Source of the DNA: Candidatus Latescibacterota bacterium
Lineage (GTDB): Bacteria > Latescibacterota > UBA2968 > UBA8231
Direction: 5' to 3'
Assembly: GCA_965243025.1 (NCBI GenBank)
Contig: CBDETY010000003.1
Location: 4,576,001 to 4,640,000, forward strand
DNA: 64,000 bases
Under the pieces are notes generated by a model, which was given only the letters and a program-made list of their open reading frames with translations, was not told the origin of the DNA and made no database searches. Both the position numbers and the translations under genes were made by a program. Shown in pieces: positions 1 through 64,000 of this stretch (positions are counted from its first letter, which is position 1; each line of letters opens with the position of its first letter).

Positions 1-1726
1 ACTGCGGGAAGTCGCGGGTGTCGCGCCGGAAGCTCAGCTCGAAGCTGCTCGTCGTCCGCGGGGCGTAGCGGCCCGAACTGCGCAGACCTTCGTCGAAGGT
101 ATCGCCGAAGTCGGTGTACTTCTCGTCCCTGAGCTGGTATCCGAAGCTGACCGAGGCGTTCGACGGGCGCTCGAGGCGCCTGCCGACCCGCATGCTCACC
201 GAGTTGCGCTTGAAGCTGAAGTCGTTGTAGTACTGCTGCTTCAGGGTGTACACGCGGAACGAGAAGCTGGTGGGGGTATCGAGCAGCCACGGCTCCGTGA
301 AGCCGACGAGGAACTGCTCGCGCCGGTACCCGAACTCCCAGCTGAAATCGAGGTTCTGGCCCTTGCCGCGGAAATTGGGGATCTGCAGTCCGATGGTTCC
401 GACCAGCTTGTCGCGGCCGCTGTACCCGGCCCCCATCGAGGCGGCCCCGGTGCGCTGCTCCTCCACCTCGAAAGCCAGATCGATGGTCCGGTCCCCTTCG
501 ATCGGGCTGACGTGATCGCGAACCTGGACGTCCTTGAAGTACCCGAGCATGTAGAGGCGCCGTTTGCTCTCCTCCATGGCGCTCTGCTTGTAGACCGCTC
601 CCGGGCGCAGCTGGATCTCGCGGCGCAGCACCTTCTCGCGGGTCCGGACGTTCCCCCTGACCTCGACGCGGCGAACCTTGAACGGCTCCCCCTCGTAGAT
701 CTGGAAATGGACGTCGATGCTGTCGTTGCGGGTGATCTCGCTCGGTATGACCTCGGTGTCGAGGTAGCCCTTCTCGAAGTAGGCGTTCTTGACGTTGTAG
801 GCGAGCTGGGGGGAGGGCATGCTGAAGACATCCCCCTCGCCCAGGCCGAGGTGGCCGCTCAGCTCGGATTCCTCGAACAGCTCGTTGCCGTTCCAGGTGA
901 CGGCGCCGACCCGGTACTTCGCCCCCTCCTCAATCTCGATGTCGATGAACAGGTCCTTGCGGGTGCTGTCGTAGTAGACGGTGTCGCGCAGGATGTGGGC
1001 CTGCTGGTACCCCTCGCTGCGGTAATAGGCGACCAGCTTCTGCTTGTCCTCCTCGAAGACCTCCGGCTTGAACTCACCCTTCCGCCACCAGCGGTTCTCC
1101 TTGGTCTCCATCTGCTTCTTCAGCTTGCCGTCGCCCAGGGCCTCGTTGCCGGCGAAGGTGACGGTCTTGATCCGCACCTTGTCCCCTTCGTCGATGTCGT
1201 ACTGAAGGTAGACCTTCCCCTCCTCGTCGGCGTCGAACACCCGGCCGGTCACCTCGGCCCGGAGATATCCCTTGTCCCTGTACATATCGAGGATTTTCTG
1301 ACGCCCCCGGGCGATGTCCCGCGGAGCCGTGACCTGGCCGATGACGAGGCCGAGGGCCTCCTTCATCTCCTTCTCCTTCAGCTCCTTGTGCCCCTTGAAG
1401 CGAATCCCCTCGAGAGCGGGGTACTCCGTCACCACGACGATGACCTTCACCCCTTCGGCGGTTTCCTGCCCCCATACCTGGATGTCTTCGAACACGTTGA
1501 GGCCCTGGAGCGACCGGATCGCCTCCTGGACGTTCTCCTGCGAAAGCTCCACCCCTTGCGCCAGCCCCAGGGTGGTGCGGATCAGGGACGGTGCGACGCG
1601 GCGCAGCTCGCCCCGTATCTCGACTTCCGAGATCGCGTTCTGGGCGCCCGCGGCGCCGGCAAAGGCGGCGGCGAGGACCGCGGCGACAGCCGGAACGAAG
1701 CGACGGAATGTGTGCATGGGATGCAT
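1..1726 (-). CDS. bamA: Outer membrane protein assembly factor BamA (partial, runs off the window start)
   Basis: Not in the ORF track; read manually. GGAGG RBS, then ATG at 1726: MHPMHTFRRFVPAVAAVLAAAFAGAAGAQ signal peptide, POTRA-like repeats (ISEVEIRG..., IKTVTFAGN..., RRVEVRGNVRTREKVLRREI), then barrel motifs (NFRGKGQ, FTEPW, RRDTRD). Confidence 0.93.
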   Translation of the reverse strand, partial: MHPMHTFRRFVPAVAAVLAAAFAGAAGAQNAISEVEIRGELRRVAPSLIRTTLGLAQGVELSQENVQEAIRSLQGLNVFEDIQVWGQETAEGVKVIVVVTEYPALEGIRFKGHKELKEKEMKEALGLVIGQVTAPRDIARGRQKILDMYRDKGYLRAEVTGRVFDADEEGKVYLQYDIDEGDKVRIKTVTFAGNEALGDGKLKKQMETKENRWWRKGEFKPEVFEEDKQKLVAYYRSEGYQQAHILRDTVYYDSTRKDLFIDIEIEEGAKYRVGAVTWNGNELFEESELSGHLGLGEGDVFSMPSPQLAYNVKNAYFEKGYLDTEVIPSEITRNDSIDVHFQIYEGEPFKVRRVEVRGNVRTREKVLRREIQLRPGAVYKQSAMEESKRRLYMLGYFKDVQVRDHVSPIEGDRTIDLAFEVEEQRTGAASMGAGYSGRDKLVGTIGLQIPNFRGKGQNLDFSWEFGYRREQFLVGFTEPWLLDTPTSFSFRVYTLKQQYYNDFSFKRNSVSMRVGRRLERPSNASVSFGYQLRDEKYTDFGDTFDEGLRSSGRYAPRTTSSFELSFRRDTRDFPQ

Positions 1727-1855
1727 GATACCTCCGAAGAAAGGGCGCCGGAATCCAAAAAGCCGTTCTATCCAGGGATGTTCGCTTCTGGACAAAACGG
1801 CTTATCGATGGCGCAAGCCGCAGCGCGGCCGTCAACAGCGCGGTCTGTTGCTGTC

Positions 1856-2018
1856 AGTGTCCCGTCGCAGAAATATCTCGACATTGGGATGCCGATCCAT
1901 CCCGGCTCACGGCGTTGCCCTCACTCGCCGTACACCTCGGTACGACTCGCTCGGGCGCCTTGTGAGCCGGGCGCCTCGGCATCCCAATTCTGTCAATCTA
2001 TCTCTGCGACGGGACACT
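1856..2018. mobile_element. MITE-like non-autonomous element / long nested inverted repeat (163 bp)
   Basis: Perfect 16-bp terminal inverted repeat AGTGTCCCGTCGCAGA (1856-1871 / 2003-2018), with inner stems ATTGGGATGCCGA/TCGGCATCCCAAT and CCCGGCTCAC/GTGAGCCGGG. A related end occurs at 62978. Confidence 0.7.
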
Positions 2019-4488
2019 ATCCCCCCTTGCCAGCGGACCTGCTCCCGGGTGCGACGACCTCGGCGTTTTCCCGTTCGTCGTCGAACACGAGGTCCTCACC
2101 CTTCTTGGTGACCCTGATGCGGCTGCCCTCGCTGAAGCGCCCCTGGAGGATCTCCTCGGCGAGCGGATCCTCCAGCAGCTTCTGGACCGTGCGCTTGAGG
2201 TAGCGGGCGCCGAAGGCCTGGTCGAACCCCTTCTCGGCGATCAGGTTCTTGGCCCCCGGGGTGATCCTGACGGCGATGCCCTGATGCCCGAGGCGCTCCT
2301 TGAACTCGCGAAGGGTGATGTCGACGATGGCGGCGATGTCCTCCTTGCGCAGGGCGTGGAAAACGACGGTGTCGTCGATGCGGTTCAGGAACTCCGGGTT
2401 GAAGGTCTTCTTCATCGCGTCGGTGATCTTGTTCTCCATCACCTGCTGGTAGCTGTCGGCATCCGACTTCTGGAAGCCGAGGACGCCGCCGGTGCCGACC
2501 TCGCGGCTGCCGACGTTGGAGGTCATGATCAGCACGGTGTTGCGGAAATCCACCTTGCGCCCGGTGCTGTCGGTAAGGCGCCCCTCGTCGAGGATCTGCA
2601 GGAGGATGTTGAAGACGTCGGGATGGGCCTTCTCGATCTCGTCGAGGAGCACCACCGAGTACGGGCGCCGCCGCACGCGCTCGGTCAGCTGACCCCCCTC
2701 GTCGAAGCCGACGTAACCGGGGGGCGCGCCGATCAGCCGCGACACCGAGAACTTCTCCATGTACTCCGACATGTCGACGGTGATCAGGGCCTCTTCGTCG
2801 CCGAACAGGAACTCGGCGAGCTTGGCGGCCAGGTAGGTCTTGCCCACCCCGGTGGGCCCCAGGAAAATGAAGGACCCGATGGGGCGCTTGGGGTCCTGGA
2901 GGCCGGCGCGGCTTCGGCGGATCGCCCTCGAAATGGTGCCGATCGCCTGCTCCTGTCCGACCACCATCTTCCTGAGCTCCCCTTCCATGGTCAGCAGCCG
3001 CTCGCTCTCGCTGGCCGCCAGCCGCTGGATCGGGACTCCCGAAACGCTGGAGATCACCTCGGCGATGTCGTCTTCGGTGACCTCGACGACCTCGCTTCTC
3101 ACCTCCTCTTCCCAGGCACGCCGTTTCTGCTGCAGGGATTCGCGCAGGCGGTGGGCCTCGTCGCGGAGGCGGGCGGCCTCCTCGAACTCCTGCTTCTCGG
3201 AGCACTCGAGCTTGCTGCGCTCGATCTCCTGGATCTTGGCCTCGAGCTTGCCGATCGCGTCGGGAGGGCTGAGCCGGGACAGGTGCACCCGGGACCCGGT
3301 CTCGTCGATGACATCGATCGCCTTGTCCGGCAGGTAGCGGTCGGAGATGTAGCGGTCGGCCTGGCGGACCGCGAAGGCGATGACCTCGTCGGAGAACTTG
3401 ACGTGATGGTGGGCTTCGTAGTTCGACCGCAGCCCCTTGACGATCTCGACCGTGTCCTCCACGGAGGGAGGGTCGACCATGATGCTCTGAAAGCGGCGTT
3501 CGAGGGCGCCGTCCTTCTCGATGTACTTGCGGTACTCGTCGAGGGTGGTGGCGCCGATGCACTGCAGCTCTCCCCGGGAGAGGGCCGGCTTGAACATGTT
3601 GGAGGCGTCGAGCGTGCCTTCGGCGCTGCCGGCCCCGACGATGGTGTGCAGCTCGTCGATGAAGATCACGACGTCGTGGTTCTGATGCAGCTCGTTGAGC
3701 ACCGCCTTGATGCGCTCCTCGAACTGGCCGCGGTACTTGGTGCCGGCGACGACGCCGCCCATGTCGAGGGTTACCAGGCGCTTGTCGAGCAGAATCTGGG
3801 GAACCCGCTTCTCGACGACCCGCTGGGCGAGGCCCTCGACGATGGCGGTCTTGCCGACCCCGGGGTCGCCGATGAGGATGGGGTTGTTCTTCTTGCGGCG
3901 GCTGAGGATCTGGGTGACGCGCTCGATCTCCTTTTCGCGGCCGATTACGGGATCGAGCTTGCCCTCGCGGGCGAGCTGCGTCAGGTCGCGGCCGAAGTGG
4001 TCGAGGAACGGGGTCTTGCTCTTCTTCCCTTTTTCCTTCTGGCTGCTCGACTTGCCCTCGAGCACCGCCACGGTCTCTTCCATGGCGGTCTTGAAGTCGA
4101 CGCCGAAGGCTGCCAGGATCTGCGCCGCCACCCCCTCCTTGTCCTTCAGGAGCGCGAGCAGGAGATGCTCGATGTCGACGAACTGCGTCTTCATCTCCTT
4201 GGCCTCGTTGGCGGCCACCTCGAGTATCTGCTTCGCCCTGGGAGTGAACGGCACCTCGCCGATGGTCATCGTGCCGCCGGAGGTGGCGACGTAGTCCTCT
4301 ACCGACTGCTTAACCGTATCGAGGTTCAGTCCGAGGTTGGTGAGAACCGTTACCGCCTTGCCCTTGCCTTCCTTGATGATGCCGAGCAGCAGGTGCTCGG
4401 TGCCGATGTAGTTGTGTCCGAGCCGCGCCGATTCCTCGCGGGCATACTGCATCACCCTCTTCACGCCATCCGTGAACATGTTGTTCAT
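2017..4488 (-). CDS. clpC: ATP-dependent Clp protease ATP-binding subunit ClpC
   Basis: Clp_N repeats, two AAA modules ([16 protein letters not shown]), UVR-type middle domain, LGF ClpP-binding loop; lies downstream of mcsA/mcsB. Confidence 0.97.
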
Positions 4489-4522
4489 TTACAACCTCCT
4501 ACACTCTTTCTCCTGTTTTTCG

Positions 4523-4551
4523 AAGCTAGCAATCCGATATTTGCCTGTCAA
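4523..4551 (-). promoter_or_regulatory. sigma70-type internal promoter for clpC
   Basis: Minus strand reads TTGACA-N17-TAGCTT, about 35 nt upstream of the clpC ATG; GGAGG RBS present. Confidence 0.7.
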
Positions 4552-4569
4552 GCAGGGCCGCCCCCGGGG

Positions 4570-5637
4570 CTAGCGCTGTTCGGCGGCTGATTCCGTGAGC
4601 TTCCTGCGCACCATTTCCGCCCGCCGGACATCCCTTTCGTCCGGCTCCAGGGCCCTTCCGGCAGCGGCCTGCAGGTGCGACGGCTGGGTGACGACCATCA
4701 GCTGGTTCAGGAACCTCGGGGTCACCTCCCGGACCAGGCCGGTGCTGTAGCCGAGCCGCACCGCCGACAGCAGGTTCATGAACTCCTGGCTGCTCAGCAC
4801 CCGCGCCTGAGACAGCAAGCCGTACGCCCGCCACACCTTGTCCTCGATCCGGGAGCGCGCTTCCTGGAGCAGCGTCTCCTGGGCGTTGCGTTCGAACTCG
4901 ACCACCTGCCCGGCCAGGCGCAGCAGCTCGGCGACGATCTTCTCCTCCCCCGAGCCCAGCGTCGACTGGTTGGAAAGCTGAAACAGGTTGCCGGCGGGAT
5001 TGCTGCCTTCCCCGTACACCCCCCTGACGGCGAAGGACAGCTGGTTCAGTCCCTGGACCACCCTCTCCATGTCCTCGGTCAACACCAGTCCGGGAAGGTG
5101 AACCAGCACCGACATGCGAAGCCCCGTCCCCGTGTTCGTGGGGCAGGCGGTCAGAAAGCCGAGGTCCGGCGAAAAGGCGTACTCGAGAGACCGGCTGAGC
5201 CCGTCGTCGAGAGCGTTTGCCGCGGACCAGGCGCCGGTCGCGTCGAGGCCGGGGAAGATCGCCTGCAGGCGCAGGTGGTCCTCCTCGTTCATCATGACGC
5301 TGAGCGACTCCTCGGGATTGAACAGAACCCCGCGCTGCCCCTTGCCGCCGGCGAGGGCGGGGCTGATCAGGTGCCGTTCCACCAGCACCCTGCGCTCGTT
5401 CCCGTCGAGGGCGCTCATGTCGTAGTAGGAGGAGCCGTCCATCGGCGGGCAGCCTTTTGCGGCCGCCAGGACCTTCTCGACAACCCCGTCGCGCCCGGCA
5501 TCGGTGATCCTGGTCTCGAAGGGAAACCCGGCGATATTGCGGGCCAGCCTGGCCCGGCAGCTGACGACGATTCCGTCCTCGTCGCCGGCGCCGCTCTGCC
5601 AGACCGGCATCGACTGGATAAGGGTGTCGAAGTTCAC
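4570..5637 (-). CDS. mcsB: Protein arginine kinase McsB
   Basis: ATP:guanido phosphotransferase motifs (RARLARN, NEEDHLR, LTACPTNTGTGLRMSV, FQLSNQ). GTG start at 5637 overlaps the mcsA TGA (GTGA). Confidence 0.95.
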   Translation of the reverse strand: MNFDTLIQSMPVWQSGAGDEDGIVVSCRARLARNIAGFPFETRITDAGRDGVVEKVLAAAKGCPPMDGSSYYDMSALDGNERRVLVERHLISPALAGGKGQRGVLFNPEESLSVMMNEEDHLRLQAIFPGLDATGAWSAANALDDGLSRSLEYAFSPDLGFLTACPTNTGTGLRMSVLVHLPGLVLTEDMERVVQGLNQLSFAVRGVYGEGSNPAGNLFQLSNQSTLGSGEEKIVAELLRLAGQVVEFERNAQETLLQEARSRIEDKVWRAYGLLSQARVLSSQEFMNLLSAVRLGYSTGLVREVTPRFLNQLMVVTQPSHLQAAAGRALEPDERDVRRAEMVRRKLTESAAEQR

Positions 5638-6236
5638 GGTTCCCGCCCGCCGGCCTCGCCGCCGGACGCCCCGGTTTCTTCCGACGCCTCGAGCTGGGCG
5701 ATCCGGTCCCTGATGGCGGCGGCCTTCTCGTACGCCTCCTCGGCGACCGCCTGGCGCAGCGCCTCCTTCAGCTTCTGCCATTCGTCTCCGGACCGGAACT
5801 CCGGGGAGGAAGGGCGCGGCCCCTTGCCCTCGTGGCGCACGGCGCCGTGAATGCGCTTGAACAGGCGCTCGAGCTGGGAAGAAAACGCCGAGTAGCAGCC
5901 CCCGCAGCCGAGGCGGCCGACCTTGCGGAAGTCCTTGTAGGTCATTCCGCACTCGCCGCATTCCACCTGCTCGGTGGACTCCGACAGCGACAGGTGGCCG
6001 ACAACCACGTTGATCTGTTTCGCAGCCGGCTTCTTCGGCGGGGAGTCCGGCTTGGCCTCCGGCCCGCCGGCGGCGGAGGGCGCGGGCGTTTCCGGGGACC
6101 CTTCCTCGAACTTGCGGGCGCGCTGCCCGGCGCAGCGGGAGCACAGGCGGAGGGTGCGCTTCTCGTTGCCGCGGATATGCCTGAACAGGATGGTCGCCTC
6201 GCGCTCCTGGCAGGACTGACAGACTGGGGGGCTCAC
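5634..6236 (-). CDS. mcsA: McsA (zinc-binding, UVR domain) activator of McsB
   Basis: Four CXXC motifs (CQSC, CSRC, CGEC, CGGC), GRLGC motif, C-terminal UVR coiled coil (EEAYEKAAAIRDRI). Confidence 0.93.
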   Translation of the reverse strand: MSPPVCQSCQEREATILFRHIRGNEKRTLRLCSRCAGQRARKFEEGSPETPAPSAAGGPEAKPDSPPKKPAAKQINVVVGHLSLSESTEQVECGECGMTYKDFRKVGRLGCGGCYSAFSSQLERLFKRIHGAVRHEGKGPRPSSPEFRSGDEWQKLKEALRQAVAEEAYEKAAAIRDRIAQLEASEETGASGGEAGGREP

Positions 6237-6252
6237 GGTTGCGCTTCCGGGA

Positions 6253-6945
6253 TCAGTTCAGGTGGAGGACGCCGCCCTCGATGCTGCCGCTGCGGTCCAG
6301 GGCGCCGGCGAGGCGCTGGTCGTGGGTCATGACCACGAAGGTCTGGCCCTCGGCGCGAGCCAGCTCTCTCATCATCCCGTGCAGGGTTTGGCTGGCGGCG
6401 GTGTCGAGATTCCCCGACGGCTCGTCGGCGAGCACCACCGAAGGGGTGCGGATCAGCGCGCGCGCCACGGCGACCCGCTGGCACTCGCCGCCGGACAGCT
6501 CTCCCGGCCTGTGTTGCAGGCGCTGCTCGAGCCCGACCCGGCCGAGCAGGTCGACGGCGCGGCGGCGCACCCCCTGTTCCGCCCCGGCGGCGATCAGCCC
6601 GGGCAGCATCACGTTCTCGAGGGCGGTGAACTCGGGCAGCAGATTGTGGAACTGGAACACGAAGCCGATGTTGCGGTTGCGGAAGTCGGACAGCTCGTCC
6701 CCGCCGAGCCCGAGGACGTCGACGGACTCGATCTCCAGCTCTCCGGCGGTGGGCCGGTCCAGGGTCCCGAGGATATGGAGCAAGGTGCTCTTGCCTACAC
6801 CGGAGGCCCCGGTGATCGCCAGCATCTCTCCGCGCGCCACCTCGAGATCGATCTCCTTCAGCACCCGCAGCTCGCCGCCTCCGGAAACGAAGCTCTTGCT
6901 GATGCCGCGGGCGCGCAGCGCTACCTCACTGGAGGGAACGTCCAT
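6253..6945 (-). CDS. lolD: Lipoprotein-releasing ABC transporter ATP-binding protein LolD
   Basis: GASGVGKST, FVFQFHNLLPEFTALENV, LSGGECQR, ADEPSGNLD; follows a lolC/E gene. Start trimmed to ATG 6945. Confidence 0.92.
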   Translation of the reverse strand: MDVPSSEVALRARGISKSFVSGGGELRVLKEIDLEVARGEMLAITGASGVGKSTLLHILGTLDRPTAGELEIESVDVLGLGGDELSDFRNRNIGFVFQFHNLLPEFTALENVMLPGLIAAGAEQGVRRRAVDLLGRVGLEQRLQHRPGELSGGECQRVAVARALIRTPSVVLADEPSGNLDTAASQTLHGMMRELARAEGQTFVVMTHDQRLAGALDRSGSIEGGVLHLN

Positions 6946-6950
6946 GGTTC

Positions 6951-8198
6951 TCAGGCGATGTGGCGAATGGCGTCGACCGGCTGCAGGGACGCGGCCCGGC
7001 GCGCGGGGAACGCGGAGGCCAGCAGGCAGATTCCCAGGCTGACCGCCGACACCACGACGAAGTCCGGCCACTGCATGTCGACCGGCAGCGAGCTGATGAT
7101 GTAGATGTTGCTCGGGATGGAGATGATCTCGAAGCGGCCCTGCACCCAGCAGACGGCGAAGCCGCACAGGCAGCCGAGGGCGGTGCCGAAGCCGCCTATG
7201 GCGGCCCCCTGGTAGATGAAGATGCGGCGTATGCCCCCGGTCCGCGCCCCCATGGCGCGCAGAATCCCGATCTCCGGGGTCTTGATCAGAATCGACATGC
7301 TGAGAATCGACATGATGTTGAAAGCGGCGACGACGATGATCAGGCTGAGGGCGATGAAGATCACCCACTTCTCGAGCTCCATCCACTCGAACAGCTCGGG
7401 AAAGCGCTGGGTCCAGTCCGTCAGCCGGTAGGGATAGCCGAGGTCCGCTTCGAGGCGGCGGCGAATTTCGCTCGCCTCGTCGAGGTCGGCGACGCGCAGG
7501 TGCACGTTGGTGACCGCTTCCCCGGTGTCGAGGACGCGCCGCGCCTCGTCGAGGGAGATGAACCCGAAGTTGTCGTCGTAGTGGTACATGCCGCTCTCGA
7601 ACAGGTCGGTCACCACGAACGGGTCGAGGCGGGGGGTGATGCCGCGCAGCAGGTCGTCCCGCTCCATTCCCCTGACCGTCATCAGCAGCACCTGGTCGCC
7701 GATCCCCACCCGCAGGCGCGCCGCGAGGTGGCGGCCGAGGACGATACCCGGATGCCTGTTTCCCGGCAGAACGCCGAGGCGCAGCTCGCCGCGGCTGTCG
7801 TACAGGTGCCCGGGGAGGTCGGAGACGCGGGGGAAACTCTCCGGATCGATCCCCCAGAGGAACAGCCCGTCCATCTCCTTTTCGCCGGCGACCACCACCT
7901 TGCCCTCGATCACCGGCGCCGCCGCGACCACCCCCTCCTCGCCCGAGGCGCGTTCGATAACCTCCTCGAACGCGGGAATCGGGTCTCCGTAGAAGCGGTG
8001 GATGGAGACGTGCGCGTTCATCCCGATCAGCCGGTTCCTCACCTCGCCGGAGAAACCGTTGGTGACCGAGAGCATGATTACGAGGGCGGCCACCCCGAGG
8101 ATGACCCCGCCCACGGCGATGAAGGCGACCACCGATATGAACCCGGTGCGCTGCTTGGACTGCAGGTAGCGCTTCGCTATGAAGAACTCGTACCGCAT
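6951..8198 (-). CDS. lolE: Lipoprotein-releasing ABC transporter permease LolC/E
   Basis: FIAKRYL N-terminus, GVAALVIMLSVTNGF, FtsX-type C-terminus (EIGILRAMGA, FPARRAASLQPVDAIR). Confidence 0.92.
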   Translation of the reverse strand: MRYEFFIAKRYLQSKQRTGFISVVAFIAVGGVILGVAALVIMLSVTNGFSGEVRNRLIGMNAHVSIHRFYGDPIPAFEEVIERASGEEGVVAAAPVIEGKVVVAGEKEMDGLFLWGIDPESFPRVSDLPGHLYDSRGELRLGVLPGNRHPGIVLGRHLAARLRVGIGDQVLLMTVRGMERDDLLRGITPRLDPFVVTDLFESGMYHYDDNFGFISLDEARRVLDTGEAVTNVHLRVADLDEASEIRRRLEADLGYPYRLTDWTQRFPELFEWMELEKWVIFIALSLIIVVAAFNIMSILSMSILIKTPEIGILRAMGARTGGIRRIFIYQGAAIGGFGTALGCLCGFAVCWVQGRFEIISIPSNIYIISSLPVDMQWPDFVVVSAVSLGICLLASAFPARRAASLQPVDAIRHIA

Positions 8199-8301
8199 CC
8201 GGTGCCCAGGTCCCCGCCCCCAGGGGCGATCACGCCTTCTGCGGCCGCGTCGAATCCGATGGAAATCCCCGCGCCTTTCGAACTGGATGTCGACAGTTTC
8301 G

Positions 8302-9409
8302 TCAATTCGACACCAACCGGGATGTTTCCATCAGGTACGCCCTGATGAAGTCGTCGAGCTGACCGTCCATCACCGCCTGCACGTTGCCGGTCTCGTGCCC
8401 GGTGCGGTGGTCCTTGACGAGGTTGTACGGGTGGAGGACGTAGCTGCGGATCTGGCTGCCGAACTCGATGCTCTTCTTGGTGCTCTCGACCGCTTCCTGC
8501 TTCTTCTCCTCCTCCTCCTTGAAGTGCTGGTAGACCCGCGCCGTCAGCACCTTCAGGGCGGTCGCCTTGTTCTTGAACTGGGAGCGCTCGTTCTGGCACT
8601 GGACGGAGATCCCGGTCGGCAGGTGGGTGAGCCTGACCGCGGAGGAGGTCTTGTTGACGTGCTGGCCTCCGGCCCCGCCGGCGCGGAAGGTCTCGTACTG
8701 GAGCTCGTCCTCCCTGAGCTCGACGTTGGGGATCTCGTCGACCTCGGGGTAGACGAAGATCGACGCGAACGAGGTGTGGCGGCGCTTGTTGGCGTCGAAC
8801 GGGGAGATGCGCACGAGACGGTGAACCCCGGCCTCGGCCTTGAGGTACCCGTAGGCGTACTTGCCCGTGACCTCGATGGTCGCCCCCTTGATGCCGGCTT
8901 CCTCGGCCGGCTGCAGGTCCATGACCTGGCCCTGGAAGCCGCTGCGCTCGATCCACCGGCTGTACATCCGCATCAGCATCTCGGCCCAGTCGGCGGCCTC
9001 GGTGCCGCCGGCGCCGGAGTGCACGACGACGATGGCGTCCTTGGAGTCATCCGGGTCGTCGAGCATGTTGCGCAGCTCGAGATCCTCGAGCCGCACCACC
9101 AGGGTCCGGGCCTCCTGCTCGAACTCGGCCAGGGCCTCGCCGTCCCCTTCGGCGGCGGCCAGCTCGTGCAGCTCGGAGAGGTCGCTCAGCTGCCGGTCGA
9201 GCTCCTCCCACGGCTTGAGCCGGTCCACGATGTCGCGGGACTGCCGGGTGATGGCCTCGGCCTTCTTCCGGTCGCTCCAGAAGTCGCCGCGGGCCATCTC
9301 CGCCTCGATTACGGCGAGCTGCCGCTTCTTGTTGTCGAAGTCAAAGATACCCCCGCAGCCGTTCCATCCGTTCCCTGCTCCCAGTCAGGATTTCCTCCAG
9401 GCCTGGCAT
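8302..9409 (-). CDS. prfB: Peptide chain release factor 2 (programmed +1 frameshift after codon 22)
   Basis: SPF and GGQ motifs. Upstream frame MPGLEEILTGSRERMERLRGYL (ATG 9409) ends in CTT TGA C at 9346-9340; the main frame resumes at GAC 9342. Confidence 0.97.
9340..9355 (-). other. RF2 +1 frameshift cassette
   Basis: Minus strand CGGGGG-TAT-CTT-TGA-C: internal SD-like element, 3-nt spacer and slippery CTTTGAC. Confidence 0.95.
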
Positions 9410-9546
9410 GTCGCTTCTCCCTTGTGAATGCGGTGAACGCCCCTTTAACGGAAGCACCGGTCACGGGGGCAGTTCCCCGAAACCGGCAATTGGCCGGGCG
9501 GGCGGGGCAGCGGCGATTCCCGAAATCGGGCGGCGCCGCCGCCCGG

Positions 9547-10053
9547 CTATTCCTGGTAGCGGTCGAAGAGGAGCCTCACGGCGTCGCGGTCGCGCGGGAT
9601 TTCGAACAACAGGTCCCCCGCGAACGCGTCGTCCCTGTCGAGGCGGAACTCGTCCCCGCGCTCGATGAACAGCGGCGATCTCGACAGCGGGTAGTGCAGG
9701 AGATCGGCGCTGTCGACCAGCCGGAAACACCGCGGCACGATCGGGTAGCCGATCTTCATTCTCGCCTGCATGCGCAAGGTCACCAGGACGAACTTGTCGC
9801 CCTCGTCCGGCTCCCCTTTGAAAAAATGAAAGTAGCGGACGCCGTCCTCGGGGACTTCCCACACGATCGGATTCTTCACCCGCTCCAACAGGTCCGGCAG
9901 CACCTCGAGCTTCTCGGTGGATCCACCGGTGAAGCGGATCGCCAGGTAGAGGGGCACAAAGACCGCGCAGGACATCAGCACGATGCGGTTCAAGGTCCGG
10001 TAGCGAGGACTCCGGAGTCCCTTGCCGCTCCCCCTGGTCATTGCCGGTCTCAT
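9547..10053 (-). CDS. Membrane-anchored hypothetical protein (DUF4352-like Ig fold)
   Basis: One N-terminal TM helix, then P..GDKFVLVTL..F.LVDS....Y..GDLLFEIP, a pattern resembling DUF4352. Confidence 0.6.
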   Translation of the reverse strand: MRPAMTRGSGKGLRSPRYRTLNRIVLMSCAVFVPLYLAIRFTGGSTEKLEVLPDLLERVKNPIVWEVPEDGVRYFHFFKGEPDEGDKFVLVTLRMQARMKIGYPIVPRCFRLVDSADLLHYPLSRSPLFIERGDEFRLDRDDAFAGDLLFEIPRDRDAVRLLFDRYQE

Positions 10054-10061
10054 GCGGAACC

Positions 10062-11759
10062 CTACCTGATAAGGGCGATCTTCCCCCTCTGTGACAGCCC
10101 CCCTCCCCGCAGCCTGTAAAGATAGATTCCGCTCGCCAGATGCGCAGGTGGACGCCAGCGCAGGGCCCGATGCCTGCCGGTGTAGCGCCCCGCTTCGAGG
10201 CGCTGGTTCGCGAGGCCTACGAGCTGGCCGGCGGCGGTGAAAATGCTGACCTCGATCTCGTCGGGGGAAGCGAGCTCGACCGGGAAGTAGAGCGCCGGCT
10301 CCGAGGCGCCGCTGTAATGCAAGGGATTGGGGAACGGCGCGTGGGCGAGGCTGCGCGGCGGCAGCTCGATCTCCACCCCGCTGGCAGCCAGCGCGTCGAC
10401 CAGTCCCCAGCCGTAGGTGGTGTCCGGGCCGGCATCCCCGAGGTCGCGCGCCGTACCCCTGAGGGCGGCGGCGACGTCGGCCGGGGTCCAGCCCGGATGG
10501 ATCTGCCTGAGGAGGGCGGCCGCCCCGCTGACCAGGGGAGCGGCGAAGGAAGTGCCCCGACTGCGCCGGTAGCCGCTGAACGAATCCTCCGACTCCTGCC
10601 GGGTGGTATCGACGACGACGATGCCGGTGCCGGGAGCGACGACGTCCGGCTTGATGCGGCCGTCAGCGGTCGGTCCCCTGGAGCTGAAAGGCGCGATCGC
10701 CTCCTGCCCGAGCTCCACGGCGCCGACGGCGATCACGTTCGCCCCGTCCGCGGGCACGGTGACGTAGCGCCAGGGCTTGTTCCCCTCGTTGCCGGCGGCG
10801 GAGACGACGACGATGCCCCGCGAGACGGCGATCTCCGCGGCGATCGTGGCCAGGGCGGTGCGGCCGTCGAGGTCCTCGAACAGGTACCCGGTACCGTCGT
10901 CGAACTGGTTGTACCCCACCGACGAGCTGACGACGTCGGCGCCGAGGCTGTCGGCCCACTCGATCCCGGCGACCCAGAAGTCCTCCTCGACCGGCAGCTC
11001 CCGCCGGACGTCCTCCGTGGTCGCCAGCAGGTACTCGGCGTGGGGGGCGGCGCCGAGCAGGTTTCCCGGGTCCCAGGCGGCCAGCACCGACAGCACCTGC
11101 GTGCCGTGGTTGCTCCCGCGCGGCAAAGGTCCCGGCTCCCCGGCAGCGGCGGCCCCGTTGACGAAGTCGCGCTCGGCGACGACGTCGAGGTGGGCGAAGG
11201 CCCGGTGGCCCCGGTCGGGAAAGCCGGCGTCGAGCAGGGCTACGCGGATCCCCTGCCCGGTGAATCCCTCGTTGTGCAGGGCGACGACCCCGATGCTCGA
11301 GAGCTGCTCGAATCCCGGACCGTACCCGTCTCCGGCCCGCTTGGGGGAAACCGGGGGTACCGCCCCGGGAGCCGGCGGCGGCGGCCGCGCTCCCCGGCGC
11401 ACCGGCGCGGTCTCGCGCACGAAGGGAAGGGCGGCCAGGAGCTCCAGCTGTTCCGGGGCCGCGTCGACGCTGACGGCGTTGAACCAGCGCGAGCAGGTGC
11501 GGACGGCGGCGCCGGCGGCGCGGATGGCGTCGAGGTACTCCCCGTCGACGTCGAGGTCGAGCCGCGGCGAGGGCTGCAGCGCCCCCGGCCGGGGCCAGTC
11601 GAGGCGGCGGTCCCCGGCGGGCTTGTCGCGCAGGAACACCCAGACGCTTTCGACGGGCGGCGCGGAGTCGGCGGGAAAGGCGGGCCCGGCCGTCGCCATG
11701 GCCGCCATCAGCACCGGAAGCAACAGCGGCGGCCGCAGGGCGCTGAATGGAGGGGACAT
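10062..11759 (-). CDS. Secreted S8 (subtilisin-family) serine peptidase with C-terminal sorting-type domain
   Basis: Catalytic motifs VALLDAG, NHGTQV, AAGN, GTSFAAP. C-terminus PFPNP...ASGIYLYRL...KIALIR. Signal peptide from ATG 11759. Confidence 0.92.
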   Translation of the reverse strand: MSPPFSALRPPLLLPVLMAAMATAGPAFPADSAPPVESVWVFLRDKPAGDRRLDWPRPGALQPSPRLDLDVDGEYLDAIRAAGAAVRTCSRWFNAVSVDAAPEQLELLAALPFVRETAPVRRGARPPPPAPGAVPPVSPKRAGDGYGPGFEQLSSIGVVALHNEGFTGQGIRVALLDAGFPDRGHRAFAHLDVVAERDFVNGAAAAGEPGPLPRGSNHGTQVLSVLAAWDPGNLLGAAPHAEYLLATTEDVRRELPVEEDFWVAGIEWADSLGADVVSSSVGYNQFDDGTGYLFEDLDGRTALATIAAEIAVSRGIVVVSAAGNEGNKPWRYVTVPADGANVIAVGAVELGQEAIAPFSSRGPTADGRIKPDVVAPGTGIVVVDTTRQESEDSFSGYRRSRGTSFAAPLVSGAAALLRQIHPGWTPADVAAALRGTARDLGDAGPDTTYGWGLVDALAASGVEIELPPRSLAHAPFPNPLHYSGASEPALYFPVELASPDEIEVSIFTAAGQLVGLANQRLEAGRYTGRHRALRWRPPAHLASGIYLYRLRGGGLSQRGKIALIR

Positions 11760-11881
11760 TCCGTGTGCCGTTCTGCCCGGCGCGGCGCCAGGACCTGGTG
11801 TCCGGCCCCGGGAACCGGGCGGGGAAGTCCGGCCGTCCCGGCCCCCGGCTCGCAAGGCTCCCGGTCCCGGCGTCCCCGGAG

Positions 11882-12544
11882 TCAGGGTTCCCGCGTCCTG
11901 AAAGTCCGGCGGTCGATCACGTCGACGCCTGGCGGGGCCTCGAACAGGAACAGGTCGTCGTCGAGCTTCTTGTCGAGCTTGTGGTCCTCGAGAAGGTAGG
12001 TGCGCAGGTCGCCGTTCTCCTCGAGCTGCTCGATCTGCAGCAGCTGCCAGCGCCGCTTGTCCACCCAGACCTCCATCCTTTCGATGCGGCCCCCTTCCCC
12101 GGCGGTCCCCCGCCGCAGCGGCTGCAGGACGACGGCGTAGCAGGAGCGCCCCGACAGCTCGGTCTCCCGGATCGAAACCGGGGTGAAGCTCTCGGTGTAG
12201 TCGACGAGGATCTCCCACGGAGTCTGCAGGCCGGCGTCGTAGTCGCTGACGATCACCTGCCTGTTCTGCCCGCTGTAGGCCCAGATCGAGCGCCCGTCGG
12301 CGACGACGAGGTCCTCTCCCACCTCGACGCGGAACTTCCCCGGCTTGCGCGTGTAGATCCGGCCCTTCTGGGTCAGCCGCTTGTCGAGGACGGCCCAGTA
12401 GAAGCGCTTCTCGAAGCGGGCGGAAAAGCTCTTCGATTTCGCCAGCCGCTTCTGCATGCGCTCGATGACCTCCGCCCCGTTCACGGCAGCGGCGGGAGCG
12501 GCGGACAGCGCCAGCAGGCACGCCAGCAGCGCGGGAAGGAGCAT
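11882..12544 (-). CDS. lolA: Outer membrane lipoprotein carrier LolA
   Basis: Signal peptide, FSARF, KPGKFR, VADGRSIWAY, F.FEAPPGVDVID; immediately downstream of ftsK (conserved ftsK-lolA synteny). Confidence 0.85.
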   Translation of the reverse strand: MLLPALLACLLALSAAPAAAVNGAEVIERMQKRLAKSKSFSARFEKRFYWAVLDKRLTQKGRIYTRKPGKFRVEVGEDLVVADGRSIWAYSGQNRQVIVSDYDAGLQTPWEILVDYTESFTPVSIRETELSGRSCYAVVLQPLRRGTAGEGGRIERMEVWVDKRRWQLLQIEQLEENGDLRTYLLEDHKLDKKLDDDLFLFEAPPGVDVIDRRTFRTREP

Positions 12545-12552
12545 GGCCGCGG

Positions 12553-15072
12553 CTATCCCGCCGCTTCCTCCTCTTCCAGGGCGGCGGCGGCCTCGGCGAG
12601 GCTCGGCCCCTGGTCCTCGACCAGGATCTGCCTCGGCCTGGCTCCCGATGCGGGTCCGACAATGCCGGCGGATTCGAGCTCGTCCATCAGGCGGGCGGCG
12701 CGGGAGTAGCCGATCTTCATGCGCCGCTGGAGGAAGGAGGTCGACGCCTGCCGGTGGACGATGACGGTGCGCACCGCTTCGTCGAACAGCTCGTCCCGTT
12801 CGTCGGCTTCCGCGTCGCAATCGGTACGGCCGAAGAAGACCTCGACCTCCTCGGCCTCGTACCCGCAGGACTGGATCGAGGCGACCAGGCGCTCGGTCTC
12901 CTCACCGGAAATGAAGGCGCCGTGAATCCGGATCGGCTCTCCCTGTCCCCCGGGCAGGAAGAGCATGTCCCCCCTGCCCAGGAGGCGCTCGGCGCCGTTC
13001 ATGTCGAGGATGGTGCGGGAGTCGGTCTTCGACGCCACCTGGAAGCCGATGCGCGACGGGAAGTTCGCCTTGATGACCCCGGTGATCACGTTGACCGAGG
13101 GGCGCTGGGTCGCCAGGATGATGTGGAGCCCCACCGCCCTCGATTTCTGGGCGAGGCTCATCAGCGACGTCTCGACGTCGGCCGGGGCGGTGATCATCAG
13201 GTCGGCGAACTCGTCGACGACGATGACGATGTAAGGAAGGGGTCTGGGCCGGTCGTCGGGGGGAGCTTCGTCATCGGCGAGGTTCTCCACCTTGCGGTTG
13301 TAGTCGGCGAGGTTGCGGACGCCGAGCTTGGCCAGCAGCTGGTAGCGCGACTCCATTTCGGCGACCGCCCACTTGAGCGCTTCGGAGGCTTTCTTCGGCT
13401 CGGTCACCACCGGCACCAGCAGGTGCGGAATGTCGTTGTACACGGTCAGCTCGACGACCTTCGGGTCGACCATCAGCAGGCGCACCTGGTCCGGGGTCGC
13501 CTTGAAGAGGATGCTCGAAACCAGGCTGTTGATGCAGACGCTCTTCCCCGAACCGGTGGCGCCGGCGACGAGCAGGTGGGGCATACGGGCGAGATCGGCG
13601 ATCAGGGGCTCTCCGGAAATGGTCTTTCCCAGTGCCATCGGCAGGGTCGCGGTGCAGTTGCGGAACTCCGCGGACTCGACGATCTCCCGCAGGTAGACGG
13701 TCTCCTGCTTCTGGTTGGCGATCTCCACGCCGACCACCGATCTGCCGGGAACGGGCGCCTGGATGCGGATCCCCTTGGCGCTCATGACGCGGGCGAGGTC
13801 GTCGGACAGGGTGACGATGCGGTTGACCTTGACGCCGGGGGCCGGCTCCACCTCGTAGCGGGTAACCACCGGTCCGGGACTCACCTGGGTGACTTTCCCG
13901 GTGACGTCGAAGTTCCCCATCGCCTCCTCGAGCATCCTGGCGTTCTCCAGGAACTGGTCCCGCTCCATTCCCCGGCGGGCGCGCGGCAGCGGATCGAGCA
14001 GGTCCAGGGGGGGAATGCGGTAGGAACCGCCGTCCTGCGGGGGGGAACCGGGTTTCCCGGCCACCGCCGGCGCGCTCCTGGCAGGAGTCGACGCAGGAGC
14101 CGCTTTCCCCCTGGCCGGCTGCCGCGCCGCGCTCTTTTCCGGCCTCCTTGCGGCGGCAGGGGAGCCGGCTGCGCCGCCGTTCGGCCCGACTCCCGCGGAT
14201 CTCCCGCCATTGCCGGAACGGAGGCCGCCGCGGTCGGGCGAGGCCGTCGGCTCCACGACAACCGGCTCTGCGGGAGGCTCGTGAACCGGCTCGACGGGAC
14301 GCTCTTCGACCGGTTCGGGGGCGCGCTCCCGGACCAGGGCGGGTACATGCACCGGGGTCTGGTCTCCCCCGGCCCTCCCGGGACCGGCTGCCTGGGCCGG
14401 TTCCGGCAGCCGCCGGATATCCCGCACCGGCACCGCTTCTTCCTCCGCAACCGTCTCGACCTTGGCGTACGCCCGCGGGCGGCGGCGGAACGGGCGGGAA
14501 AACCACCTGCCAGCGGCCCTGACCGCGGCCGCGGCAAACCTTGCCGGGGCCAGGAAGTGCCGCCCCCGCAGGTCCGTGCCGACCAGGAGGGAAGCGACAA
14601 GCAGCGCCGACAGCAGCACGACGGAACCGGGGCGGCCGAGGTAGGGAATCAGCAGGCGGGAGCTCATCTCGGTGCCGAAAAACCCACCCATCTCGAAGGC
14701 GACGCGGCTCGAGTAGTGCGGCAGTCCGGCGGCGACGCTGGCAATCAGGGCCAACCCCGCCATGCCCGCCGAGCGCCTCACCCCGGCGCGCGCAGGCTGC
14801 CCGGTGAGTCGGTGCCACCCCCAGAACAGGCCCAGGACCGGCAGGACGTAGGCGGCGCAGCCGACGGCGTTGAGAGCGCCCCAGGAAAACCAGGCGCCGA
14901 TTCTGCCTCCCCAGTTGTAGCTCTCCACCGGCTCCCGGGTCGAGGCCGGGGGGTCGAACTCCGAATGGGTCGCCAGGCTGATCAGAAGGAAGACGCCGAG
15001 GGCCGCCAGCAGGACACCGCTGACATGGGCTCGCCTTTCCCGGGAGACAAAGCGATCCGCGGTTGCTGCCAT
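12553..15072 (-). CDS. ftsK: DNA translocase FtsK
   Basis: 4TM N-terminus, Pro/Ala linker, MPHLLVAGATGSGKS, ATQRPSV, gamma domain (LQRRMKIGYSRAARLMD). Confidence 0.97.
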   Translation of the reverse strand: MAATADRFVSRERRAHVSGVLLAALGVFLLISLATHSEFDPPASTREPVESYNWGGRIGAWFSWGALNAVGCAAYVLPVLGLFWGWHRLTGQPARAGVRRSAGMAGLALIASVAAGLPHYSSRVAFEMGGFFGTEMSSRLLIPYLGRPGSVVLLSALLVASLLVGTDLRGRHFLAPARFAAAAVRAAGRWFSRPFRRRPRAYAKVETVAEEEAVPVRDIRRLPEPAQAAGPGRAGGDQTPVHVPALVRERAPEPVEERPVEPVHEPPAEPVVVEPTASPDRGGLRSGNGGRSAGVGPNGGAAGSPAAARRPEKSAARQPARGKAAPASTPARSAPAVAGKPGSPPQDGGSYRIPPLDLLDPLPRARRGMERDQFLENARMLEEAMGNFDVTGKVTQVSPGPVVTRYEVEPAPGVKVNRIVTLSDDLARVMSAKGIRIQAPVPGRSVVGVEIANQKQETVYLREIVESAEFRNCTATLPMALGKTISGEPLIADLARMPHLLVAGATGSGKSVCINSLVSSILFKATPDQVRLLMVDPKVVELTVYNDIPHLLVPVVTEPKKASEALKWAVAEMESRYQLLAKLGVRNLADYNRKVENLADDEAPPDDRPRPLPYIVIVVDEFADLMITAPADVETSLMSLAQKSRAVGLHIILATQRPSVNVITGVIKANFPSRIGFQVASKTDSRTILDMNGAERLLGRGDMLFLPGGQGEPIRIHGAFISGEETERLVASIQSCGYEAEEVEVFFGRTDCDAEADERDELFDEAVRTVIVHRQASTSFLQRRMKIGYSRAARLMDELESAGIVGPASGARPRQILVEDQGPSLAEAAAALEEEEAAG

Positions 15073-15267
15073 TCCGCACTACTCCGTCGATGAATTTCGG
15101 GACAGGGGAAGCGGGAATTCCGGCTCGCCGGAACGGGGAGAGACAACCCTGCAGGAGACGCGGTGTCGGGGGTTGCGCCTCTGAGTCCCCGGGGATGGGG
15201 CGGGGGTTGTTGCGGCACCCCGAAAGGTACGCAGAACCGCGGATGTTCGCACCGGGCCGGCGCCGAA

Positions 15268-17445
15268 TCAGAGCATGCCGCCGCGCTTGCGCAGCACCCA
15301 CTCGGCGGCGAGAGCGGCGACCAGGACCGCCAGGACCCACGACCTGCCCCAGGGCTCGAACCTCGTGGTCTCGGAAACCAGGCGCGGCGGCGTCTCGAGG
15401 CGCTCCAGGGCGGCGCTCCAATCCTCCGCCTCCACGAACTCACCTCCGCTGGCCTCGGCCACCCGGCGCAGCAGCCGGTGGTCGGGGCGCACGTCGGAAG
15501 CCTCGAGGGAGTAGGCGTCGACGACGAACTCCACCGAATCCCTGCCGACTTTCCCGCCGTTCCAGCGGGCCTCGGCGGCGACGGTGTGGGTGCCGACTTC
15601 GAGCCCCGTCCAGACGCCCCGGTGGCGCCCGTCGCCATGGGGTTGCAGGATCTTGGGCGAGCGGCCGGCAACGGCCGCGGTGACCTCGGCGCCGGGCAGG
15701 GGGCGCATCAGCTCGTCGAAGACCGCCACGTACACGGCCACCTCCTCGCCGCTGCGGTACACGGGCCGCTCCGGGGCTGCCCGCACCCTGCCGCCGCGCC
15801 GCGCCTCGGCCAGCCATTTCACCGAGTTCCTCCAGAACTCGCGGATCGACTCCGGGTTTTCGCCGGCGCCGGAGGCGGCGAAGTCCAGTCTCCAGAAGCC
15901 GGTGCCGACCGCGGCGATCACCCTGCCGCCGGCGTGCATCCCCCAGGCGACCACCGGCACCCCGCCGGATTCGAGCAGCACCTCGCTGCCCGGCTTCGGC
16001 TGCAGGCCGGGGAGGACGCCGGAGACCGGCGGCAGCCGCGTCCAGGCGGCGGCGGAAAGGCCCCGGGAACCGGAACCGTTCTCCGGAGCGGCGGCGCCGG
16101 AACCGACCAGCAGGACCGGGTGGCCGCGCCCGGCCGCGGTCAGGGCAACCGCCGCCGGCCCCGCCTTCAACGCCGCCCCCCGCGGGAGCGACAGGGGCAG
16201 CCAGCGGGCCGCCCGGGAGCCGGGTTCCAAGCCCTCGAGGCTCCCGGGGCCCACCACCATCAGCAGGCCGTTCCCGCCTTCCAGGTGCCGGGCGACCGCC
16301 CCGGAGATGCCCTCGAGGAGCTGCCGCGGCGGATCCACCAGGACCAGCACGTCCGCCGCCCCGATTCTCTCGGCGGCCGCCGCGAAAGAGACGCCGCCGT
16401 AGAACTCCCCTTCGTTTCTGAGAACCGCGGAATTCACCGCCAGCGTCGAGTCGGCCAGAAGGGCGCGCAGGGGAAAGACCAGCTCGGGCCCGGGGGCCCC
16501 GGCGAAAACCTCGACGCGCACCCGGTCAGGCTGCACGGTCACCGGCAGCAGCTGGCGGTTGTTGGCGCGGCTGAACTCCCCCGGCAGCGCCGGCAGGGAA
16601 ACCTCGTAGAGCCTGGGGCCGGCCGCGGCGGGAACATGGCTCAGCTCGAAGGAGCCGGGCTGCCCCCCGGGGGGGACGGCGGCTTCGACGGCGGCCAGCT
16701 CGCGGCCGTTCTCGCTCAATCTCACGGTCACCGGCCCGTCCACTCCCCAGCCGCGGATTTGGACGCGGACCGGGAAGGGCTGGCCGACGAACGCGGTGGC
16801 AGGGGCCTCGGCCGACAGGATCTGCACGTCCCGGGGCTGTTCGGACTCCGAGCCGATGCCCACGGCATGCACCGGCACCCCCAGCTCCCCGGCCACGGCG
16901 ACCGGGTCGGCCCCGGAATTGTGGGCCCCGTCCGACAGCAGCAGGACCGCGGCAACCTCGTCCTGGCCCGTGCGGCCCTCGACGGCGGCGGCAAGGGCCC
17001 GCGAGATGTCGGTGGCCTCCCCGCGCGTGGCCGCCACCGTATCGAGCGAAACCGGCTCGGCATCGGCGGAGAAGGCGAGCGCCTCGACCCGCACGGCGCG
17101 GCGCAGCCTGGAAAACCGGTCGCCGCGCAGCAGGTCGAGGGCCCTCGAGATTCTCGAGTTCCCTCCCGCCTCGACCGCCATGCTGCGGCTCCTGTCGAGC
17201 AGGGCGGCCAGGACGGGGCGCACCGCCTGCTTGCGGGCGATCTCGAGGAAGGGCTCGGCGATCAGCAGCAGGCAGGCGACGAGGACGGTCCCCCTGAGGA
17301 CGCGGAGAAGCCATGCTCTCCCTCTCGAAGGGGCCGGCAGGGTGCGGGAGTAAACCCAGTACGCGAACGCCAGCAGCGGCGGCACAGCGAGCAGCAGCAG
17401 CCCGCTGCCTTTCCAGCCGGCGTCGATATCCAGCCACTCGCTCAT
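15268..17445 (-). CDS. Membrane protein with vWA domain and glutamine-amidotransferase-like domain
   Basis: N-terminal TMs, MIDAS-like LDRSRSM...TDI...LSDG, Ig-like segments, C-terminal TM ending AEWVLRKRGGML. Confidence 0.75.
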   Translation of the reverse strand: MSEWLDIDAGWKGSGLLLLAVPPLLAFAYWVYSRTLPAPSRGRAWLLRVLRGTVLVACLLLIAEPFLEIARKQAVRPVLAALLDRSRSMAVEAGGNSRISRALDLLRGDRFSRLRRAVRVEALAFSADAEPVSLDTVAATRGEATDISRALAAAVEGRTGQDEVAAVLLLSDGAHNSGADPVAVAGELGVPVHAVGIGSESEQPRDVQILSAEAPATAFVGQPFPVRVQIRGWGVDGPVTVRLSENGRELAAVEAAVPPGGQPGSFELSHVPAAAGPRLYEVSLPALPGEFSRANNRQLLPVTVQPDRVRVEVFAGAPGPELVFPLRALLADSTLAVNSAVLRNEGEFYGGVSFAAAAERIGAADVLVLVDPPRQLLEGISGAVARHLEGGNGLLMVVGPGSLEGLEPGSRAARWLPLSLPRGAALKAGPAAVALTAAGRGHPVLLVGSGAAAPENGSGSRGLSAAAWTRLPPVSGVLPGLQPKPGSEVLLESGGVPVVAWGMHAGGRVIAAVGTGFWRLDFAASGAGENPESIREFWRNSVKWLAEARRGGRVRAAPERPVYRSGEEVAVYVAVFDELMRPLPGAEVTAAVAGRSPKILQPHGDGRHRGVWTGLEVGTHTVAAEARWNGGKVGRDSVEFVVDAYSLEASDVRPDHRLLRRVAEASGGEFVEAEDWSAALERLETPPRLVSETTRFEPWGRSWVLAVLVAALAAEWVLRKRGGML

Positions 17446-18476
17446 CGGGAGGAGCGGGCGTCAGTCAGCGGAAGGCGCGCCTCGGCGTCGAGGTCGAAAC
17501 CGCCGCGTTCTCCGCGGCGGAGGTGGAAGAGTCCGGCGGCGGCGATCATGGCGGCGTTGTCCGTGCACAGGACGGGCGCCGGGCAGTGAAACTCCCCGCC
17601 GAGGCCGGCGACCCGCTCCTGCAGCGCCGCCCTCAGCGAGGCGTTGGCGGCGACGCCGCCGGCCAGGGCAACCCGGGGGACGCCCAGCTCGGTCACGGCC
17701 CTCGCGGTGCGCTCGACCAGGACGTCGACGACCGCCGCCTGAAAGCTGGCGGCGACGTCGGGAACCGCCCCGGAGATGTCGGGGCTCGACCGCTGCAGCT
17801 CGCGGACGTGGTTGAGAACGGCGGTCTTCAGGCCGCTGAAGCTGAAATCCCAGGTCTCCTTCGCGGCGAGGGCCCGGGGGAACGCGATCGCCTCCGGGTC
17901 GCCCCTCTCCGCCGCTTCGGCGACGACGCGGCCCCCCATGACCATGCGGTCCGGGGGCAGCAGATCGAGCAGCTTGGCGACCTTGTCGAACGCCTCGCCG
18001 GCGGCGTCGTCGAGGGTCTGCCCCAGCAGCTCGTATGCACCGGGGCGCTCGACGAGAACCAGCTCGGTATGCCCCCCTGAAACGAGGAGCGTGAGGAACG
18101 GCGCCTCGATCAGCCGCTCGACCAGGTTGGAGAAGATGTGCCCCTCGAGGTGGTTCACCCCCACGAACGGCTTGCCGAGGGAAAGCGCCATCCCCTTGGC
18201 GGCGTTTACCCCGACGATCAGGGACCCGATGAGGCCGGGCCCCCTGGTCACGGCTATCCCGTCGACGTCTTCCACAGCGACGCCGGCTTCCTCCAGCGCC
18301 GTCTCGATCACGGGAACGATGGCGCGAACGTGGGCGCGCGAGGCCAACTCGGGGACCACCCCGCCGTAGCGGGCGTGGTCCTGCTGCGACCAGATCACGT
18401 TCGAGCGGATCGACGCTTCGTCGACCACCGCCGCCGAGGTCTCGTCGCAGGAGGTTTCGATTCCGAGAACAAGCAT
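17442..18476 (-). CDS. tsaD: tRNA N6-adenosine threonylcarbamoyltransferase TsaD
   Basis: LGIETSCDET, GGVVPELASRAH, HLEGH, DDAAGEAFDK, CTDNAAMI. Confidence 0.97.
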   Translation of the reverse strand: MLVLGIETSCDETSAAVVDEASIRSNVIWSQQDHARYGGVVPELASRAHVRAIVPVIETALEEAGVAVEDVDGIAVTRGPGLIGSLIVGVNAAKGMALSLGKPFVGVNHLEGHIFSNLVERLIEAPFLTLLVSGGHTELVLVERPGAYELLGQTLDDAAGEAFDKVAKLLDLLPPDRMVMGGRVVAEAAERGDPEAIAFPRALAAKETWDFSFSGLKTAVLNHVRELQRSSPDISGAVPDVAASFQAAVVDVLVERTARAVTELGVPRVALAGGVAANASLRAALQERVAGLGGEFHCPAPVLCTDNAAMIAAAGLFHLRRGERGGFDLDAEARLPLTDARSSR

Positions 18477-18482
18477 GACGGG

Positions 18483-19424
18483 TCAGCGCCGGACGAGGGT
18501 CACGAACTCGGGGACGACCTCCCTGATCTCGAAATTCACGGTCTCCCCAGGAAAGACGCCGACGACCTGCCCGGCAACCGGGGCAGCCCCACGGACATCG
18601 GCGAATACATCGATGTCCGATTCGGGATCCAGCCTGCCGATGACGTCGGCGCCGCCCCGGACGCGGACGGTGACCCGCGACGGCCGGGCGGCCAGCCAAC
18701 GCCATCCGGACCCGGGCACCCTCACCGGGACATTGGCGATGTCGTACTCCGCCAGTTCCTGAACGTCGACCCGGACGGTCACGTGATCGGAGCTCATGCG
18801 GATGCGGGATCCCTCGGGCACGGGGATCGGAAGCCTGGCGGTGAAATCCCGGCGGACCCCGGACTGAACCAGTGAATCCGTGTTCAGCGCGGTCAGCTCC
18901 CCGACCTGGGAGGCAGGTCCCGAAACCCGGACCGTCCCGGGAGACACCTCCACCGGTCCGACCTGGGTGTAGGACTCGGCGACCACCACCTCCACCAGCG
19001 CCCGGACCGGCAGGTCGGTCTCGACCAGCTTGTCCATCACCACCTCCACCTCTGTCGGCTCGACGATCTCCTCGACCCGAACGGGCAGGTCCGTTTTGCT
19101 GACCACCTGCTCCGGCACCACTCTGAACTTGCGTCTCACGCCTTCGCGGCCCACCGGAGGCTGAACGCGGACGAGCAGGGCGTCCTCCTCCAGCAGCAAA
19201 AGGTCCTTGCCGCTTCCCGAAACCACCACCACCACCCTGTCGGGTACCGGGTTGGAAACGACGATCGGAGTCCCGTCCCTGGTCGGAGGAGGATCGGCAA
19301 CCTGCAGCCCGATCTCCATTTCCGCCCGGTAGGTCAGTTCGGTGGCGGCGTAAAACCAAACCAGGCAGGCAAGGAGAACCGCCCCCAGCTTCACACCAAG
19401 GTCGCCGAATTGCTGTCTGCTCAA
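18483..19424 (-). CDS. YbbR/CdaR-like domain protein
   Basis: KLGAVLLACLVWFY TM followed by about three YbbR-like repeats (PxxVxVxG motifs); TTG start. Confidence 0.8.
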   Translation of the reverse strand: MSRQQFGDLGVKLGAVLLACLVWFYAATELTYRAEMEIGLQVADPPPTRDGTPIVVSNPVPDRVVVVVSGSGKDLLLLEEDALLVRVQPPVGREGVRRKFRVVPEQVVSKTDLPVRVEEIVEPTEVEVVMDKLVETDLPVRALVEVVVAESYTQVGPVEVSPGTVRVSGPASQVGELTALNTDSLVQSGVRRDFTARLPIPVPEGSRIRMSSDHVTVRVDVQELAEYDIANVPVRVPGSGWRWLAARPSRVTVRVRGGADVIGRLDPESDIDVFADVRGAAPVAGQVVGVFPGETVNFEIREVVPEFVTLVRR

Positions 19425-19621
19425 TGTTTACCTGCGCATGCACACCGGGCAACCTCACCCGGGCATGCCGCATGTCTGGGGGTGTCTGAAACGCGCGCGG
19501 AGACCCGCGCTCAGGGAGAACCGGCAACCCGGGGCCCGGTTCCGGGATACACCGCCGGCCCCGGCCGAGGCGGGCGCCGTCGGCGAAGCGGGGGGCTGCT
19601 TCCCCGAGGAAGGAAGCGCCC

Positions 19622-19807
19622 CTACTTGTACGCCTCTTTCAATTCCTTGCCGCGGCTCAGCTCTCCGTTGTCTATCCGGATGTGGTATCCGCACTGGGGG
19701 TCGGTGCAGACCCAGGCCTTGTAATGAATCGGGGCTCCGTCCCTTCCGTAATCCGAAAGCGGAACCAGAACGCCCTTCTCGCAGCTGAGGCATTTCGGGG
19801 TTTCCAT
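19622..19807 (-). CDS. Small Zn-ribbon protein (61 aa)
   Basis: GGAGG RBS, CLSC...CTDPQC, compact natural-looking sequence, followed by a GC hairpin. Confidence 0.8.
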   Translation of the reverse strand: METPKCLSCEKGVLVPLSDYGRDGAPIHYKAWVCTDPQCGYHIRIDNGELSRGKELKEAYK

Positions 19808-19867
19808 CGGAACCTCCCCTCCCAGTCGGGAAATCAGTGTTGGCCCCGCGCACCTTGCGCGAGGCGG

Positions 19868-20353
19868 TCAGCCGCCGACCTTGCGGTGCGCGGCGTACTC
19901 GAAGACTGCGGCCTCCTGGGCCTCGGTTTCCACCGAGCCGGGCCGGAGGCTGCGGACTCGCTCGAGCGCCTCCAGGGGGGTGAAACCCTGCGCGACGAAA
20001 TAACAGGCCAGCATGGTACCCGTGCGCCCCCGGCCGGCGACGCAGTGAACGAGAACCGCGGCCCCCTCCTCGTTCCTTTCCCTGACGAAATCGACGAACC
20101 GCCGGCAATCTTCAACCGCGGGGGCCGCCATGTCCGCCACCGGCAAATGAAGGTACTGCACCCCGGCAGCATCGATTTCAACCTGGTCGAGCGCCCTTTC
20201 CGTCAGCGACACAAGCGCCCCGATCTTCCCATTGCCGGCCAACTTCAGATCCTCGGCGAGGGTTCCGATCCCGTTGAAAAAGCTCCCGAAGCGGGACCCG
20301 GGCATGCCGCTGGCCGCCAGCTTTCCGGGGATTACCCAGCTGAAGTTGTACAC
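19868..20353 (-). CDS. Dual-specificity (CX5R) protein phosphatase
   Basis: GTG start (YNFSWVIPGKLAASGMP), LPVADMAAP acid loop, HCVAGRGRTG P-loop, RPGSVETEAQE; overlaps the end of moaE by 22 nt. Confidence 0.9.
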   Translation of the reverse strand: MYNFSWVIPGKLAASGMPGSRFGSFFNGIGTLAEDLKLAGNGKIGALVSLTERALDQVEIDAAGVQYLHLPVADMAAPAVEDCRRFVDFVRERNEEGAAVLVHCVAGRGRTGTMLACYFVAQGFTPLEALERVRSLRPGSVETEAQEAAVFEYAAHRKVGG

Positions 20354-20790
20354 CCGGCCTCGATCTTCTGCCCCGGCCCTCCGGGACCCTCCACCCAGTA
20401 CTCTCCGTCCTCGGACATCTCCTTCTTCCAGACAGGGACCGTCTGCTTGAGACGGTCGATGGCGAACTGACAGGCGGAAAAACCTTCCCCCCGGTGGGGG
20501 CTTGAAACGGCAATTAGAACGCTGATCTCCCCGATTTCGAGGCGGCCGACCCGGTGCAGAATGGCGATGTCGTCGATATTCCACCTCGCGACCGCTTCCT
20601 TGCCGATCTTCGCCATCTCCTGCTCGGCCATCGGCTTGTATGCCTCGTAGACGAGGTGATCGGTGCGCCTGCCGTTGCTGTTATCGCGAACCACCCCGGC
20701 GAAGGTCACCACGGCTCCGTCGCCATCCGCCCTGACGTCGTCGTACAGGGCTCCTGGAGCTATCGGGTCCTCCGTTATTCTGAAAAGCAT
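20332..20790 (-). CDS. moaE: Molybdopterin synthase catalytic subunit MoaE
   Basis: GAVVTFAGVVR, YEAYKPMA, HRVGRL, PHR, IDRLKQTVPVWKKE. Confidence 0.95.
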   Translation of the reverse strand: MLFRITEDPIAPGALYDDVRADGDGAVVTFAGVVRDNSNGRRTDHLVYEAYKPMAEQEMAKIGKEAVARWNIDDIAILHRVGRLEIGEISVLIAVSSPHRGEGFSACQFAIDRLKQTVPVWKKEMSEDGEYWVEGPGGPGQKIEAGCTTSAG

Positions 20791-20811
20791 TGCACCTCTT
20801 CCACCTGGGGA

Positions 20812-21060
20812 CTAACCCCCGCTCACCGGCGGGATGACGGCCAGCTCGTCGCCGTCCGAAATCGGGGAATCTCCTCCCACGTACTCGGCATTTCTGGCAA
20901 ATGCAACCGATTTGGAGATCCCCCGCAACTGCGGAAACTTCGCGAGGACGACATCGAATGCCTCTTCCACCGTCGAGACCGTTTCCGGCAACTCGATCTC
21001 CAGCTCCTTGCGGCCGACCGCTTCCCGGCACCCGGCAAACATCAGCAGTTTAACCCGCAT
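20812..21060 (-). CDS. moaD: Sulfur carrier MoaD/ThiS family
   Basis: 82-aa beta-grasp protein ending DGDELAVIPPVSGG. Confidence 0.93.
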   Translation of the reverse strand: MRVKLLMFAGCREAVGRKELEIELPETVSTVEEAFDVVLAKFPQLRGISKSVAFARNAEYVGGDSPISDGDELAVIPPVSGG

Positions 21061-21109
21061 TTCGCCCCGATTGTTCCCCAAAAACCTCCTTGGGTTGCCT
21101 CACAACAAG

Positions 21110-21144
21110 AAAAAGCCGCCGGAACCATACCCGGCGGCTTTTTT
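21110..21144. terminator. Rho-independent (bidirectional) terminator
   Basis: AAAAA-GCCGCCGG-aaccatac-CCGGCGGC-TTTTTT, 45 nt downstream of the surface-protein pair. Confidence 0.9.
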
Positions 21145-21188
21145 CCTGTTCCCGGCAGGGCACCAGTCGGGCGGCACCCCGCAAGATT

Positions 21189-22730
21189 TTACCTGACCAA
21201 GGTCATCTTCTTCATCGAGTTGAAACTTCCGGCCCTGATCTCGTAAAAATACACTCCCGAACCGACAGCCTGGCCGTTGCGGTTCAGACCGTCCCAGACC
21301 CGGCTGAACGTTCCGGCCGAAAGGTTCTCGCCGTCAACCAAGGTGCGCACCGTCTGCCCAGTGGCGTCGTAGACGGTAAGGGTAACCGGGGCAGCTTCGG
21401 ACAGATCGAAGCGAATGGTCGTTTCCGGGTTGAAGGGGTTGGGGAAATTCTGGGCAAGGGCATTGACCGACGGAACCAGACCCTGGTCGATAACCGTCAC
21501 CCCGAAAAAGACCTCAACCACCTGCGATCGGGTGGAGGACCCGTCGAGGTCGACCTGCTTCAGGTAATAGTAGACCAGCTCTGCGAGCGGAGGGTTGGAA
21601 TCGAGGAACTGGTAGGTCCTGTACTCGTCGACCGTTCCTTCCCCCGGGACCAGGTCCCCGATACGCTCGTAAATGGTGTCATCGGTGCTCCGGAAGACCT
21701 CCCAGCCGAGGTTGTTCGTCTGGGAAACAACGCCCCATCTCAGAAGAACCTCGGTGTCTCCGGTAATTTCGGCGGCGAAGCTGGCCAACTCAGCAGGTAC
21801 CGGGATGTCCCAGGTGATGCTGAAATCCACGCTGAGGTCTCTCGATTGCCCGAGTGAGTTCGGTGCGCTGGTGGAAGCCGAAACCGAAACGCTCGTGCTC
21901 CCTGCTTCGTCGCCCCCTTCGCAATCCAGAGTCAGCGAAGCAAGGCCGTCAGCCCCGGAGTTGCCGGTGACTATGACATCGGCCGTGTTTGCGGTTATCT
22001 CCATGCCGCCGTTACCGAGAAGGAACACGGACTCGGCCCCGTTGTTGGTGATCGACCAGGTTATCTCCTGGCCTTCCATCGCCGCGCCAGTGGCATCGGT
22101 GAAACTGACCCCGAGGGTTACCTCTCCATCGCTGCCGTCAAGAGTTCCGCCATCACCGACCAAAGCCGAGAAATCCAGAGAGAGGTCGGTGGCGCCGACC
22201 GCGGACAACGCCGGCTCGGAAACCGGCGGGTTCACGGTTATCGAAATTCCGACCGCGCCGGCATCGAACTCATCCCGGTCAGCGGATGAAGAACCGACGG
22301 AAACCGCGCTAACGGTAATGGTAGCCTCGATGCTTTCGGAGAAAGACCCGGAAGCAGTCAAAACGAAATCACCCAGCGAGGCATCCCCGTCCACGGCACC
22401 GGTGAAATTGGCGGCCCCGACTTTCACCGTGCCATCCCCCACCTCCGTTCCGGGAGCTACAAAGTCCTCTGCAGGAGTGAAGGCCGTCGCCGACAGATCA
22501 AAAGCGTCCGCCGGGGTTACTGAAATTGTCATGTCGTATTGAGACACGCCGACCATTCCCGCTGCGGAGACATTGAGGGAAACAGTTCCCCCAGCTCCAA
22601 CCCCGACAACCTCCGTATCACTGGTAGTTGAAAAGGTGACGCCTTCATTGTCACCTGCGAAAGCTACACCAGCCAGAGCGATTACGAAGGTGAGGGCAAA
22701 TGGCGCGGCCTTTCGCACGCGATTGAGCAT
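21189..22730 (-). CDS. Secreted surface protein: cohesin-like + Ig-like + FlgD-Ig/T9SS-type C-terminal domain (513 aa)
   Basis: Signal peptide MLNRVRKAAPFALTFVIALAGVAFA, acidic beta-rich domains, PVPAELASF motif, C-terminal LAQNFPNPFNPETTIRFDL...WDG...GSGVYFY...MKKMTLVR. Confidence 0.85.
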   Translation of the reverse strand: MLNRVRKAAPFALTFVIALAGVAFAGDNEGVTFSTTSDTEVVGVGAGGTVSLNVSAAGMVGVSQYDMTISVTPADAFDLSATAFTPAEDFVAPGTEVGDGTVKVGAANFTGAVDGDASLGDFVLTASGSFSESIEATITVSAVSVGSSSADRDEFDAGAVGISITVNPPVSEPALSAVGATDLSLDFSALVGDGGTLDGSDGEVTLGVSFTDATGAAMEGQEITWSITNNGAESVFLLGNGGMEITANTADVIVTGNSGADGLASLTLDCEGGDEAGSTSVSVSASTSAPNSLGQSRDLSVDFSITWDIPVPAELASFAAEITGDTEVLLRWGVVSQTNNLGWEVFRSTDDTIYERIGDLVPGEGTVDEYRTYQFLDSNPPLAELVYYYLKQVDLDGSSTRSQVVEVFFGVTVIDQGLVPSVNALAQNFPNPFNPETTIRFDLSEAAPVTLTVYDATGQTVRTLVDGENLSAGTFSRVWDGLNRNGQAVGSGVYFYEIRAGSFNSMKKMTLVR

Positions 22731-22886
22731 TTCCTCTCTCCTGATCAATGATACGCGACCCAAGTTGGCCATCCCGTTAGAACTGCGTTCGACTTCTGCT
22801 TGCGCTTGAAAATTCGGTTCTAATATAAGTACGGGACCCCGCTGAGGGCAGGGTCCCGTACTCACTTTCACCGCCGTGCCCTCCGC

Positions 22887-25800
22887 CTACTTGAGCAGCA
22901 GCATCTTCTTGACGTCGGCGAACTCACCTCCAACCTGGACGCGGTAGAAGTAAATCCCCGACGACATGCTCTGGCCGCGGTCGTTGGTGGCGTCCCACTG
23001 GACTGCGTAGCGGCCGGCAGTCTGGCGCTCGTTGACCAGAGTCCTGACTACCTGCCCCAGCATGTTGTAAACCTCCAGCTTCACGTCACCGGCTTCCGGC
23101 AAGTCGTACTTGAGGGTGGTCTCCGGGTTGAACGGGTTCGGGAAGTTGTTCCGAAGCGCGTACACCTCGGGACGGGTCTGAATCCGAACCGAAACCGGAG
23201 TGTCCAGACTGTTCAAGCCGTAATTGCCGTCTCTCAACTCGCCGCTGAGGATCTCGATGTAGCTGTCCTCGATCTCCCTGAGAGAGCGGAATACGAGGTT
23301 CAACCCGAGATCGCCCTCGGTGCCTACGTCTCCGTAAGCGACGAGCGACACGAGACCGTCCTTGTTGGCAACCACATGACCGTCCGCGAACTCGCCGGTA
23401 CCGAGGATGCTGTTCTCCACCTCGGTGCCTACGTAGGTCAGGAGCTGCGGATCGTAGCTGACGCTCAACCCGTAACCCTTGAGCTCGGCGAAGTCCTGCA
23501 GGCTGACGGCGATGGCCATCTCTTCCCCGACCCTCGGCAACTCGAGGCCGGCGTCGAGGTAGAAGCGGGCGTCGCTGTTCAGACCGGCCATGAAGTTGGG
23601 CAAGCCCTTCCCAACACCCTCGATCTCCCTGCCGAAGAAATCGGCAAAGGTGAAGAAGTCGTTGAGGTCGATCTTGTTGTTCTGACTCAGGTCGAACGCG
23701 GGCTCGAAGGATTCGTCTTCAGCCGTGAGACCGAACTGGTCCGCGAGGATGAAGAAGTCATCGAAGCCCACCTGGTTGTCCGCCCCGAACAGACCGAAGA
23801 CGGCCTTGCCGTTGGAGTCGAAGACACGGTTCCGGATCGCCATCGCGGTCTTCTCCATGATGGTTTCACCGAGGTTGTCCTGGTCGAAGGGGCGGACCTG
23901 GTAGGTGTAACGAATCCCGTTGAAGACCATCTGGTCCTCGAAGGAAGTCGAGCCACCCGGAGCCTCGCCTACGACTTCGTACGCCGCGTCTCCGATCCTG
24001 CGGAACACTTTGTATCCCTTAACACCGGCAGTCGTGTAGATCTGACCGCCGACAGCCTGTCCGACCGAAGTGGTAACCATGTGGTCATCCGGAGACTTCG
24101 CCCAGGAGACCGTTATGCTGCCACCCGCGTCACCCGGGGTATCCAGGACCCTCATGTAAGGAATGGCTCCCGGAGGAATGTTGTCGATCGCCCGAACGGC
24201 TTCCGACCGCACTCTCTCGGACAGGTAAGCGTTGTCTACAGCCTTCATCAAGGGAGCGATCCCCTTGGTGGAGAAGGCAATGGCCTCCGGAGTCAAGGCG
24301 GCGAACAGCGGGCCGTCCGAAACCTTCGGCTGGACGGCAGACTCCTTGCTCATCGCCATCGTCTGAGCCATCACCTCGTAAGGATTGGAGAGGCTCATAC
24401 CGGGCATGAAAGCCTGCTTGCTCGCCGGCACCACATACTCGGCGGCAACCTCGAACGCCGTGGCATCCGAATCGAGAGTCGCTACCACGACCCGCATGAG
24501 ACCCGGATCGGGAACGGCGTCGACGAACGCCCACGGAATGAAAGCCATGGCGTCCTCTGCCTGCACTATGCTGCCGTCTTCCCCGAGGACGTGGGTAACG
24601 GCGATCTCACGATAAATGCGGTACCCGTCGATGATGTCGTGGTTGTCCGACGGGTCGAAGGTCAGGAGGACGAAACCGCCCTGATCACCGTTGCCGAGCG
24701 CACCTCTGAAGTCCTCGGCGATGAGGGTATCAGGAGCATCGATCTCCTCCACCGGCGGTCCGACCGGAGGCCGTCCAGGATCGACAGGATCACCCTCGAC
24801 GTTGATCACACCGGAGACGCCGTGGATGAAAGTGTCACCCTGCTGCACGATGTCTCTGACCGTAACCACCATTGTCGTGAACGATGTAGCCAAACCGGAA
24901 TTGGCGATGAAGCTGCCCGTTCCGTCCCGGATGGGCACGTCACCGGCGGGGACTATCGCGCCGATCTGGTTGGCCGTAACATTCACGAAACGGCTGTCCT
25001 TCTCGCGCACGTTCCCGAACGAGTCGGCGATGCTGACCTCGACAGTGAAGTCCTCACCCCTGGTGACGGGATCCGCCGGGCCTGAAACAATCAGCCTTGC
25101 ATAAGCGTCGTCCTGAATCAGGACCGTGTCCCGAAGCGCTCCAACGATACCTTCCCCCTGCAAGCTGAATACGAGCTTACCGTTCGAAACGGTGTCGCGG
25201 ATGGCCACCTTCCGCGTTCCGTCCGAACCCCAGCCGTCGTCGTCCAGATTGATGACGTTGCCTCCGCCCTCCGGCTGGGAAGCACCGGGGCTGCTCTTCT
25301 CGACCAGGTCGACGCCCTGACCACCCATTACCGTAAGGGTGGCTTCCTCGCGGTACAGGAAGGCCGTCTTGTCGTCCTCCGTCTTAGCCTGAAGGGTTAA
25401 CACCATGACCTTGCCTGCATTGATCATCTGCATCTTGTCGTCATCAAGCTTGTCCTTGTTGTCGTCCTTGAATCCCCTCAGCTTGAACTGGTCGGACTTG
25501 CCATCTTGTTCAGCAATTTCGAGGTCGAAACTGGCGGCAGGTACCAACTCGTGGTCCTCGTCGAAGGTAAAGGTGTCAGGACCGGCCTGCGTCCAGTTTC
25601 CGGCGGCGTCCCGGGCGTCGATTCGGACATAATACATCCTGCCGTCCTCGAGACCGGTCACGCTCAACTCGGTAAAGGTATCCTTCGCCAGGCCATCGCC
25701 TCCGATGGTCAGGGTATCGTTCTTGGATACATCAGCAGACCCAGGACCGAGATGCTTGTAGATAACGGCCAGGGTGTCAGCGTCCTTGTTCAGCTCCACG

Positions 25801-28016
25801 CTGACATTGGCGCTGGCGGCCCCCAGGGTCCTGAGGTCATCGTCGGTCCCGTCCATGATCGGGAACTTGTGGGTGAAGCCGATGTCCTTGAGATCCAGGG
25901 TAACGCCGCTTCGCGTCTCCTTCGGCCCTTCGTTTCCGGCAATGTCCGTGGCGACGAACTCGAAGACGTAATCCGTCTTCCCGTCCGACAGGAGGGCGCC
26001 TTCATAGTCCCCTCTCGCAACCGTAAACGAACCTGCCTCGTCGAACTGGCCGGCGTTGTCGCCGCCCTTGTCCTTCCAGATTTCCACGATGTCATTGGCA
26101 TCGATGTCATCTGCGGGGCCTGCGGCGATCATCCTGCTCAGATCGATCGCGATCCTGCTGTCGGTCTTCAGCCCGTCATAACTGAAATTCAGCGGCTTGG
26201 CATTGTCCAAGCCGCTGTTCTCGCTATTGATCTCCACAACCACGGGCGGCCGGTCGGCAAGCGCGCTCTTCAAGGTGAGCTTGAGCTGACCGAGCGTCTC
26301 ATTCGGCACGTAGACCGGCGGATTCTCGTCGGCAGGCAGGTCGACATCCCTGTTACGTCCACCGCCGGAAATCCTGTCCCCGCCCAGAGGGGCGGCAACG
26401 AGGGTGTCTCCACCGTCATCCGCCGCTTTTATCCCGGCTATGATGGTAGCTCCACCGTTCTTGAGTTCCGTGACCCCGGTCCCCGCTGCGCGGGAGGCCA
26501 GGGACGGCTTCACTCCGTCAACAAGAATGGCCGTTGTAACTTCGGCAGCAGGTTCCCCATCGCCGTCTATCGAGAAGCTTGCAGCCGTGTTTCCGGCGCC
26601 ATCCCGGATGTTGGCCGTCAATACCAGCGGCGCATCCGAAAGATCCGGGTACTCGTTCTCGGCGATAGCGTCCTTGTGCTGCAAGATAGTTTTTCGGGAT
26701 CCCTCGGATTTCTCAAAGTACCCCGAGGCGTCCGCAGTTGATACCTTGCCTCCTGCCTTTACGACAATTGACCAATCCCCTTGAAGGTTCGTCCGGATAT
26801 TGCCGTACTCGTCATCGTTCAACTCGATATAGGCAATAAGCGTATCCTGGATTCCCAGGACGATTCGATCGGTCGGAAGCTTGCCCGCCCCTATCAAGGA
26901 TGCCGCGTCAGCCGAACTGCCATCGGCGTCTACCGTCAAACCTCCGAGGGCGGTAAACCCTGTTGCATATCGAAGATCAGCCCCTTTGAGCTCCTTGGCG
27001 TAACCGAGACCTGCAAAATCCACCGCGTGGTAGTCGCCATCCTCTCGACCCACAAGAGCCGAAATTCCGTCTCTATCGTCATCCGAACCATCAGTTGCTG
27101 AGGCATCTGGCTCGTCAGCATCCATCTTGAACCCAAAACCGTCCTCCTCAAACGGCCTCGAGAAATGCAGATAATTCCCCTGAACCGGACGGTCGCCGTC
27201 AATCTTCATCGAGTTGTCCGAAAGGACTATGGACGAATAGGCAGTTCCATCTCTAACGACAGCCGCCGCATAAACCTCGTCGTGCTCGCCCATGATTTCA
27301 GAGCCCGTCGAGTACCATCTGATCAGGTACCTCGTATCAACGGCTACGTTCTTGTGCTTGCTCTCCGCGATCTTGGAATCGTCGATGCCTGTCCCGGTTA
27401 TAAACAGCGAGTCGGCATCGCCTACCCATTTCCTGTCCGCCTCGGGAGTGGGAGTATCACCTTCTGCAGGAATATCGTTCCGGTCCGTTCCGCGGTCCGC
27501 TGTCCGAAAGGCAGCAAACGGGTTATCGGCACCGGGAGCATCCGCGTAAGAACTGCCTCTCACCGGGGCATCAATGGTGGCCCCTGTGGTGGTGGCTTCA
27601 TTGATTATGGCCGGCGAGGCGCCAACAGTGAAAGGGGCTATACTGGATGAGGTGCCAAATGCCCCATCGAGAAATGCCGCAGCAGTTCCGCCGCCGAAAT
27701 TACTGGCGTGTTGAGCAAGCCTTTCTTTGCCCCGAACGTCGTTGTCCCAACCGCTTTCAACGATCAAGGTGTCGGTCACATTCCCGTCGTTGTCTTTCTC
27801 AAGCGCAACAAGAAAGACTGCAACCTCAAGCGCCGGGTCTTCGTCGAAGTCCTGCACCGTGACATCGACCTGGAAGACGCCGTCGATTCCGACCAGCCCC
27901 CCCTTCTTGATGGTCACGCCCTCGACCGTCTGCGCCAGAAGCTCACCGCTTCCTATCGGGCCCAGACCTACGAGACCCAGGAGCGTCAGGATAATCCACT
28001 GTCTGCTACGATGCAT
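22887..28016 (-). CDS. Very large secreted surface protein: Ig-like repeats, FN3-like, dockerin/EF-hand-like, cohesin-like, FlgD-Ig CTD (1709 aa)
   Basis: AAGGAGG RBS, signal peptide, DxAGN Ig motifs (DGAGN, DIAGN, DAAGN), paired DNQVGFDDFFILADQFG / DLSQNNKIDLNDFFTFADFFG, cohesin-like LKGYGLSVSYDPQLL, CTD NNFPNPFNPETT...SSGIYFY...KKMLLLK. Confidence 0.88.
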   Translation of the reverse strand: MHRSRQWIILTLLGLVGLGPIGSGELLAQTVEGVTIKKGGLVGIDGVFQVDVTVQDFDEDPALEVAVFLVALEKDNDGNVTDTLIVESGWDNDVRGKERLAQHASNFGGGTAAAFLDGAFGTSSSIAPFTVGASPAIINEATTTGATIDAPVRGSSYADAPGADNPFAAFRTADRGTDRNDIPAEGDTPTPEADRKWVGDADSLFITGTGIDDSKIAESKHKNVAVDTRYLIRWYSTGSEIMGEHDEVYAAAVVRDGTAYSSIVLSDNSMKIDGDRPVQGNYLHFSRPFEEDGFGFKMDADEPDASATDGSDDDRDGISALVGREDGDYHAVDFAGLGYAKELKGADLRYATGFTALGGLTVDADGSSADAASLIGAGKLPTDRIVLGIQDTLIAYIELNDDEYGNIRTNLQGDWSIVVKAGGKVSTADASGYFEKSEGSRKTILQHKDAIAENEYPDLSDAPLVLTANIRDGAGNTAASFSIDGDGEPAAEVTTAILVDGVKPSLASRAAGTGVTELKNGGATIIAGIKAADDGGDTLVAAPLGGDRISGGGRNRDVDLPADENPPVYVPNETLGQLKLTLKSALADRPPVVVEINSENSGLDNAKPLNFSYDGLKTDSRIAIDLSRMIAAGPADDIDANDIVEIWKDKGGDNAGQFDEAGSFTVARGDYEGALLSDGKTDYVFEFVATDIAGNEGPKETRSGVTLDLKDIGFTHKFPIMDGTDDDLRTLGAASANVSVELNKDADTLAVIYKHLGPGSADVSKNDTLTIGGDGLAKDTFTELSVTGLEDGRMYYVRIDARDAAGNWTQAGPDTFTFDEDHELVPAASFDLEIAEQDGKSDQFKLRGFKDDNKDKLDDDKMQMINAGKVMVLTLQAKTEDDKTAFLYREEATLTVMGGQGVDLVEKSSPGASQPEGGGNVINLDDDGWGSDGTRKVAIRDTVSNGKLVFSLQGEGIVGALRDTVLIQDDAYARLIVSGPADPVTRGEDFTVEVSIADSFGNVREKDSRFVNVTANQIGAIVPAGDVPIRDGTGSFIANSGLATSFTTMVVTVRDIVQQGDTFIHGVSGVINVEGDPVDPGRPPVGPPVEEIDAPDTLIAEDFRGALGNGDQGGFVLLTFDPSDNHDIIDGYRIYREIAVTHVLGEDGSIVQAEDAMAFIPWAFVDAVPDPGLMRVVVATLDSDATAFEVAAEYVVPASKQAFMPGMSLSNPYEVMAQTMAMSKESAVQPKVSDGPLFAALTPEAIAFSTKGIAPLMKAVDNAYLSERVRSEAVRAIDNIPPGAIPYMRVLDTPGDAGGSITVSWAKSPDDHMVTTSVGQAVGGQIYTTAGVKGYKVFRRIGDAAYEVVGEAPGGSTSFEDQMVFNGIRYTYQVRPFDQDNLGETIMEKTAMAIRNRVFDSNGKAVFGLFGADNQVGFDDFFILADQFGLTAEDESFEPAFDLSQNNKIDLNDFFTFADFFGREIEGVGKGLPNFMAGLNSDARFYLDAGLELPRVGEEMAIAVSLQDFAELKGYGLSVSYDPQLLTYVGTEVENSILGTGEFADGHVVANKDGLVSLVAYGDVGTEGDLGLNLVFRSLREIEDSYIEILSGELRDGNYGLNSLDTPVSVRIQTRPEVYALRNNFPNPFNPETTLKYDLPEAGDVKLEVYNMLGQVVRTLVNERQTAGRYAVQWDATNDRGQSMSSGIYFYRVQVGGEFADVKKMLLLK

Positions 28017-28124
28017 CTTTTCCTCCTTATTCAGGAATGATTTCCCTCGACAGAATTCCACGGGCCATCTCCCGATTCCAACCCGAACTCTGCGGTTTGA
28101 AGATACTTGTTTCGGAGCTTTCCA

Positions 28125-28153
28125 AAGCTACGGTTGCCAAATATGAATGTCAA
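28125..28153 (-). promoter_or_regulatory. sigma70 promoter P1 of the large surface protein
   Basis: Minus strand TTGACA-N17-TAGCTT, the same boxes as the clpC promoter. Confidence 0.7.
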
Positions 28154-28284
28154 GTGGGAATTTCCGGGAGATCTCACTTTCCCCACGGTTGTCGGAGAAA
28201 TCATTTTTCACCGTTTCTGCGGGGCAAAAGGAGAGGCAGGAAAGGGGCGTCAAGGGGATTATGACGCCGACAACTGATGCGCCA

Positions 28285-28314
28285 ATCATAACCCCGTCAG
28301 CACGGGAATGTCAA
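28285..28314 (-). promoter_or_regulatory. sigma70 promoter P2 of the large surface protein
   Basis: Minus strand TTGACA-N18-TATGAT. Confidence 0.65.
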
Positions 28315-28425
28315 GGATATTTTCCGGGGAGCGGGGGTGTTTGCGGCGGGGCGCATATGCCCGGGTTCTCGAACTTTTCCGGACCGGCTTCCCCGGGCGG
28401 CCAGGGGACCGGGAACTGTCCTCCT

Positions 28426-30948
28426 TCATGGTTTTTCAGTTGTCGGAACCGGCCTTCGCCGGCGCTCGACGACGCCGAGAAGGAGCACGGCCACGAGCGA
28501 AAGCAGGGTTGCCGTCCGCGCCGCCATCACCGCCGGGGAGCGGTAGCGCAGCTCGACGCGGTGCTCCCCCGGCGGCAGGTAGACGGCCTTCCAGACGTAG
28601 CTGGCGCGCAGGAGGGGGACCTCGCCGCCGTCGACGAAGGCGCGCCAGTTCGGGTAGTAGTTCTCCGAGACGACCAGCAGCCGCGGCTCATCCGAGCTGG
28701 TCGAGAGGATTATGCGGCTGCCGTCTCCGGCGCGCTCCTCGACCTCGAGGCGGTCGCCGGAAAGGTCGCTGCCTTCGGCGGCGGCCGGCAGCGGGCCCGG
28801 GGGCTCCTGCTCCAGCACCGGGGTGAGCCGGGGGTCGACGGCGCCTTCCCGCAGCAGCTTCAGGATCTCGTCTTCATCCGTCTCCAGCCTGTACGAGGGA
28901 GCGAGGTAGTACCAGGGCAGGGCCCCGCCGTTCTCGTAGAGGCGGAGCCGCTCCCCGGAGAACACCTCGGGGAACAGGGACGTCTGCAGCAGCTGGGACT
29001 TCGGGGTCACGATCCAGCGGGCGTTGACGAGGTTGAGCAGGGGGCGCATGACCAGCAGCAGGGCGTCGTCGCCGTAGGGGACCTCGCGGCCGCCGAAGCG
29101 GGCCTGGAACATGGACAGGGGGAGGCCGAACTCGCGCGCGAGGCGGTCGTAGCGGCGGATGGTGAAGTCGCTGAAGCCGGTGACCGCGTCGGCGCCGTGG
29201 AGGTGGTGGCCGGGAGAGCGCAGCAACCGGTACGAGGGGATGGGGAAGACGCGGGAGCGCTCGCCGGAGGACTCGATAAACTCGAGCGTGCGGCGGTTCT
29301 CGCGGCGTATGTCCGGCCAGCGGGCGGGATCCTCGTAGACCAGGAAGAGGCGGTCGATGCGCCAGGTGTCGGCCAGGGTCAGGGCGATCAGGCCGGCGCA
29401 TGCCGCCGCGGCCGAGAGCTTGCGGCGCAGCAGGGCCCAGACGAGGGCGGCGGCCCCGGCGCAGACGAGGGCGGCGAGGAGTCCTCCGCCGGCGAGAACG
29501 GGCGCCCCGGAGAGCATGATCCGCCGTTTTGTATCGGAGATCCCGTCGTAGAGGAGGGCGGTCCAGAGCTCCAGGACGGTGTGCGGGACGGCGGCGGCTA
29601 GGGCGGCGATTCCCCCGAGGGCGGCGGCGGCGATCAGCAGCCGCCTGCGGAAGAGCTGTTTCTCCGGTTCTCCGGCGGTGACCGCCTGGTGCAGGCCGAA
29701 GGCGGCGAGCACGATGGCGGGAAAGGCGAACAGGAATGCGGCCATGCCGACCGAGCGCAATACCTTGCCGCCGGGCAGCAGGTGGGCGGCGATCCAGTGC
29801 ACGGGGGTGTGCCCGCCGAGGGTGAAGGCGAGGGCGAGGGCGAACAGCAGGGCCATGAAGGCCACGGCCGGGTTGCGCCGCCACGACCACAGGGCGGGCA
29901 GGGCCAGGAGCAGCACGGCGATGCCGAAGTACTCGGAGTTGTACTTGCCGGGATTGCGGCCCCAGTACTGGTCGCGGTTCTCCTGCGGGTTGTAGAAGCC
30001 GCCGAACTCCGGGACCACCAGCGACCCGACCTCCTCCGGGTGCAGGGACCAGCTGCGCGCCAGGGCAAGGGGGTCGCCGGTTCTTTCGGCGGTGGCGGCC
30101 TCGGCCCGCTTCGACTCGCGGGTGGCGTGCAGGTAGGAGGGGAACAGGCCTTCGGAGCCGATGCCGATGCCGAGAGCGGCGGCGAGGGTGAAGAGCCCGG
30201 TCCTGGCCAGCAGCGCACGCCTGGCCAGGGACTCCCGGTAGAGGAGGTACATATGAAACAGGAAGTAGAGGCCGACGGCGATGAGGGCGTACTGCAGCAT
30301 CTGCACGTGCGGGGTGTAGGCGCCCAGGCCGATCAGCAGGGCGAGCCAGAGGAAAGGCGACGGCTTCCCCTCGCGCATGCCGCGGTGGAGGCAGAGGTAC
30401 ATCCAGGGCAGCATGGCGATGACGGCCATCTTGGCGTAGTGGCCGGCGAAGGTGAAGGAGAGGAAGGTCGGCGCGAACATGAAGGCGACGGCCCCCCACA
30501 GGCAGGGCCAGCGGGCGAGGGAGAGGACGCGCAGGTAGAGGTACATCCCCCAGCCTGCGAAGAAGACGGTGAGCAGGTAGCGCCAGCCGAGGTGGCGCTG
30601 ATGGGTGGTGAACAGCTTCACCAGGCTGGTCGGGAAGAAGTCGCCGCGGATCTCTTCGGAAGCGGGGAATCCCCCGAGCTTCTCGTCCCAGGCGCCGGGG
30701 CCGTAGTTGGCGAGCTTCTCGGCGAACGGCTCCTTGCCGCGGTGGAAATCGGTGCCGGTGTCGCTTCCGTAGATGACCTTGCCGCTTAAGGGGAAGTCGT
30801 AGAAATAGAGAAGGGTCAGCAGGCCGAGGATGACGGGAACGGCCCAGGGAGAGGAGAGGCGGAAGCGGAACCTGTCCGCTTCGGGGGCCTGGACCGGGAC
30901 GGGGCGCGGTTCCGGGGACCCGGTGGCCCTGCGCTTCTTCCTACTCAT
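28426..30948 (-). CDS. YfhO-family polytopic membrane protein (GT-C-like)
   Basis: Many TMs, FFAGWGMY, YFGI, C-terminal LVVSENYYPNWRAFVDG...LPPGEHRVELRY; ATG 30948. Confidence 0.85.
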   Translation of the reverse strand: MSRKKRRATGSPEPRPVPVQAPEADRFRFRLSSPWAVPVILGLLTLLYFYDFPLSGKVIYGSDTGTDFHRGKEPFAEKLANYGPGAWDEKLGGFPASEEIRGDFFPTSLVKLFTTHQRHLGWRYLLTVFFAGWGMYLYLRVLSLARWPCLWGAVAFMFAPTFLSFTFAGHYAKMAVIAMLPWMYLCLHRGMREGKPSPFLWLALLIGLGAYTPHVQMLQYALIAVGLYFLFHMYLLYRESLARRALLARTGLFTLAAALGIGIGSEGLFPSYLHATRESKRAEAATAERTGDPLALARSWSLHPEEVGSLVVPEFGGFYNPQENRDQYWGRNPGKYNSEYFGIAVLLLALPALWSWRRNPAVAFMALLFALALAFTLGGHTPVHWIAAHLLPGGKVLRSVGMAAFLFAFPAIVLAAFGLHQAVTAGEPEKQLFRRRLLIAAAALGGIAALAAAVPHTVLELWTALLYDGISDTKRRIMLSGAPVLAGGGLLAALVCAGAAALVWALLRRKLSAAAACAGLIALTLADTWRIDRLFLVYEDPARWPDIRRENRRTLEFIESSGERSRVFPIPSYRLLRSPGHHLHGADAVTGFSDFTIRRYDRLAREFGLPLSMFQARFGGREVPYGDDALLLVMRPLLNLVNARWIVTPKSQLLQTSLFPEVFSGERLRLYENGGALPWYYLAPSYRLETDEDEILKLLREGAVDPRLTPVLEQEPPGPLPAAAEGSDLSGDRLEVEERAGDGSRIILSTSSDEPRLLVVSENYYPNWRAFVDGGEVPLLRASYVWKAVYLPPGEHRVELRYRSPAVMAARTATLLSLVAVLLLGVVERRRRPVPTTEKP

Positions 30949-32143
30949 GGGGCAGCTCCGCGGGTTTGTCCGCGGTCGGCGCGCCGGGGGCCTCCTGCCC
31001 GTGGGATCCCGCTTCCCCTGAGCCCCTGCTCCGGGCGGCATCCGCGGCGGCGATCAGCACTTCCTCCTGGCGGCGGGCGAGCTCGTCCCAGCCGAAGCGG
31101 CGGGCGTGCTCCCGCCCCTGTTCGCCCAAGGACCGGCGCAGCCCCGGGTCGTCGAGGAGCCGGCGCATGGCCGCGGCCAGGGCTTCGCCGTTGCCGCCGG
31201 GCACCAGCAGGCCGGTGACGTTGTCGAGGACGGCGTCGCGCAGGCCGTCGATGTCGGCAGCGACCACCGCCTTGCCGCTGGCACCGGCCTCGACCGCGGT
31301 CATGCCCCAGCCCTCGTAGCGGGAGGGCATGCAGAAGAACAGGGAGGCCGCCAGCAGCTGGCGCTTGTCTGTTTCCGACACCCGTCCGAGCAGCTCCACC
31401 CGGGGGCCGAGGCCGGTTCTGGCAACCAGCTTCTCGAGGCGCCGCACCTGAGACTTCTCGCCTCCCCCGGCGATCTTCAGCACCAGGCCGGGGCGCTCCG
31501 GGGCGACGCGGGCGAACGCCTCCAGCAGGGTGTCGATCCCCTTGGTGTGGATATCGATCCGCCCGAGGTAGAGGAGATACGGCTCTTCGGTGGCGGAGCT
31601 CGAGAAATAACCGTCGTCGACGCCGTTGCAGACGCAGTCGACGGGCACGGCCCGCCCGACCTGCCGGCGCACCCGTTCCTGCAAGCTCGGGGAGACGGTG
31701 AGAATGCGGGGGTAGGCGTGCAGCACGCGGCGCTCCGCCAGCAGGGCCGCCCACCCGGCCAGGGGGCGCTTGAGGATCGCGTGGCGGCCCATGAAGTGCT
31801 GGAAGAACAGCAGCCCGCGGCGGCGCACCGGCGCCGGCACCCGCAGGGGGGCGTAGGCGGAGAACTCGTTGACCCAGACGTCCCACTGCAGGCGCCGGAG
31901 GGCGGCGACGGCGCGGTTTGCGTAAGTGAGGCGGCTGATCGCGTAGCTGCGGGGCGAGCCGACCCGCAGCAGGCGCAGGCCGTCGACCTGCCGGACGGGC
32001 TCGGCCCCGGGAAAGGCGCCGGTGACCAGGGTGATCTCGTGGCGTCCGGCGAGGCGCTCGTAGATACGGCGCGCCCGGACCGCGCCGCCGCCGCCGAGCC
32101 AGGGGTTGTCGACGTCGTCGTAGATGAGGTGGCAGATCCTCAT
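30941..32143 (-). CDS. Glycosyltransferase family 4
   Basis: GGG N-terminal motif, YLGRI...KG, PSRYEGWGMTAVEA, DNVTGLLV. Confidence 0.92.
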   Translation of the reverse strand: MRICHLIYDDVDNPWLGGGGAVRARRIYERLAGRHEITLVTGAFPGAEPVRQVDGLRLLRVGSPRSYAISRLTYANRAVAALRRLQWDVWVNEFSAYAPLRVPAPVRRRGLLFFQHFMGRHAILKRPLAGWAALLAERRVLHAYPRILTVSPSLQERVRRQVGRAVPVDCVCNGVDDGYFSSSATEEPYLLYLGRIDIHTKGIDTLLEAFARVAPERPGLVLKIAGGGEKSQVRRLEKLVARTGLGPRVELLGRVSETDKRQLLAASLFFCMPSRYEGWGMTAVEAGASGKAVVAADIDGLRDAVLDNVTGLLVPGGNGEALAAAMRRLLDDPGLRRSLGEQGREHARRFGWDELARRQEEVLIAAADAARSRGSGEAGSHGQEAPGAPTADKPAELPHE

Positions 32144-32203
32144 GCCGTTCCGAGGCCCGGGCGGGGGAAGCGCCGCGGGCCGGCAGGTCCGTGTGGCAGG
32201 ATG

Positions 32204-32803
32204 CTACAGCCGTCCCTTGGTCGAGGGGATGGAATCGCTGCGGCCGGTCCGCAGGGTCGCCCGGTCGAGGGCCTGGGCGAATGCCTTGAAGATCGCCTCG
32301 ATGCCGTGGTGGTCGTTGCCCGAGCGCAGCAGGTCGACGTGGAGGTTGAACCTGCCGTGGTCGGAGACGGCGCGGAAGAACTCGACGACCAGGGAGACGG
32401 GGAAGTCCCCCACCCCGGTGTCGCGGAACTCCGGGGCGGCGCAGAGGTAGGAGCGGCCGGAAAGGTCGACGACGACCCGGGCCAGGGCCTCGTCCATCGG
32501 CACGTAGCTGTGGGCGAAACGCTGGATCCCCGAGCGGTCGCCGAGCGCTTTGTCGAGGGCTTTACCGAGGCAGATGCCGACGTCCTCGACGGTGTGGTGC
32601 TGGTCGATCTCGAGATCGCCGCGGCAGCGCAGCTCCAGGTCGAACAGGCCGTGGCGGGCGAAGGCGTCGAGCATGTGGTCGAAGAAGCCGATGCCGGTGT
32701 CGGCGGCGCAGCGGCCCACGCCGTCGAGGCCGAGCTCGAGATCGATGTCGGTCTCCGAGGTCTTGCGCAGGACTCGGGCGGTCCGGGCTTCGGCGGCGGC
32801 CAT
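32204..32803 (-). CDS. hisB: Imidazoleglycerol-phosphate dehydratase
   Basis: TGIGFFDHML, DQHHTVED, NDHHGIEAIFKA, PSTKG. Confidence 0.97.
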   Translation of the reverse strand: MAAAEARTARVLRKTSETDIDLELGLDGVGRCAADTGIGFFDHMLDAFARHGLFDLELRCRGDLEIDQHHTVEDVGICLGKALDKALGDRSGIQRFAHSYVPMDEALARVVVDLSGRSYLCAAPEFRDTGVGDFPVSLVVEFFRAVSDHGRFNLHVDLLRSGNDHHGIEAIFKAFAQALDRATLRTGRSDSIPSTKGRL

Positions 32804-34122
32804 CAGCTTTCCCTCCCGCTGTCTTCGAGGCGGACCTCGATGGCACGGGCGTGGGCCTCGAGCTCTTCGGCCCTGGCCAGGCGCGCGATCTTCTCACCCG
32901 TACGCCGCAGGCGCTGCCCGCTGTAGCCGAGGACACTGGTGGCCCTGACGAAGTCGTCGACGCCGAGGGCGGAGGCGAAGCGGGCGGCGCCGTTGGTCGG
33001 CAGCACGTGGTTGGGGCCGGCGAAGTAGTCGCCGACCGGCTCGCTGGAAGCCTCGCCGAGGAAGACGGCGCCGGCGTTGCGGATCTCGCCGAGCCAGCGC
33101 CAGGGGTCGGCGACCAGCAGCTCGACGTGCTCCGGGGCGATGCGGTCGACGAGGCGGGCGCCGGCTTCCAGGTCGGGCACGACGACGACGAGGCCGAAGT
33201 TGGCCAGGGCCGCGGCTATCTCCCGCCGCCGCGGCAGGGTGGCGAGCTGTCTTTCCGCCTCGGCCTGTACCCGGGCGGCGAGCGCTTCGGACGGGGTGAT
33301 GCAGACGGCGGCCTCGAAGCCGCTGCCGTGCTCGGCCTGCGCCAGCAGGTCGGCGGCGACGCAGCGCGGGTCGGCGTTGGCGTCGGCGAGGACGACGATC
33401 TCTGAGGGGCCTGCGACGGTGTCGATGCCGACGCGGCCGTAGACCTGCTGCTTGGCGGCGGCGGTGTACGGGCCGCCGGGGCCGGCGATCTTGTCGACCG
33501 CGGCGACGGTTCCGGTGCCGAAGGCGAGGGCGGCGACCGCCTGGGCGCCGCCGATGGCGTAGACCTCGTCGAGCTCCAGCATGGCGGCGGCGGCGAGAAT
33601 CACCGGGTGCGGCAGACCGCCGGGCCGCGGCGGGGTGACGACGCAGATCTGGTCGACGCCGGCCACCTGCGCCGACACCGCGGTCATCAGCAGCGTCGAC
33701 AGCAGGGGGGTCTGCCCTCCGGGGACGCAGAGGCCGACGCGGCGCAGCGGCAGGAACCGCTTGCCGAGGACGACGCCGTCCCCGTCCTCGAGGAACCAGG
33801 AGCCGCGCAGCTGGCGGCGGTGAAACGACCGGATGTTGGCGGCCGCCTCACAGACCGCTTCCTCCAAACCCCGATCCATTGCCGCCCGCGCGTCGTCGAG
33901 CGCCTTGCGCGGAACGCGGAATCCCCCGGGGGGCATGACGACGCCGTCGAACTTTTCGGTGTACCGGGCGACGGCGGCGTCCCCTTCGGCCTCGACGCGG
34001 CGCAGTATCTCCGCCACCGCATCGACGATCTCCGCGGGAAACCCGGCCTTGCGGTTCAGGACCGCTGCCAGCTTTCCGGCCGCTGGGGCTCCGGCGTCGG
34101 GGCAGCGCTGGATCTCGAGCAT
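32803..34122 (-). CDS. hisD: Histidinol dehydrogenase
   Basis: [42 protein letters not shown]; ATG 34122. Confidence 0.96.
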
Positions 34123-35009
34123 CAGTAGACCACCTTGTTGAGGGGATACTCGATGATCCCCTCGGCGCCGTTGCGTTTGAGCCGCGGTATCAGGTCGCGG
34201 ACGATGGTCTCGTCCGCTATGGTCTCGACCGCCACCCAGTCGCCGTCGACCTGGTTGGAGATCGTCGGGGTGTGCAGGGCCGGCAGCAGCTCCATCACGG
34301 CGTCGAGGCGGGCGCGGGGCACGTTCATCTTGAGGCCGACCTTCGACTCGGCCTCGAGGGCGCCGGTCATCAGGGTGAACAGGTTGCGGATCTTCTGCTG
34401 CTTCCAGGAGTCGCTCCAGGAATCCCGGTTGGCGATCAGCCGCGTGGTCGACTCGAGCATGGTGTCGAGGATGCGCAGGCGGTTGGCGCGCAGGGAGGAG
34501 CCGGTCTCGGTGCCGTCGACGATGGCGTCGGCGACGCCGGGGATGCCGGCCTTGACCTCGGTCGCCCCCCACGAGAACTCCACCTCGGCCTCGACCCCGC
34601 GCTCGGCGAGGAAGCGGCGGGTGACGCCGACCAGCTCGCTGGCGACGCGCTTGCCCTGAAGGTCCTTCACGGTGCGGATGGGGGAGTTCTCCGGGACCGC
34701 GATCACCCAGCGGTAGGGCCGCGAGGTCGCCTTGCTGTAGAGCAGCTCGCCGACCTCGACGACGTCGGCGTCGTTCTCCTCGACCCAGTCCCTGCCGGTT
34801 ATGCCGGCGTCGCAGACGCCGCGGTCGACGTAGTGGGCGATCTCCTGGGCGCGGAAGAGGGTCACGCCGATCTCGGGGTCGTCGATCTCCGGCTGGTAGG
34901 ACCGCGAGGCGAGGCCGAGCCGGTAGCCGGCCCGCCCCAGCAGGTTGGCGGTGGCGTCGCGGAGGCTGCCTGACGGCAACCCCAGTTTCAGTCTGCTCTG
35001 CACGCTCAT
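34122..35009 (-). CDS. hisG: ATP phosphoribosyltransferase (long form)
   Basis: LPSGSL, GITGRDW, SWGATE, ETGSSLRAN, C-terminal regulatory domain (GAEGIIEYPLNK). Confidence 0.96.
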   Translation of the reverse strand: MSVQSRLKLGLPSGSLRDATANLLGRAGYRLGLASRSYQPEIDDPEIGVTLFRAQEIAHYVDRGVCDAGITGRDWVEENDADVVEVGELLYSKATSRPYRWVIAVPENSPIRTVKDLQGKRVASELVGVTRRFLAERGVEAEVEFSWGATEVKAGIPGVADAIVDGTETGSSLRANRLRILDTMLESTTRLIANRDSWSDSWKQQKIRNLFTLMTGALEAESKVGLKMNVPRARLDAVMELLPALHTPTISNQVDGDWVAVETIADETIVRDLIPRLKRNGAEGIIEYPLNKVVY

Positions 35010-35980
35010 ATCTCCCCGGTATCCGGTTCCTGGGCTTTCAGCTCCCGCAGGGTTTCCAGCACCCTGCCGGCCTCGCGGCGATCCTCGGCGGTGCCGGACT
35101 CGGCCAGGGGCCGCAGGTGCGGGGACGCCTTTTGCGCCCCCATCATTTCGAGGGAGCGGACCGCCTTGGTCCTGATCGTCTGCATCGGCTCCTCCAGCGA
35201 GGCGATCAGCGCCTCGGCGACGTTGTCGCGGGTGCGCTCGGATATGGGCCGGGGCCGCGGGGCCTTCCCGGAGGCGAGCTGGCCGAGCGCCTGGACCGCC
35301 ACGTGCCGCACCCTGGCCGAGGGGTCCCGGGTCATGCGGATGATCTCCTCGGCGGCGCCGCGGTAGCCGAACTCGCGGATCCCCAGAAGCGCGTTCACCC
35401 TGACCTTTGGGGTCGGGTCCCGGAGGGCGCGGAACACCACCCGGTAGGCGGAGTCGCCGACCGCCGGCTCCAGGGAATCGCTGTAGCAGCGGCCGAGGGC
35501 CCTGATCACCTCCTTGCGGACCTCCTTGGAAGCCTCGCCGGCGTAGCGCAGCATGGGCTCGACGGCCTGCGGGGCCTGCAACTCGCCGAGGCTCCAGGCG
35601 GCGACGGCGGCCACCATCGCGGACTTGTCGTCGAGGGCGGCGATCAGCGCCGGGGCGGCCTCGGGGTTTCTCAGGCGGCCGAGAAGCCGGACCACCTCGA
35701 AGCGCACCCGGGTGTACTCGGAATCCGCCTCTTCCATCAGCCTCGGCACGATCTCGTCGCCGTAGAGCAGCAGCTTGGCGGCGGCCTGTTCCCGCTCCTT
35801 GCTCTGCTGGCTGTGCAGGAGATGGATGTAGGGCTCCGGCGACGGTTTCGAGCAGCCGGTGAGAGCGGTACCGGCGACGATCCCGCCCCAGAACAGGGGG
35901 ACGGCGAGCAGGGCGGCTCCGGCGGCCGGCGGAAACGACCGCCGGATGCGGGAAGCGCCGGTTTTCGGAAGAGCTCTCAT
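35006..35980 (-). CDS. HEAT/PBS-lyase repeat protein, probable lipoprotein
   Basis: Hydrophobic N-terminus with lipobox-like LTGC, then repeated VR..A..ALG HEAT units; ATGA-coupled to hisG. Start uncertain (35980 or 36016). Confidence 0.8.
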   Translation of the reverse strand: MRALPKTGASRIRRSFPPAAGAALLAVPLFWGGIVAGTALTGCSKPSPEPYIHLLHSQQSKEREQAAAKLLLYGDEIVPRLMEEADSEYTRVRFEVVRLLGRLRNPEAAPALIAALDDKSAMVAAVAAWSLGELQAPQAVEPMLRYAGEASKEVRKEVIRALGRCYSDSLEPAVGDSAYRVVFRALRDPTPKVRVNALLGIREFGYRGAAEEIIRMTRDPSARVRHVAVQALGQLASGKAPRPRPISERTRDNVAEALIASLEEPMQTIRTKAVRSLEMMGAQKASPHLRPLAESGTAEDRREAGRVLETLRELKAQEPDTGEI

Positions 35981-36248
35981 TGCTGGAGGTTCACCCGTCG
36001 ATTCGTCTGTCTGCAATCGATTTCACCTATACCAATATATAGGCGAAGCGGAGCAATGCGGTTACGGTTCCGTATCGGTTCGGCCGCGCCGGCGGTCAGA
36101 ACGCGGCCGGCGGGCGGCGTCCGCCCGCGAAAACGGGCGCCGCCGGAAGGGTTCCGGACAACGCGCGGGTATGAAAATATGCAATCCGCTGCGCATCGAC
36201 TTCAGGCGATTCGAGAATCACGCGTATCCTGGATTCGGGGTACCAACG

Positions 36249-37253
36249 CTACTCCAGCAGACCTCGCGACTCCAGCTCCCCGACGGCACTGTCGACGCGG
36301 TCGTCCGCGCGCTGGCCTCCCGCCCATTCAACGAGATCCCGCAGCCCGGTTTCCAGGGGCACCTGCGGCGAGAAACCGAGAGCCCCCTGGATTTTTTCGA
36401 TGTCGGCGACGCAGTGGAGGACGTCGCCGGCGCGGACCCGGCCGCCCGGTCCGATCTCGCCGGTGAAACCGAGGGCCCCGGCGAGGCGTCCTGCAAGATC
36501 GAGAATGGAAGTCGCGGCCCCGGTCCCGACATTGTAGGCGCCGCCGGGGCAGCTTCCGTCGAGGGCGAGGCAGACCGCCTGGACGACGTCCCGGATATGG
36601 ACGAAATCGCGGGTCTGGGTGCCGTCGCCGAAAATTACCGGCGCCTGCCCGTTCAACAGCCGCGAGGCGAAGATCGCCGCCACCCCGGTGTAGGGGTTGT
36701 TCAGGGACTGCCCGGGGCCGTAAACGTTGAAGAACCTGAGGGCTACGGTCGGAATCCCGTAGGCACGACCCAGGGAGAGGGAGAGTTCTTCCTGGTCCCG
36801 CTTGGTGACGGCGTACACCGACGTCGGGCGAAGCGGGTGGCTCTCGCCCGTTAGGCCGGGGTCGCCCTCCCCGTATATCGACATGGAGGAGGCCACGACC
36901 ACCTTTTCGATGCGGCCGCCGAGCTTGAGGACCTCCTCCCACAGGACCGCGGTGCCGCTGCAGTTGACGTCGACGAAATGCTTCACCTGGTACATCGACT
37001 GGCCGATCCCGACCGCTGCCGCCAGGTGCACTACGCGGTCGACGCCGTCGAGGCATTTGGCCACCGTGTGCGGATCGCGAACGTCGCCGGTCACGCACTC
37101 GGCCGCCTCGGCCGCGAACGGGGGTCGGCTCTCCCCGTGGACCTGAGGGTCGAAGCTGTCGAGCACACGGACATCGCGGCCGCAGGCGCACAGCTGACGC
37201 ACGAGGTGGCTGCCGATGAATCCGGCCCCGCCGGTTACCAGGATCCTTCCCAT
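36249..37253 (-). CDS. NAD-dependent nucleotide-sugar epimerase/dehydratase
   Basis: ILVTGGAGFIGSH, YAVTK (YxxxK), LRFFNVYGPGQ, DGTQTRDFVH. Confidence 0.93.
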   Translation of the reverse strand: MGRILVTGGAGFIGSHLVRQLCACGRDVRVLDSFDPQVHGESRPPFAAEAAECVTGDVRDPHTVAKCLDGVDRVVHLAAAVGIGQSMYQVKHFVDVNCSGTAVLWEEVLKLGGRIEKVVVASSMSIYGEGDPGLTGESHPLRPTSVYAVTKRDQEELSLSLGRAYGIPTVALRFFNVYGPGQSLNNPYTGVAAIFASRLLNGQAPVIFGDGTQTRDFVHIRDVVQAVCLALDGSCPGGAYNVGTGAATSILDLAGRLAGALGFTGEIGPGGRVRAGDVLHCVADIEKIQGALGFSPQVPLETGLRDLVEWAGGQRADDRVDSAVGELESRGLLE

Positions 37254-37428
37254 TTTTTCCCCATCTTCCAAAGAACCTCCGCCGCGAGCGCCGGGCCTGT
37301 CGAAGAAATGCCGTAACTTTATTATCTATATATGGTTATAATTTAGAAGATGCGAGGTTCCCCGTCCAAATTGCCGCTGCCGCCAAGGCCGGCCTGAAGA
37401 TTTGCAGCCAGTAGAACGCGGAGAGGAC

Positions 37429-38889
37429 ATGGTGTTCAGGCGGATCGCGCGGGGTGCGTTCCACACCCTGAGCAGCGCCTACGCCGGCCGGTTGGTCAAC
37501 TGGATCGCCGTCTTCGTCCTGACCCGCGAGCTCACGCCGGAGGACTTCGGCCACGTGGCCTGGGCGGCCTCCCTGCTCGCCCTGGTTGTGTCCCTGCGCA
37601 ACTTCGGCCTCCAGAACGCCCTGCTGCACGACCACGAACGCGTCCACCAGCTGGCGCCTACCCACTTCATTCTCAATACCGGCCTGGGGGCGCTCGGGGC
37701 CCTCGCCGCGGTTGCCCTGGCGATTTTTTTCGTCGACAGCCAGTACGGCCGCAGCGTGGCCACGGCGATGGTGGTCTTCGCTGCCTTCGATTTCCTCCGG
37801 GCCTCGGCCCTGACCGCGGAAACCCAGCTCAGGCGCGACCTCGAATTCAGCTCCCTGGCGAGCATCCATGCCCTCGCCCTGATCGCGGCAGCGGTCTCCG
37901 GGATCGCGCTTGTCTTCCTGGGAGGCGGAATCTGGGCGATCATCCTCAGCCACTCCGCCTACGGAATCGGCTACGTCGCCGTCTACTGCGCCCTGCTCTG
38001 GCGCCGCCGCTCTCCCCTCCGGTTCAGCCTCTCCGACTTCGACCGGGCCGGGGCCCGGCGCCTCTTCCGATACGGGAAATGGATCTGGGTCGGGGTGATG
38101 CTCCAGACCTTCCTGCTCAACTTCGACAGGCTCGTGGTCGGCGCCCTCCTGGACGCCAGGGAACTCGGATTCTACGACCGCGCCCATGTCTTCGCGCAGC
38201 TTCCCACCGGGGCCCTCACCCATGCCCTTACGGGCATCATGATCGCCGTCTTCGCGCGCTATTCACAGGACCGGCAGCAGCTCGCCGGCGCCTTCCGCCG
38301 CTCGCTGCGGTGGATCAGCCGGTTGGCGGTTCCCTTGTCGGTCCTGCTCGCCATCGAGATTCCCCTGATCGTCCGGGTGCTGCTGGGAGAGTCCTGGCTG
38401 CCGATGGCGGAGATCCTGCGCTTCCTTCTTCTCTACTCCCTCTGCCGCCCTATCCTGGAAGCGGCCCTGACCCTCCTTCGCAGCATCGGAGATCCCCGGG
38501 GATTCGCAGCCGTCTGTGCGGCACAGTTCGCCATCCTCCTGGTTTCAGCGCCGGTCCTTACCTGGGCGCTGGCCATCAAAGGGACCGCCATGGCAATGAG
38601 CCTGACGGCGCTGACCGGCATGATCCTGGCGCTGGGACGCAGCAACCGCTACGTCGACGTACCCTGGGTTCGCAGCTTTGCACCGCCCCTGCTGGCCGCG
38701 GCCGCGACCGCGGCGGTTCGTCTGGCCGCGGATCCCTTCATCGACGCCTTGCCGACTCTTCCGGCCCTGGTCGTGGGGGTCACCGTTTTCGTTTTTTCCT
38801 ACTGCGCCGTCCTGCTGGCCCTGGAACGTCGAACCCTCCCGAACGAGCTGAGAACGTTCCGTGCCGCCCTGAGAAACGAAGAATCCTGA
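37429..38889 (+). CDS. Wzx/MOP-family oligosaccharide flippase
   Basis: LTRELTPEDFG, about 12 TMs, DRLVVGALL...LGFY motif; GAGAGG RBS before ATG 37429. Confidence 0.9.
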   Translation: MVFRRIARGAFHTLSSAYAGRLVNWIAVFVLTRELTPEDFGHVAWAASLLALVVSLRNFGLQNALLHDHERVHQLAPTHFILNTGLGALGALAAVALAIFFVDSQYGRSVATAMVVFAAFDFLRASALTAETQLRRDLEFSSLASIHALALIAAAVSGIALVFLGGGIWAIILSHSAYGIGYVAVYCALLWRRRSPLRFSLSDFDRAGARRLFRYGKWIWVGVMLQTFLLNFDRLVVGALLDARELGFYDRAHVFAQLPTGALTHALTGIMIAVFARYSQDRQQLAGAFRRSLRWISRLAVPLSVLLAIEIPLIVRVLLGESWLPMAEILRFLLLYSLCRPILEAALTLLRSIGDPRGFAAVCAAQFAILLVSAPVLTWALAIKGTAMAMSLTALTGMILALGRSNRYVDVPWVRSFAPPLLAAAATAAVRLAADPFIDALPTLPALVVGVTVFVFSYCAVLLALERRTLPNELRTFRAALRNEES

Positions 38890-39013
38890 CGCCAACCTCG
38901 ACCGGGTTCCCGTGGAAACTAAAAAATTGAACATGGCCTGCGGGTGATTGGAACCCGGTTGAAGAGATTGATAACTTCAGCCTGCTCACTAAAACTCAAA
39001 GTATAGAAACCGA

Positions 39014-40192
39014 ATGCGCATCGCCCACGTCTGCCCCTGGTTTATCCCCGGGTTGAGCTACCAGGAAAACTTCCTGCCAAGCGAACAAGCGAAACTTGGG
39101 CATGAAGTATGGATACTCACCAGCGACCGCATCCCCCCACGCCTGCCAGCGGCGGTGAAACGGTTTGCCCCGGGCCTCTACGAAGAAGATTCGGTTAAAA
39201 TAATACGTATGCCTTCGATCATGCCGCTGAAGAACAGGGGACAGGTTTTTCTGCGCAACATGCATCCCGCATTGAAAGGAATCGACCCGGATATAGTCCA
39301 CGTACACGGCCTCTGGTTTCTGCCCACGCTGCAGGTAATGACGCGGCGTTACCGTTGCGCCCTGGTGGCCGACGACCATGCGGACAACGGAAACCTTCCC
39401 GCCGGGCCCGGAAATATAATCCGCTTCGGTTTCGCGCGGTGGGTCTGCAGGCGGATACATGGAAACGGCGGCAGGATTTTTTCGGTAAACCCGTTCTCGC
39501 GCTGGTTCGTAACCGAAGTTCTGCGAACGCCCCTCGAGGCGGTCCACTTTCTCCCGCTTGGGATCAACACCCGGTCCTTCTATCCCGATTCCGGAAAGCG
39601 AAGGGAGGGAAGAGAGAAACTCAACCTTACGCCGGAAGCTTTTGTTTTCGTTACTTCGGGCCGGCTGACTTCCGGAAAAGGGTTCGAGCTTCTTTTAGAA
39701 GCTTTTTCGAAAATCCACCGCATTAAAACGACAGCCAGGTTGATGATCATCGGATCGGGATCGCAGGTGTATGAAAGTCAACTGCGCGGTCTCGCGGAAA
39801 CACTGGAAATAGAGAATGCAGTTATCTTTCTCCCCTGGATGTCCCAGGAAGACCTCTGCACAAATTACAACGCTGCCGATGCCGGAGTTCTGCCGGGAAA
39901 GTTGGGTGGAATCAGGGAAATTCTGGCAGTTGCCCGGCCCCTCATCGTTCCCGACCATATGGCGACCCGGTATTTCGTCGACCGGGACAACGGCTCGACA
40001 TTCACCCCGGATAACCCCTCCAGCCTTTCTCAAGTCATGCTGCGCTACATGGAGGATTCCGGCTTGCGGAAAAAGCACGGTGAGAAATCCCTCCTGGCCG
40101 CGCGTGAACACCTTTCCTGGAGGGCGATAGCAGGTGAAAGCCTGCGGGTCTACTCCGAGGTAATCGAGCGTTCATCGAAGGCGGAAAATTGA
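39014..40192 (+). CDS. Glycosyltransferase family 4
   Basis: PDIVHVHG, PLGIN, SGRLTSGKG GT-B pattern; the EX7E motif looks degenerate (LPGKLGGIRE). Confidence 0.85.
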   Translation: MRIAHVCPWFIPGLSYQENFLPSEQAKLGHEVWILTSDRIPPRLPAAVKRFAPGLYEEDSVKIIRMPSIMPLKNRGQVFLRNMHPALKGIDPDIVHVHGLWFLPTLQVMTRRYRCALVADDHADNGNLPAGPGNIIRFGFARWVCRRIHGNGGRIFSVNPFSRWFVTEVLRTPLEAVHFLPLGINTRSFYPDSGKRREGREKLNLTPEAFVFVTSGRLTSGKGFELLLEAFSKIHRIKTTARLMIIGSGSQVYESQLRGLAETLEIENAVIFLPWMSQEDLCTNYNAADAGVLPGKLGGIREILAVARPLIVPDHMATRYFVDRDNGSTFTPDNPSSLSQVMLRYMEDSGLRKKHGEKSLLAAREHLSWRAIAGESLRVYSEVIERSSKAEN

Positions 40193-41865
40193 AAGCGGCA
40201 ATCTCCGACAAGCGCATTGTCTGGCCGGCTTACGGGGCCGTCGTGGTCTTTCTGTCGGCGGTGTACTTCGCCGGCGTCAGGGATTTGGGCCTGGACGTCC
40301 ACGATGCGCAAACCTTCCGGGACAACGCCGCCATCGCGCAGGACTGGGGGTTCTACTTTTCGCCGGAAAAGGAACAACGGACCGGACGGCCGCTGGCCGA
40401 CCTCGTCAAGTATCTCGCCTACGTTGTATGGGGCAACAGCCCTCAAGCCTTTCACCTGCTGGTCGTAGCCGCTCACGCCCTGTCTTCGATCCTTCTGGGC
40501 GTTGTGGCCTGCCTGCTGAACGCCGGACGGTGGACGGCCATGGCGGGCGGGCTGCTGTTTCTCGTAAACGTCTCCCACTTCCAGGCCGTTCACCACATTT
40601 CCGCCCTGGACTATCCCCTGGGCCTGCTGCTGATGTTGTTCGGCCTGTTGTGCTACGAACGCCGGCTTTCGGGCGGGCGGAGCTGGTGGTGGGGAACCTA
40701 CGCCGGAGTGCTGCTGGCACCGCTGGCGCACGCTTCGACGGCGTTTGTCTGGCCCGTTTTCCCGTTGTTCGCCCTTGTGCGCGCCGGCAGGTCCGCGCTG
40801 CGGCCCTTGCTGCCCCTGCTGGGCCTGTTGACCCTGGAGATGGTTCTGTTGGTGGCCTTCATGCCGGAAACCACCAGCACCGGCCGGGCCTTCGACTTGT
40901 TCGCGGCGGGGGACTTTCTCGACCTGATCTCCGGTATCGCTTTTTCCGCCCTATGGCTGTCGGGCAGACTGCTGACAACGGCCCACTGGATCGGAGTTCC
41001 CCTGTACGAACGGGTATTTCTGGACCCATACATCGGGGCGGGGGTCGGCCTGGTGTTGGCAGTCCTGGTCTTCCGAATGAGGGCCCCGGCCAGCATATGG
41101 GCCGCATGGAGCCTTCTGGCCCTGACCCCTTTCCTGCTCATGTCCCACGACCCGGTGCTCAACGACAGGGTGTGGGCCTGTACCCGCTATCTGTACGCTG
41201 CTTCGGCTGGCACTTCCGTGCTGCTTGCCCTCGGGTTGGCCCGGGCGGGAAGATTCCTTGGCCCCTGGGGGCCCTGGTTTCAGGGCGGCGCCACGGCGGC
41301 CCTGTTGGTCAGCAGCTACCTCGCCCTGAAGCAGGCCGAGGGCCTCTCCCTGTTTTCGTCGGGTCGCAACTATGTAGCCCGAGGGGATTATGCCACCGGC
41401 CTTGCCCAATTGAAGCGAGCCATCCACCAGGGGCCGGATGCCATCGACCTGGAGTTCACATACGCCCACGTCTGCTTCCTGACCATTGGCGACCGGGGGC
41501 ATCGGTTCTTCCTGCGGCAGGCCCTCGATGCGTACCCGACCCATCCCCTGCTGAATCTGCTATGGCCGGTAGTCCGCTCGATGGATGCGGATTCCACGAT
41601 CGCGACACCGGCCTGGGACCGGTTGAAGCTGCTGCGGGACAGCTCTCCCGAGACCCGCATACAGCTTACCCCGGGGGTCTGGGTACTGGCGTCGAACGCA
41701 AAAAGCGACGTAGCCGCCGCCTATCACAAAGTGGGCAACGGTTTTCGATCGGAAGGGGATTTCGACAGGGCTGTCCTGGCGTATTCCCGGTCCCTGATGT
41801 TCCGCCCGGACAGGGTTCAAACCAGGCAGGCCCTGGCGGAGCTGAGAGACCGCGGGTCCCCCTGA
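40189..41865 (+). CDS. Polytopic membrane protein with C-terminal TPR (GT-C / TMTC-like)
   Basis: TTG start overlapping the upstream TGA; acidic loop LDVHD after TM1, RPL...AFHL, RYLY motif, C-terminal TPR helices. Confidence 0.7.
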   Translation: MKAAISDKRIVWPAYGAVVVFLSAVYFAGVRDLGLDVHDAQTFRDNAAIAQDWGFYFSPEKEQRTGRPLADLVKYLAYVVWGNSPQAFHLLVVAAHALSSILLGVVACLLNAGRWTAMAGGLLFLVNVSHFQAVHHISALDYPLGLLLMLFGLLCYERRLSGGRSWWWGTYAGVLLAPLAHASTAFVWPVFPLFALVRAGRSALRPLLPLLGLLTLEMVLLVAFMPETTSTGRAFDLFAAGDFLDLISGIAFSALWLSGRLLTTAHWIGVPLYERVFLDPYIGAGVGLVLAVLVFRMRAPASIWAAWSLLALTPFLLMSHDPVLNDRVWACTRYLYAASAGTSVLLALGLARAGRFLGPWGPWFQGGATAALLVSSYLALKQAEGLSLFSSGRNYVARGDYATGLAQLKRAIHQGPDAIDLEFTYAHVCFLTIGDRGHRFFLRQALDAYPTHPLLNLLWPVVRSMDADSTIATPAWDRLKLLRDSSPETRIQLTPGVWVLASNAKSDVAAAYHKVGNGFRSEGDFDRAVLAYSRSLMFRPDRVQTRQALAELRDRGSP

Positions 41866-41959
41866 CGGTTGGATGGACATGTCGGTCGGAGGCCGCGGTA
41901 AATTGAATTCAATCTTAAAAAAGCGGGTCTGAAAAAAGGACCCGGTAAGGACTGCCATC

Positions 41960-43111
41960 TTGTCGGCGCCGGAGACCATCCTCGTCGGATCGCTGCCTCC
42001 CCCTCTCACGGGGCAAACCATCGCATTTCAGATTGCCTGTGAAGGTTTCGAGGAGCGCTGCCTCCCCTGCCGGGTGATCGACCTCAGCGGGGGCGGTCAC
42101 ACAAAACCGGAAGGAGGATTCTCTCTGAGCCGGTCGATGCAGCTCCTAAAACCTTTCCGCCGGGCGTTCGTTCTGTTGTTCGGCAGGAAAGTCCTGTATC
42201 TCAGCGCAACGCAGAACTGGGCGGGGTTTCTCAGGGACGCGGTATTCATCCTCCTGGCATCCCTCGGCAGACAGCGAATAGTCATCCACCTTCAGGGAGG
42301 CAATTACGACGGCTTCCACGACTCCCTGGGACCCTTGCGGAAGTACGCTGTCCGCGCCGTCCTGAGCCGCGTCGACCGAATCCTTGTCCTTGGCAAAAGT
42401 CTGTACGGGATGTTCGATTTCGACCCTTCCCTGCAGCAAAAACTGCGTGTCGTGTTCAATGGCCTGCCCTACCCGGAAACCGAAACCGCCCAGGTACCGA
42501 AGCGTTTGCCCGCGAGGGCGCAGGATCGCCCGAGACTCCTCTATCTCTCCAACCTGATCGTCAGCAAAGGGTACCTGCAGGTGCTCGACGCCCTGCGCAT
42601 CCTCGTGCACCAGCGCGGAATCGATGCCGAATGTCATTTCTGCGGCAGCTTCGTCCTGTCCTCGGACATCCGCCCGTACTCCACCCCCGATGAAGCGGAG
42701 TCGGACTTTCTCGACCGCATCGAAAAATCCGGTCTGACCCGGCATGCCTTCTGGCACGGACCTGTCGATGGAGACGAGAAGCTTCGTTTCCTCCGGGACA
42801 GTCACTTCTTTTTGCTGCCGACCTGCTACGCGTACGAAGCTCAGCCGATATCGATCATCGAAGCTCTTGCTTTCGGGCTGGTCGTTGTCGCGACACCCCA
42901 TCGCACCATACCTGAAATGATGGCGGGAAGCGCGGGAGAGTCGGTTCAGTTCGGCAGACCGGATGAAATCGCAGACGCGGTTGAATCGCATGTAAAAAAC
43001 CCTGGCAAATTCGAAGCCGGGAGCCGGGCTTCCATCGCGCGTTACCGCGGTTCGTTCACGAGGGAACAACACCTCGACAGGCTGGTTCCCCTGATTCTGG
43101 ACAGCGGCTGA
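41960..43111 (+). CDS. Glycosyltransferase family 4
   Basis: YLSNLIVSKG, FLLPT..YEAQPISIIEALAFG (EX7E). Confidence 0.9.
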   Translation: MSAPETILVGSLPPPLTGQTIAFQIACEGFEERCLPCRVIDLSGGGHTKPEGGFSLSRSMQLLKPFRRAFVLLFGRKVLYLSATQNWAGFLRDAVFILLASLGRQRIVIHLQGGNYDGFHDSLGPLRKYAVRAVLSRVDRILVLGKSLYGMFDFDPSLQQKLRVVFNGLPYPETETAQVPKRLPARAQDRPRLLYLSNLIVSKGYLQVLDALRILVHQRGIDAECHFCGSFVLSSDIRPYSTPDEAESDFLDRIEKSGLTRHAFWHGPVDGDEKLRFLRDSHFFLLPTCYAYEAQPISIIEALAFGLVVVATPHRTIPEMMAGSAGESVQFGRPDEIADAVESHVKNPGKFEAGSRASIARYRGSFTREQHLDRLVPLILDSG

Positions 43112-43213
43112 ATCCTTCCTTTACGCTTTATCGACTTTTCGGTTTCCCGGATGCCGCGGGGGTCCTGCGGCCCCGAGATCATCTTTCCGGGGAGACTCCC
43201 ACCGCGACCGAGG

Positions 43214-46078
43214 TCAGTCGAAAGTTTCCCAATAAAGGACGATGTCGGTCAGTCCAAGATCTGCGGGGCCGTCGTAGTGCAGTAGACAGAAGATGTCCTG
43301 GGGCTGGTTCAGAACGAACTTCAATCGGCGGGCGCGCTCCCCGGCAATGGGAATGGACAGAAACCAGGGAGGGTGAACCCCTTCCTGCACAGGACGCAAG
43401 TAGTCGGAGCTTTCCACCGTTGCCCACTTTCCTTGGTCCAATTTTGAACTGAACCACTCCGAATTGAAAGAACCGGAGCTCACTGCTGTCCGGAACGGCA
43501 CAGGGTTGCGCTCAAACAAGGAACGGAATGCGGAAACAGCTGAAACAGTAAGGTTGAAGCGAACTCGGTAATGGCCTTCGGGGAGGTTGGAAAAACGGAC
43601 CGCCGTCTGGAGGGAGCCCTCCTTGATCTCGGGTGCGAAGCGCTTGATCTCGACTGAACTCGGTTCGGTTCCGGATGGCGTGAAGGTGGCTCGGATCCCA
43701 TCAAGCGCCAAATTCCCATGTCCCGAATACTCATAATGGATACGGTTTACTCCAAGCCTGTCGATCGTGAATGGGAACAACTGATTCCCGTCGACCTCGC
43801 CGCCGATGAGTGGATAGCTGGTACGGTTACCCCAGGAAGAGATCGCTGGTAACGTATTTCCAAGAGTAAAGACAATATGACCGGAGACCTGTCCCTCCGG
43901 CGGTTCGACGCGCAGACCTGGGAAAGTCATCTCGTAAAGTCCGGAATGCGCTACCCTTGGAATCCATGAGGAGTTGACTATCCCCGCTGAAGTCACACCG
44001 GGACGGGCTAAAAGGCTGCCGTCAGGTAGAGCTGCCTTTTCCATCGGGTTCAAGGGGATCGAGAAATTCAAGCTCCCCACCCCCGTTCCGGCTTCCGTTC
44101 CCGTTTTTTGAAAATTGGTCGGCGACAAGCTGTGGGGCAGCCTGAGGGCCAGCGTGTCGCTACGGCTCCACAGAAAGGGTGCAAAAGCGGCCGCGGCGAC
44201 CAGTCCCCAGCCGATCAGGCCTGACCTGCCCGTGCCAGGGCCGGCGCGGAATAACAGCGCTGCCAACAACAACGCCCAGAAAGCGATGTCTAGCAGGGGC
44301 AGCTCCACCTGCTCCGGTGGAAAGAAATGTTGATGAAGCGGATAGAAGTGATTGATGGAACGATTCCTCAGATTTATCCCTTCGTATCCGCCCTCGGGCA
44401 CCGGGAGAGTATCGAGCACTCCTTCGACGCTGACGGCGAGGGATAGCGCGACAAAAAAGGCAACCGCCGCCGATCGCTTCACCAGCTTCAAACCCCAGGC
44501 AAGCCCCAAGACCAGAACGGGAAGCGCCGTCACCAGAAAGCGGGCTGGAAAGCAGAAGCCAAAGACCCAGTTCGAATGCAGACCATTGATTACAGCCGTA
44601 GCGGAATAGATACCGACCGCGACGACCACGCGCCGGTCGCGCATTCGCGCGAGAGCCACCAAGCCGAACAGGGCAAAGAAGAAAATTGGCGAACTGTTGA
44701 GAATACCTTTGTTCACATGGAGCAAGTGCCCGGGCAGGGAGATGCTCCAATTGGTGATATCGAGAGCGTCTTCCTCCCAAGCCCCGCTGCCTGGCCTTAT
44801 CGGACCCATCCAATCGCTGCTGAATGCGTAGTGGAACGAAATGAGAGCGTACAGACCAACAGCGACCACCAACCCGACCACCGAAAGGGCGAGATTCCTC
44901 CGGGGGCTGTGCCAGGCCTGCAGCAGGACACCCGCCCCGCAGAGGAGACCTAAAAGGGCAAGGCGGGGGTGAAGGAAGGGAAGGCAGCACAATAGCAGGG
45001 TCAGCAGACCAAGCAGCGGTACCTCGCAGAACCCCCAGGATCGATACGAACCACCCGGTACCTGCCAGTGAGCCAGAGCCACCAAGGCTACCAGGGCGAT
45101 CAGCAAAGCCGGGATTTCGGGAAAGAGTTGGTTGGTGAATAGAAAAAAGGGTGCCGTAATCGCCATGATTCCGGTAGCCAGCAGCGATGCCCAGAACTCG
45201 ACCCCCAATCGTCTCAGGAGAAGAAAGGTCAGAGGAACGCACAGGCTGGCCAGCAACGCCATGAACAGCGCCGTGGCAAGGCGTGGGTTTTTCCATTGCT
45301 CCAAACCCAACCAGTAGGCAGGCACGAGGGCGACGGAGAGCCCGATGGGATGCACGGAGTGCACCTTCCCCTCTGGGGAGGCGGGGGCTTTGTTTACCCC
45401 GAAATGTGAAACATGATATTCGCCGATATTTTCAGCATCGAGGTTGTTGGCCAAGTCCATGTCACCGTCGTGCAGCAGGCTTTGAGTAACGCGCAGGTAC
45501 TGGCCCTCGTCGCCATGCAGCATGGTGACCTGGCAGAAGTAGAGAGTGTAGAGGAAGTACAGCGGCAGGCAGCAGACGAGCAGGGAACCGGCTGTATACC
45601 CCGTTGGAATTCCTTTTTGCCCGTTTGCGGGCGGCAGATGCACGTAACCCAAAAAGACAAGCGCCACTGCCCACAGAGCGTGCGGGGACCAGAGCAGAGT
45701 CAGGAAAGGGAAGACATACACGATCGGATCAAGAAGAGAAACCAGACGCAACGCCAGCAGAACCACAGCAAGCAGGGTAGCGCTACGCAATCGATCCTGG
45801 AGTTGTTGCCCGCGAGAAAGGAAGCGATAGCGCACCCATGACAGAACCAGCCCGGCAATGCCGACAGCAACCGGGCCAATGGGCAACTGCAGACGGTATT
45901 CCCCTGTGGCAACCGCCAGACGCAACTCTTCCGTCGCCGCGGCGATGAGGGGCTCGAATCCACTCAGCGCCAACCATGAGCAGAAGATTCCGATCGCCAG
46001 GCCAAGGTCGATAAAAAACGGCCGCTCCGGGGGGCGAATAACTCGATTGATGAAACGCAGCGGGTCTTTGGCGATCAC
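43214..46078 (-). CDS. Large polytopic membrane protein, GT-C (PMT-like) core plus periplasmic C-terminal domains
   Basis: GDEGQY acidic loop, HSVHPIGLS, FPEIP, PARFLV motifs typical of GT-C membrane glycosyltransferases; lower GC than the flanks. Confidence 0.7.
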   Translation of the reverse strand: MIAKDPLRFINRVIRPPERPFFIDLGLAIGIFCSWLALSGFEPLIAAATEELRLAVATGEYRLQLPIGPVAVGIAGLVLSWVRYRFLSRGQQLQDRLRSATLLAVVLLALRLVSLLDPIVYVFPFLTLLWSPHALWAVALVFLGYVHLPPANGQKGIPTGYTAGSLLVCCLPLYFLYTLYFCQVTMLHGDEGQYLRVTQSLLHDGDMDLANNLDAENIGEYHVSHFGVNKAPASPEGKVHSVHPIGLSVALVPAYWLGLEQWKNPRLATALFMALLASLCVPLTFLLLRRLGVEFWASLLATGIMAITAPFFLFTNQLFPEIPALLIALVALVALAHWQVPGGSYRSWGFCEVPLLGLLTLLLCCLPFLHPRLALLGLLCGAGVLLQAWHSPRRNLALSVVGLVVAVGLYALISFHYAFSSDWMGPIRPGSGAWEEDALDITNWSISLPGHLLHVNKGILNSSPIFFFALFGLVALARMRDRRVVVAVGIYSATAVINGLHSNWVFGFCFPARFLVTALPVLVLGLAWGLKLVKRSAAVAFFVALSLAVSVEGVLDTLPVPEGGYEGINLRNRSINHFYPLHQHFFPPEQVELPLLDIAFWALLLAALLFRAGPGTGRSGLIGWGLVAAAAFAPFLWSRSDTLALRLPHSLSPTNFQKTGTEAGTGVGSLNFSIPLNPMEKAALPDGSLLARPGVTSAGIVNSSWIPRVAHSGLYEMTFPGLRVEPPEGQVSGHIVFTLGNTLPAISSWGNRTSYPLIGGEVDGNQLFPFTIDRLGVNRIHYEYSGHGNLALDGIRATFTPSGTEPSSVEIKRFAPEIKEGSLQTAVRFSNLPEGHYRVRFNLTVSAVSAFRSLFERNPVPFRTAVSSGSFNSEWFSSKLDQGKWATVESSDYLRPVQEGVHPPWFLSIPIAGERARRLKFVLNQPQDIFCLLHYDGPADLGLTDIVLYWETFD

Positions 46079-46205
46079 TCAGGTACCCTTCGTCTGAGGG
46101 CTAGTTATCGAAAACAACGCAGGCGCGAATTAATCAAATCGAGTTTGAAAAGCGAACTCTTGACACTCCGAAGAAGGTAAGGGAGTTTGCACCGGCTCGT
46201 CCCAA

Positions 46206-46226
46206 GCTTCCCAGCGGCTGGGAAGC
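46206..46226. promoter_or_regulatory. Perfect palindrome, candidate operator
   Basis: GCTTCCCAGC-g-GCTGGGAAGC in the divergent intergenic region, just before the 46237 CDS and downstream of a TTGACA at 46160. Confidence 0.4.
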
Positions 46227-46236
46227 GGCGCTCCCT

Positions 46237-49200
46237 ATGACCATCCTAAAGGAGGGCGAATCGGCGGGAGCCAAGCACGGAAGGCGCGAGACTCCGCCGA
46301 AGAAATCGCTTCCTATGACAAGACGGTCGATCCGGGTGGAAGGTCATCGCCGGGGGCTGAAACGAGTTACCGGTGCCCTGATTGTCATCGGGTTGGTAAT
46401 GGGCCTGCATTTCGGGCCGGTTCCGCCGCTCGAGGGCCGGGCGCACTTGGTGTCCTGGGAAGCGGCCGGGGACGACCCCCTGCTTCAGGGTCGGGTCAGG
46501 TTTCCGTCGGGGCAGCCCGTCGCCGGGGCGCGGGTGATGCTCTTCGACCTGGACGGCCTGCACCGGGTGGCGGCCGCGACAACGGATGAAAGCGGCTGGT
46601 TTTCGCTGACAGCGCAAGCGTCGGCCCCCGCCTTGCCGGAACGGTTTCACCTCGGACAGAACTACCCCAATCCGTTCAATCCTTCCACGGTAATCCCGTA
46701 TGAACTTCCGGCCGCGGCCCGCGTCCGGCTGGAGGTGTTCAATCTTCTCGGGCAGCGGGTTGCGACCCTGGTGGACGAGGAACGCCCGGCAGGATCTCAC
46801 TCGGCGCGGTGGGACGGAACGGATTCGGCGGGGCGCGCCGTGGGAGCGGGGGTGTACCTCTACCGGCTCCAGGGGGGCGGGATGAGCGCTACCCGGCGCA
46901 TGCTGCTGATCGATGGGCAGGCGGGCATCCCTGCTTCCGAAGCGTCCTCCGGGGGCATCCCGGAAGAGGGCAGGGAGGGCGTGGAGGCGGCGGCGCCCGT
47001 CTTCGGCCTGACCGTCTCGGGTGCGGGGCTGATCACCCATGTGAACCCGGCCTTCCGGATCGAGGCAGGCGGGGGAGCGGTCGACCTTGTGGTCGAAAAG
47101 GCCGGGCACCCTCGAGGGAAGGTTGCTGCGAGCGGAATGGCCGGCGACGTGGACAACAACGGCCGGGTCGATGTCGTCGACGCCCTGCTGGTGGCCCTGT
47201 ACATCCTCGACAGCTCCCTGATCCTTCCCAACAACGGCGACATATCCCGCGGGGACGTAAACAGCGACGGCCGCATTGATACCGCCGACTTGTGGCTGAT
47301 CCTCACCAACTACGTGCTGCCGGGGCCGACACCGAGCGGGAAGATGTACTGGACCGCAGAGGGGCCGCCCAGGATTCAACGCGCCGACCTCGACGGGTCC
47401 AACGTCGAAGACCTCGTCACCTCCGGCCTGGTCAATCCGCGGGGACTGGCCCTGGATGCGGCGGGGGGAAAGATGTACTGGCTGGACAGGGGAACCGGCA
47501 AGCTCCAGCGGGCCGACCTCGACGGGTCCAACGTCGAAGACCTCGTCACCACCGGGTTGCAACATCCCCTGAGCCTGGCCCTGGATGCGGCGGCGGGAAA
47601 GGTCTACTGGCTGGACCATCGAACGGCCAGGATCCTGCGGGCCAACCTCGACGGATCCAACGTGGAGTCTCTCGTCTCCACAGGGCGTCAGCCGGAAGGG
47701 CTGGCCCTGGATGCGGCGGGGGGAAAGTTGTACTGGATGACCGTGGGGACGGACAGGATTCATCGGGCCAACCTCGACGGGTCGAATGTCGAAGACCTCG
47801 TCACCACCGGGTTGGACAGCCCATCGGGTCTGGCGCTGGACCTGGCTGCGGGAAAGATGTACTGGACCGACTCCGGCACCGACAGGATCCAGCGGGCAAA
47901 TCTCGACGGGTCCAACGTCGAAGACCTCGTCACCACCGGATTGCGACAACCCGAGGAGCTGGCCCTGGATGTCGGGGCGGGAAAGATGTACTGGGCGGAC
48001 TGGAACACGGGAAAGATTCAACGGGCCAACCTCGACGGATCGAGCGTCGAGGACCTACTCAGTGCCGGACCCGGCGGGCCCTATGGGCTGGCCCTGGAAA
48101 TTCCATCCGCCGATGGACAGGCCGCCGGAACCGCCACCCTGGAGCCGGACCCGTCCACGGTGGTCCTGGAAAACGACGGGAGGTGGCGGGCGTTCTCGGT
48201 CCGGGCGGGCGCGCCGGTCGTCGTTACCGCCAACCCTGCCGGAACCACTCCCCGGGTCGAGATCACCGGCATAGAAGCCGCCTCCAACCAGTGCCCCGCC
48301 GAATCGGAAGAGGAGGTGGAGCGCCACGACGGGGAGACGGTCTACCTGGCCGGGTGCGCCGCGGGCCAGGCCACGGTGAAGCTGCGGCGGGCTGCCGACC
48401 AGACGTTGCTGCGCACCTACACCTTCACGATATCGCAACCTTTACCGGCTTCCACGGTGTCGTCGAAGATGTACTGGACGAGCCCGGGAAAGATTCAACG
48501 CGCGGACCGGGACGGCACCAATGTCGAAGACCTCGTCACCTTTGGTTCTCCGAGGAACCTTGCCCTGGATATGCTGGCCGGCAAGATGTACTGGACCGAC
48601 ACCGGCACACGTAAAATCTGGCGAGCCGACCTCGACGGCTCCCAGGTGGAGAGCCTGATCTCTTCTGGATTGATAAGCCCCGTCGGTCTCGCCCTGGATG
48701 TCGACGCCGGCAAGATCTACTGGACCGACACCGGCTCCAACAGAATCCAGAGGGCCAACCTCGACGGCTCCCAGGTCGAATACCTGGTTTCCCTCGGGTT
48801 GCACAGTCCCGAAGGGCTCGCCCTCGATGCGGACCGGGGCAAGATCTACTGGTCCGACTACGGCACCAATAAAATCCAGCGTGCCAATCTCGACGGCTCC
48901 CAGGTCGAAGAGCTCGTCACCACCGGATTGCGCAGCCCCGAGGGGTTGGCTCTGGATGCAGACGCAGGAAAGATGTACTGGGCGGATTACACCACAGACA
49001 AGATCCAGCGCGCCAATCTCGACGGCTCCCAAGTCGAGGATCTCGTCACCGCCGGATTGAGTATCCCCAGGGATCTCGCCCTGGAGGCCGCCGCCGGCAA
49101 GATCTACTGGACCGATTCCGGCACCGGAAAGATCCAGCGCGCCAACCTCGACGGCTCCCAGGTCGAGGACCTACTGTCTGCCAGCGAGTCGAGCGCCCCC

Positions 49201-50298
49201 CTGGGACTGGCCCTGGCTTCCCCCGTCGCCGCCCTTTCCCCCAACCCGGAGACAACCTTTCCCAGGGACGGCTTCATGCGCCGGTTCACGGTCCTGGCGA
49301 GCGAGCCGGTCGTCGTCGTAGCCAACCCGGCGGGGACCCCTTCGAGGATGCTGGTCGCCGAATCCAGCGGTGCTTTCAACGAGTGCCCGGCGCAACGGGA
49401 AGACAGCCTGAGGCGCAGGCACGGCCAGACGGTGTACCTCGGCGGGTGCACCCCCGGCCAGGCGACGGTCGAGCTGAGACGGGCTTCCGATCAGGCGGTT
49501 CTGAAGACCTACGCCGTCAGGGTATCGGGAAAGTTGAAGATGTACTGGACCAATGCGGGCAGGAACGACAAGATCCAGCGGGCCGACATCGACGGGACCA
49601 ACGTCGAGGATCTGGTCACGACAGGTTTGAGTGAGCCCATCGATCTGGCACTGGATGTGACGGGCGGCAAGATGTACTGGACCGACCAGGGAACGGACAA
49701 AATCCAGCGGGCCGACCTGGACGGAACGGGGGTGGAAGACCTCCTTACGACAGGATTGTTCTATCCCGTTGGTCTGGCACTGGACCTGATTGCAGGAAAG
49801 ATGTACTGGACGGACATGGATGCCGATAAAATCAAACGGGCGAATCTCGACGGTTCCAATGTGGAGGATCTCGTCACCACGGGATTGAGCAGGCCAAGGG
49901 GGATAGCCCTGGATCTGGCGGCCGGAAAAATGTACTGGACGGATCAGGGAACGGACAAAATTCAGCGGGCCGACCTGGACGGCTCAAATATCGAGGATCT
50001 CGTTACCTCCGGGACGAATGATCTCGACAGGCTGGCTCTCGATCCGGAAGCCGGCAAGATCTACTGGACCGACGCCAGGGCTGGCAAGGTCCAGCGCGCC
50101 AACCTGGACGGATCAGATGTGGAAGACCTGGTCACCGGACTGGGAGTGGCAAGGGGAATTGCCCTGGACCTCCCAGGAGGAAGGATGTACTGGACCGACA
50201 GTGGCACAGACCGAATTCAGAGCGCGAACCTGGACGGATCCAACATCCAGACTCCGGTCACCGGAATGGTCGGTCCCACTTCCATCGCGCTGGAATGA
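46237..50298 (+). CDS. Secreted protein: internal FlgD-Ig domain, dockerin, three six-bladed YWTD (LDL-receptor class B) propellers
   Basis: Internal LGQNYPNPFNPST...GVYLYRL; dockerin pair GDVDNNGRVDVVDA / GDVNSDGRIDTAD; 18 YW(T/L/M/A/S) repeats in three groups of six. Start may be ATG 46315. Confidence 0.9.
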   Translation: MTILKEGESAGAKHGRRETPPKKSLPMTRRSIRVEGHRRGLKRVTGALIVIGLVMGLHFGPVPPLEGRAHLVSWEAAGDDPLLQGRVRFPSGQPVAGARVMLFDLDGLHRVAAATTDESGWFSLTAQASAPALPERFHLGQNYPNPFNPSTVIPYELPAAARVRLEVFNLLGQRVATLVDEERPAGSHSARWDGTDSAGRAVGAGVYLYRLQGGGMSATRRMLLIDGQAGIPASEASSGGIPEEGREGVEAAAPVFGLTVSGAGLITHVNPAFRIEAGGGAVDLVVEKAGHPRGKVAASGMAGDVDNNGRVDVVDALLVALYILDSSLILPNNGDISRGDVNSDGRIDTADLWLILTNYVLPGPTPSGKMYWTAEGPPRIQRADLDGSNVEDLVTSGLVNPRGLALDAAGGKMYWLDRGTGKLQRADLDGSNVEDLVTTGLQHPLSLALDAAAGKVYWLDHRTARILRANLDGSNVESLVSTGRQPEGLALDAAGGKLYWMTVGTDRIHRANLDGSNVEDLVTTGLDSPSGLALDLAAGKMYWTDSGTDRIQRANLDGSNVEDLVTTGLRQPEELALDVGAGKMYWADWNTGKIQRANLDGSSVEDLLSAGPGGPYGLALEIPSADGQAAGTATLEPDPSTVVLENDGRWRAFSVRAGAPVVVTANPAGTTPRVEITGIEAASNQCPAESEEEVERHDGETVYLAGCAAGQATVKLRRAADQTLLRTYTFTISQPLPASTVSSKMYWTSPGKIQRADRDGTNVEDLVTFGSPRNLALDMLAGKMYWTDTGTRKIWRADLDGSQVESLISSGLISPVGLALDVDAGKIYWTDTGSNRIQRANLDGSQVEYLVSLGLHSPEGLALDADRGKIYWSDYGTNKIQRANLDGSQVEELVTTGLRSPEGLALDADAGKMYWADYTTDKIQRANLDGSQVEDLVTAGLSIPRDLALEAAAGKIYWTDSGTGKIQRANLDGSQVEDLLSASESSAPLGLALASPVAALSPNPETTFPRDGFMRRFTVLASEPVVVVANPAGTPSRMLVAESSGAFNECPAQREDSLRRRHGQTVYLGGCTPGQATVELRRASDQAVLKTYAVRVSGKLKMYWTNAGRNDKIQRADIDGTNVEDLVTTGLSEPIDLALDVTGGKMYWTDQGTDKIQRADLDGTGVEDLLTTGLFYPVGLALDLIAGKMYWTDMDADKIKRANLDGSNVEDLVTTGLSRPRGIALDLAAGKMYWTDQGTDKIQRADLDGSNIEDLVTSGTNDLDRLALDPEAGKIYWTDARAGKVQRANLDGSDVEDLVTGLGVARGIALDLPGGRMYWTDSGTDRIQSANLDGSNIQTPVTGMVGPTSIALE
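47344..50295 (+). repeat. Intragenic ~129-nt (43-aa) YWTD tandem repeats in three blocks
   Basis: Recurrent AAGATGTACTGG...CAGCGGGCC(A/G)ACCTCGACGG...GTCGAAGACCTCGTCACC; blocks at about 47344-48100, 48469-49215 and 49540-50295. Confidence 0.92.
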
Positions 50299-50385
50299 TG
50301 CTGCCCGGTGAGACTTCGATCTGGGAACGATCCTTGCTGAAATTTGCTCGGCCCAGATCAACAGGAACCCAATCCTCGATAACCG

Positions 50386-53300
50386 CTATCTGTCCACGGA
50401 AGCCGCAGGGTCCGCTTCTTCCAGCAGGCGTTCCTTCGACCGGCACTTTTCCAGCGCCGCCTCGGCGACGGCGGCCCAGCCCGAGCGGCTGTACTCCTCG
50501 ACCAGCCGCCGGTAGTAGGGCCGCGCCCGCCGGCACCCGGACCGCTTCTCCGTAAGCGCCGCCAGCGAGCCGAGCGCGTCGTCGGCGAGGTCGGAAGCAG
50601 GGTATCCGTCGACAAGCTTTCCGTACAACCCGGCGGCCTCCTCCCAGTCTTCACGGGCTTCCGCCACGCGTCCGAGGTGGAACCAGGCCGGGGCCGTCAC
50701 AGCGCCGTCGGGGCCCTGCCTCAGCATCCGGCGCAGAGGCCACTCGGCTTCCTCGAGGCGGCCTCGCTGCAGGTGATGCCGGGCGATGTTCAGGTGGGCC
50801 TCGGCGCTGCGCTGGTGCCAGTCGAGCAGGAGCACCCGGTGATACAGCTCCTGGGCCCGCTCCTCCTCGAAGTTCCGGTCCGCGGCCTCGGCTTCCCGGT
50901 ACAGCCTTTCCCCTTCCGCCAGGAAGCGTCCCTCCCGGGTCTCGTACTCGACCAGTTCGATGCCGCCCTTCGAGGCGAGAATCAGCTGCAGCGGCAGGTT
51001 CATGCGCGCGATGCCGGCCGGGGTCAGCAGCCCCGACCCGGTCTTGACGTGGGCGGCCCCGACCGGGAAGGCGTTCCACGACGGATCGACGCCGACCCAT
51101 TCTCCGAGGAACACCTCCGGCCATACGTGGAGCACCAGCACCCCGTCCGGAGAGGCGGCGAACCCGGAGGCGACCCGGACCGGCAGCCCGGCCGCCCGGC
51201 AGAGGGCGGCGTAGAGGACGGTGTACTCGCTGCAGGTGCCACGCATGTCCTCCAGCACCTCGAGAGCGGACTTGAAGCGGACGTTGGTGTCGGCGGGGGT
51301 CATGTTGTCGTACACCCACTGCTGCAGGCGGCGCGCCGCGGTCAGGGCGTCCCGCTCGCCGGCGGCGATGCGCGCGCTCAGGGCAGTCAGCTCCGGATGC
51401 CGCGACTGGATGTAGAGGGACGGCTCGAGCCAGGGGCGCAGGGAGTCTCCCTTCACCGGCAGGGCCGTCCTCCCGGAGGGGAGCCCGAGGCGGCGCACGA
51501 CCAGCCGCGTCCCGAGGCTGTCGCTTGCGAGGTGCTGCCTCCGGTTCGCGACGAACAGGGAGCCGGCCTCCGCCGCCGACCACGGCAGGCTCAGCACGAG
51601 CCGCTCCAGGCGGGCGGGGTCCTGTATCTCGTGGTCGAGAGTCAGCACCACCGGTTTTCCCGGCGCTTCCCACGACAGCGCCCTTCCCCTGTCGGTCCGG
51701 GCCCCGGACGATCCGAACCGGGGAACCGCGGTTCTCACCTCGCCGCCCCCGGGGTCGAGCCAGGTGTGGAAGAAGACCCCCGGCAGCAGGTCCGGCGTCT
51801 CCCCCCTGACCGGTGACGGCGCCAGCGGCCCGTAGCGCATGGTAACCTTCAACAGGGAATCCGCCTCCTCCTCCGGCTCCCGTTCCCCAGCGGTGACGTA
51901 CAGGGGGCGGACGGCGAGAGCCGCGTAGTCGAAAACCTCGACAGTGTCGGCGGTCCCGGGCTGCAGCGAGCCCCGGCGGGCGAGCTCCGGGAGGGCGGTC
52001 TCGGGGAGCAGGACCCCCGGACCGGCCTCCACCGTGTCGGTGACCGTCTGCCCGGCGAGCCGCTGCTCGCTGCGCACGCGGCCGTCGCCGAGCCAGTCGC
52101 CGCGGCTGACCAGGCGCTGGCTCCCCTCGGTCTTCTCGTTGCGGAAGGAGACGGGCCGCAGATCCTCGCCGACCTCGAGGGAGGAGCGCACGCGCACGAA
52201 CCCGTGGCTCCAGTTCACGGTCTCCTCGCCGAAACGCAGGCCGCCGCCGGCAAGCACTTGCGACCACCGTTTGGCGTAGCCGGTCTTGAAGCCGCGGCTG
52301 CGCAGCTCGGTCCATACCGTATCGGCGCGGCCGGACCGCGGCGGCTCCACCCGTCTCGAGAAGGCGTACAGGTACCCGTCCGCGGCGGCGACGTACAGGC
52401 GTCCGGCATCGCCGTGCAGGCGAACGGCGCCGCGGCCTGCCCGCTGCTCCCAGGCAAACTCTCCGGTCCGCCGGTCGATTGCGGCCACCGCCCCGGAATC
52501 GTTGGAGACCATCACCTGTCCGGCGCCGGGCAGCGGGACGAGGCCGGTCGGCCTGGCCCCGAGCGGTCTCTTCCAGACCGGGGCGCCGGTCCCGGGGTTC
52601 AGGCTCCAGGCGTAACCGTTGTCCGTCAGGCAGAGGATGGAACCCCGGCCTGCCTGCGGGGGCGCCCGCAGCTTGGCCCCGAGGCGGCGCTCCCACAGCA
52701 GGGCGAGTCCCTCCCTTTCCCAGGCGCGGACGAAACCGTCGGAGGCGGCCGCGACCACCAGGTCTCCCGCCGGGACCGGGGTGCCTGCGGCGGCGCCGAC
52801 CTCGACCTCTCCCAGCCTGCGGCCGCTGCCGCCGTCGACGGCGAGCAGGAAGCCGTCGGCGTTGCCGACGTACAGCCGGCCGGCTTGCAGGAGCGGGCGC
52901 GCCGGCCGGCGGATCCCCGTGCGCAGCTTCCAGGCGAGGGTACCGTCGCCGCGGCGGGCGTAGAGCCAGCCGTCGGAGCTGTTGAAGTAATCGAGGCTGT
53001 CCCCGGCCGCTATACGGGCGCCGCCGGAAGCGGAGCCGTGATGTTTCCAGAGGAGGCTGCCGTCGGCGATCCGGCAGCTGCCCGCGGTCCCCCGGGTGCC
53101 GGCGAACAGCAGCCTGCCGGAGGCCGCCCGCAGGTCGCCGATGAGGCCGGCCCCCGGAAGCCGCCAGCGCACCGCCCCGGAGCCGGCTTCGACCGCCAGC
53201 AGGGAGCCGTCCGCTTCGGCGAGAAAGACCAGGGTGTCCGCCCACGCCACCGGCCCGGCGGGAAACCCGGTCAGCCGCTTCCACTCCAGGGTGTAGGGGA

Positions 53301-53448
53301 AAACGGCGTTGTCCCGGACCGGAGCGGCCGCCAGGGCGGCACAGAGGCAAAGCCACAGGGCAACCGGGAGCGGTTTCGAAATCCGGCAGAGTCCTGCGGA
53401 CCGTGGAAAAGGCCCATCCGGGCTGCGCCGGCAGAGCAACTCTACCAC
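50386..53448 (-). CDS. PQQ-type (BamB-like) beta-propeller + transglutaminase-like domain + TPR fusion
   Basis: Repeated DG.L.A....G...W blades; TGase triad GTCSEY...HVWPEV...GVDPSW; C-terminal TPRs (YPASDLADDAL). Start uncertain (GTG 53448 or TTG 53439). Confidence 0.85.
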   Translation of the reverse strand: MVELLCRRSPDGPFPRSAGLCRISKPLPVALWLCLCAALAAAPVRDNAVFPYTLEWKRLTGFPAGPVAWADTLVFLAEADGSLLAVEAGSGAVRWRLPGAGLIGDLRAASGRLLFAGTRGTAGSCRIADGSLLWKHHGSASGGARIAAGDSLDYFNSSDGWLYARRGDGTLAWKLRTGIRRPARPLLQAGRLYVGNADGFLLAVDGGSGRRLGEVEVGAAAGTPVPAGDLVVAAASDGFVRAWEREGLALLWERRLGAKLRAPPQAGRGSILCLTDNGYAWSLNPGTGAPVWKRPLGARPTGLVPLPGAGQVMVSNDSGAVAAIDRRTGEFAWEQRAGRGAVRLHGDAGRLYVAAADGYLYAFSRRVEPPRSGRADTVWTELRSRGFKTGYAKRWSQVLAGGGLRFGEETVNWSHGFVRVRSSLEVGEDLRPVSFRNEKTEGSQRLVSRGDWLGDGRVRSEQRLAGQTVTDTVEAGPGVLLPETALPELARRGSLQPGTADTVEVFDYAALAVRPLYVTAGEREPEEEADSLLKVTMRYGPLAPSPVRGETPDLLPGVFFHTWLDPGGGEVRTAVPRFGSSGARTDRGRALSWEAPGKPVVLTLDHEIQDPARLERLVLSLPWSAAEAGSLFVANRRQHLASDSLGTRLVVRRLGLPSGRTALPVKGDSLRPWLEPSLYIQSRHPELTALSARIAAGERDALTAARRLQQWVYDNMTPADTNVRFKSALEVLEDMRGTCSEYTVLYAALCRAAGLPVRVASGFAASPDGVLVLHVWPEVFLGEWVGVDPSWNAFPVGAAHVKTGSGLLTPAGIARMNLPLQLILASKGGIELVEYETREGRFLAEGERLYREAEAADRNFEEERAQELYHRVLLLDWHQRSAEAHLNIARHHLQRGRLEEAEWPLRRMLRQGPDGAVTAPAWFHLGRVAEAREDWEEAAGLYGKLVDGYPASDLADDALGSLAALTEKRSGCRRARPYYRRLVEEYSRSGWAAVAEAALEKCRSKERLLEEADPAASVDR

Positions 53449-53525
53449 CGGTTGGCAAGGACAGTGACGGGAACGGGCAGCCGAATCATTGCAATATTCC
53501 AACAGTGTATCCGCCCCTTCCTGCT

Positions 53526-53553
53526 TTGACAAATGACCGGTGCCCTGTATGTT
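53526..53553 (+). promoter_or_regulatory. Candidate sigma70 promoter for the TPR-rdgB-ABC operon
   Basis: TTGACA-N16-TATGTT, about 100 nt before ATG 53650. Confidence 0.5.
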
Positions 53554-53649
53554 CCGCACCTGCACGGGTTGCCCAACCCCGTTCGAAACCTCCTCCCTTT
53601 TCCACCGTTCCCTTTCCATCATTTCAACATCAGGACGACCGCTACTCCC

Positions 53650-54786
53650 ATGTCGAGGACTGCCACCCTCCTGCCGGGCGATCGCATCCGGGCTTTTGTC
53701 CTCCTGGCGGCGCTGACGGCGGCACTGTCGGCCCCGGGGCTGGTTGCGCAGGAACCGGACGACTCCGCCCGCAAACCGGACCCCGCCGCCGTTCAGCACT
53801 ACAGCAAGGGCCTCGAGCTGCTCCAGAACCGCGACTTCCGCAACGCCGCCATCGCCCTGAATCAGGCAGTGAACACCGACTCCACCTACGGAGACGCCCA
53901 CTACGCCCTGGCGAAGACCCAAAAGACCCTCAACCAGTTCGACCGCGCCATCCGCGCTTTCGAGGCCGCCGCCCGCCACGGCGTTTCCTCCGAGCGCGCG
54001 CGCCAGCGCATTCCCGCCCAGCTCGCCGACGTCTACAAGAAGTCGGCGGTGCAGTCGTTCAAGCAGAAGAAGTTCCGCGAGGCGATCGGCAGCTTCGAGA
54101 AGGCGCTGGAGCTGAAGCCCGGCGACGCCGACGTGTTCTACCTTCTCGGCCTCTGCTACAACGCCCTGCGGGAGGACGCGGAAGCGGCCAGGGCGTTTCA
54201 GGATGCCATCGACGCCGACTCCACCTACGTCAAGGCGCTCAAATCGCTCGCCGACCTGCAGCGGCGGCAGGGCAATCTCCGCGCCGCCGCCGGGACCTAC
54301 CGCCGCGCCGTCGCACTCGACCCCGCCTATACCAATGCCTACCTCGGCCTCGCCAAGGTCCAGATCGACAGCGAGGACCTCGACGGGGCCCTGTCCACCC
54401 TGAACAGCGCCGTCGAGGTCGATCCGGAGTTTCTTCAGGGGCTCTGCCTGATCGGTCAGACCTTGAGCCAGAAAGGCCGCTACCACGAAGCGATCGAGTC
54501 GCTGCAGCTGGCCCTCGATGTCAACAGCAAGCACGCCGAGGCCCACTTCCGGCTCGCCGAGGCCTACTACGGGACCGGCGACTGGAAGAAGGCGCTCGAC
54601 GCCGGCCTCGAGGCGACCCGCCTGCAGCGCAACTACCACGCCGCCGAAGTCGTGGTCGCCGACTCCTACAAAAAGCTCGGCCAGGTGCCCGAAGCGCGGA
54701 CCTGGTACAAGAAGGCCATACAGGACAGCCGTTTCAGGGACTGGTGCGAGCAGCAGCTGAAGGAACTGGACCGGCAGCAGCCCTGA
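53650..54786 (+). CDS. Secreted TPR-repeat protein (paralog 1)
   Basis: Signal peptide ending LVA-Q, then about nine TPR units. Confidence 0.9.
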   Translation: MSRTATLLPGDRIRAFVLLAALTAALSAPGLVAQEPDDSARKPDPAAVQHYSKGLELLQNRDFRNAAIALNQAVNTDSTYGDAHYALAKTQKTLNQFDRAIRAFEAAARHGVSSERARQRIPAQLADVYKKSAVQSFKQKKFREAIGSFEKALELKPGDADVFYLLGLCYNALREDAEAARAFQDAIDADSTYVKALKSLADLQRRQGNLRAAAGTYRRAVALDPAYTNAYLGLAKVQIDSEDLDGALSTLNSAVEVDPEFLQGLCLIGQTLSQKGRYHEAIESLQLALDVNSKHAEAHFRLAEAYYGTGDWKKALDAGLEATRLQRNYHAAEVVVADSYKKLGQVPEARTWYKKAIQDSRFRDWCEQQLKELDRQQP

Positions 54787-54851
54787 GCGAAGGCGCCGCC
54801 CGCGGCCGCGGGGCTGGCCTGCCCGCCGCGGCCGTCGATGCCGGCGAGCGG
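54783..54851 (+). pseudogene. Degenerate remnant of the rdgB 5' end carried by the tandem duplication
   Basis: CTG-started frame LSEGAARGRGAGLPAAAVDAGER aligns with the RdgB N-terminus LSGGAGRGLPGLLAATTNAGKL at 56168. Confidence 0.55.
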
Positions 54852-55058
54852 AGGTGTCCGCGGCCTGAAGAGCCGGACCGGCTGCCCGCGTCCTCGCGGC
54901 GCGGCGCCGGCGGCATTTCGGAGGGGATTCGCTACATTGTTCCGGCCCCTTCCCGCTTTGAAAAATGCCCGGCGCCCTTTAAATTCCGCCTTGGCAGTCT
55001 GTCGAAACCGCTTTCGACCCTCCTCCAACTTGAAAACGCCAGGACAACTGCTAATCCC

Positions 55059-56171
55059 ATGTCGACCGATCGCATCCGGATCTTCCTCCTTCTTCCGGCG
55101 CTGACGGCGATCCTGTCGCCCCCGGCGCTGGTCGCGCAGGAGCCGGACCCCGCCGCCAGAAAACCGGACCCCGCCGCTGTCGAGTACTACAGCAAGGGCC
55201 TCGAGCTGCTCAGGAATCGCGACGTCCCCAACGCCGCCATCGCCATGCAACAGGCGGTAACGGCCGACTCGACCTACGGGGACGCCCACTACGCCCTGGC
55301 GAAGACGTACAAGGTCCTGAACCGGTTCGACCGCGCCATCCGCGCCTTCGAGGCGGCCACCCGCCACGGCGTTTCCTCCGAGGGCGCGCTCGAGCGGATT
55401 CCCGCCCAGCTCGCCGACATCTACAAGAAATCCGCGGTCAAGTCGTTCAAGCAGAAAAAGTACCGCGAGGCGATCGGCAGCTTCGAGAAGGCGCTGGAAC
55501 GGAGTCCCGGCGACGCCGATCTGTTCTACCTCATCGGCCTCTGCTACAAGGCCCTCCGGGTCAACAAGGCCGCCGTCGATGCGTTTCAGGATGCCATCGA
55601 TGCGGACCCCACCTACGTGAAGGCCTACGCGTCGCTCGCCGGCCTGCAGCGGCGGCAGGGCAACATCGGGGCCGCCGCCGGCACCTACCGCCGGGCCATC
55701 GCACTCGACTCCGGGTATACCAAGGCGTACCTCGGCCTCGCCAGGATCCAGATCCACAACAAGGAATTCGAGGACGCCCTGGCCACCCTGGGCAGGGCGG
55801 TCAAGGTCGATCCCGAGTTTCTCGAAGGGCATTGCCTGATCGGTCTGACCTTGAGCCAGAAAGGCCTCCACCAGGAGGCGATCGAGCCGCTGCGGCGCGC
55901 CATAGAAATCGACGACAATCACGCCGACGCCCATTACGTCCTCGGCGAGGCCTACTACGGGATCGGCGAATGGAAACTGGCGCTCGACTCCGGCCTCAAG
56001 GCGACGCGCCTGCAGCGCGACTACCACGCCGCCGAAGTCGTGGTCGCCGATGCCTACACCAAGCTCGGCCAGGTGTCCGAAGCGCGAACCTGGTACAACA
56101 AGGCCAAGGTGGACAACCGCTTCAGGGATTGGTGCGAGCAGCAGTTGCAGGACCTGGACCGGGAGCTCTGA
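55059..56171 (+). CDS. Secreted TPR-repeat protein (paralog 2)
   Basis: Colinear with paralog 1 (DSTYGDAHYALAKT, FDRAIRAFEAA, YHAAEVVVAD, RFRDWCEQQL). Confidence 0.9.
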   Translation: MSTDRIRIFLLLPALTAILSPPALVAQEPDPAARKPDPAAVEYYSKGLELLRNRDVPNAAIAMQQAVTADSTYGDAHYALAKTYKVLNRFDRAIRAFEAATRHGVSSEGALERIPAQLADIYKKSAVKSFKQKKYREAIGSFEKALERSPGDADLFYLIGLCYKALRVNKAAVDAFQDAIDADPTYVKAYASLAGLQRRQGNIGAAAGTYRRAIALDSGYTKAYLGLARIQIHNKEFEDALATLGRAVKVDPEFLEGHCLIGLTLSQKGLHQEAIEPLRRAIEIDDNHADAHYVLGEAYYGIGEWKLALDSGLKATRLQRDYHAAEVVVADAYTKLGQVSEARTWYNKAKVDNRFRDWCEQQLQDLDREL

Positions 56172-56803
56172 GCGGCGGCGCCGGCCGCGGCCTGCCCGGG
56201 CTGCTCGCCGCTACCACCAATGCCGGCAAGCTGAAAGAGCTGCGCCTGCTCCTCCCCGAGTACCGCCTCGTTTCACCTGAAACTCTCGGCCTCCGCCTGG
56301 AGGTTGTCGAAGACGGCGGCAGCTTTCGCGAGAACGCCGCCCTCAAGGCGCTGGCATGGGCGGCGGCTTCCGGGCGTCCGGCCATCGCCGACGACTCCGG
56401 GCTCGAAGTCGACGCCCTCGGCGGGGAGCCCGGGATTTTTTCGGCCCGCTACGGAGGCCCCGGCCTCGACGACGCCGGCAGGTGCCGCCTGCTGCTTTCC
56501 AACCTCGCCCGCGTCGCCGACCCCGCTGAACGGACGGCCCGCTTCGTCTGCTGCGCCGCGGTCGCCGCTCCCGACGGCCGCACCTGCTTCGGAGAGGGGA
56601 CCTGCGAAGGCCGCATCGCCGCCGATGCCTCCGGCGCCGGCGGGTTCGGGTACGACCCGGTCTTCTACCTGCCGCGGGAGGGCCGGACCATGGCGGAGCT
56701 GTCCGCCGCCGAAAAAAACCGGATCAGCCACCGCACCCGGGCGCTGGCGGCGCTGCGCGAGCGGCTGCCGGAGGTTTTCCCCGAGCTGGGCATATCCCAC
56801 TGA
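56168..56803 (+). CDS. rdgB: Non-canonical purine NTP pyrophosphatase (RdgB/HAM1)
   Basis: ATTNAGK, ENAALKA, ADDSGLEVDAL, SARY, GFGYDPVF, KNRISHR; probable CTG start overlapping the upstream TGA. Confidence 0.93.
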   Translation: MSGGAGRGLPGLLAATTNAGKLKELRLLLPEYRLVSPETLGLRLEVVEDGGSFRENAALKALAWAAASGRPAIADDSGLEVDALGGEPGIFSARYGGPGLDDAGRCRLLLSNLARVADPAERTARFVCCAAVAAPDGRTCFGEGTCEGRIAADASGAGGFGYDPVFYLPREGRTMAELSAAEKNRISHRTRALAALRERLPEVFPELGISH

Positions 56804-58566
56804 CCGGTCCTTTCTCCAGCTACACCGAACCCTACCGGAAGCGGATGTTCCTCGGCGCCGCCGCCATCGCGGTGTCGCAGGTCGCCGCCGCCTGCATCCC
56901 GCTCATTCTGAGCTCCGCGGTGGACTCGCTGGCGGGCGCAAGCGCCTCCCCCGAAGAGCTGCTGCGGGGTGTGCGCCGCTACCTGCTGCAGATGTTCCTG
57001 CTCGCCCTGGTCGTCGCCGCGGGAGGCTACTCGATGCGCCGGCTGCTCGGCACCATGTCGACGCGGATCGAGTACGACATCCGGCGCACCTATTTCGCGC
57101 ACCTGGTGCGCATGCCGCTCTCCTTCTTCCAGCGCCACCGCACCGGCGACCTGATGGCGCGGGCGACCAACGACCTCAACGCCGTCAGCGTCTTCTTCAC
57201 CTACGGGCTGCGCTCCCTCATCGAGCTGGTGCTGATCCTGGCCTTCAGCCTGGCGATGATGAGCGTCATCCACTGGAAGCTGACCCTGATCGTCCTGGTG
57301 CCGCTGCCGGTCCTCTGCCTGGTGACGGTGCGGATGTCCTCCCTCGTGCACAACCGCTTCCGCTCCATCCAGGACTGCTTCGGCGACATCAGCAACTTCG
57401 TCCAGGAGAGCCTCGCGGGAATCCGCGTGGTCAAGTCGTTCGTGCTGGGCGGTCCCAGGACCGAGGCGTTCGACCGCCTCAACAGCGAGTACCTGGCGCA
57501 CAACCACCGCTACATCCGCGCCCGGGCCCTGTTCCGGCCGCTGTCGCTGACCATCGCCTCGTTCGGGCTCGGGCTCAACCTGCTGTTCGGCGGCAGGGAG
57601 GTCATCGCCGGGACCCTTTCGATCGGCGACTTCGTCGCCTTCAACGCCTACCTGACCCTGCTGATCCGCCCGATCAGCTACAGCGGCTGGGTCATCGACC
57701 GCCTGCAGCGCGCCCTCGTGGCGATCCGCCGCATCGACGAGATCCTGTCGCACGAGCCGGAAAGCGCCGGGGACTTTCGCGCCTCCGGGCGCTCCCGCGC
57801 CGCTCCGGCGACGGCGACGATGGCCGGAGCCGTGCACTGGCAGGGGGTCGACTTCTCCTACGACGGCCAGCCGGTGCTCAGCGGCATCGAGCTCTACCTG
57901 CCGGCGGGAAAGACCCTCGGCGTGATCGGCCGCGTCGGCGCCGGCAAGAGCACCCTCGCCCGCCTGCCGCCCCGGCTGATCGAGCCGCAGCGGGGAACGG
58001 TGACCATCGACGGAAAGAGCGTGAGTGAGTGGCCGCTCGAGGAGCTGCGCCGCTCGATCGGGTACGTGTCGCAGCAGCCGTTCCTGTTCTCCACCTCGGT
58101 CGCCGGCAACATCGCCTACGGGGTCGAATCCGCCGCGGACGCCCGGATCCGGGAAGCGGCCACCCGCTCCCTGCTCGACCGCGACATCGAGGAGCTCGAG
58201 GAAGGGCTCGCCACCGTCGTCGGCGAGCGGGGCGTGACCCTGTCCGGGGGGCAGAAGCAGCGCTGCACCCTGGCGCGCGCCCTGCTGCGCGAGCCGCGCA
58301 TCCTCATCCTCGACGACGCCCTCTCGGCGGTGGACACGCAGACCGAAGAGGCGATCCTCGGCTACCTGCGGGAGGCGATGAGGGGCAGGACGACGATCGT
58401 CATCGCCCACCGCATCTCCACCCTGCGCCACGCCGACCTCATCGTCACCCTCGACGAGGGCCGCATCGTCGAGAGCGGCGACCACGAGTCCCTCGTGCGC
58501 GCCGGGGGGCTGTACTCCGAGCTGCACGAGCGGCAGCAGCTCTCCGCGGAGCTCGAGTCGCTGTGA
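56800..58566 (+). CDS. ABC exporter half-transporter (degenerate NBD), heterodimer subunit 1
   Basis: TMD plus NBD: GRVGAGKST, LSGGQKQR, Walker B ILILDD (Asp in place of the catalytic Glu). In-frame CTG at 56800 or ATG at 56845. Confidence 0.92.
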   Translation: MTGPFSSYTEPYRKRMFLGAAAIAVSQVAAACIPLILSSAVDSLAGASASPEELLRGVRRYLLQMFLLALVVAAGGYSMRRLLGTMSTRIEYDIRRTYFAHLVRMPLSFFQRHRTGDLMARATNDLNAVSVFFTYGLRSLIELVLILAFSLAMMSVIHWKLTLIVLVPLPVLCLVTVRMSSLVHNRFRSIQDCFGDISNFVQESLAGIRVVKSFVLGGPRTEAFDRLNSEYLAHNHRYIRARALFRPLSLTIASFGLGLNLLFGGREVIAGTLSIGDFVAFNAYLTLLIRPISYSGWVIDRLQRALVAIRRIDEILSHEPESAGDFRASGRSRAAPATATMAGAVHWQGVDFSYDGQPVLSGIELYLPAGKTLGVIGRVGAGKSTLARLPPRLIEPQRGTVTIDGKSVSEWPLEELRRSIGYVSQQPFLFSTSVAGNIAYGVESAADARIREAATRSLLDRDIEELEEGLATVVGERGVTLSGGQKQRCTLARALLREPRILILDDALSAVDTQTEEAILGYLREAMRGRTTIVIAHRISTLRHADLIVTLDEGRIVESGDHESLVRAGGLYSELHERQQLSAELESL

Positions 58567-60347
58567 GCCTGCCCGCCGGACACCGGGAGGAGACCGAGGA
58601 ACGCCCCTTCGACCTGGGGCTGATGCTGCGGCTGCTCTCCTACCTGCGCGCCTACAAGCTGCGGGTCGCGGCGGCCCTGGCGCTGATCGTGATCGAGGCG
58701 TTCTCCTTCCAGATCGGGCCCCGCCTCACCCAGATCGGCGTCGACGACCACATCCTGAAAGGGGACTGGGGCGGGCTGAAGTGGATCGCCGGCCTCTTTC
58801 TCGCCTCCCTGCTCCTGCAGTACGCCTCCCGCCTGGCGCAGACCCTGGTCACCGAGCTGACCGGACAGTTCGTGATGCGCGACCTGCGGCGCGAGATTTT
58901 CGCCCACCTGCAGAGGCTGCCCCTGCGCTACTTCGACCGCACCCCGGTCGGACGCACGATGACGCGGACGACCAACGACGTCGAGGCGCTCAACGAGTTC
59001 TTCACCGAGGGGGCGGTCCAGGTCTTCCTCGACATCTTCACGGTGATCGCCATCATCGCCTTCATGGCCGACATGGACTGGCGCCTGACCCTGGTGTCGT
59101 GCGCGGTGATCCCGGTGCTGGCGGTGGCGACCTTCTACCTGCAGGGGATGGCGATGAAAGCCTTCCGCGAGCTGCGGCGCCGCCTGGCGCGGCTCAACGC
59201 CTACCTGCAGGAGAACATCACCGGCATCGAGGTCGTGCAGCTGTTCAACCGCGGCGACCGCAACATGCGGGAGCTCGACATCGAGCACCTGCCCTACCGC
59301 GACGCCCAGGACCGGGAGATCCACTACTTCGCCGTCTTCTTTCCGTTCGCCGAGTTCGTCGGCACCATGGGCATGGGCCTGGTAATCTGGTACGGGGCCG
59401 GCTCGGTGCTGCAGGAGCGGATCGACCTCGGGGTCCTGGTCGCCTTCCTCCAGTACATACGCCGCTTCTTCCGGCCGATCATGGACATCAGCGACCGCTA
59501 TGCCCTGCTGCAGAGCGCCATGGCCGCCTCGGAGCGGATCTTCGAGCTGCTCGATATTCCGACCGAGCGCAGCGGAACGCGGCCGGCCGGGGACCGCCGC
59601 GGCGACTGCGTCATCGAGTTCGACCGCGTCTGGTTCCGCTACGACCCGGAAGCGGAGAGGTACGTCCTCAGGGACGTCTCCTTCCGGGTTCACGCCGGGG
59701 AGAGCCTCGCCGTGGTCGGCGCCACCGGGTCGGGCAAGACGACCCTCGTAAACCTGCTTTGCCGGTTCTACGAAATCGAGTCGGGGGCGATCCGCGTCGA
59801 CGGGGTCGACGTCAGGGAGTGGGAGGTCGAGGCCCTGCGGCGGCGCATCGGCATCGTCCAGCAGGACGTCTTCCTGTTCAGCGGCGACGTCGCCGGCAAC
59901 ATCCGGGTCGATCCGGCGCGGACGAGCATGGAGGCCGCCGTCGCCGCGGCCCGCTACGTCAACGCCGACCGCTTCGTCGAGCACCTGGCGAACGGGTTCT
60001 CACAGGCGATCTCCGAGGGGGGATCGAGCCTGTCGGCAGGCCAGCGCCAGCTGCTGTCGTTCGCCCGCGCCCTGGCCGTCGACCCGGAGATCCTCGTTCT
60101 CGACGAGGCCACCGCCAGCGTCGATACGGAGACGGAACGGCTGGTGCAGGAGGCGATCGCCAGGGTCATGTCCGGGCGCACCGCCATCGTCATCGCCCAC
60201 CGGCTGTCGACGATCCGCAATGCCGATCACATCCTGGTGCTGCACCAGGGCGAGATCCGCGAGCGCGGCGGCCACGAGGAACTGGTAAAACAGGGGGGGA
60301 TCTACGCGCGGCTGTACCGTCTGAGCTACAGCCAGAGCGGGAAGTAG
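58563..60347 (+). CDS. ABC exporter half-transporter, heterodimer subunit 2
   Basis: GTG start in a GTGA overlap; GATGSGKTT, LSAGQRQL, ILVLDEAT, IAHRLST. Confidence 0.93.
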   Translation: MSLPAGHREETEERPFDLGLMLRLLSYLRAYKLRVAAALALIVIEAFSFQIGPRLTQIGVDDHILKGDWGGLKWIAGLFLASLLLQYASRLAQTLVTELTGQFVMRDLRREIFAHLQRLPLRYFDRTPVGRTMTRTTNDVEALNEFFTEGAVQVFLDIFTVIAIIAFMADMDWRLTLVSCAVIPVLAVATFYLQGMAMKAFRELRRRLARLNAYLQENITGIEVVQLFNRGDRNMRELDIEHLPYRDAQDREIHYFAVFFPFAEFVGTMGMGLVIWYGAGSVLQERIDLGVLVAFLQYIRRFFRPIMDISDRYALLQSAMAASERIFELLDIPTERSGTRPAGDRRGDCVIEFDRVWFRYDPEAERYVLRDVSFRVHAGESLAVVGATGSGKTTLVNLLCRFYEIESGAIRVDGVDVREWEVEALRRRIGIVQQDVFLFSGDVAGNIRVDPARTSMEAAVAAARYVNADRFVEHLANGFSQAISEGGSSLSAGQRQLLSFARALAVDPEILVLDEATASVDTETERLVQEAIARVMSGRTAIVIAHRLSTIRNADHILVLHQGEIRERGGHEELVKQGGIYARLYRLSYSQSGK

Positions 60348-60510
60348 CCGCGGCCGGCGCCCGGCCGGGGCGGCCCGGGTCGAAGTCGAGCTGTCGGGAA
60401 ACTGCGGTGGGAATTTAAAAGGCGGACGCTTCGGAGGAGCTCGTCCGGGGCGGGTCCGGAAAGGTTGGGGCTGCTGCGGGTCTCGAAGGTGGGCGGGGCG
60501 GGCAGGCCGC

Positions 60511-60606
60511 TCAGTCGGCCCGCTCGCACTCCAGGCACTCGAGCAGGCAGCTGAGCAGCACCAGGCCGAGGATGAATCCTATCGTCAGGCCGCAGAGGAA
60601 GCGCAC
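60511..60606 (-). CDS. Small single-TM Cys-rich peptide (31 aa)
   Basis: GAGG RBS, GTG start, MRFLCGLTIGFILGLVLLSCLLECLECERAD; third gene of the ytxH unit. Below the ORF-track cut-off. Confidence 0.6.
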   Translation of the reverse strand: MRFLCGLTIGFILGLVLLSCLLECLECERAD

Positions 60607-60639
60607 GGTTCGCCCTCGATGTAGCGCGGGGGTCGCATT

Positions 60640-60975
60640 TCAGACGGCGGGCTCGCCGTCCTCCCGCCCTCCGGAACGCACGATCTCCCTCAGCTCCGCC
60701 TCCTTCAGCCGGATGTCGGCCTTGCAGCCGTCGATCCGCTGGGTGTAGGCCAGCAGGGTCTCGTCCCCTTCCGCGCCGGCGGCGGCCGGCAGGTCGCCGG
60801 CCTTGATGCGGGAGTAGACGTGGTTTCCCAGCTCGCCGAAGGTGGTCTTCAGCTGGCGCTGGGAGGCGGCGATCTCGGCCCGGACCTTCAGCGCCCTGCC
60901 GAGAACGCGGCCGCGCTCGGCAGCGCCGGCGAGGCGCTCCCTGAGGGCGTCAGCTAATTGCCTCTTCCTCGTCAT
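60640..60975 (-). CDS. Hypothetical helical/coiled-coil protein (111 aa)
   Basis: GGAGG RBS; helical pattern with FGELGNHVY motif; overlaps the ytxH end. Confidence 0.7.
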   Translation of the reverse strand: MTRKRQLADALRERLAGAAERGRVLGRALKVRAEIAASQRQLKTTFGELGNHVYSRIKAGDLPAAAGAEGDETLLAYTQRIDGCKADIRLKEAELREIVRSGGREDGEPAV

Positions 60976-61201
60976 TGCCGTCCTCCCTGCGGTGCACCAT
61001 CAGGTCTTCGACCTTCTCCACGACCTGGTCCTTCGTCTCTCCGGCGGCGCGGGTGATCTTGCGGCGGGTTATGTCGCCGCGGTGGGGCGCCAGCAGCACT
61101 CCGAGGGCGCTGCCGACCACGAAGCCGGCGCAACACCCGATGACGAAGCCGGTCAGGCGGCCGCCGGAGCGGTTTCCGGGATAGTATCGACTGTAGAACA
61201 T
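60950..61201 (-). CDS. YtxH-domain protein
   Basis: GAGGAGG RBS; GFVVGSALGVLLAPHRGDITRRKI matches the YtxH pattern. Confidence 0.82.
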   Translation of the reverse strand: MFYSRYYPGNRSGGRLTGFVIGCCAGFVVGSALGVLLAPHRGDITRRKITRAAGETKDQVVEKVEDLMVHRREDGNDEEEAIS

Positions 61202-61497
61202 TGGCTTTTCCTCCTCTTCGCAGCCCGTTGACAAAGTTGCTCCGGGGACGAGGCCGCTGCCCCCGGATCAAACTTTGTTCCGGCTGCCTGATTACGACTC
61301 GCCGGCGGCGGAAAGGATCCGCTGAAAGGCGCGGCGCCGGGAGCCGTTTCCTTTCAGAACATAACCGCCGGACTCCATTTGAACAAAGCAGTTCCCCCCT
61401 CTATTTTTGCCCTCTTACCTGTTGTCGCGGAGCAGCTTCTGCCTCCGCCTTCCCGCACCACGCACGCCCCCGCGCGTCCACCACCGAGAGGCCGCCG

Positions 61498-62979
61498 ATG
61501 GCGCAGATTCTCAACCGCCCCTCCCACAGCCTCAGAGAGTTCCGCATTCTGCCCGGGTACACCCCGCCGGACGGCAACGCCCTCAACGTCGATCTCGGGA
61601 CGCGCCTGTGCGCCTGCGGCGACGGCTTCATCGAGCTGAAGACGCCGTTCCTGAGCGCCGCAATGCAGGCGGTGACCGGAGCCGAGATGGCGATCGCGAT
61701 CTCGCAGCTCGGCGGCATCGGCATCCTGCCGGTGAGCCAGAGGACGGATGAGCAGTGCGCGAAGATCGACGTGGTCAAGCGCTTCAAGGCCGGCTTCCAG
61801 ACCAACATCATGACCCTGTCCCCGGGGCAGCTGATAGCCGACGTCATCGAGATCATCCGCGACACCGGGTACTCGACCTTTCCCGTGACCGACAGCGGCG
61901 CCTTCCACGGCCGCCTGCTCGGCATCATCACCGACAAGGACTTCGACGTGCGCCGCGACCACGCCTGCACCGTAGGGGAGCGGATGCGCCGCGACGTCCA
62001 GGCCGGGGTCGGCATCGCCGACCTCAAGGAAGCGAACGAGCTGATGATCAAGTACGGCCGCGGCTTCCTGCCGATCATCGACGGCGACGGCATCCTGCAG
62101 TCGGTGGTTTTCAAGAGGGACCTCGACAAGCATCTCGAGCATCCCAACGAGTCCGTCGACAGCAAGAAGCGCCTGCTCGTCGGGGCCGCGGTCTCCACCC
62201 ATCCCGAGGACCGCGAGCGGGTGCAGTTCCTCGTCGAGCACGAGGTCGACGTCCTCGTCATCGACGCCTCCGACGGGCACACGCACTTCCAGCGCCAGAT
62301 GATCGAGTGGATCAAGGGGAGCTACGGCGTCCCGGTGATCGCCGGCAACGTCATCACCGCCAGGGGGTTCGATTTCCTCGTCGGCGCCGGGGCCGACGCC
62401 ATCAAGGTCGGTATGGGGATCGGCTCGGGATGCACGACCATGGAGGTCAAGGCGACCGGCCGCGGGCAGGCGACGACGCTGATGGACATCGCCCCGGTGC
62501 GGGACGCCCTGTTCGAGAAGGAGGGCCGCTACATTCCGCTGATCGCCGACGGCGGCATCAGCGGCCCCGCGGAGATGTCGGTGGCCCTGGCCCTGGGAGC
62601 GGACGCGCTGATGATGGGCAACTTCTTCGCCCGCTACACCGAAAGCGCCGGAAACCTCGTCCGCAACGCCGGCGGCGAGATCGTCAAGGAGTACTGGATG
62701 GAGGGGAGCAGCAAGGCGCGCAACGCCCGGCGCTACGCGCAGCTGCAGGACCTCTTCTTCGAAGAGGGGATCACCGGGTACGTCCCCCACCTCGGCTCGA
62801 TCTACGACAAGCTCCCGGTGGTGCTGCAGATCCTGCGCTCGACGCTGGCGACCGCGGGCTGCCGCTCCATCGGCGAGCTGCACCGGTCGGCGCAGGTCGA
62901 GATGCAGTCCCCGACCGCTCTCGCCGACAGCGACATCCACGACATGGTGCCGATGAACATCGACCAGCAGATCCTGTAG
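61498..62979 (+). CDS. guaB: IMP dehydrogenase with CBS pair
   Basis: PFLSAAMQAVT, CBS domains, IDASDG, catalytic loop KVGMGIGSGCTT, IADGG, EYWMEGS. Confidence 0.92.
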   Translation: MAQILNRPSHSLREFRILPGYTPPDGNALNVDLGTRLCACGDGFIELKTPFLSAAMQAVTGAEMAIAISQLGGIGILPVSQRTDEQCAKIDVVKRFKAGFQTNIMTLSPGQLIADVIEIIRDTGYSTFPVTDSGAFHGRLLGIITDKDFDVRRDHACTVGERMRRDVQAGVGIADLKEANELMIKYGRGFLPIIDGDGILQSVVFKRDLDKHLEHPNESVDSKKRLLVGAAVSTHPEDRERVQFLVEHEVDVLVIDASDGHTHFQRQMIEWIKGSYGVPVIAGNVITARGFDFLVGAGADAIKVGMGIGSGCTTMEVKATGRGQATTLMDIAPVRDALFEKEGRYIPLIADGGISGPAEMSVALALGADALMMGNFFARYTESAGNLVRNAGGEIVKEYWMEGSSKARNARRYAQLQDLFFEEGITGYVPHLGSIYDKLPVVLQILRSTLATAGCRSIGELHRSAQVEMQSPTALADSDIHDMVPMNIDQQIL

Positions 62980-63075
62980 TGTCCCGTCCCGACGATATCC
63001 CGCAGTTCTTCAGCCGATCCATCCCGGGGGAAAAATCGCGGCTCGATCGAAATATCCCTTGGGCGATTTTTCCCT
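62978..63075. repeat. Degenerate second member of the MITE-like repeat family
   Basis: Shares AGTGTCCCGTC, ATATC (+17) and GCCGATCCATCCCGG (+35) at identical offsets with the 1856 element; internal hairpin GGGAAAAATCGC/GCGATTTTTCCC. Confidence 0.65.
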
Positions 63076-63100
63076 CGATCCGGGTTCACCGGCCCACACC

Positions 63101-63796
63101 GTGAAGGTCCTGGTCACCGGGGCCGGCAGCCGGCTCGGCCGCGCCCTGGCGACGGAGCTGCGGGCGTCGGGCCACGAGCTGCGGCTCAGCCACCGCTCCC
63201 GCATCCGCACCGGCTGCGAGTTCGCGCAGTCGCAGCTCGGTCACGGCAGCGCCACCGACCGCCTGGTGAGCGGCATCGAGACCATCGTGCACATTCCCGA
63301 TCCCGGGCCGCAGCCGTCCCCGGAGGACTGGATCGACGCGGGCACGCGCTGCGCCTACAACCTCTTCCGCGCCGCCGCCAGGGCAGGGGTCGGCCGCGTG
63401 ATCTACATCAGCAGCCTCGATCTCTTCCTGTCTTACGACGAGGACATGGCGGTCGGCGAGACCTGGCGGCCGCTGCCGTCGACGGACCCCGAACAGCTCG
63501 GCATCTACCTCGGGGAGTTCGTCGCCGAGGAGTTCGTCCAGGAAAGGCGCTTCGGCTACACCTGCCTGCGGCTCGGCCACCTTGTCGAGGCCGCCGAAGC
63601 CGGGGGGCAGCCGTACGACCCGATGTGGCTCGAGCTGTCGGACGCGGCGCTCGCCGTCGCCGCGGCGGTCGGGCGCTCCGCTGAGGCCCCCGCCTTCGAG
63701 ATCCTGCACGTCCAGTCCTCCTCCCCGGGCTCGCGCTTCGGCATCGACGCCGCGCGCGACGCTCTCGGTTTCGAGCCGCGGCACAACTTCGCATGA
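63101..63796 (+). CDS. NAD(P)-dependent epimerase/dehydratase-family (uronate dehydrogenase-like) protein
   Basis: VKVLVTGAGSRLG, RVIYISS; the YxxxK site appears altered (LGIYLGE). Confidence 0.75.
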   Translation: MKVLVTGAGSRLGRALATELRASGHELRLSHRSRIRTGCEFAQSQLGHGSATDRLVSGIETIVHIPDPGPQPSPEDWIDAGTRCAYNLFRAAARAGVGRVIYISSLDLFLSYDEDMAVGETWRPLPSTDPEQLGIYLGEFVAEEFVQERRFGYTCLRLGHLVEAAEAGGQPYDPMWLELSDAALAVAAAVGRSAEAPAFEILHVQSSSPGSRFGIDAARDALGFEPRHNFA

Positions 63797-64000
63797 AGGT
63801 GCTGATACTCGGCGCCCACGGGATGCTGGGCCCGTGGGTAGTGAAGGAGCTCGAAGGGAGCTGCGACCTCAGGCTCACCGACATAATCGACATCGACTCC
63901 CCCCACGAGACGATGCGGGTCGACGTCGCCGACTTCCGCCAGGTTTTGGCTGCGGCCGAGGGCACCGACGCCATCGTCAACTGCTCGGTGCTGCGCTCGC
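63793..64000 (+). CDS. NAD(P)-dependent oxidoreductase (partial, runs off the window end)
   Basis: ATGA overlap; MKVLILGAHGMLGP...LRLTDI...VDVAD...GTDAIVNC. Confidence 0.8.
   Translation, partial: MKVLILGAHGMLGPWVVKELEGSCDLRLTDIIDIDSPHETMRVDVADFRQVLAAAEGTDAIVNCSVLRS

Follow-up and report, generated by a model that had tools for sequence, protein, structure and literature searches.

In the animal proteins LRP4, LRP5/6, LRP2/megalin, LDLR, ApoER2, and nidogen (3v64, 3sob, 8jx8, 1ijq, 5b4x, and 1npe), six YWTD repeats of ~43 aa close one six-bladed propeller, and LRP4, LRP6, and LRP2 carry several such propellers in tandem per chain. Highly symmetric, six-bladed propellers of the NHL type occur singly in the PknD sensor (1rwi) and in its "Pizza" designer derivatives. 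The record of bacterial YWTD propellers goes back to at least 2014. Passages of a study of Poribacteria (Kamke 2014, PMC3909097) call tandem PF00058 repeats "noteworthy" in these sponge-associated uncultured bacteria, find them also in four free-living bacteria, report predicted membrane helices or signal peptides in the poribacterial proteins, propose a cell-surface role, and state of bacterial LDL-receptor class B repeats that "virtually nothing is known." Part of a second paper (PMC8163846) describes a high proportion of encoded eukaryote-like repeat proteins in sponge-associated Latescibacterota. A literature search covering main-text passages found no statement of a statistical enrichment of PF00058 in sponge symbionts.

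The protein described here, P0001, is encoded in the window (the whole 64,000-nucleotide stretch of DNA that was analyzed). It consists of a signal-like segment, a CarboxypepD_reg-like domain, a T9SS-CTD-like/FlgD_ig domain, a dockerin, and then propeller 1, spacer 1, propeller 2, spacer 2, and propeller 3. These features and a candidate docking partner encoded elsewhere in the window are as follows.

46237..50298, + strand: P0001, whole ORF, 1353 aa
46366..46413, + strand: hydrophobic segment, putative signal peptide or signal anchor (aa 44-59; read from the translation)
46483..46614, + strand: CarboxypepD_reg-like beta-sandwich (aa 83-126; Pfam, 30.8 bits, below the cut-off of 32.3)
46663..46905, + strand: T9SS type A sorting-domain-like/FlgD_ig domain (aa 143-223; TIGR04183 and Pfam)
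47140..47319, + strand: dockerin type I module with two calcium-loop segments (aa 302-361; Pfam Dockerin_1, PF00404)
47341..48114, + strand: YWTD propeller 1, six blades (aa 369-626; Pfam, motif scan, and model)
48118..48462, + strand: 2-Cys Ig-like spacer 1 (aa 628-742; Cys686 and Cys707)
48466..49224, + strand: YWTD propeller 2, six blades (aa 744-996; fold and sequence matches)
49219..49542, + strand: 2-Cys Ig-like spacer 2 (aa 995-1102; Cys1050 and Cys1071)
49537..50295, + strand: YWTD propeller 3, six blades (aa 1101-1353; Pfam, motif scan, and model), whose closing strand ends the protein
23172..23570, - strand: cohesin-like module, candidate docking partner (aa about 1498-1630 of the 1724-aa ORF at 22887-28061; Cohesin PF00963, 19.8 bits, below the cut-off of 24.1)

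A motif scan found 18 [KR][MLIV]YW repeat starts in P0001 with a period of ~43 aa, six in each of three blocks (aa 369-583, 744-955, and 1101-1316). Ldl_recept_b (PF00058) matched 17 stretches in Pfam (E = 2.9e-137; 447 bits versus a cut-off of 21), and Tandem Repeats Finder reported 129-nt arrays in each of the three propeller blocks. An earlier note on this DNA had counted 6+6+6 YWTD-type repeats, and these results bear out that count. In an AF2 model of P0001 (mean pLDDT, 87.2), each propeller has 24 strands at a pLDDT of about 90 (model residues 5-257 for propeller 1), and the top Foldseek matches were LRP4, LRP2, and LRP6 (E = 1e-61 to 1e-37), so that the expected six-bladed fold is upheld at the level of the model. 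A modeled P0001 propeller superimposed on animal YWTD propellers with Z scores of 35-40; over about 250 residues, the rmsd was 1.4-1.7 Å and the identity 26-34%. The best fold matches were LRP4, LRP6, ApoER2, nidogen, and LDLR. For propeller 2, VIA-align gave Z 39.8 with LRP4 (3v64_C; rmsd 1.4 Å, 253 residues, 34% identity), Z 39.1 with LRP6 E1, Z 34.9 with LDLR 1ijq, and about 29 with NHL domains. The sequence of propeller 2 also matched LRP2, LRP4, LRP6, and LDLR; it further matched PknD (87.9 bits) and Pizza proteins (114-167 bits), whose fold Z scores (29-33) are lower than those of the LRP propellers. As judged from the models, the P0001 propellers are true YWTD-type six-bladed propellers.

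Ldl_recept_a (LDL-A) gave no Pfam match in P0001 at E up to 1, no EGF family was among the Pfam matches, and no C-terminal membrane anchor or cytoplasmic tail was found in the translation or the AF2 model; the sole hydrophobic segment is N-terminal, and the chain terminates with the last strand of propeller 3. With neither LDL-A repeats nor EGF modules nor a receptor tail, P0001 is not an LRP, and the "LRP-like architecture" of the earlier note is not supported in its receptor sense. Like LRP4, LRP6, and LRP2, P0001 has several propellers in tandem. Unlike the animal LRPs, which have an endocytic tail, it is a bacterial protein with a dockerin and a T9SS-like domain, and where an EGF module would follow each propeller it has an Ig-like sandwich of ~105 aa that is unrelated to EGF and contains a single Cys pair. 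Its blades are also far more alike: mutual identity among the 18 averages 62-64%, irrespective of position. These near-uniform blades and the absence of any lactonase, SGL, or PON protein from the 50 listed VIA rows are signs of a non-enzymatic repeat.

All four Cys residues of P0001 (686, 707, 1050, and 1071) lie in the two inter-propeller domains, two in each. The spacers are ~105 aa long and 48% identical when aligned. A model of spacer 1 (pLDDT, 89.1; pTM, 0.82) has 8 strands, as does each spacer in the AF2 model of P0001. The models indicate that the spacer is an Ig-like beta-sandwich with a disulfide-type Cys pair and is not EGF-like, in keeping with the earlier proposal of a Cys-bearing domain other than EGF between the propellers. 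Fold searches gave a best Z of 7.5, to a generic Ig-like fold, with many such folds tied at Z 7.0-7.5. The P0001 copy had no match in Pfam or among PDB sequences; among 10 spacer copies, Pfam returned only weak T2SS-T3SS_pil_N matches, in 2 of them (best E = 0.013). Similarity to Big_2-type domains (Atlas feature score, 0.76) is a lead only. Among 1.84 billion cluster representatives, 412 contain the domain, which elsewhere is found together with proteases (reprolysin-like, matrixin, and subtilase) and with CARDB arrays. With this distribution and without a Pfam model, the 2-Cys Ig-like domain merits a family description.

The N-terminal handle was characterized by profile searches. The CarboxypepD_reg-like match is sub-threshold and was found again in paralogues of P0001. 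TIGR04183 matched aa 143-223 at 31.9 bits (NCBIfam cut-off, 23), and FlgD_ig matched at 34.7 bits in Pfam. These handle domains (aa 83-223) were absent from the earlier note. Like T9SS type A cargo (TIGR04183/PF18962), P0001 thus has a domain scoring above the NCBIfam cut-off, in a genome with an SprA translocon match (107.8 bits) and about 154 C-terminal carriers. As far as is known, a T9SS sorting signal has to be C-terminal. Genome-wide, 154 of 168 T9SS-type domains lie within 25 aa of the stop codon; that of P0001, at aa 143-223 of 1353, is not among them. Its unusual N-terminal place is shared: nine large proteins of the genome (P0001 and 8 paralogues) have the domain at aa about 85-265. 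Since >600 further residues come after it in these proteins, it cannot be the canonical C-terminal signal. This N-terminal use of a T9SS-type domain likewise merits a family description.

The paralogues extend the comparison to the whole cassette. A spacer HMM run over the genome found 7 other large ORFs besides P0001, which belong to the set sharing the handle and each have one copy right after the dockerin, an occurrence that the earlier note did not contain. Since these seven place the spacer before LRR or CARDB payloads, it is not a propeller-specific EGF substitute. Payloads of the paralogues comprise YWTD plus CARDB, CARDB, LRR arrays, LRR plus an M66-like peptidase, and DUF3472, and other database proteins likewise join the cassette to LRR or CARDB payloads. 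P0001 belongs to a conserved gene family in which different binding modules are set on one common N-terminal handle. Reuse of one handle for YWTD, LRR, CARDB, and protease payloads suggests a shared display device on which these symbionts exchange binding modules. The ligands of sponge-symbiont eukaryote-like proteins are a long-standing question, which a common handle with exchangeable payloads makes directly approachable; the domains of P0001 are separable for expression.

The dockerin type I module, also proposed earlier, was substantiated by Dockerin_1 (34.9 bits versus a cut-off of 22.9; profile positions 1-57 of 57 covered). Dockerin calcium loops follow the consensus D-x-N/D-x-D/N-G-x-x-D, and two such loops are visible in the sequence. 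Conservation of the module over 43 family members is 0.81. P0001 thus resembles the proteins of non-cellulosomal cohesin-dockerin systems and those with cellulosomal type I dockerins (PF00404/PF00963) in being a presumably secreted, non-glycoside-hydrolase protein with a duplicated calcium-loop dockerin, and cohesin-like modules are present on other surface proteins of its genome that end in T9SS sorting domains. The genome has 10 dockerin matches and 3 cohesin matches (24.8, 19.8, and 19.8 bits), one of them above the cut-off of 24.1. Within the window, the 1724-aa ORF carries a dockerin-like pair before its cohesin-like module and a C-terminal T9SS sorting domain after it, and some of its homologues have a precomputed PF00963 annotation. 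It is a candidate docking partner of the P0001 dockerin. Unlike in these systems, the P0001 dockerin precedes the payload and is near the N terminus; the matches to cohesin are weak, and the pairing is a candidate only.

The layout of P0001 is rigidly kept among its relatives. Among the 120 matches listed, 47 homologues cover at least 90% of P0001. In an alignment of P0001 with 42 full-length homologues, each of the 18 Y-W pairs was kept by at least 90% of the 43 sequences, the four spacer Cys residues were invariant, and propeller 2 was the best conserved of the three (0.82). At least 44 clusters in the databases retain the 6+6+6 layout, as do two named MAGs, labeled Latescibacterota or Gemmatimonadaceae, in four genes that each encode 18 repeats and 2 spacers. 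These phylum labels set the family apart from the Poribacteria proteins, with which it shares tandem PF00058 repeats. The passages of PMC3909097 on those proteins make no mention of a 6+6+6 layout, a 2-Cys spacer, or an N-terminal CTD-like handle, and its main text has 0 occurrences of dockerin. A survey of 168 genomes of the phylum recovered PF00058 repeats from 70 of them, and from 0 of 14 control genomes. Sponge association of the P0001 family was judged from the labels of the few sequencing runs with relatives. In two runs labeled sponge metagenome, contigs extend over the family-specific spacer region with about 95-97% DNA identity; one of these runs is a metatranscriptome library, and an RNA library can contain DNA. 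Most runs with relatives carry code names, and two are labeled marine metagenome. The bacterium that encodes P0001 is probably sponge associated. With three confidently modeled propellers, a rigidly kept layout, a clear tether module, and sponge-metagenome-labeled relatives, the P0001 family is a well-defined case of bacterial YWTD propellers.

The invariant spacer Cys residues, the dockerin, and the signal-peptide-like family consensus may be read as signs of an extracellular protein, and host binding or mimicry is plausible. We consider it reasonably probable that P0001 is exported and acts, without enzymatic function, as a multivalent binding protein that is displayed via its handle and dockerin and whose propellers bind a ligand most likely of host (sponge) origin. 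Sec would export the protein, and its dockerin would plug into cohesin modules of T9SS-sorted surface proteins of the same cell. Three rigid propellers, strung on two disulfide-type Ig-like spacers and hung on the N-terminal handle, would then be presented outside the cell. Each would bind a protein or glycan ligand, most likely sponge derived, and the bacterium would thereby adhere to, or be recognized by, host material. Against this reading stand the N-terminal place of the T9SS-like domain, the weak cohesin matches, the atypical N terminus of P0001, the above-cut-off Pfam scores of enzyme families, habitat evidence drawn from the labels of a few runs, and the occurrence of tandem PF00058 repeats in free-living bacteria.

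The same components could form a surface assembly of cohesins and dockerins for the bacterium's own use, with no host target; it might, for example, capture dissolved organic matter or glycans, hold cells to one another, or coat the envelope. Dockerins and cohesin-like modules do co-occur with the C-terminal T9SS cargo proteins, the 2-Cys domain is also found with proteases and CARDB arrays, and the giant cohesin-bearing protein has ~60% identical counterparts in many MAGs and metagenomes of several sources. However, the propellers show no pointer to glycan binding, the YWTD and LRR payloads match repeat classes discussed for host interaction in part of PMC8163846, and the sponge-metagenome-labeled runs contain close relatives. 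We regard such an assembly as unlikely.

Strict receptor mimicry seems quite improbable. The propellers would here copy the ligand-binding faces that host propellers of the LRP4/5/6, LDLR, or nidogen type present, capture host ligands, and modulate signaling, matrix assembly, or phagocytosis. Animal YWTD propellers are indeed the best structure and sequence matches (26-34% identity), blade-specific loop residues of propeller 2 are kept over the 43 family members, paralogues carry LRR arrays, another eukaryote-like repeat, and a passage of PMC13747020 reports that single eukaryote-like proteins alter sponge-bacterium interactions. Yet the LDL-A and EGF modules are missing, the homogenized blades look like a generic repeat scaffold and not like a copy of one host propeller, and the bacterial PknD propeller matches too. 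The G+C content of the gene (0.645) matches the genome mean (0.654), so that its composition gives no hint of recent transfer. It is very doubtful, too, that the cassette (signal sequence, CarboxypepD_reg-like, N-terminal T9SS-sorting-like, dockerin, and 2-Cys Ig domains) is an undescribed surface-display handle of sponge-associated Latescibacterota-like bacteria with the triple-YWTD payload as a decoy that stands in for host propellers of the LRP4/5/6 or nidogen type. If so, host-ligand capture would steer recognition or uptake by sponge cells, and bacteria would have in the cassette a "plug-in" system that accepts eukaryote-like binding modules. That the propellers are six-bladed hydrolases or lyases of the SMP-30/gluconolactonase, streptogramin B lyase, or phytase-like kind is scarcely credible: Vgb_lyase (135.6 bits, E = 2e-39), SGL (113.3 bits, E = 1.9e-32), and Phytase-like (E = 1e-12) score above their Pfam cut-offs, but Ldl_recept_b scores much higher, the weak Vgb and ScyF matches in NCBIfam are far under their cut-offs (55 bits versus 600 for enzyme models), the 50 listed VIA fold matches are all YWTD, NHL, or Pizza with no SGL, PON, or Vgb enzyme among them, and, because the blades are near identical, there is no unique active-site blade.

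The N terminus of P0001 is longer than usual and atypical for its family. The start codon is uncertain, and a second ATG at 46315 may be the true start. Homologues align over 94-97% of P0001, from about aa 72-83 on, and the family consensus has a classical signal-peptide-like N terminus.

The open frame at 46237-50298 (+ strand) of the window runs for 1,353 uninterrupted codons. Frames overlapping it in other registers are expected at 65% G+C and have no family support. The product (P0001) had been read in the earlier note as three six-repeat YWTD blocks separated by a repeated two-Cys spacer and tethered to a dockerin, and each of these parts was confirmed. A motif scan found 18 repeat starts, six at amino acids (aa) 369 to 583, six at 744 to 955, and six at 1101 to 1316, and Pfam Ldl_recept_b matched P0001 with 447 bits in 17 stretches. 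Tandem Repeats Finder detected 129-nt arrays in all three propeller blocks. P0001 contains four Cys residues, two per inter-propeller segment, and the two segments are 48% identical to each other. The type I dockerin lies at aa 302 to 361 and scores above the Pfam cut-off. The N-terminal 230 residues include a hydrophobic segment and a subthreshold CarboxypepD_reg-like match, and one N-terminal domain scores both as FlgD_ig and, with 31.9 bits (cut-off of 23), as a T9SS type A sorting domain (TIGR04183). No site resembling a promoter was found in a scan of the gene and its flanks, and the single internal terminator-like site compares with 3.6 expected by chance; the scan is uninformative.

To model the propellers with AlphaFold2, P0001 was aligned with 42 of 44 homologues (at least 90% query cover, 59 to 91% identity); two homologues, P0038 and P0046, were left out. 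The model of aa 365 to 1353 had a mean pLDDT of 87.2 (about 90 in the propellers and 62 to 84 in the spacers), and with a pTM of 0.46 the relative positions of its domains are not reliable. Each propeller was modelled with 24 strands. The top Foldseek matches were LRP4, LRP2/megalin, and LRP6 (E values of 1e-61 to 1e-37), and known structures were superposed on propeller 2.

Structures compared with propeller 2 of P0001 by VIA-align
LRP4 (3v64_C): Z 39.8, rmsd 1.4 Å over 253 residues, identity 34%
LRP6 E1 (3sob_B): Z 39.1, rmsd 1.4 Å over 253 residues, identity 33%
Nidogen (1npe): Z 37.3, rmsd 1.6 Å over 253 residues, identity 28%
LDLR (1ijq): Z 34.9, rmsd 1.6 Å over 249 residues, identity 26%
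NHL domains: Z about 29, rmsd 1.7 to 1.9 Å over 228 to 231 residues, identity 20 to 21%

The propeller fold was upheld by prediction and by comparison with LRP and LDLR structures. Propeller 2 also matched LRP2, LRP4, LRP6, LDLR, and nidogen in sequence, as well as the sensor propeller of bacterial PknD (87.9 bits) and designer "Pizza" propellers. As modelled, the P0001 propellers belong to the YWTD family. A reading of the propellers as an enzyme was rejected as the best explanation, since Ldl_recept_b scores far higher, all 50 listed fold matches are to YWTD, NHL, or "Pizza" propellers, the nearly identical blades offer no distinct active-site blade, and NCBIfam enzyme models reach 55 bits (cut-off of 600). 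The LRP-like architecture proposed in the earlier note holds for the propellers and not for receptor membership: a search of P0001 for LDL-A repeats, EGF modules, and a receptor tail found none of them, which places it outside the LDLR/LRP receptor family.

Blades of the same propeller share 64% identity. When the 18 blades are compared across propellers, identity is 64% for blades of the same index versus 62% for blades of different indices. Judged by these identities, the propellers lack blade-by-blade correspondence, and the array looks homogenised. Composition gave no signal of recent horizontal transfer (gene G+C of 0.645 versus a genome mean of 0.654). Across 43 family rows, the most conserved parts were the T9SS C-terminal domain (CTD)-like domain (0.86), propeller 2 (0.82), and the dockerin (0.81).

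The spacer, a two-Cys Ig-like domain of about 105 aa, was modelled alone with eight strands (pLDDT of 89.1, pTM of 0.82). Pfam gave no match for the window copies and only subthreshold matches for other copies; against the PDB, a profile search found nothing at E values up to 10 and Foldseek nothing at E ≤ 0.001. Its fold matches were generic Ig-like domains at Z ≤ 7.5, a level that VIA-align itself calls common, and ESM Atlas matches scored 0.76 and serve as leads only. The two Cys residues are invariant in 10/10 genome copies and 43/43 family rows, and a disulfide is predicted from this invariance. An HMM built from the two P0001 copies detected the domain in seven other large open frames of the genome. 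It lies at about aa 326 to 527 in six of these, while the seventh (633 aa) has it twice, at aa 95 to 302. Elsewhere, the domain accompanies proteases (reprolysin-like, matrixin, and subtilase), NHL propellers, and cadherin-like domains, with as many as ten copies in one protein. Its presence in these proteins and in the P0001 paralogues described below indicates that the spacer is a general extracellular module of the lineage and not a dedicated replacement for EGF. In a search of 1.84 billion cluster representatives, the spacer profile had 412 matches at E ≤ 0.001. A 599-aa protein (L016:403-2199, + strand; contig 3 of the source genome, G000:C3:6444231-6446129) carries two tandem divergent two-Cys domains, 29 to 32% identical to the window copy, without the N-terminal domains of P0001; about 20 listed database proteins of about 590 aa resemble it.

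T9SS type A sorting domains are usually C-terminal. We took a census of CTD-like domains in the source genome with an HMM built from the P0001 family. Of the 168 found, 154 are separated from a stop codon by no more than 25 aa, and nine lie near the N terminus of large proteins, namely, P0001 and eight paralogues. By Pfam, the paralogues share an ordered cassette of signal peptide, CarboxypepD_reg-like domain, FlgD_ig/CTD-like domain, dockerin, and two-Cys domain, followed by a variable payload: CARDB arrays, either by themselves or together with two YWTD propellers; long LRR arrays; LRRs with an M66-like peptidase; or DUF3472. Representatives from other genomes also have this cassette, combined with LRR or CARDB payloads. 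In the triple-propeller subfamily, a propeller intervenes between the dockerin and the first two-Cys domain, and the unit of propeller and spacer recurs. The P0001 gene is conserved and belongs to a modular family, as yet undescribed, that is assembled from known parts. The most valuable leads are the common display cassette, the use of a T9SS-type domain at the N terminus, and a bacterial YWTD propeller amenable to experiment.

Many T9SS sorting domain matches cluster at about 0.82 to 1.04 Mb of G000:C3, together with five cassette family genes (starting at 825, 895, 909, 1012, and 1016 kb), suggesting a surface protein island. Two adjacent cassette family genes (L014; G000:C3:1011856-1022845, - strand) encode proteins of 1,402 and 2,152 aa, both with long LRR arrays, the larger with an M66-like peptidase match.

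The genome contains ten dockerin matches, at least eight of them in cassette family proteins, and an SprA translocon match of 107.8 bits. PorP/SprF (PF11751) had no match in the genome, but the control genomes gave none either, which makes the result uninformative. Three cohesin matches were found (24.8, 19.8, and 19.8 bits; cut-off of 24.1). The strongest lies in a 918-aa open frame (G000:C3:2369125-2371878) that has a sorting domain at its C terminus and a dockerin-like segment as well. The weaker two are in a T9SS cargo protein encoded in the window and its 96%-identical paralogue.

C-terminal features of the 1,724-aa T9SS cargo encoded at 22887-28061 (- strand) of the window
aa about 1420-1482: dockerin-like pair
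aa about 1498-1630: cohesin-like module
aa 1638-1724: sorting domain

The paralogue (5.2 kb; G000:C3:6020337-6025601) has the same dockerin-like/cohesin-like/sorting C terminus. In 120 listed of 1,539 matches, this C-terminal region is 60 to 99% identical, and some homologues carry a precomputed cohesin match. A predicted complex of the P0001 dockerin (aa 296 to 366) with the cohesin-like module of the window cargo (aa 1490 to 1636), both supplied with alignments, scored 0.02 against a mark of 0.32, which speaks neither for nor against binding. P0001 would be exported by Sec and displayed outside the cell through dockerin-cohesin docking on T9SS-anchored proteins, where its propellers may bind ligands. 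Host-derived macromolecules are favored as these putative ligands because of sponge-labelled samples containing relatives of the gene and the LRR-bearing paralogues.

Among 8,000 candidates scored, 4,485 proteins matched P0001 at E ≤ 0.001; of the 120 listed, 47 span 90% or more of the query. The few with names are proteins from metagenome-assembled genomes (MAGs) labelled Gemmatimonadaceae, annotated as "T9SS type A sorting domain-containing" or "DUF5050 domain-containing." In species genomes, the spacer pattern occurred at nine loci in three named MAGs, two labelled Candidatus Latescibacterota and one labelled Gemmatimonadaceae. Exactly 18 repeats with two spacers were present in four genes from two of these MAGs, with 61 to 64% identity to P0001 over about 1,290 aa. 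Two such genes lie in tandem in a named Latescibacterota MAG (L025:741-8808, + strand; open frames of 1,367 and 1,311 aa), indicating local duplication of the family in some genomes. The spacer was found in 30/168 species genomes of the window's phylum, 26 of these 30 being among the 76 genomes of its own family, and PF00058 was found in 70/168 phylum genomes versus 0/14 control genomes.

Twenty sequencing runs from 12 studies contained the whole or partial gene. Organism labels are coded for most; sponge metagenome is the label of four runs (one a metatranscriptome) and marine metagenome that of two. Contigs were compared with the gene for four of 22 listed runs. A sponge metagenome DNA run yielded a 450-nt contig with 447 letters on 48058-48504 (14 differences), and the sponge metatranscriptome yielded a 574-nt contig on 48107-48680 (30 differences), which does not prove transcription, since an RNA library may contain DNA. 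All eight listed pieces from coded run X5 were identical to the window. Uncovered parts of the gene, such as 46237-46644 in run X14, are not evidence of absence. These data show that close relatives of the gene are present in sponge-labelled samples.

In 2014, PF00058 repeats in tandem were reported from Poribacteria living as sponge symbionts and from four free-living bacteria, with the remark that virtually nothing is known about them (PMC3909097). Sponge-associated Latescibacterota are reported to be rich in eukaryote-like repeats (PMC8163846, PMC12993501). Dockerin is absent from the main texts of these three papers, and LDL from those of the latter two; YWTD in the available part of PMC4772301 refers to host sponge proteins. 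Our literature searches found no description of the P0001 architecture, although supplementary tables may list the Pfam family. They found no paper on Gemmatimonadota, sponge, and dockerin, on Ldl_recept_b and sponge, or joining low-density lipoprotein receptor repeat, sponge, and bacteria; judged by titles and the beginnings of abstracts, none of the papers retrieved on dockerin and cohesin concerned sponge symbionts.

Convergent with the YWTD gene, 50386-54639 (- strand) encodes a 1,417-aa protein with a PQQ_2/BamB-like propeller, a transglutaminase-like core, and TPR repeats. Upstream, 39014-46078 is a glycosylation cluster with two GT4/GT1 glycosyltransferases, a TPR protein, and, on the opposite strand, a 954-aa PMT-like (dolichyl-phosphate-mannose type) transferase; its G+C content (0.58 to 0.59) is below the genome mean. 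Elsewhere in the genome, two small probable lipoproteins of 322 aa (L019:913-1878, + strand; G000:C3 at about 840 kb) and 316 aa (L020:939-1886, + strand; about 2,422 kb) combine a collagen-like Gly-X-Y stretch (Pfam Collagen, 30 to 32 bits) with YWTD repeats. Such a pairing of collagen stalk and YWTD propeller is unusual in bacteria.
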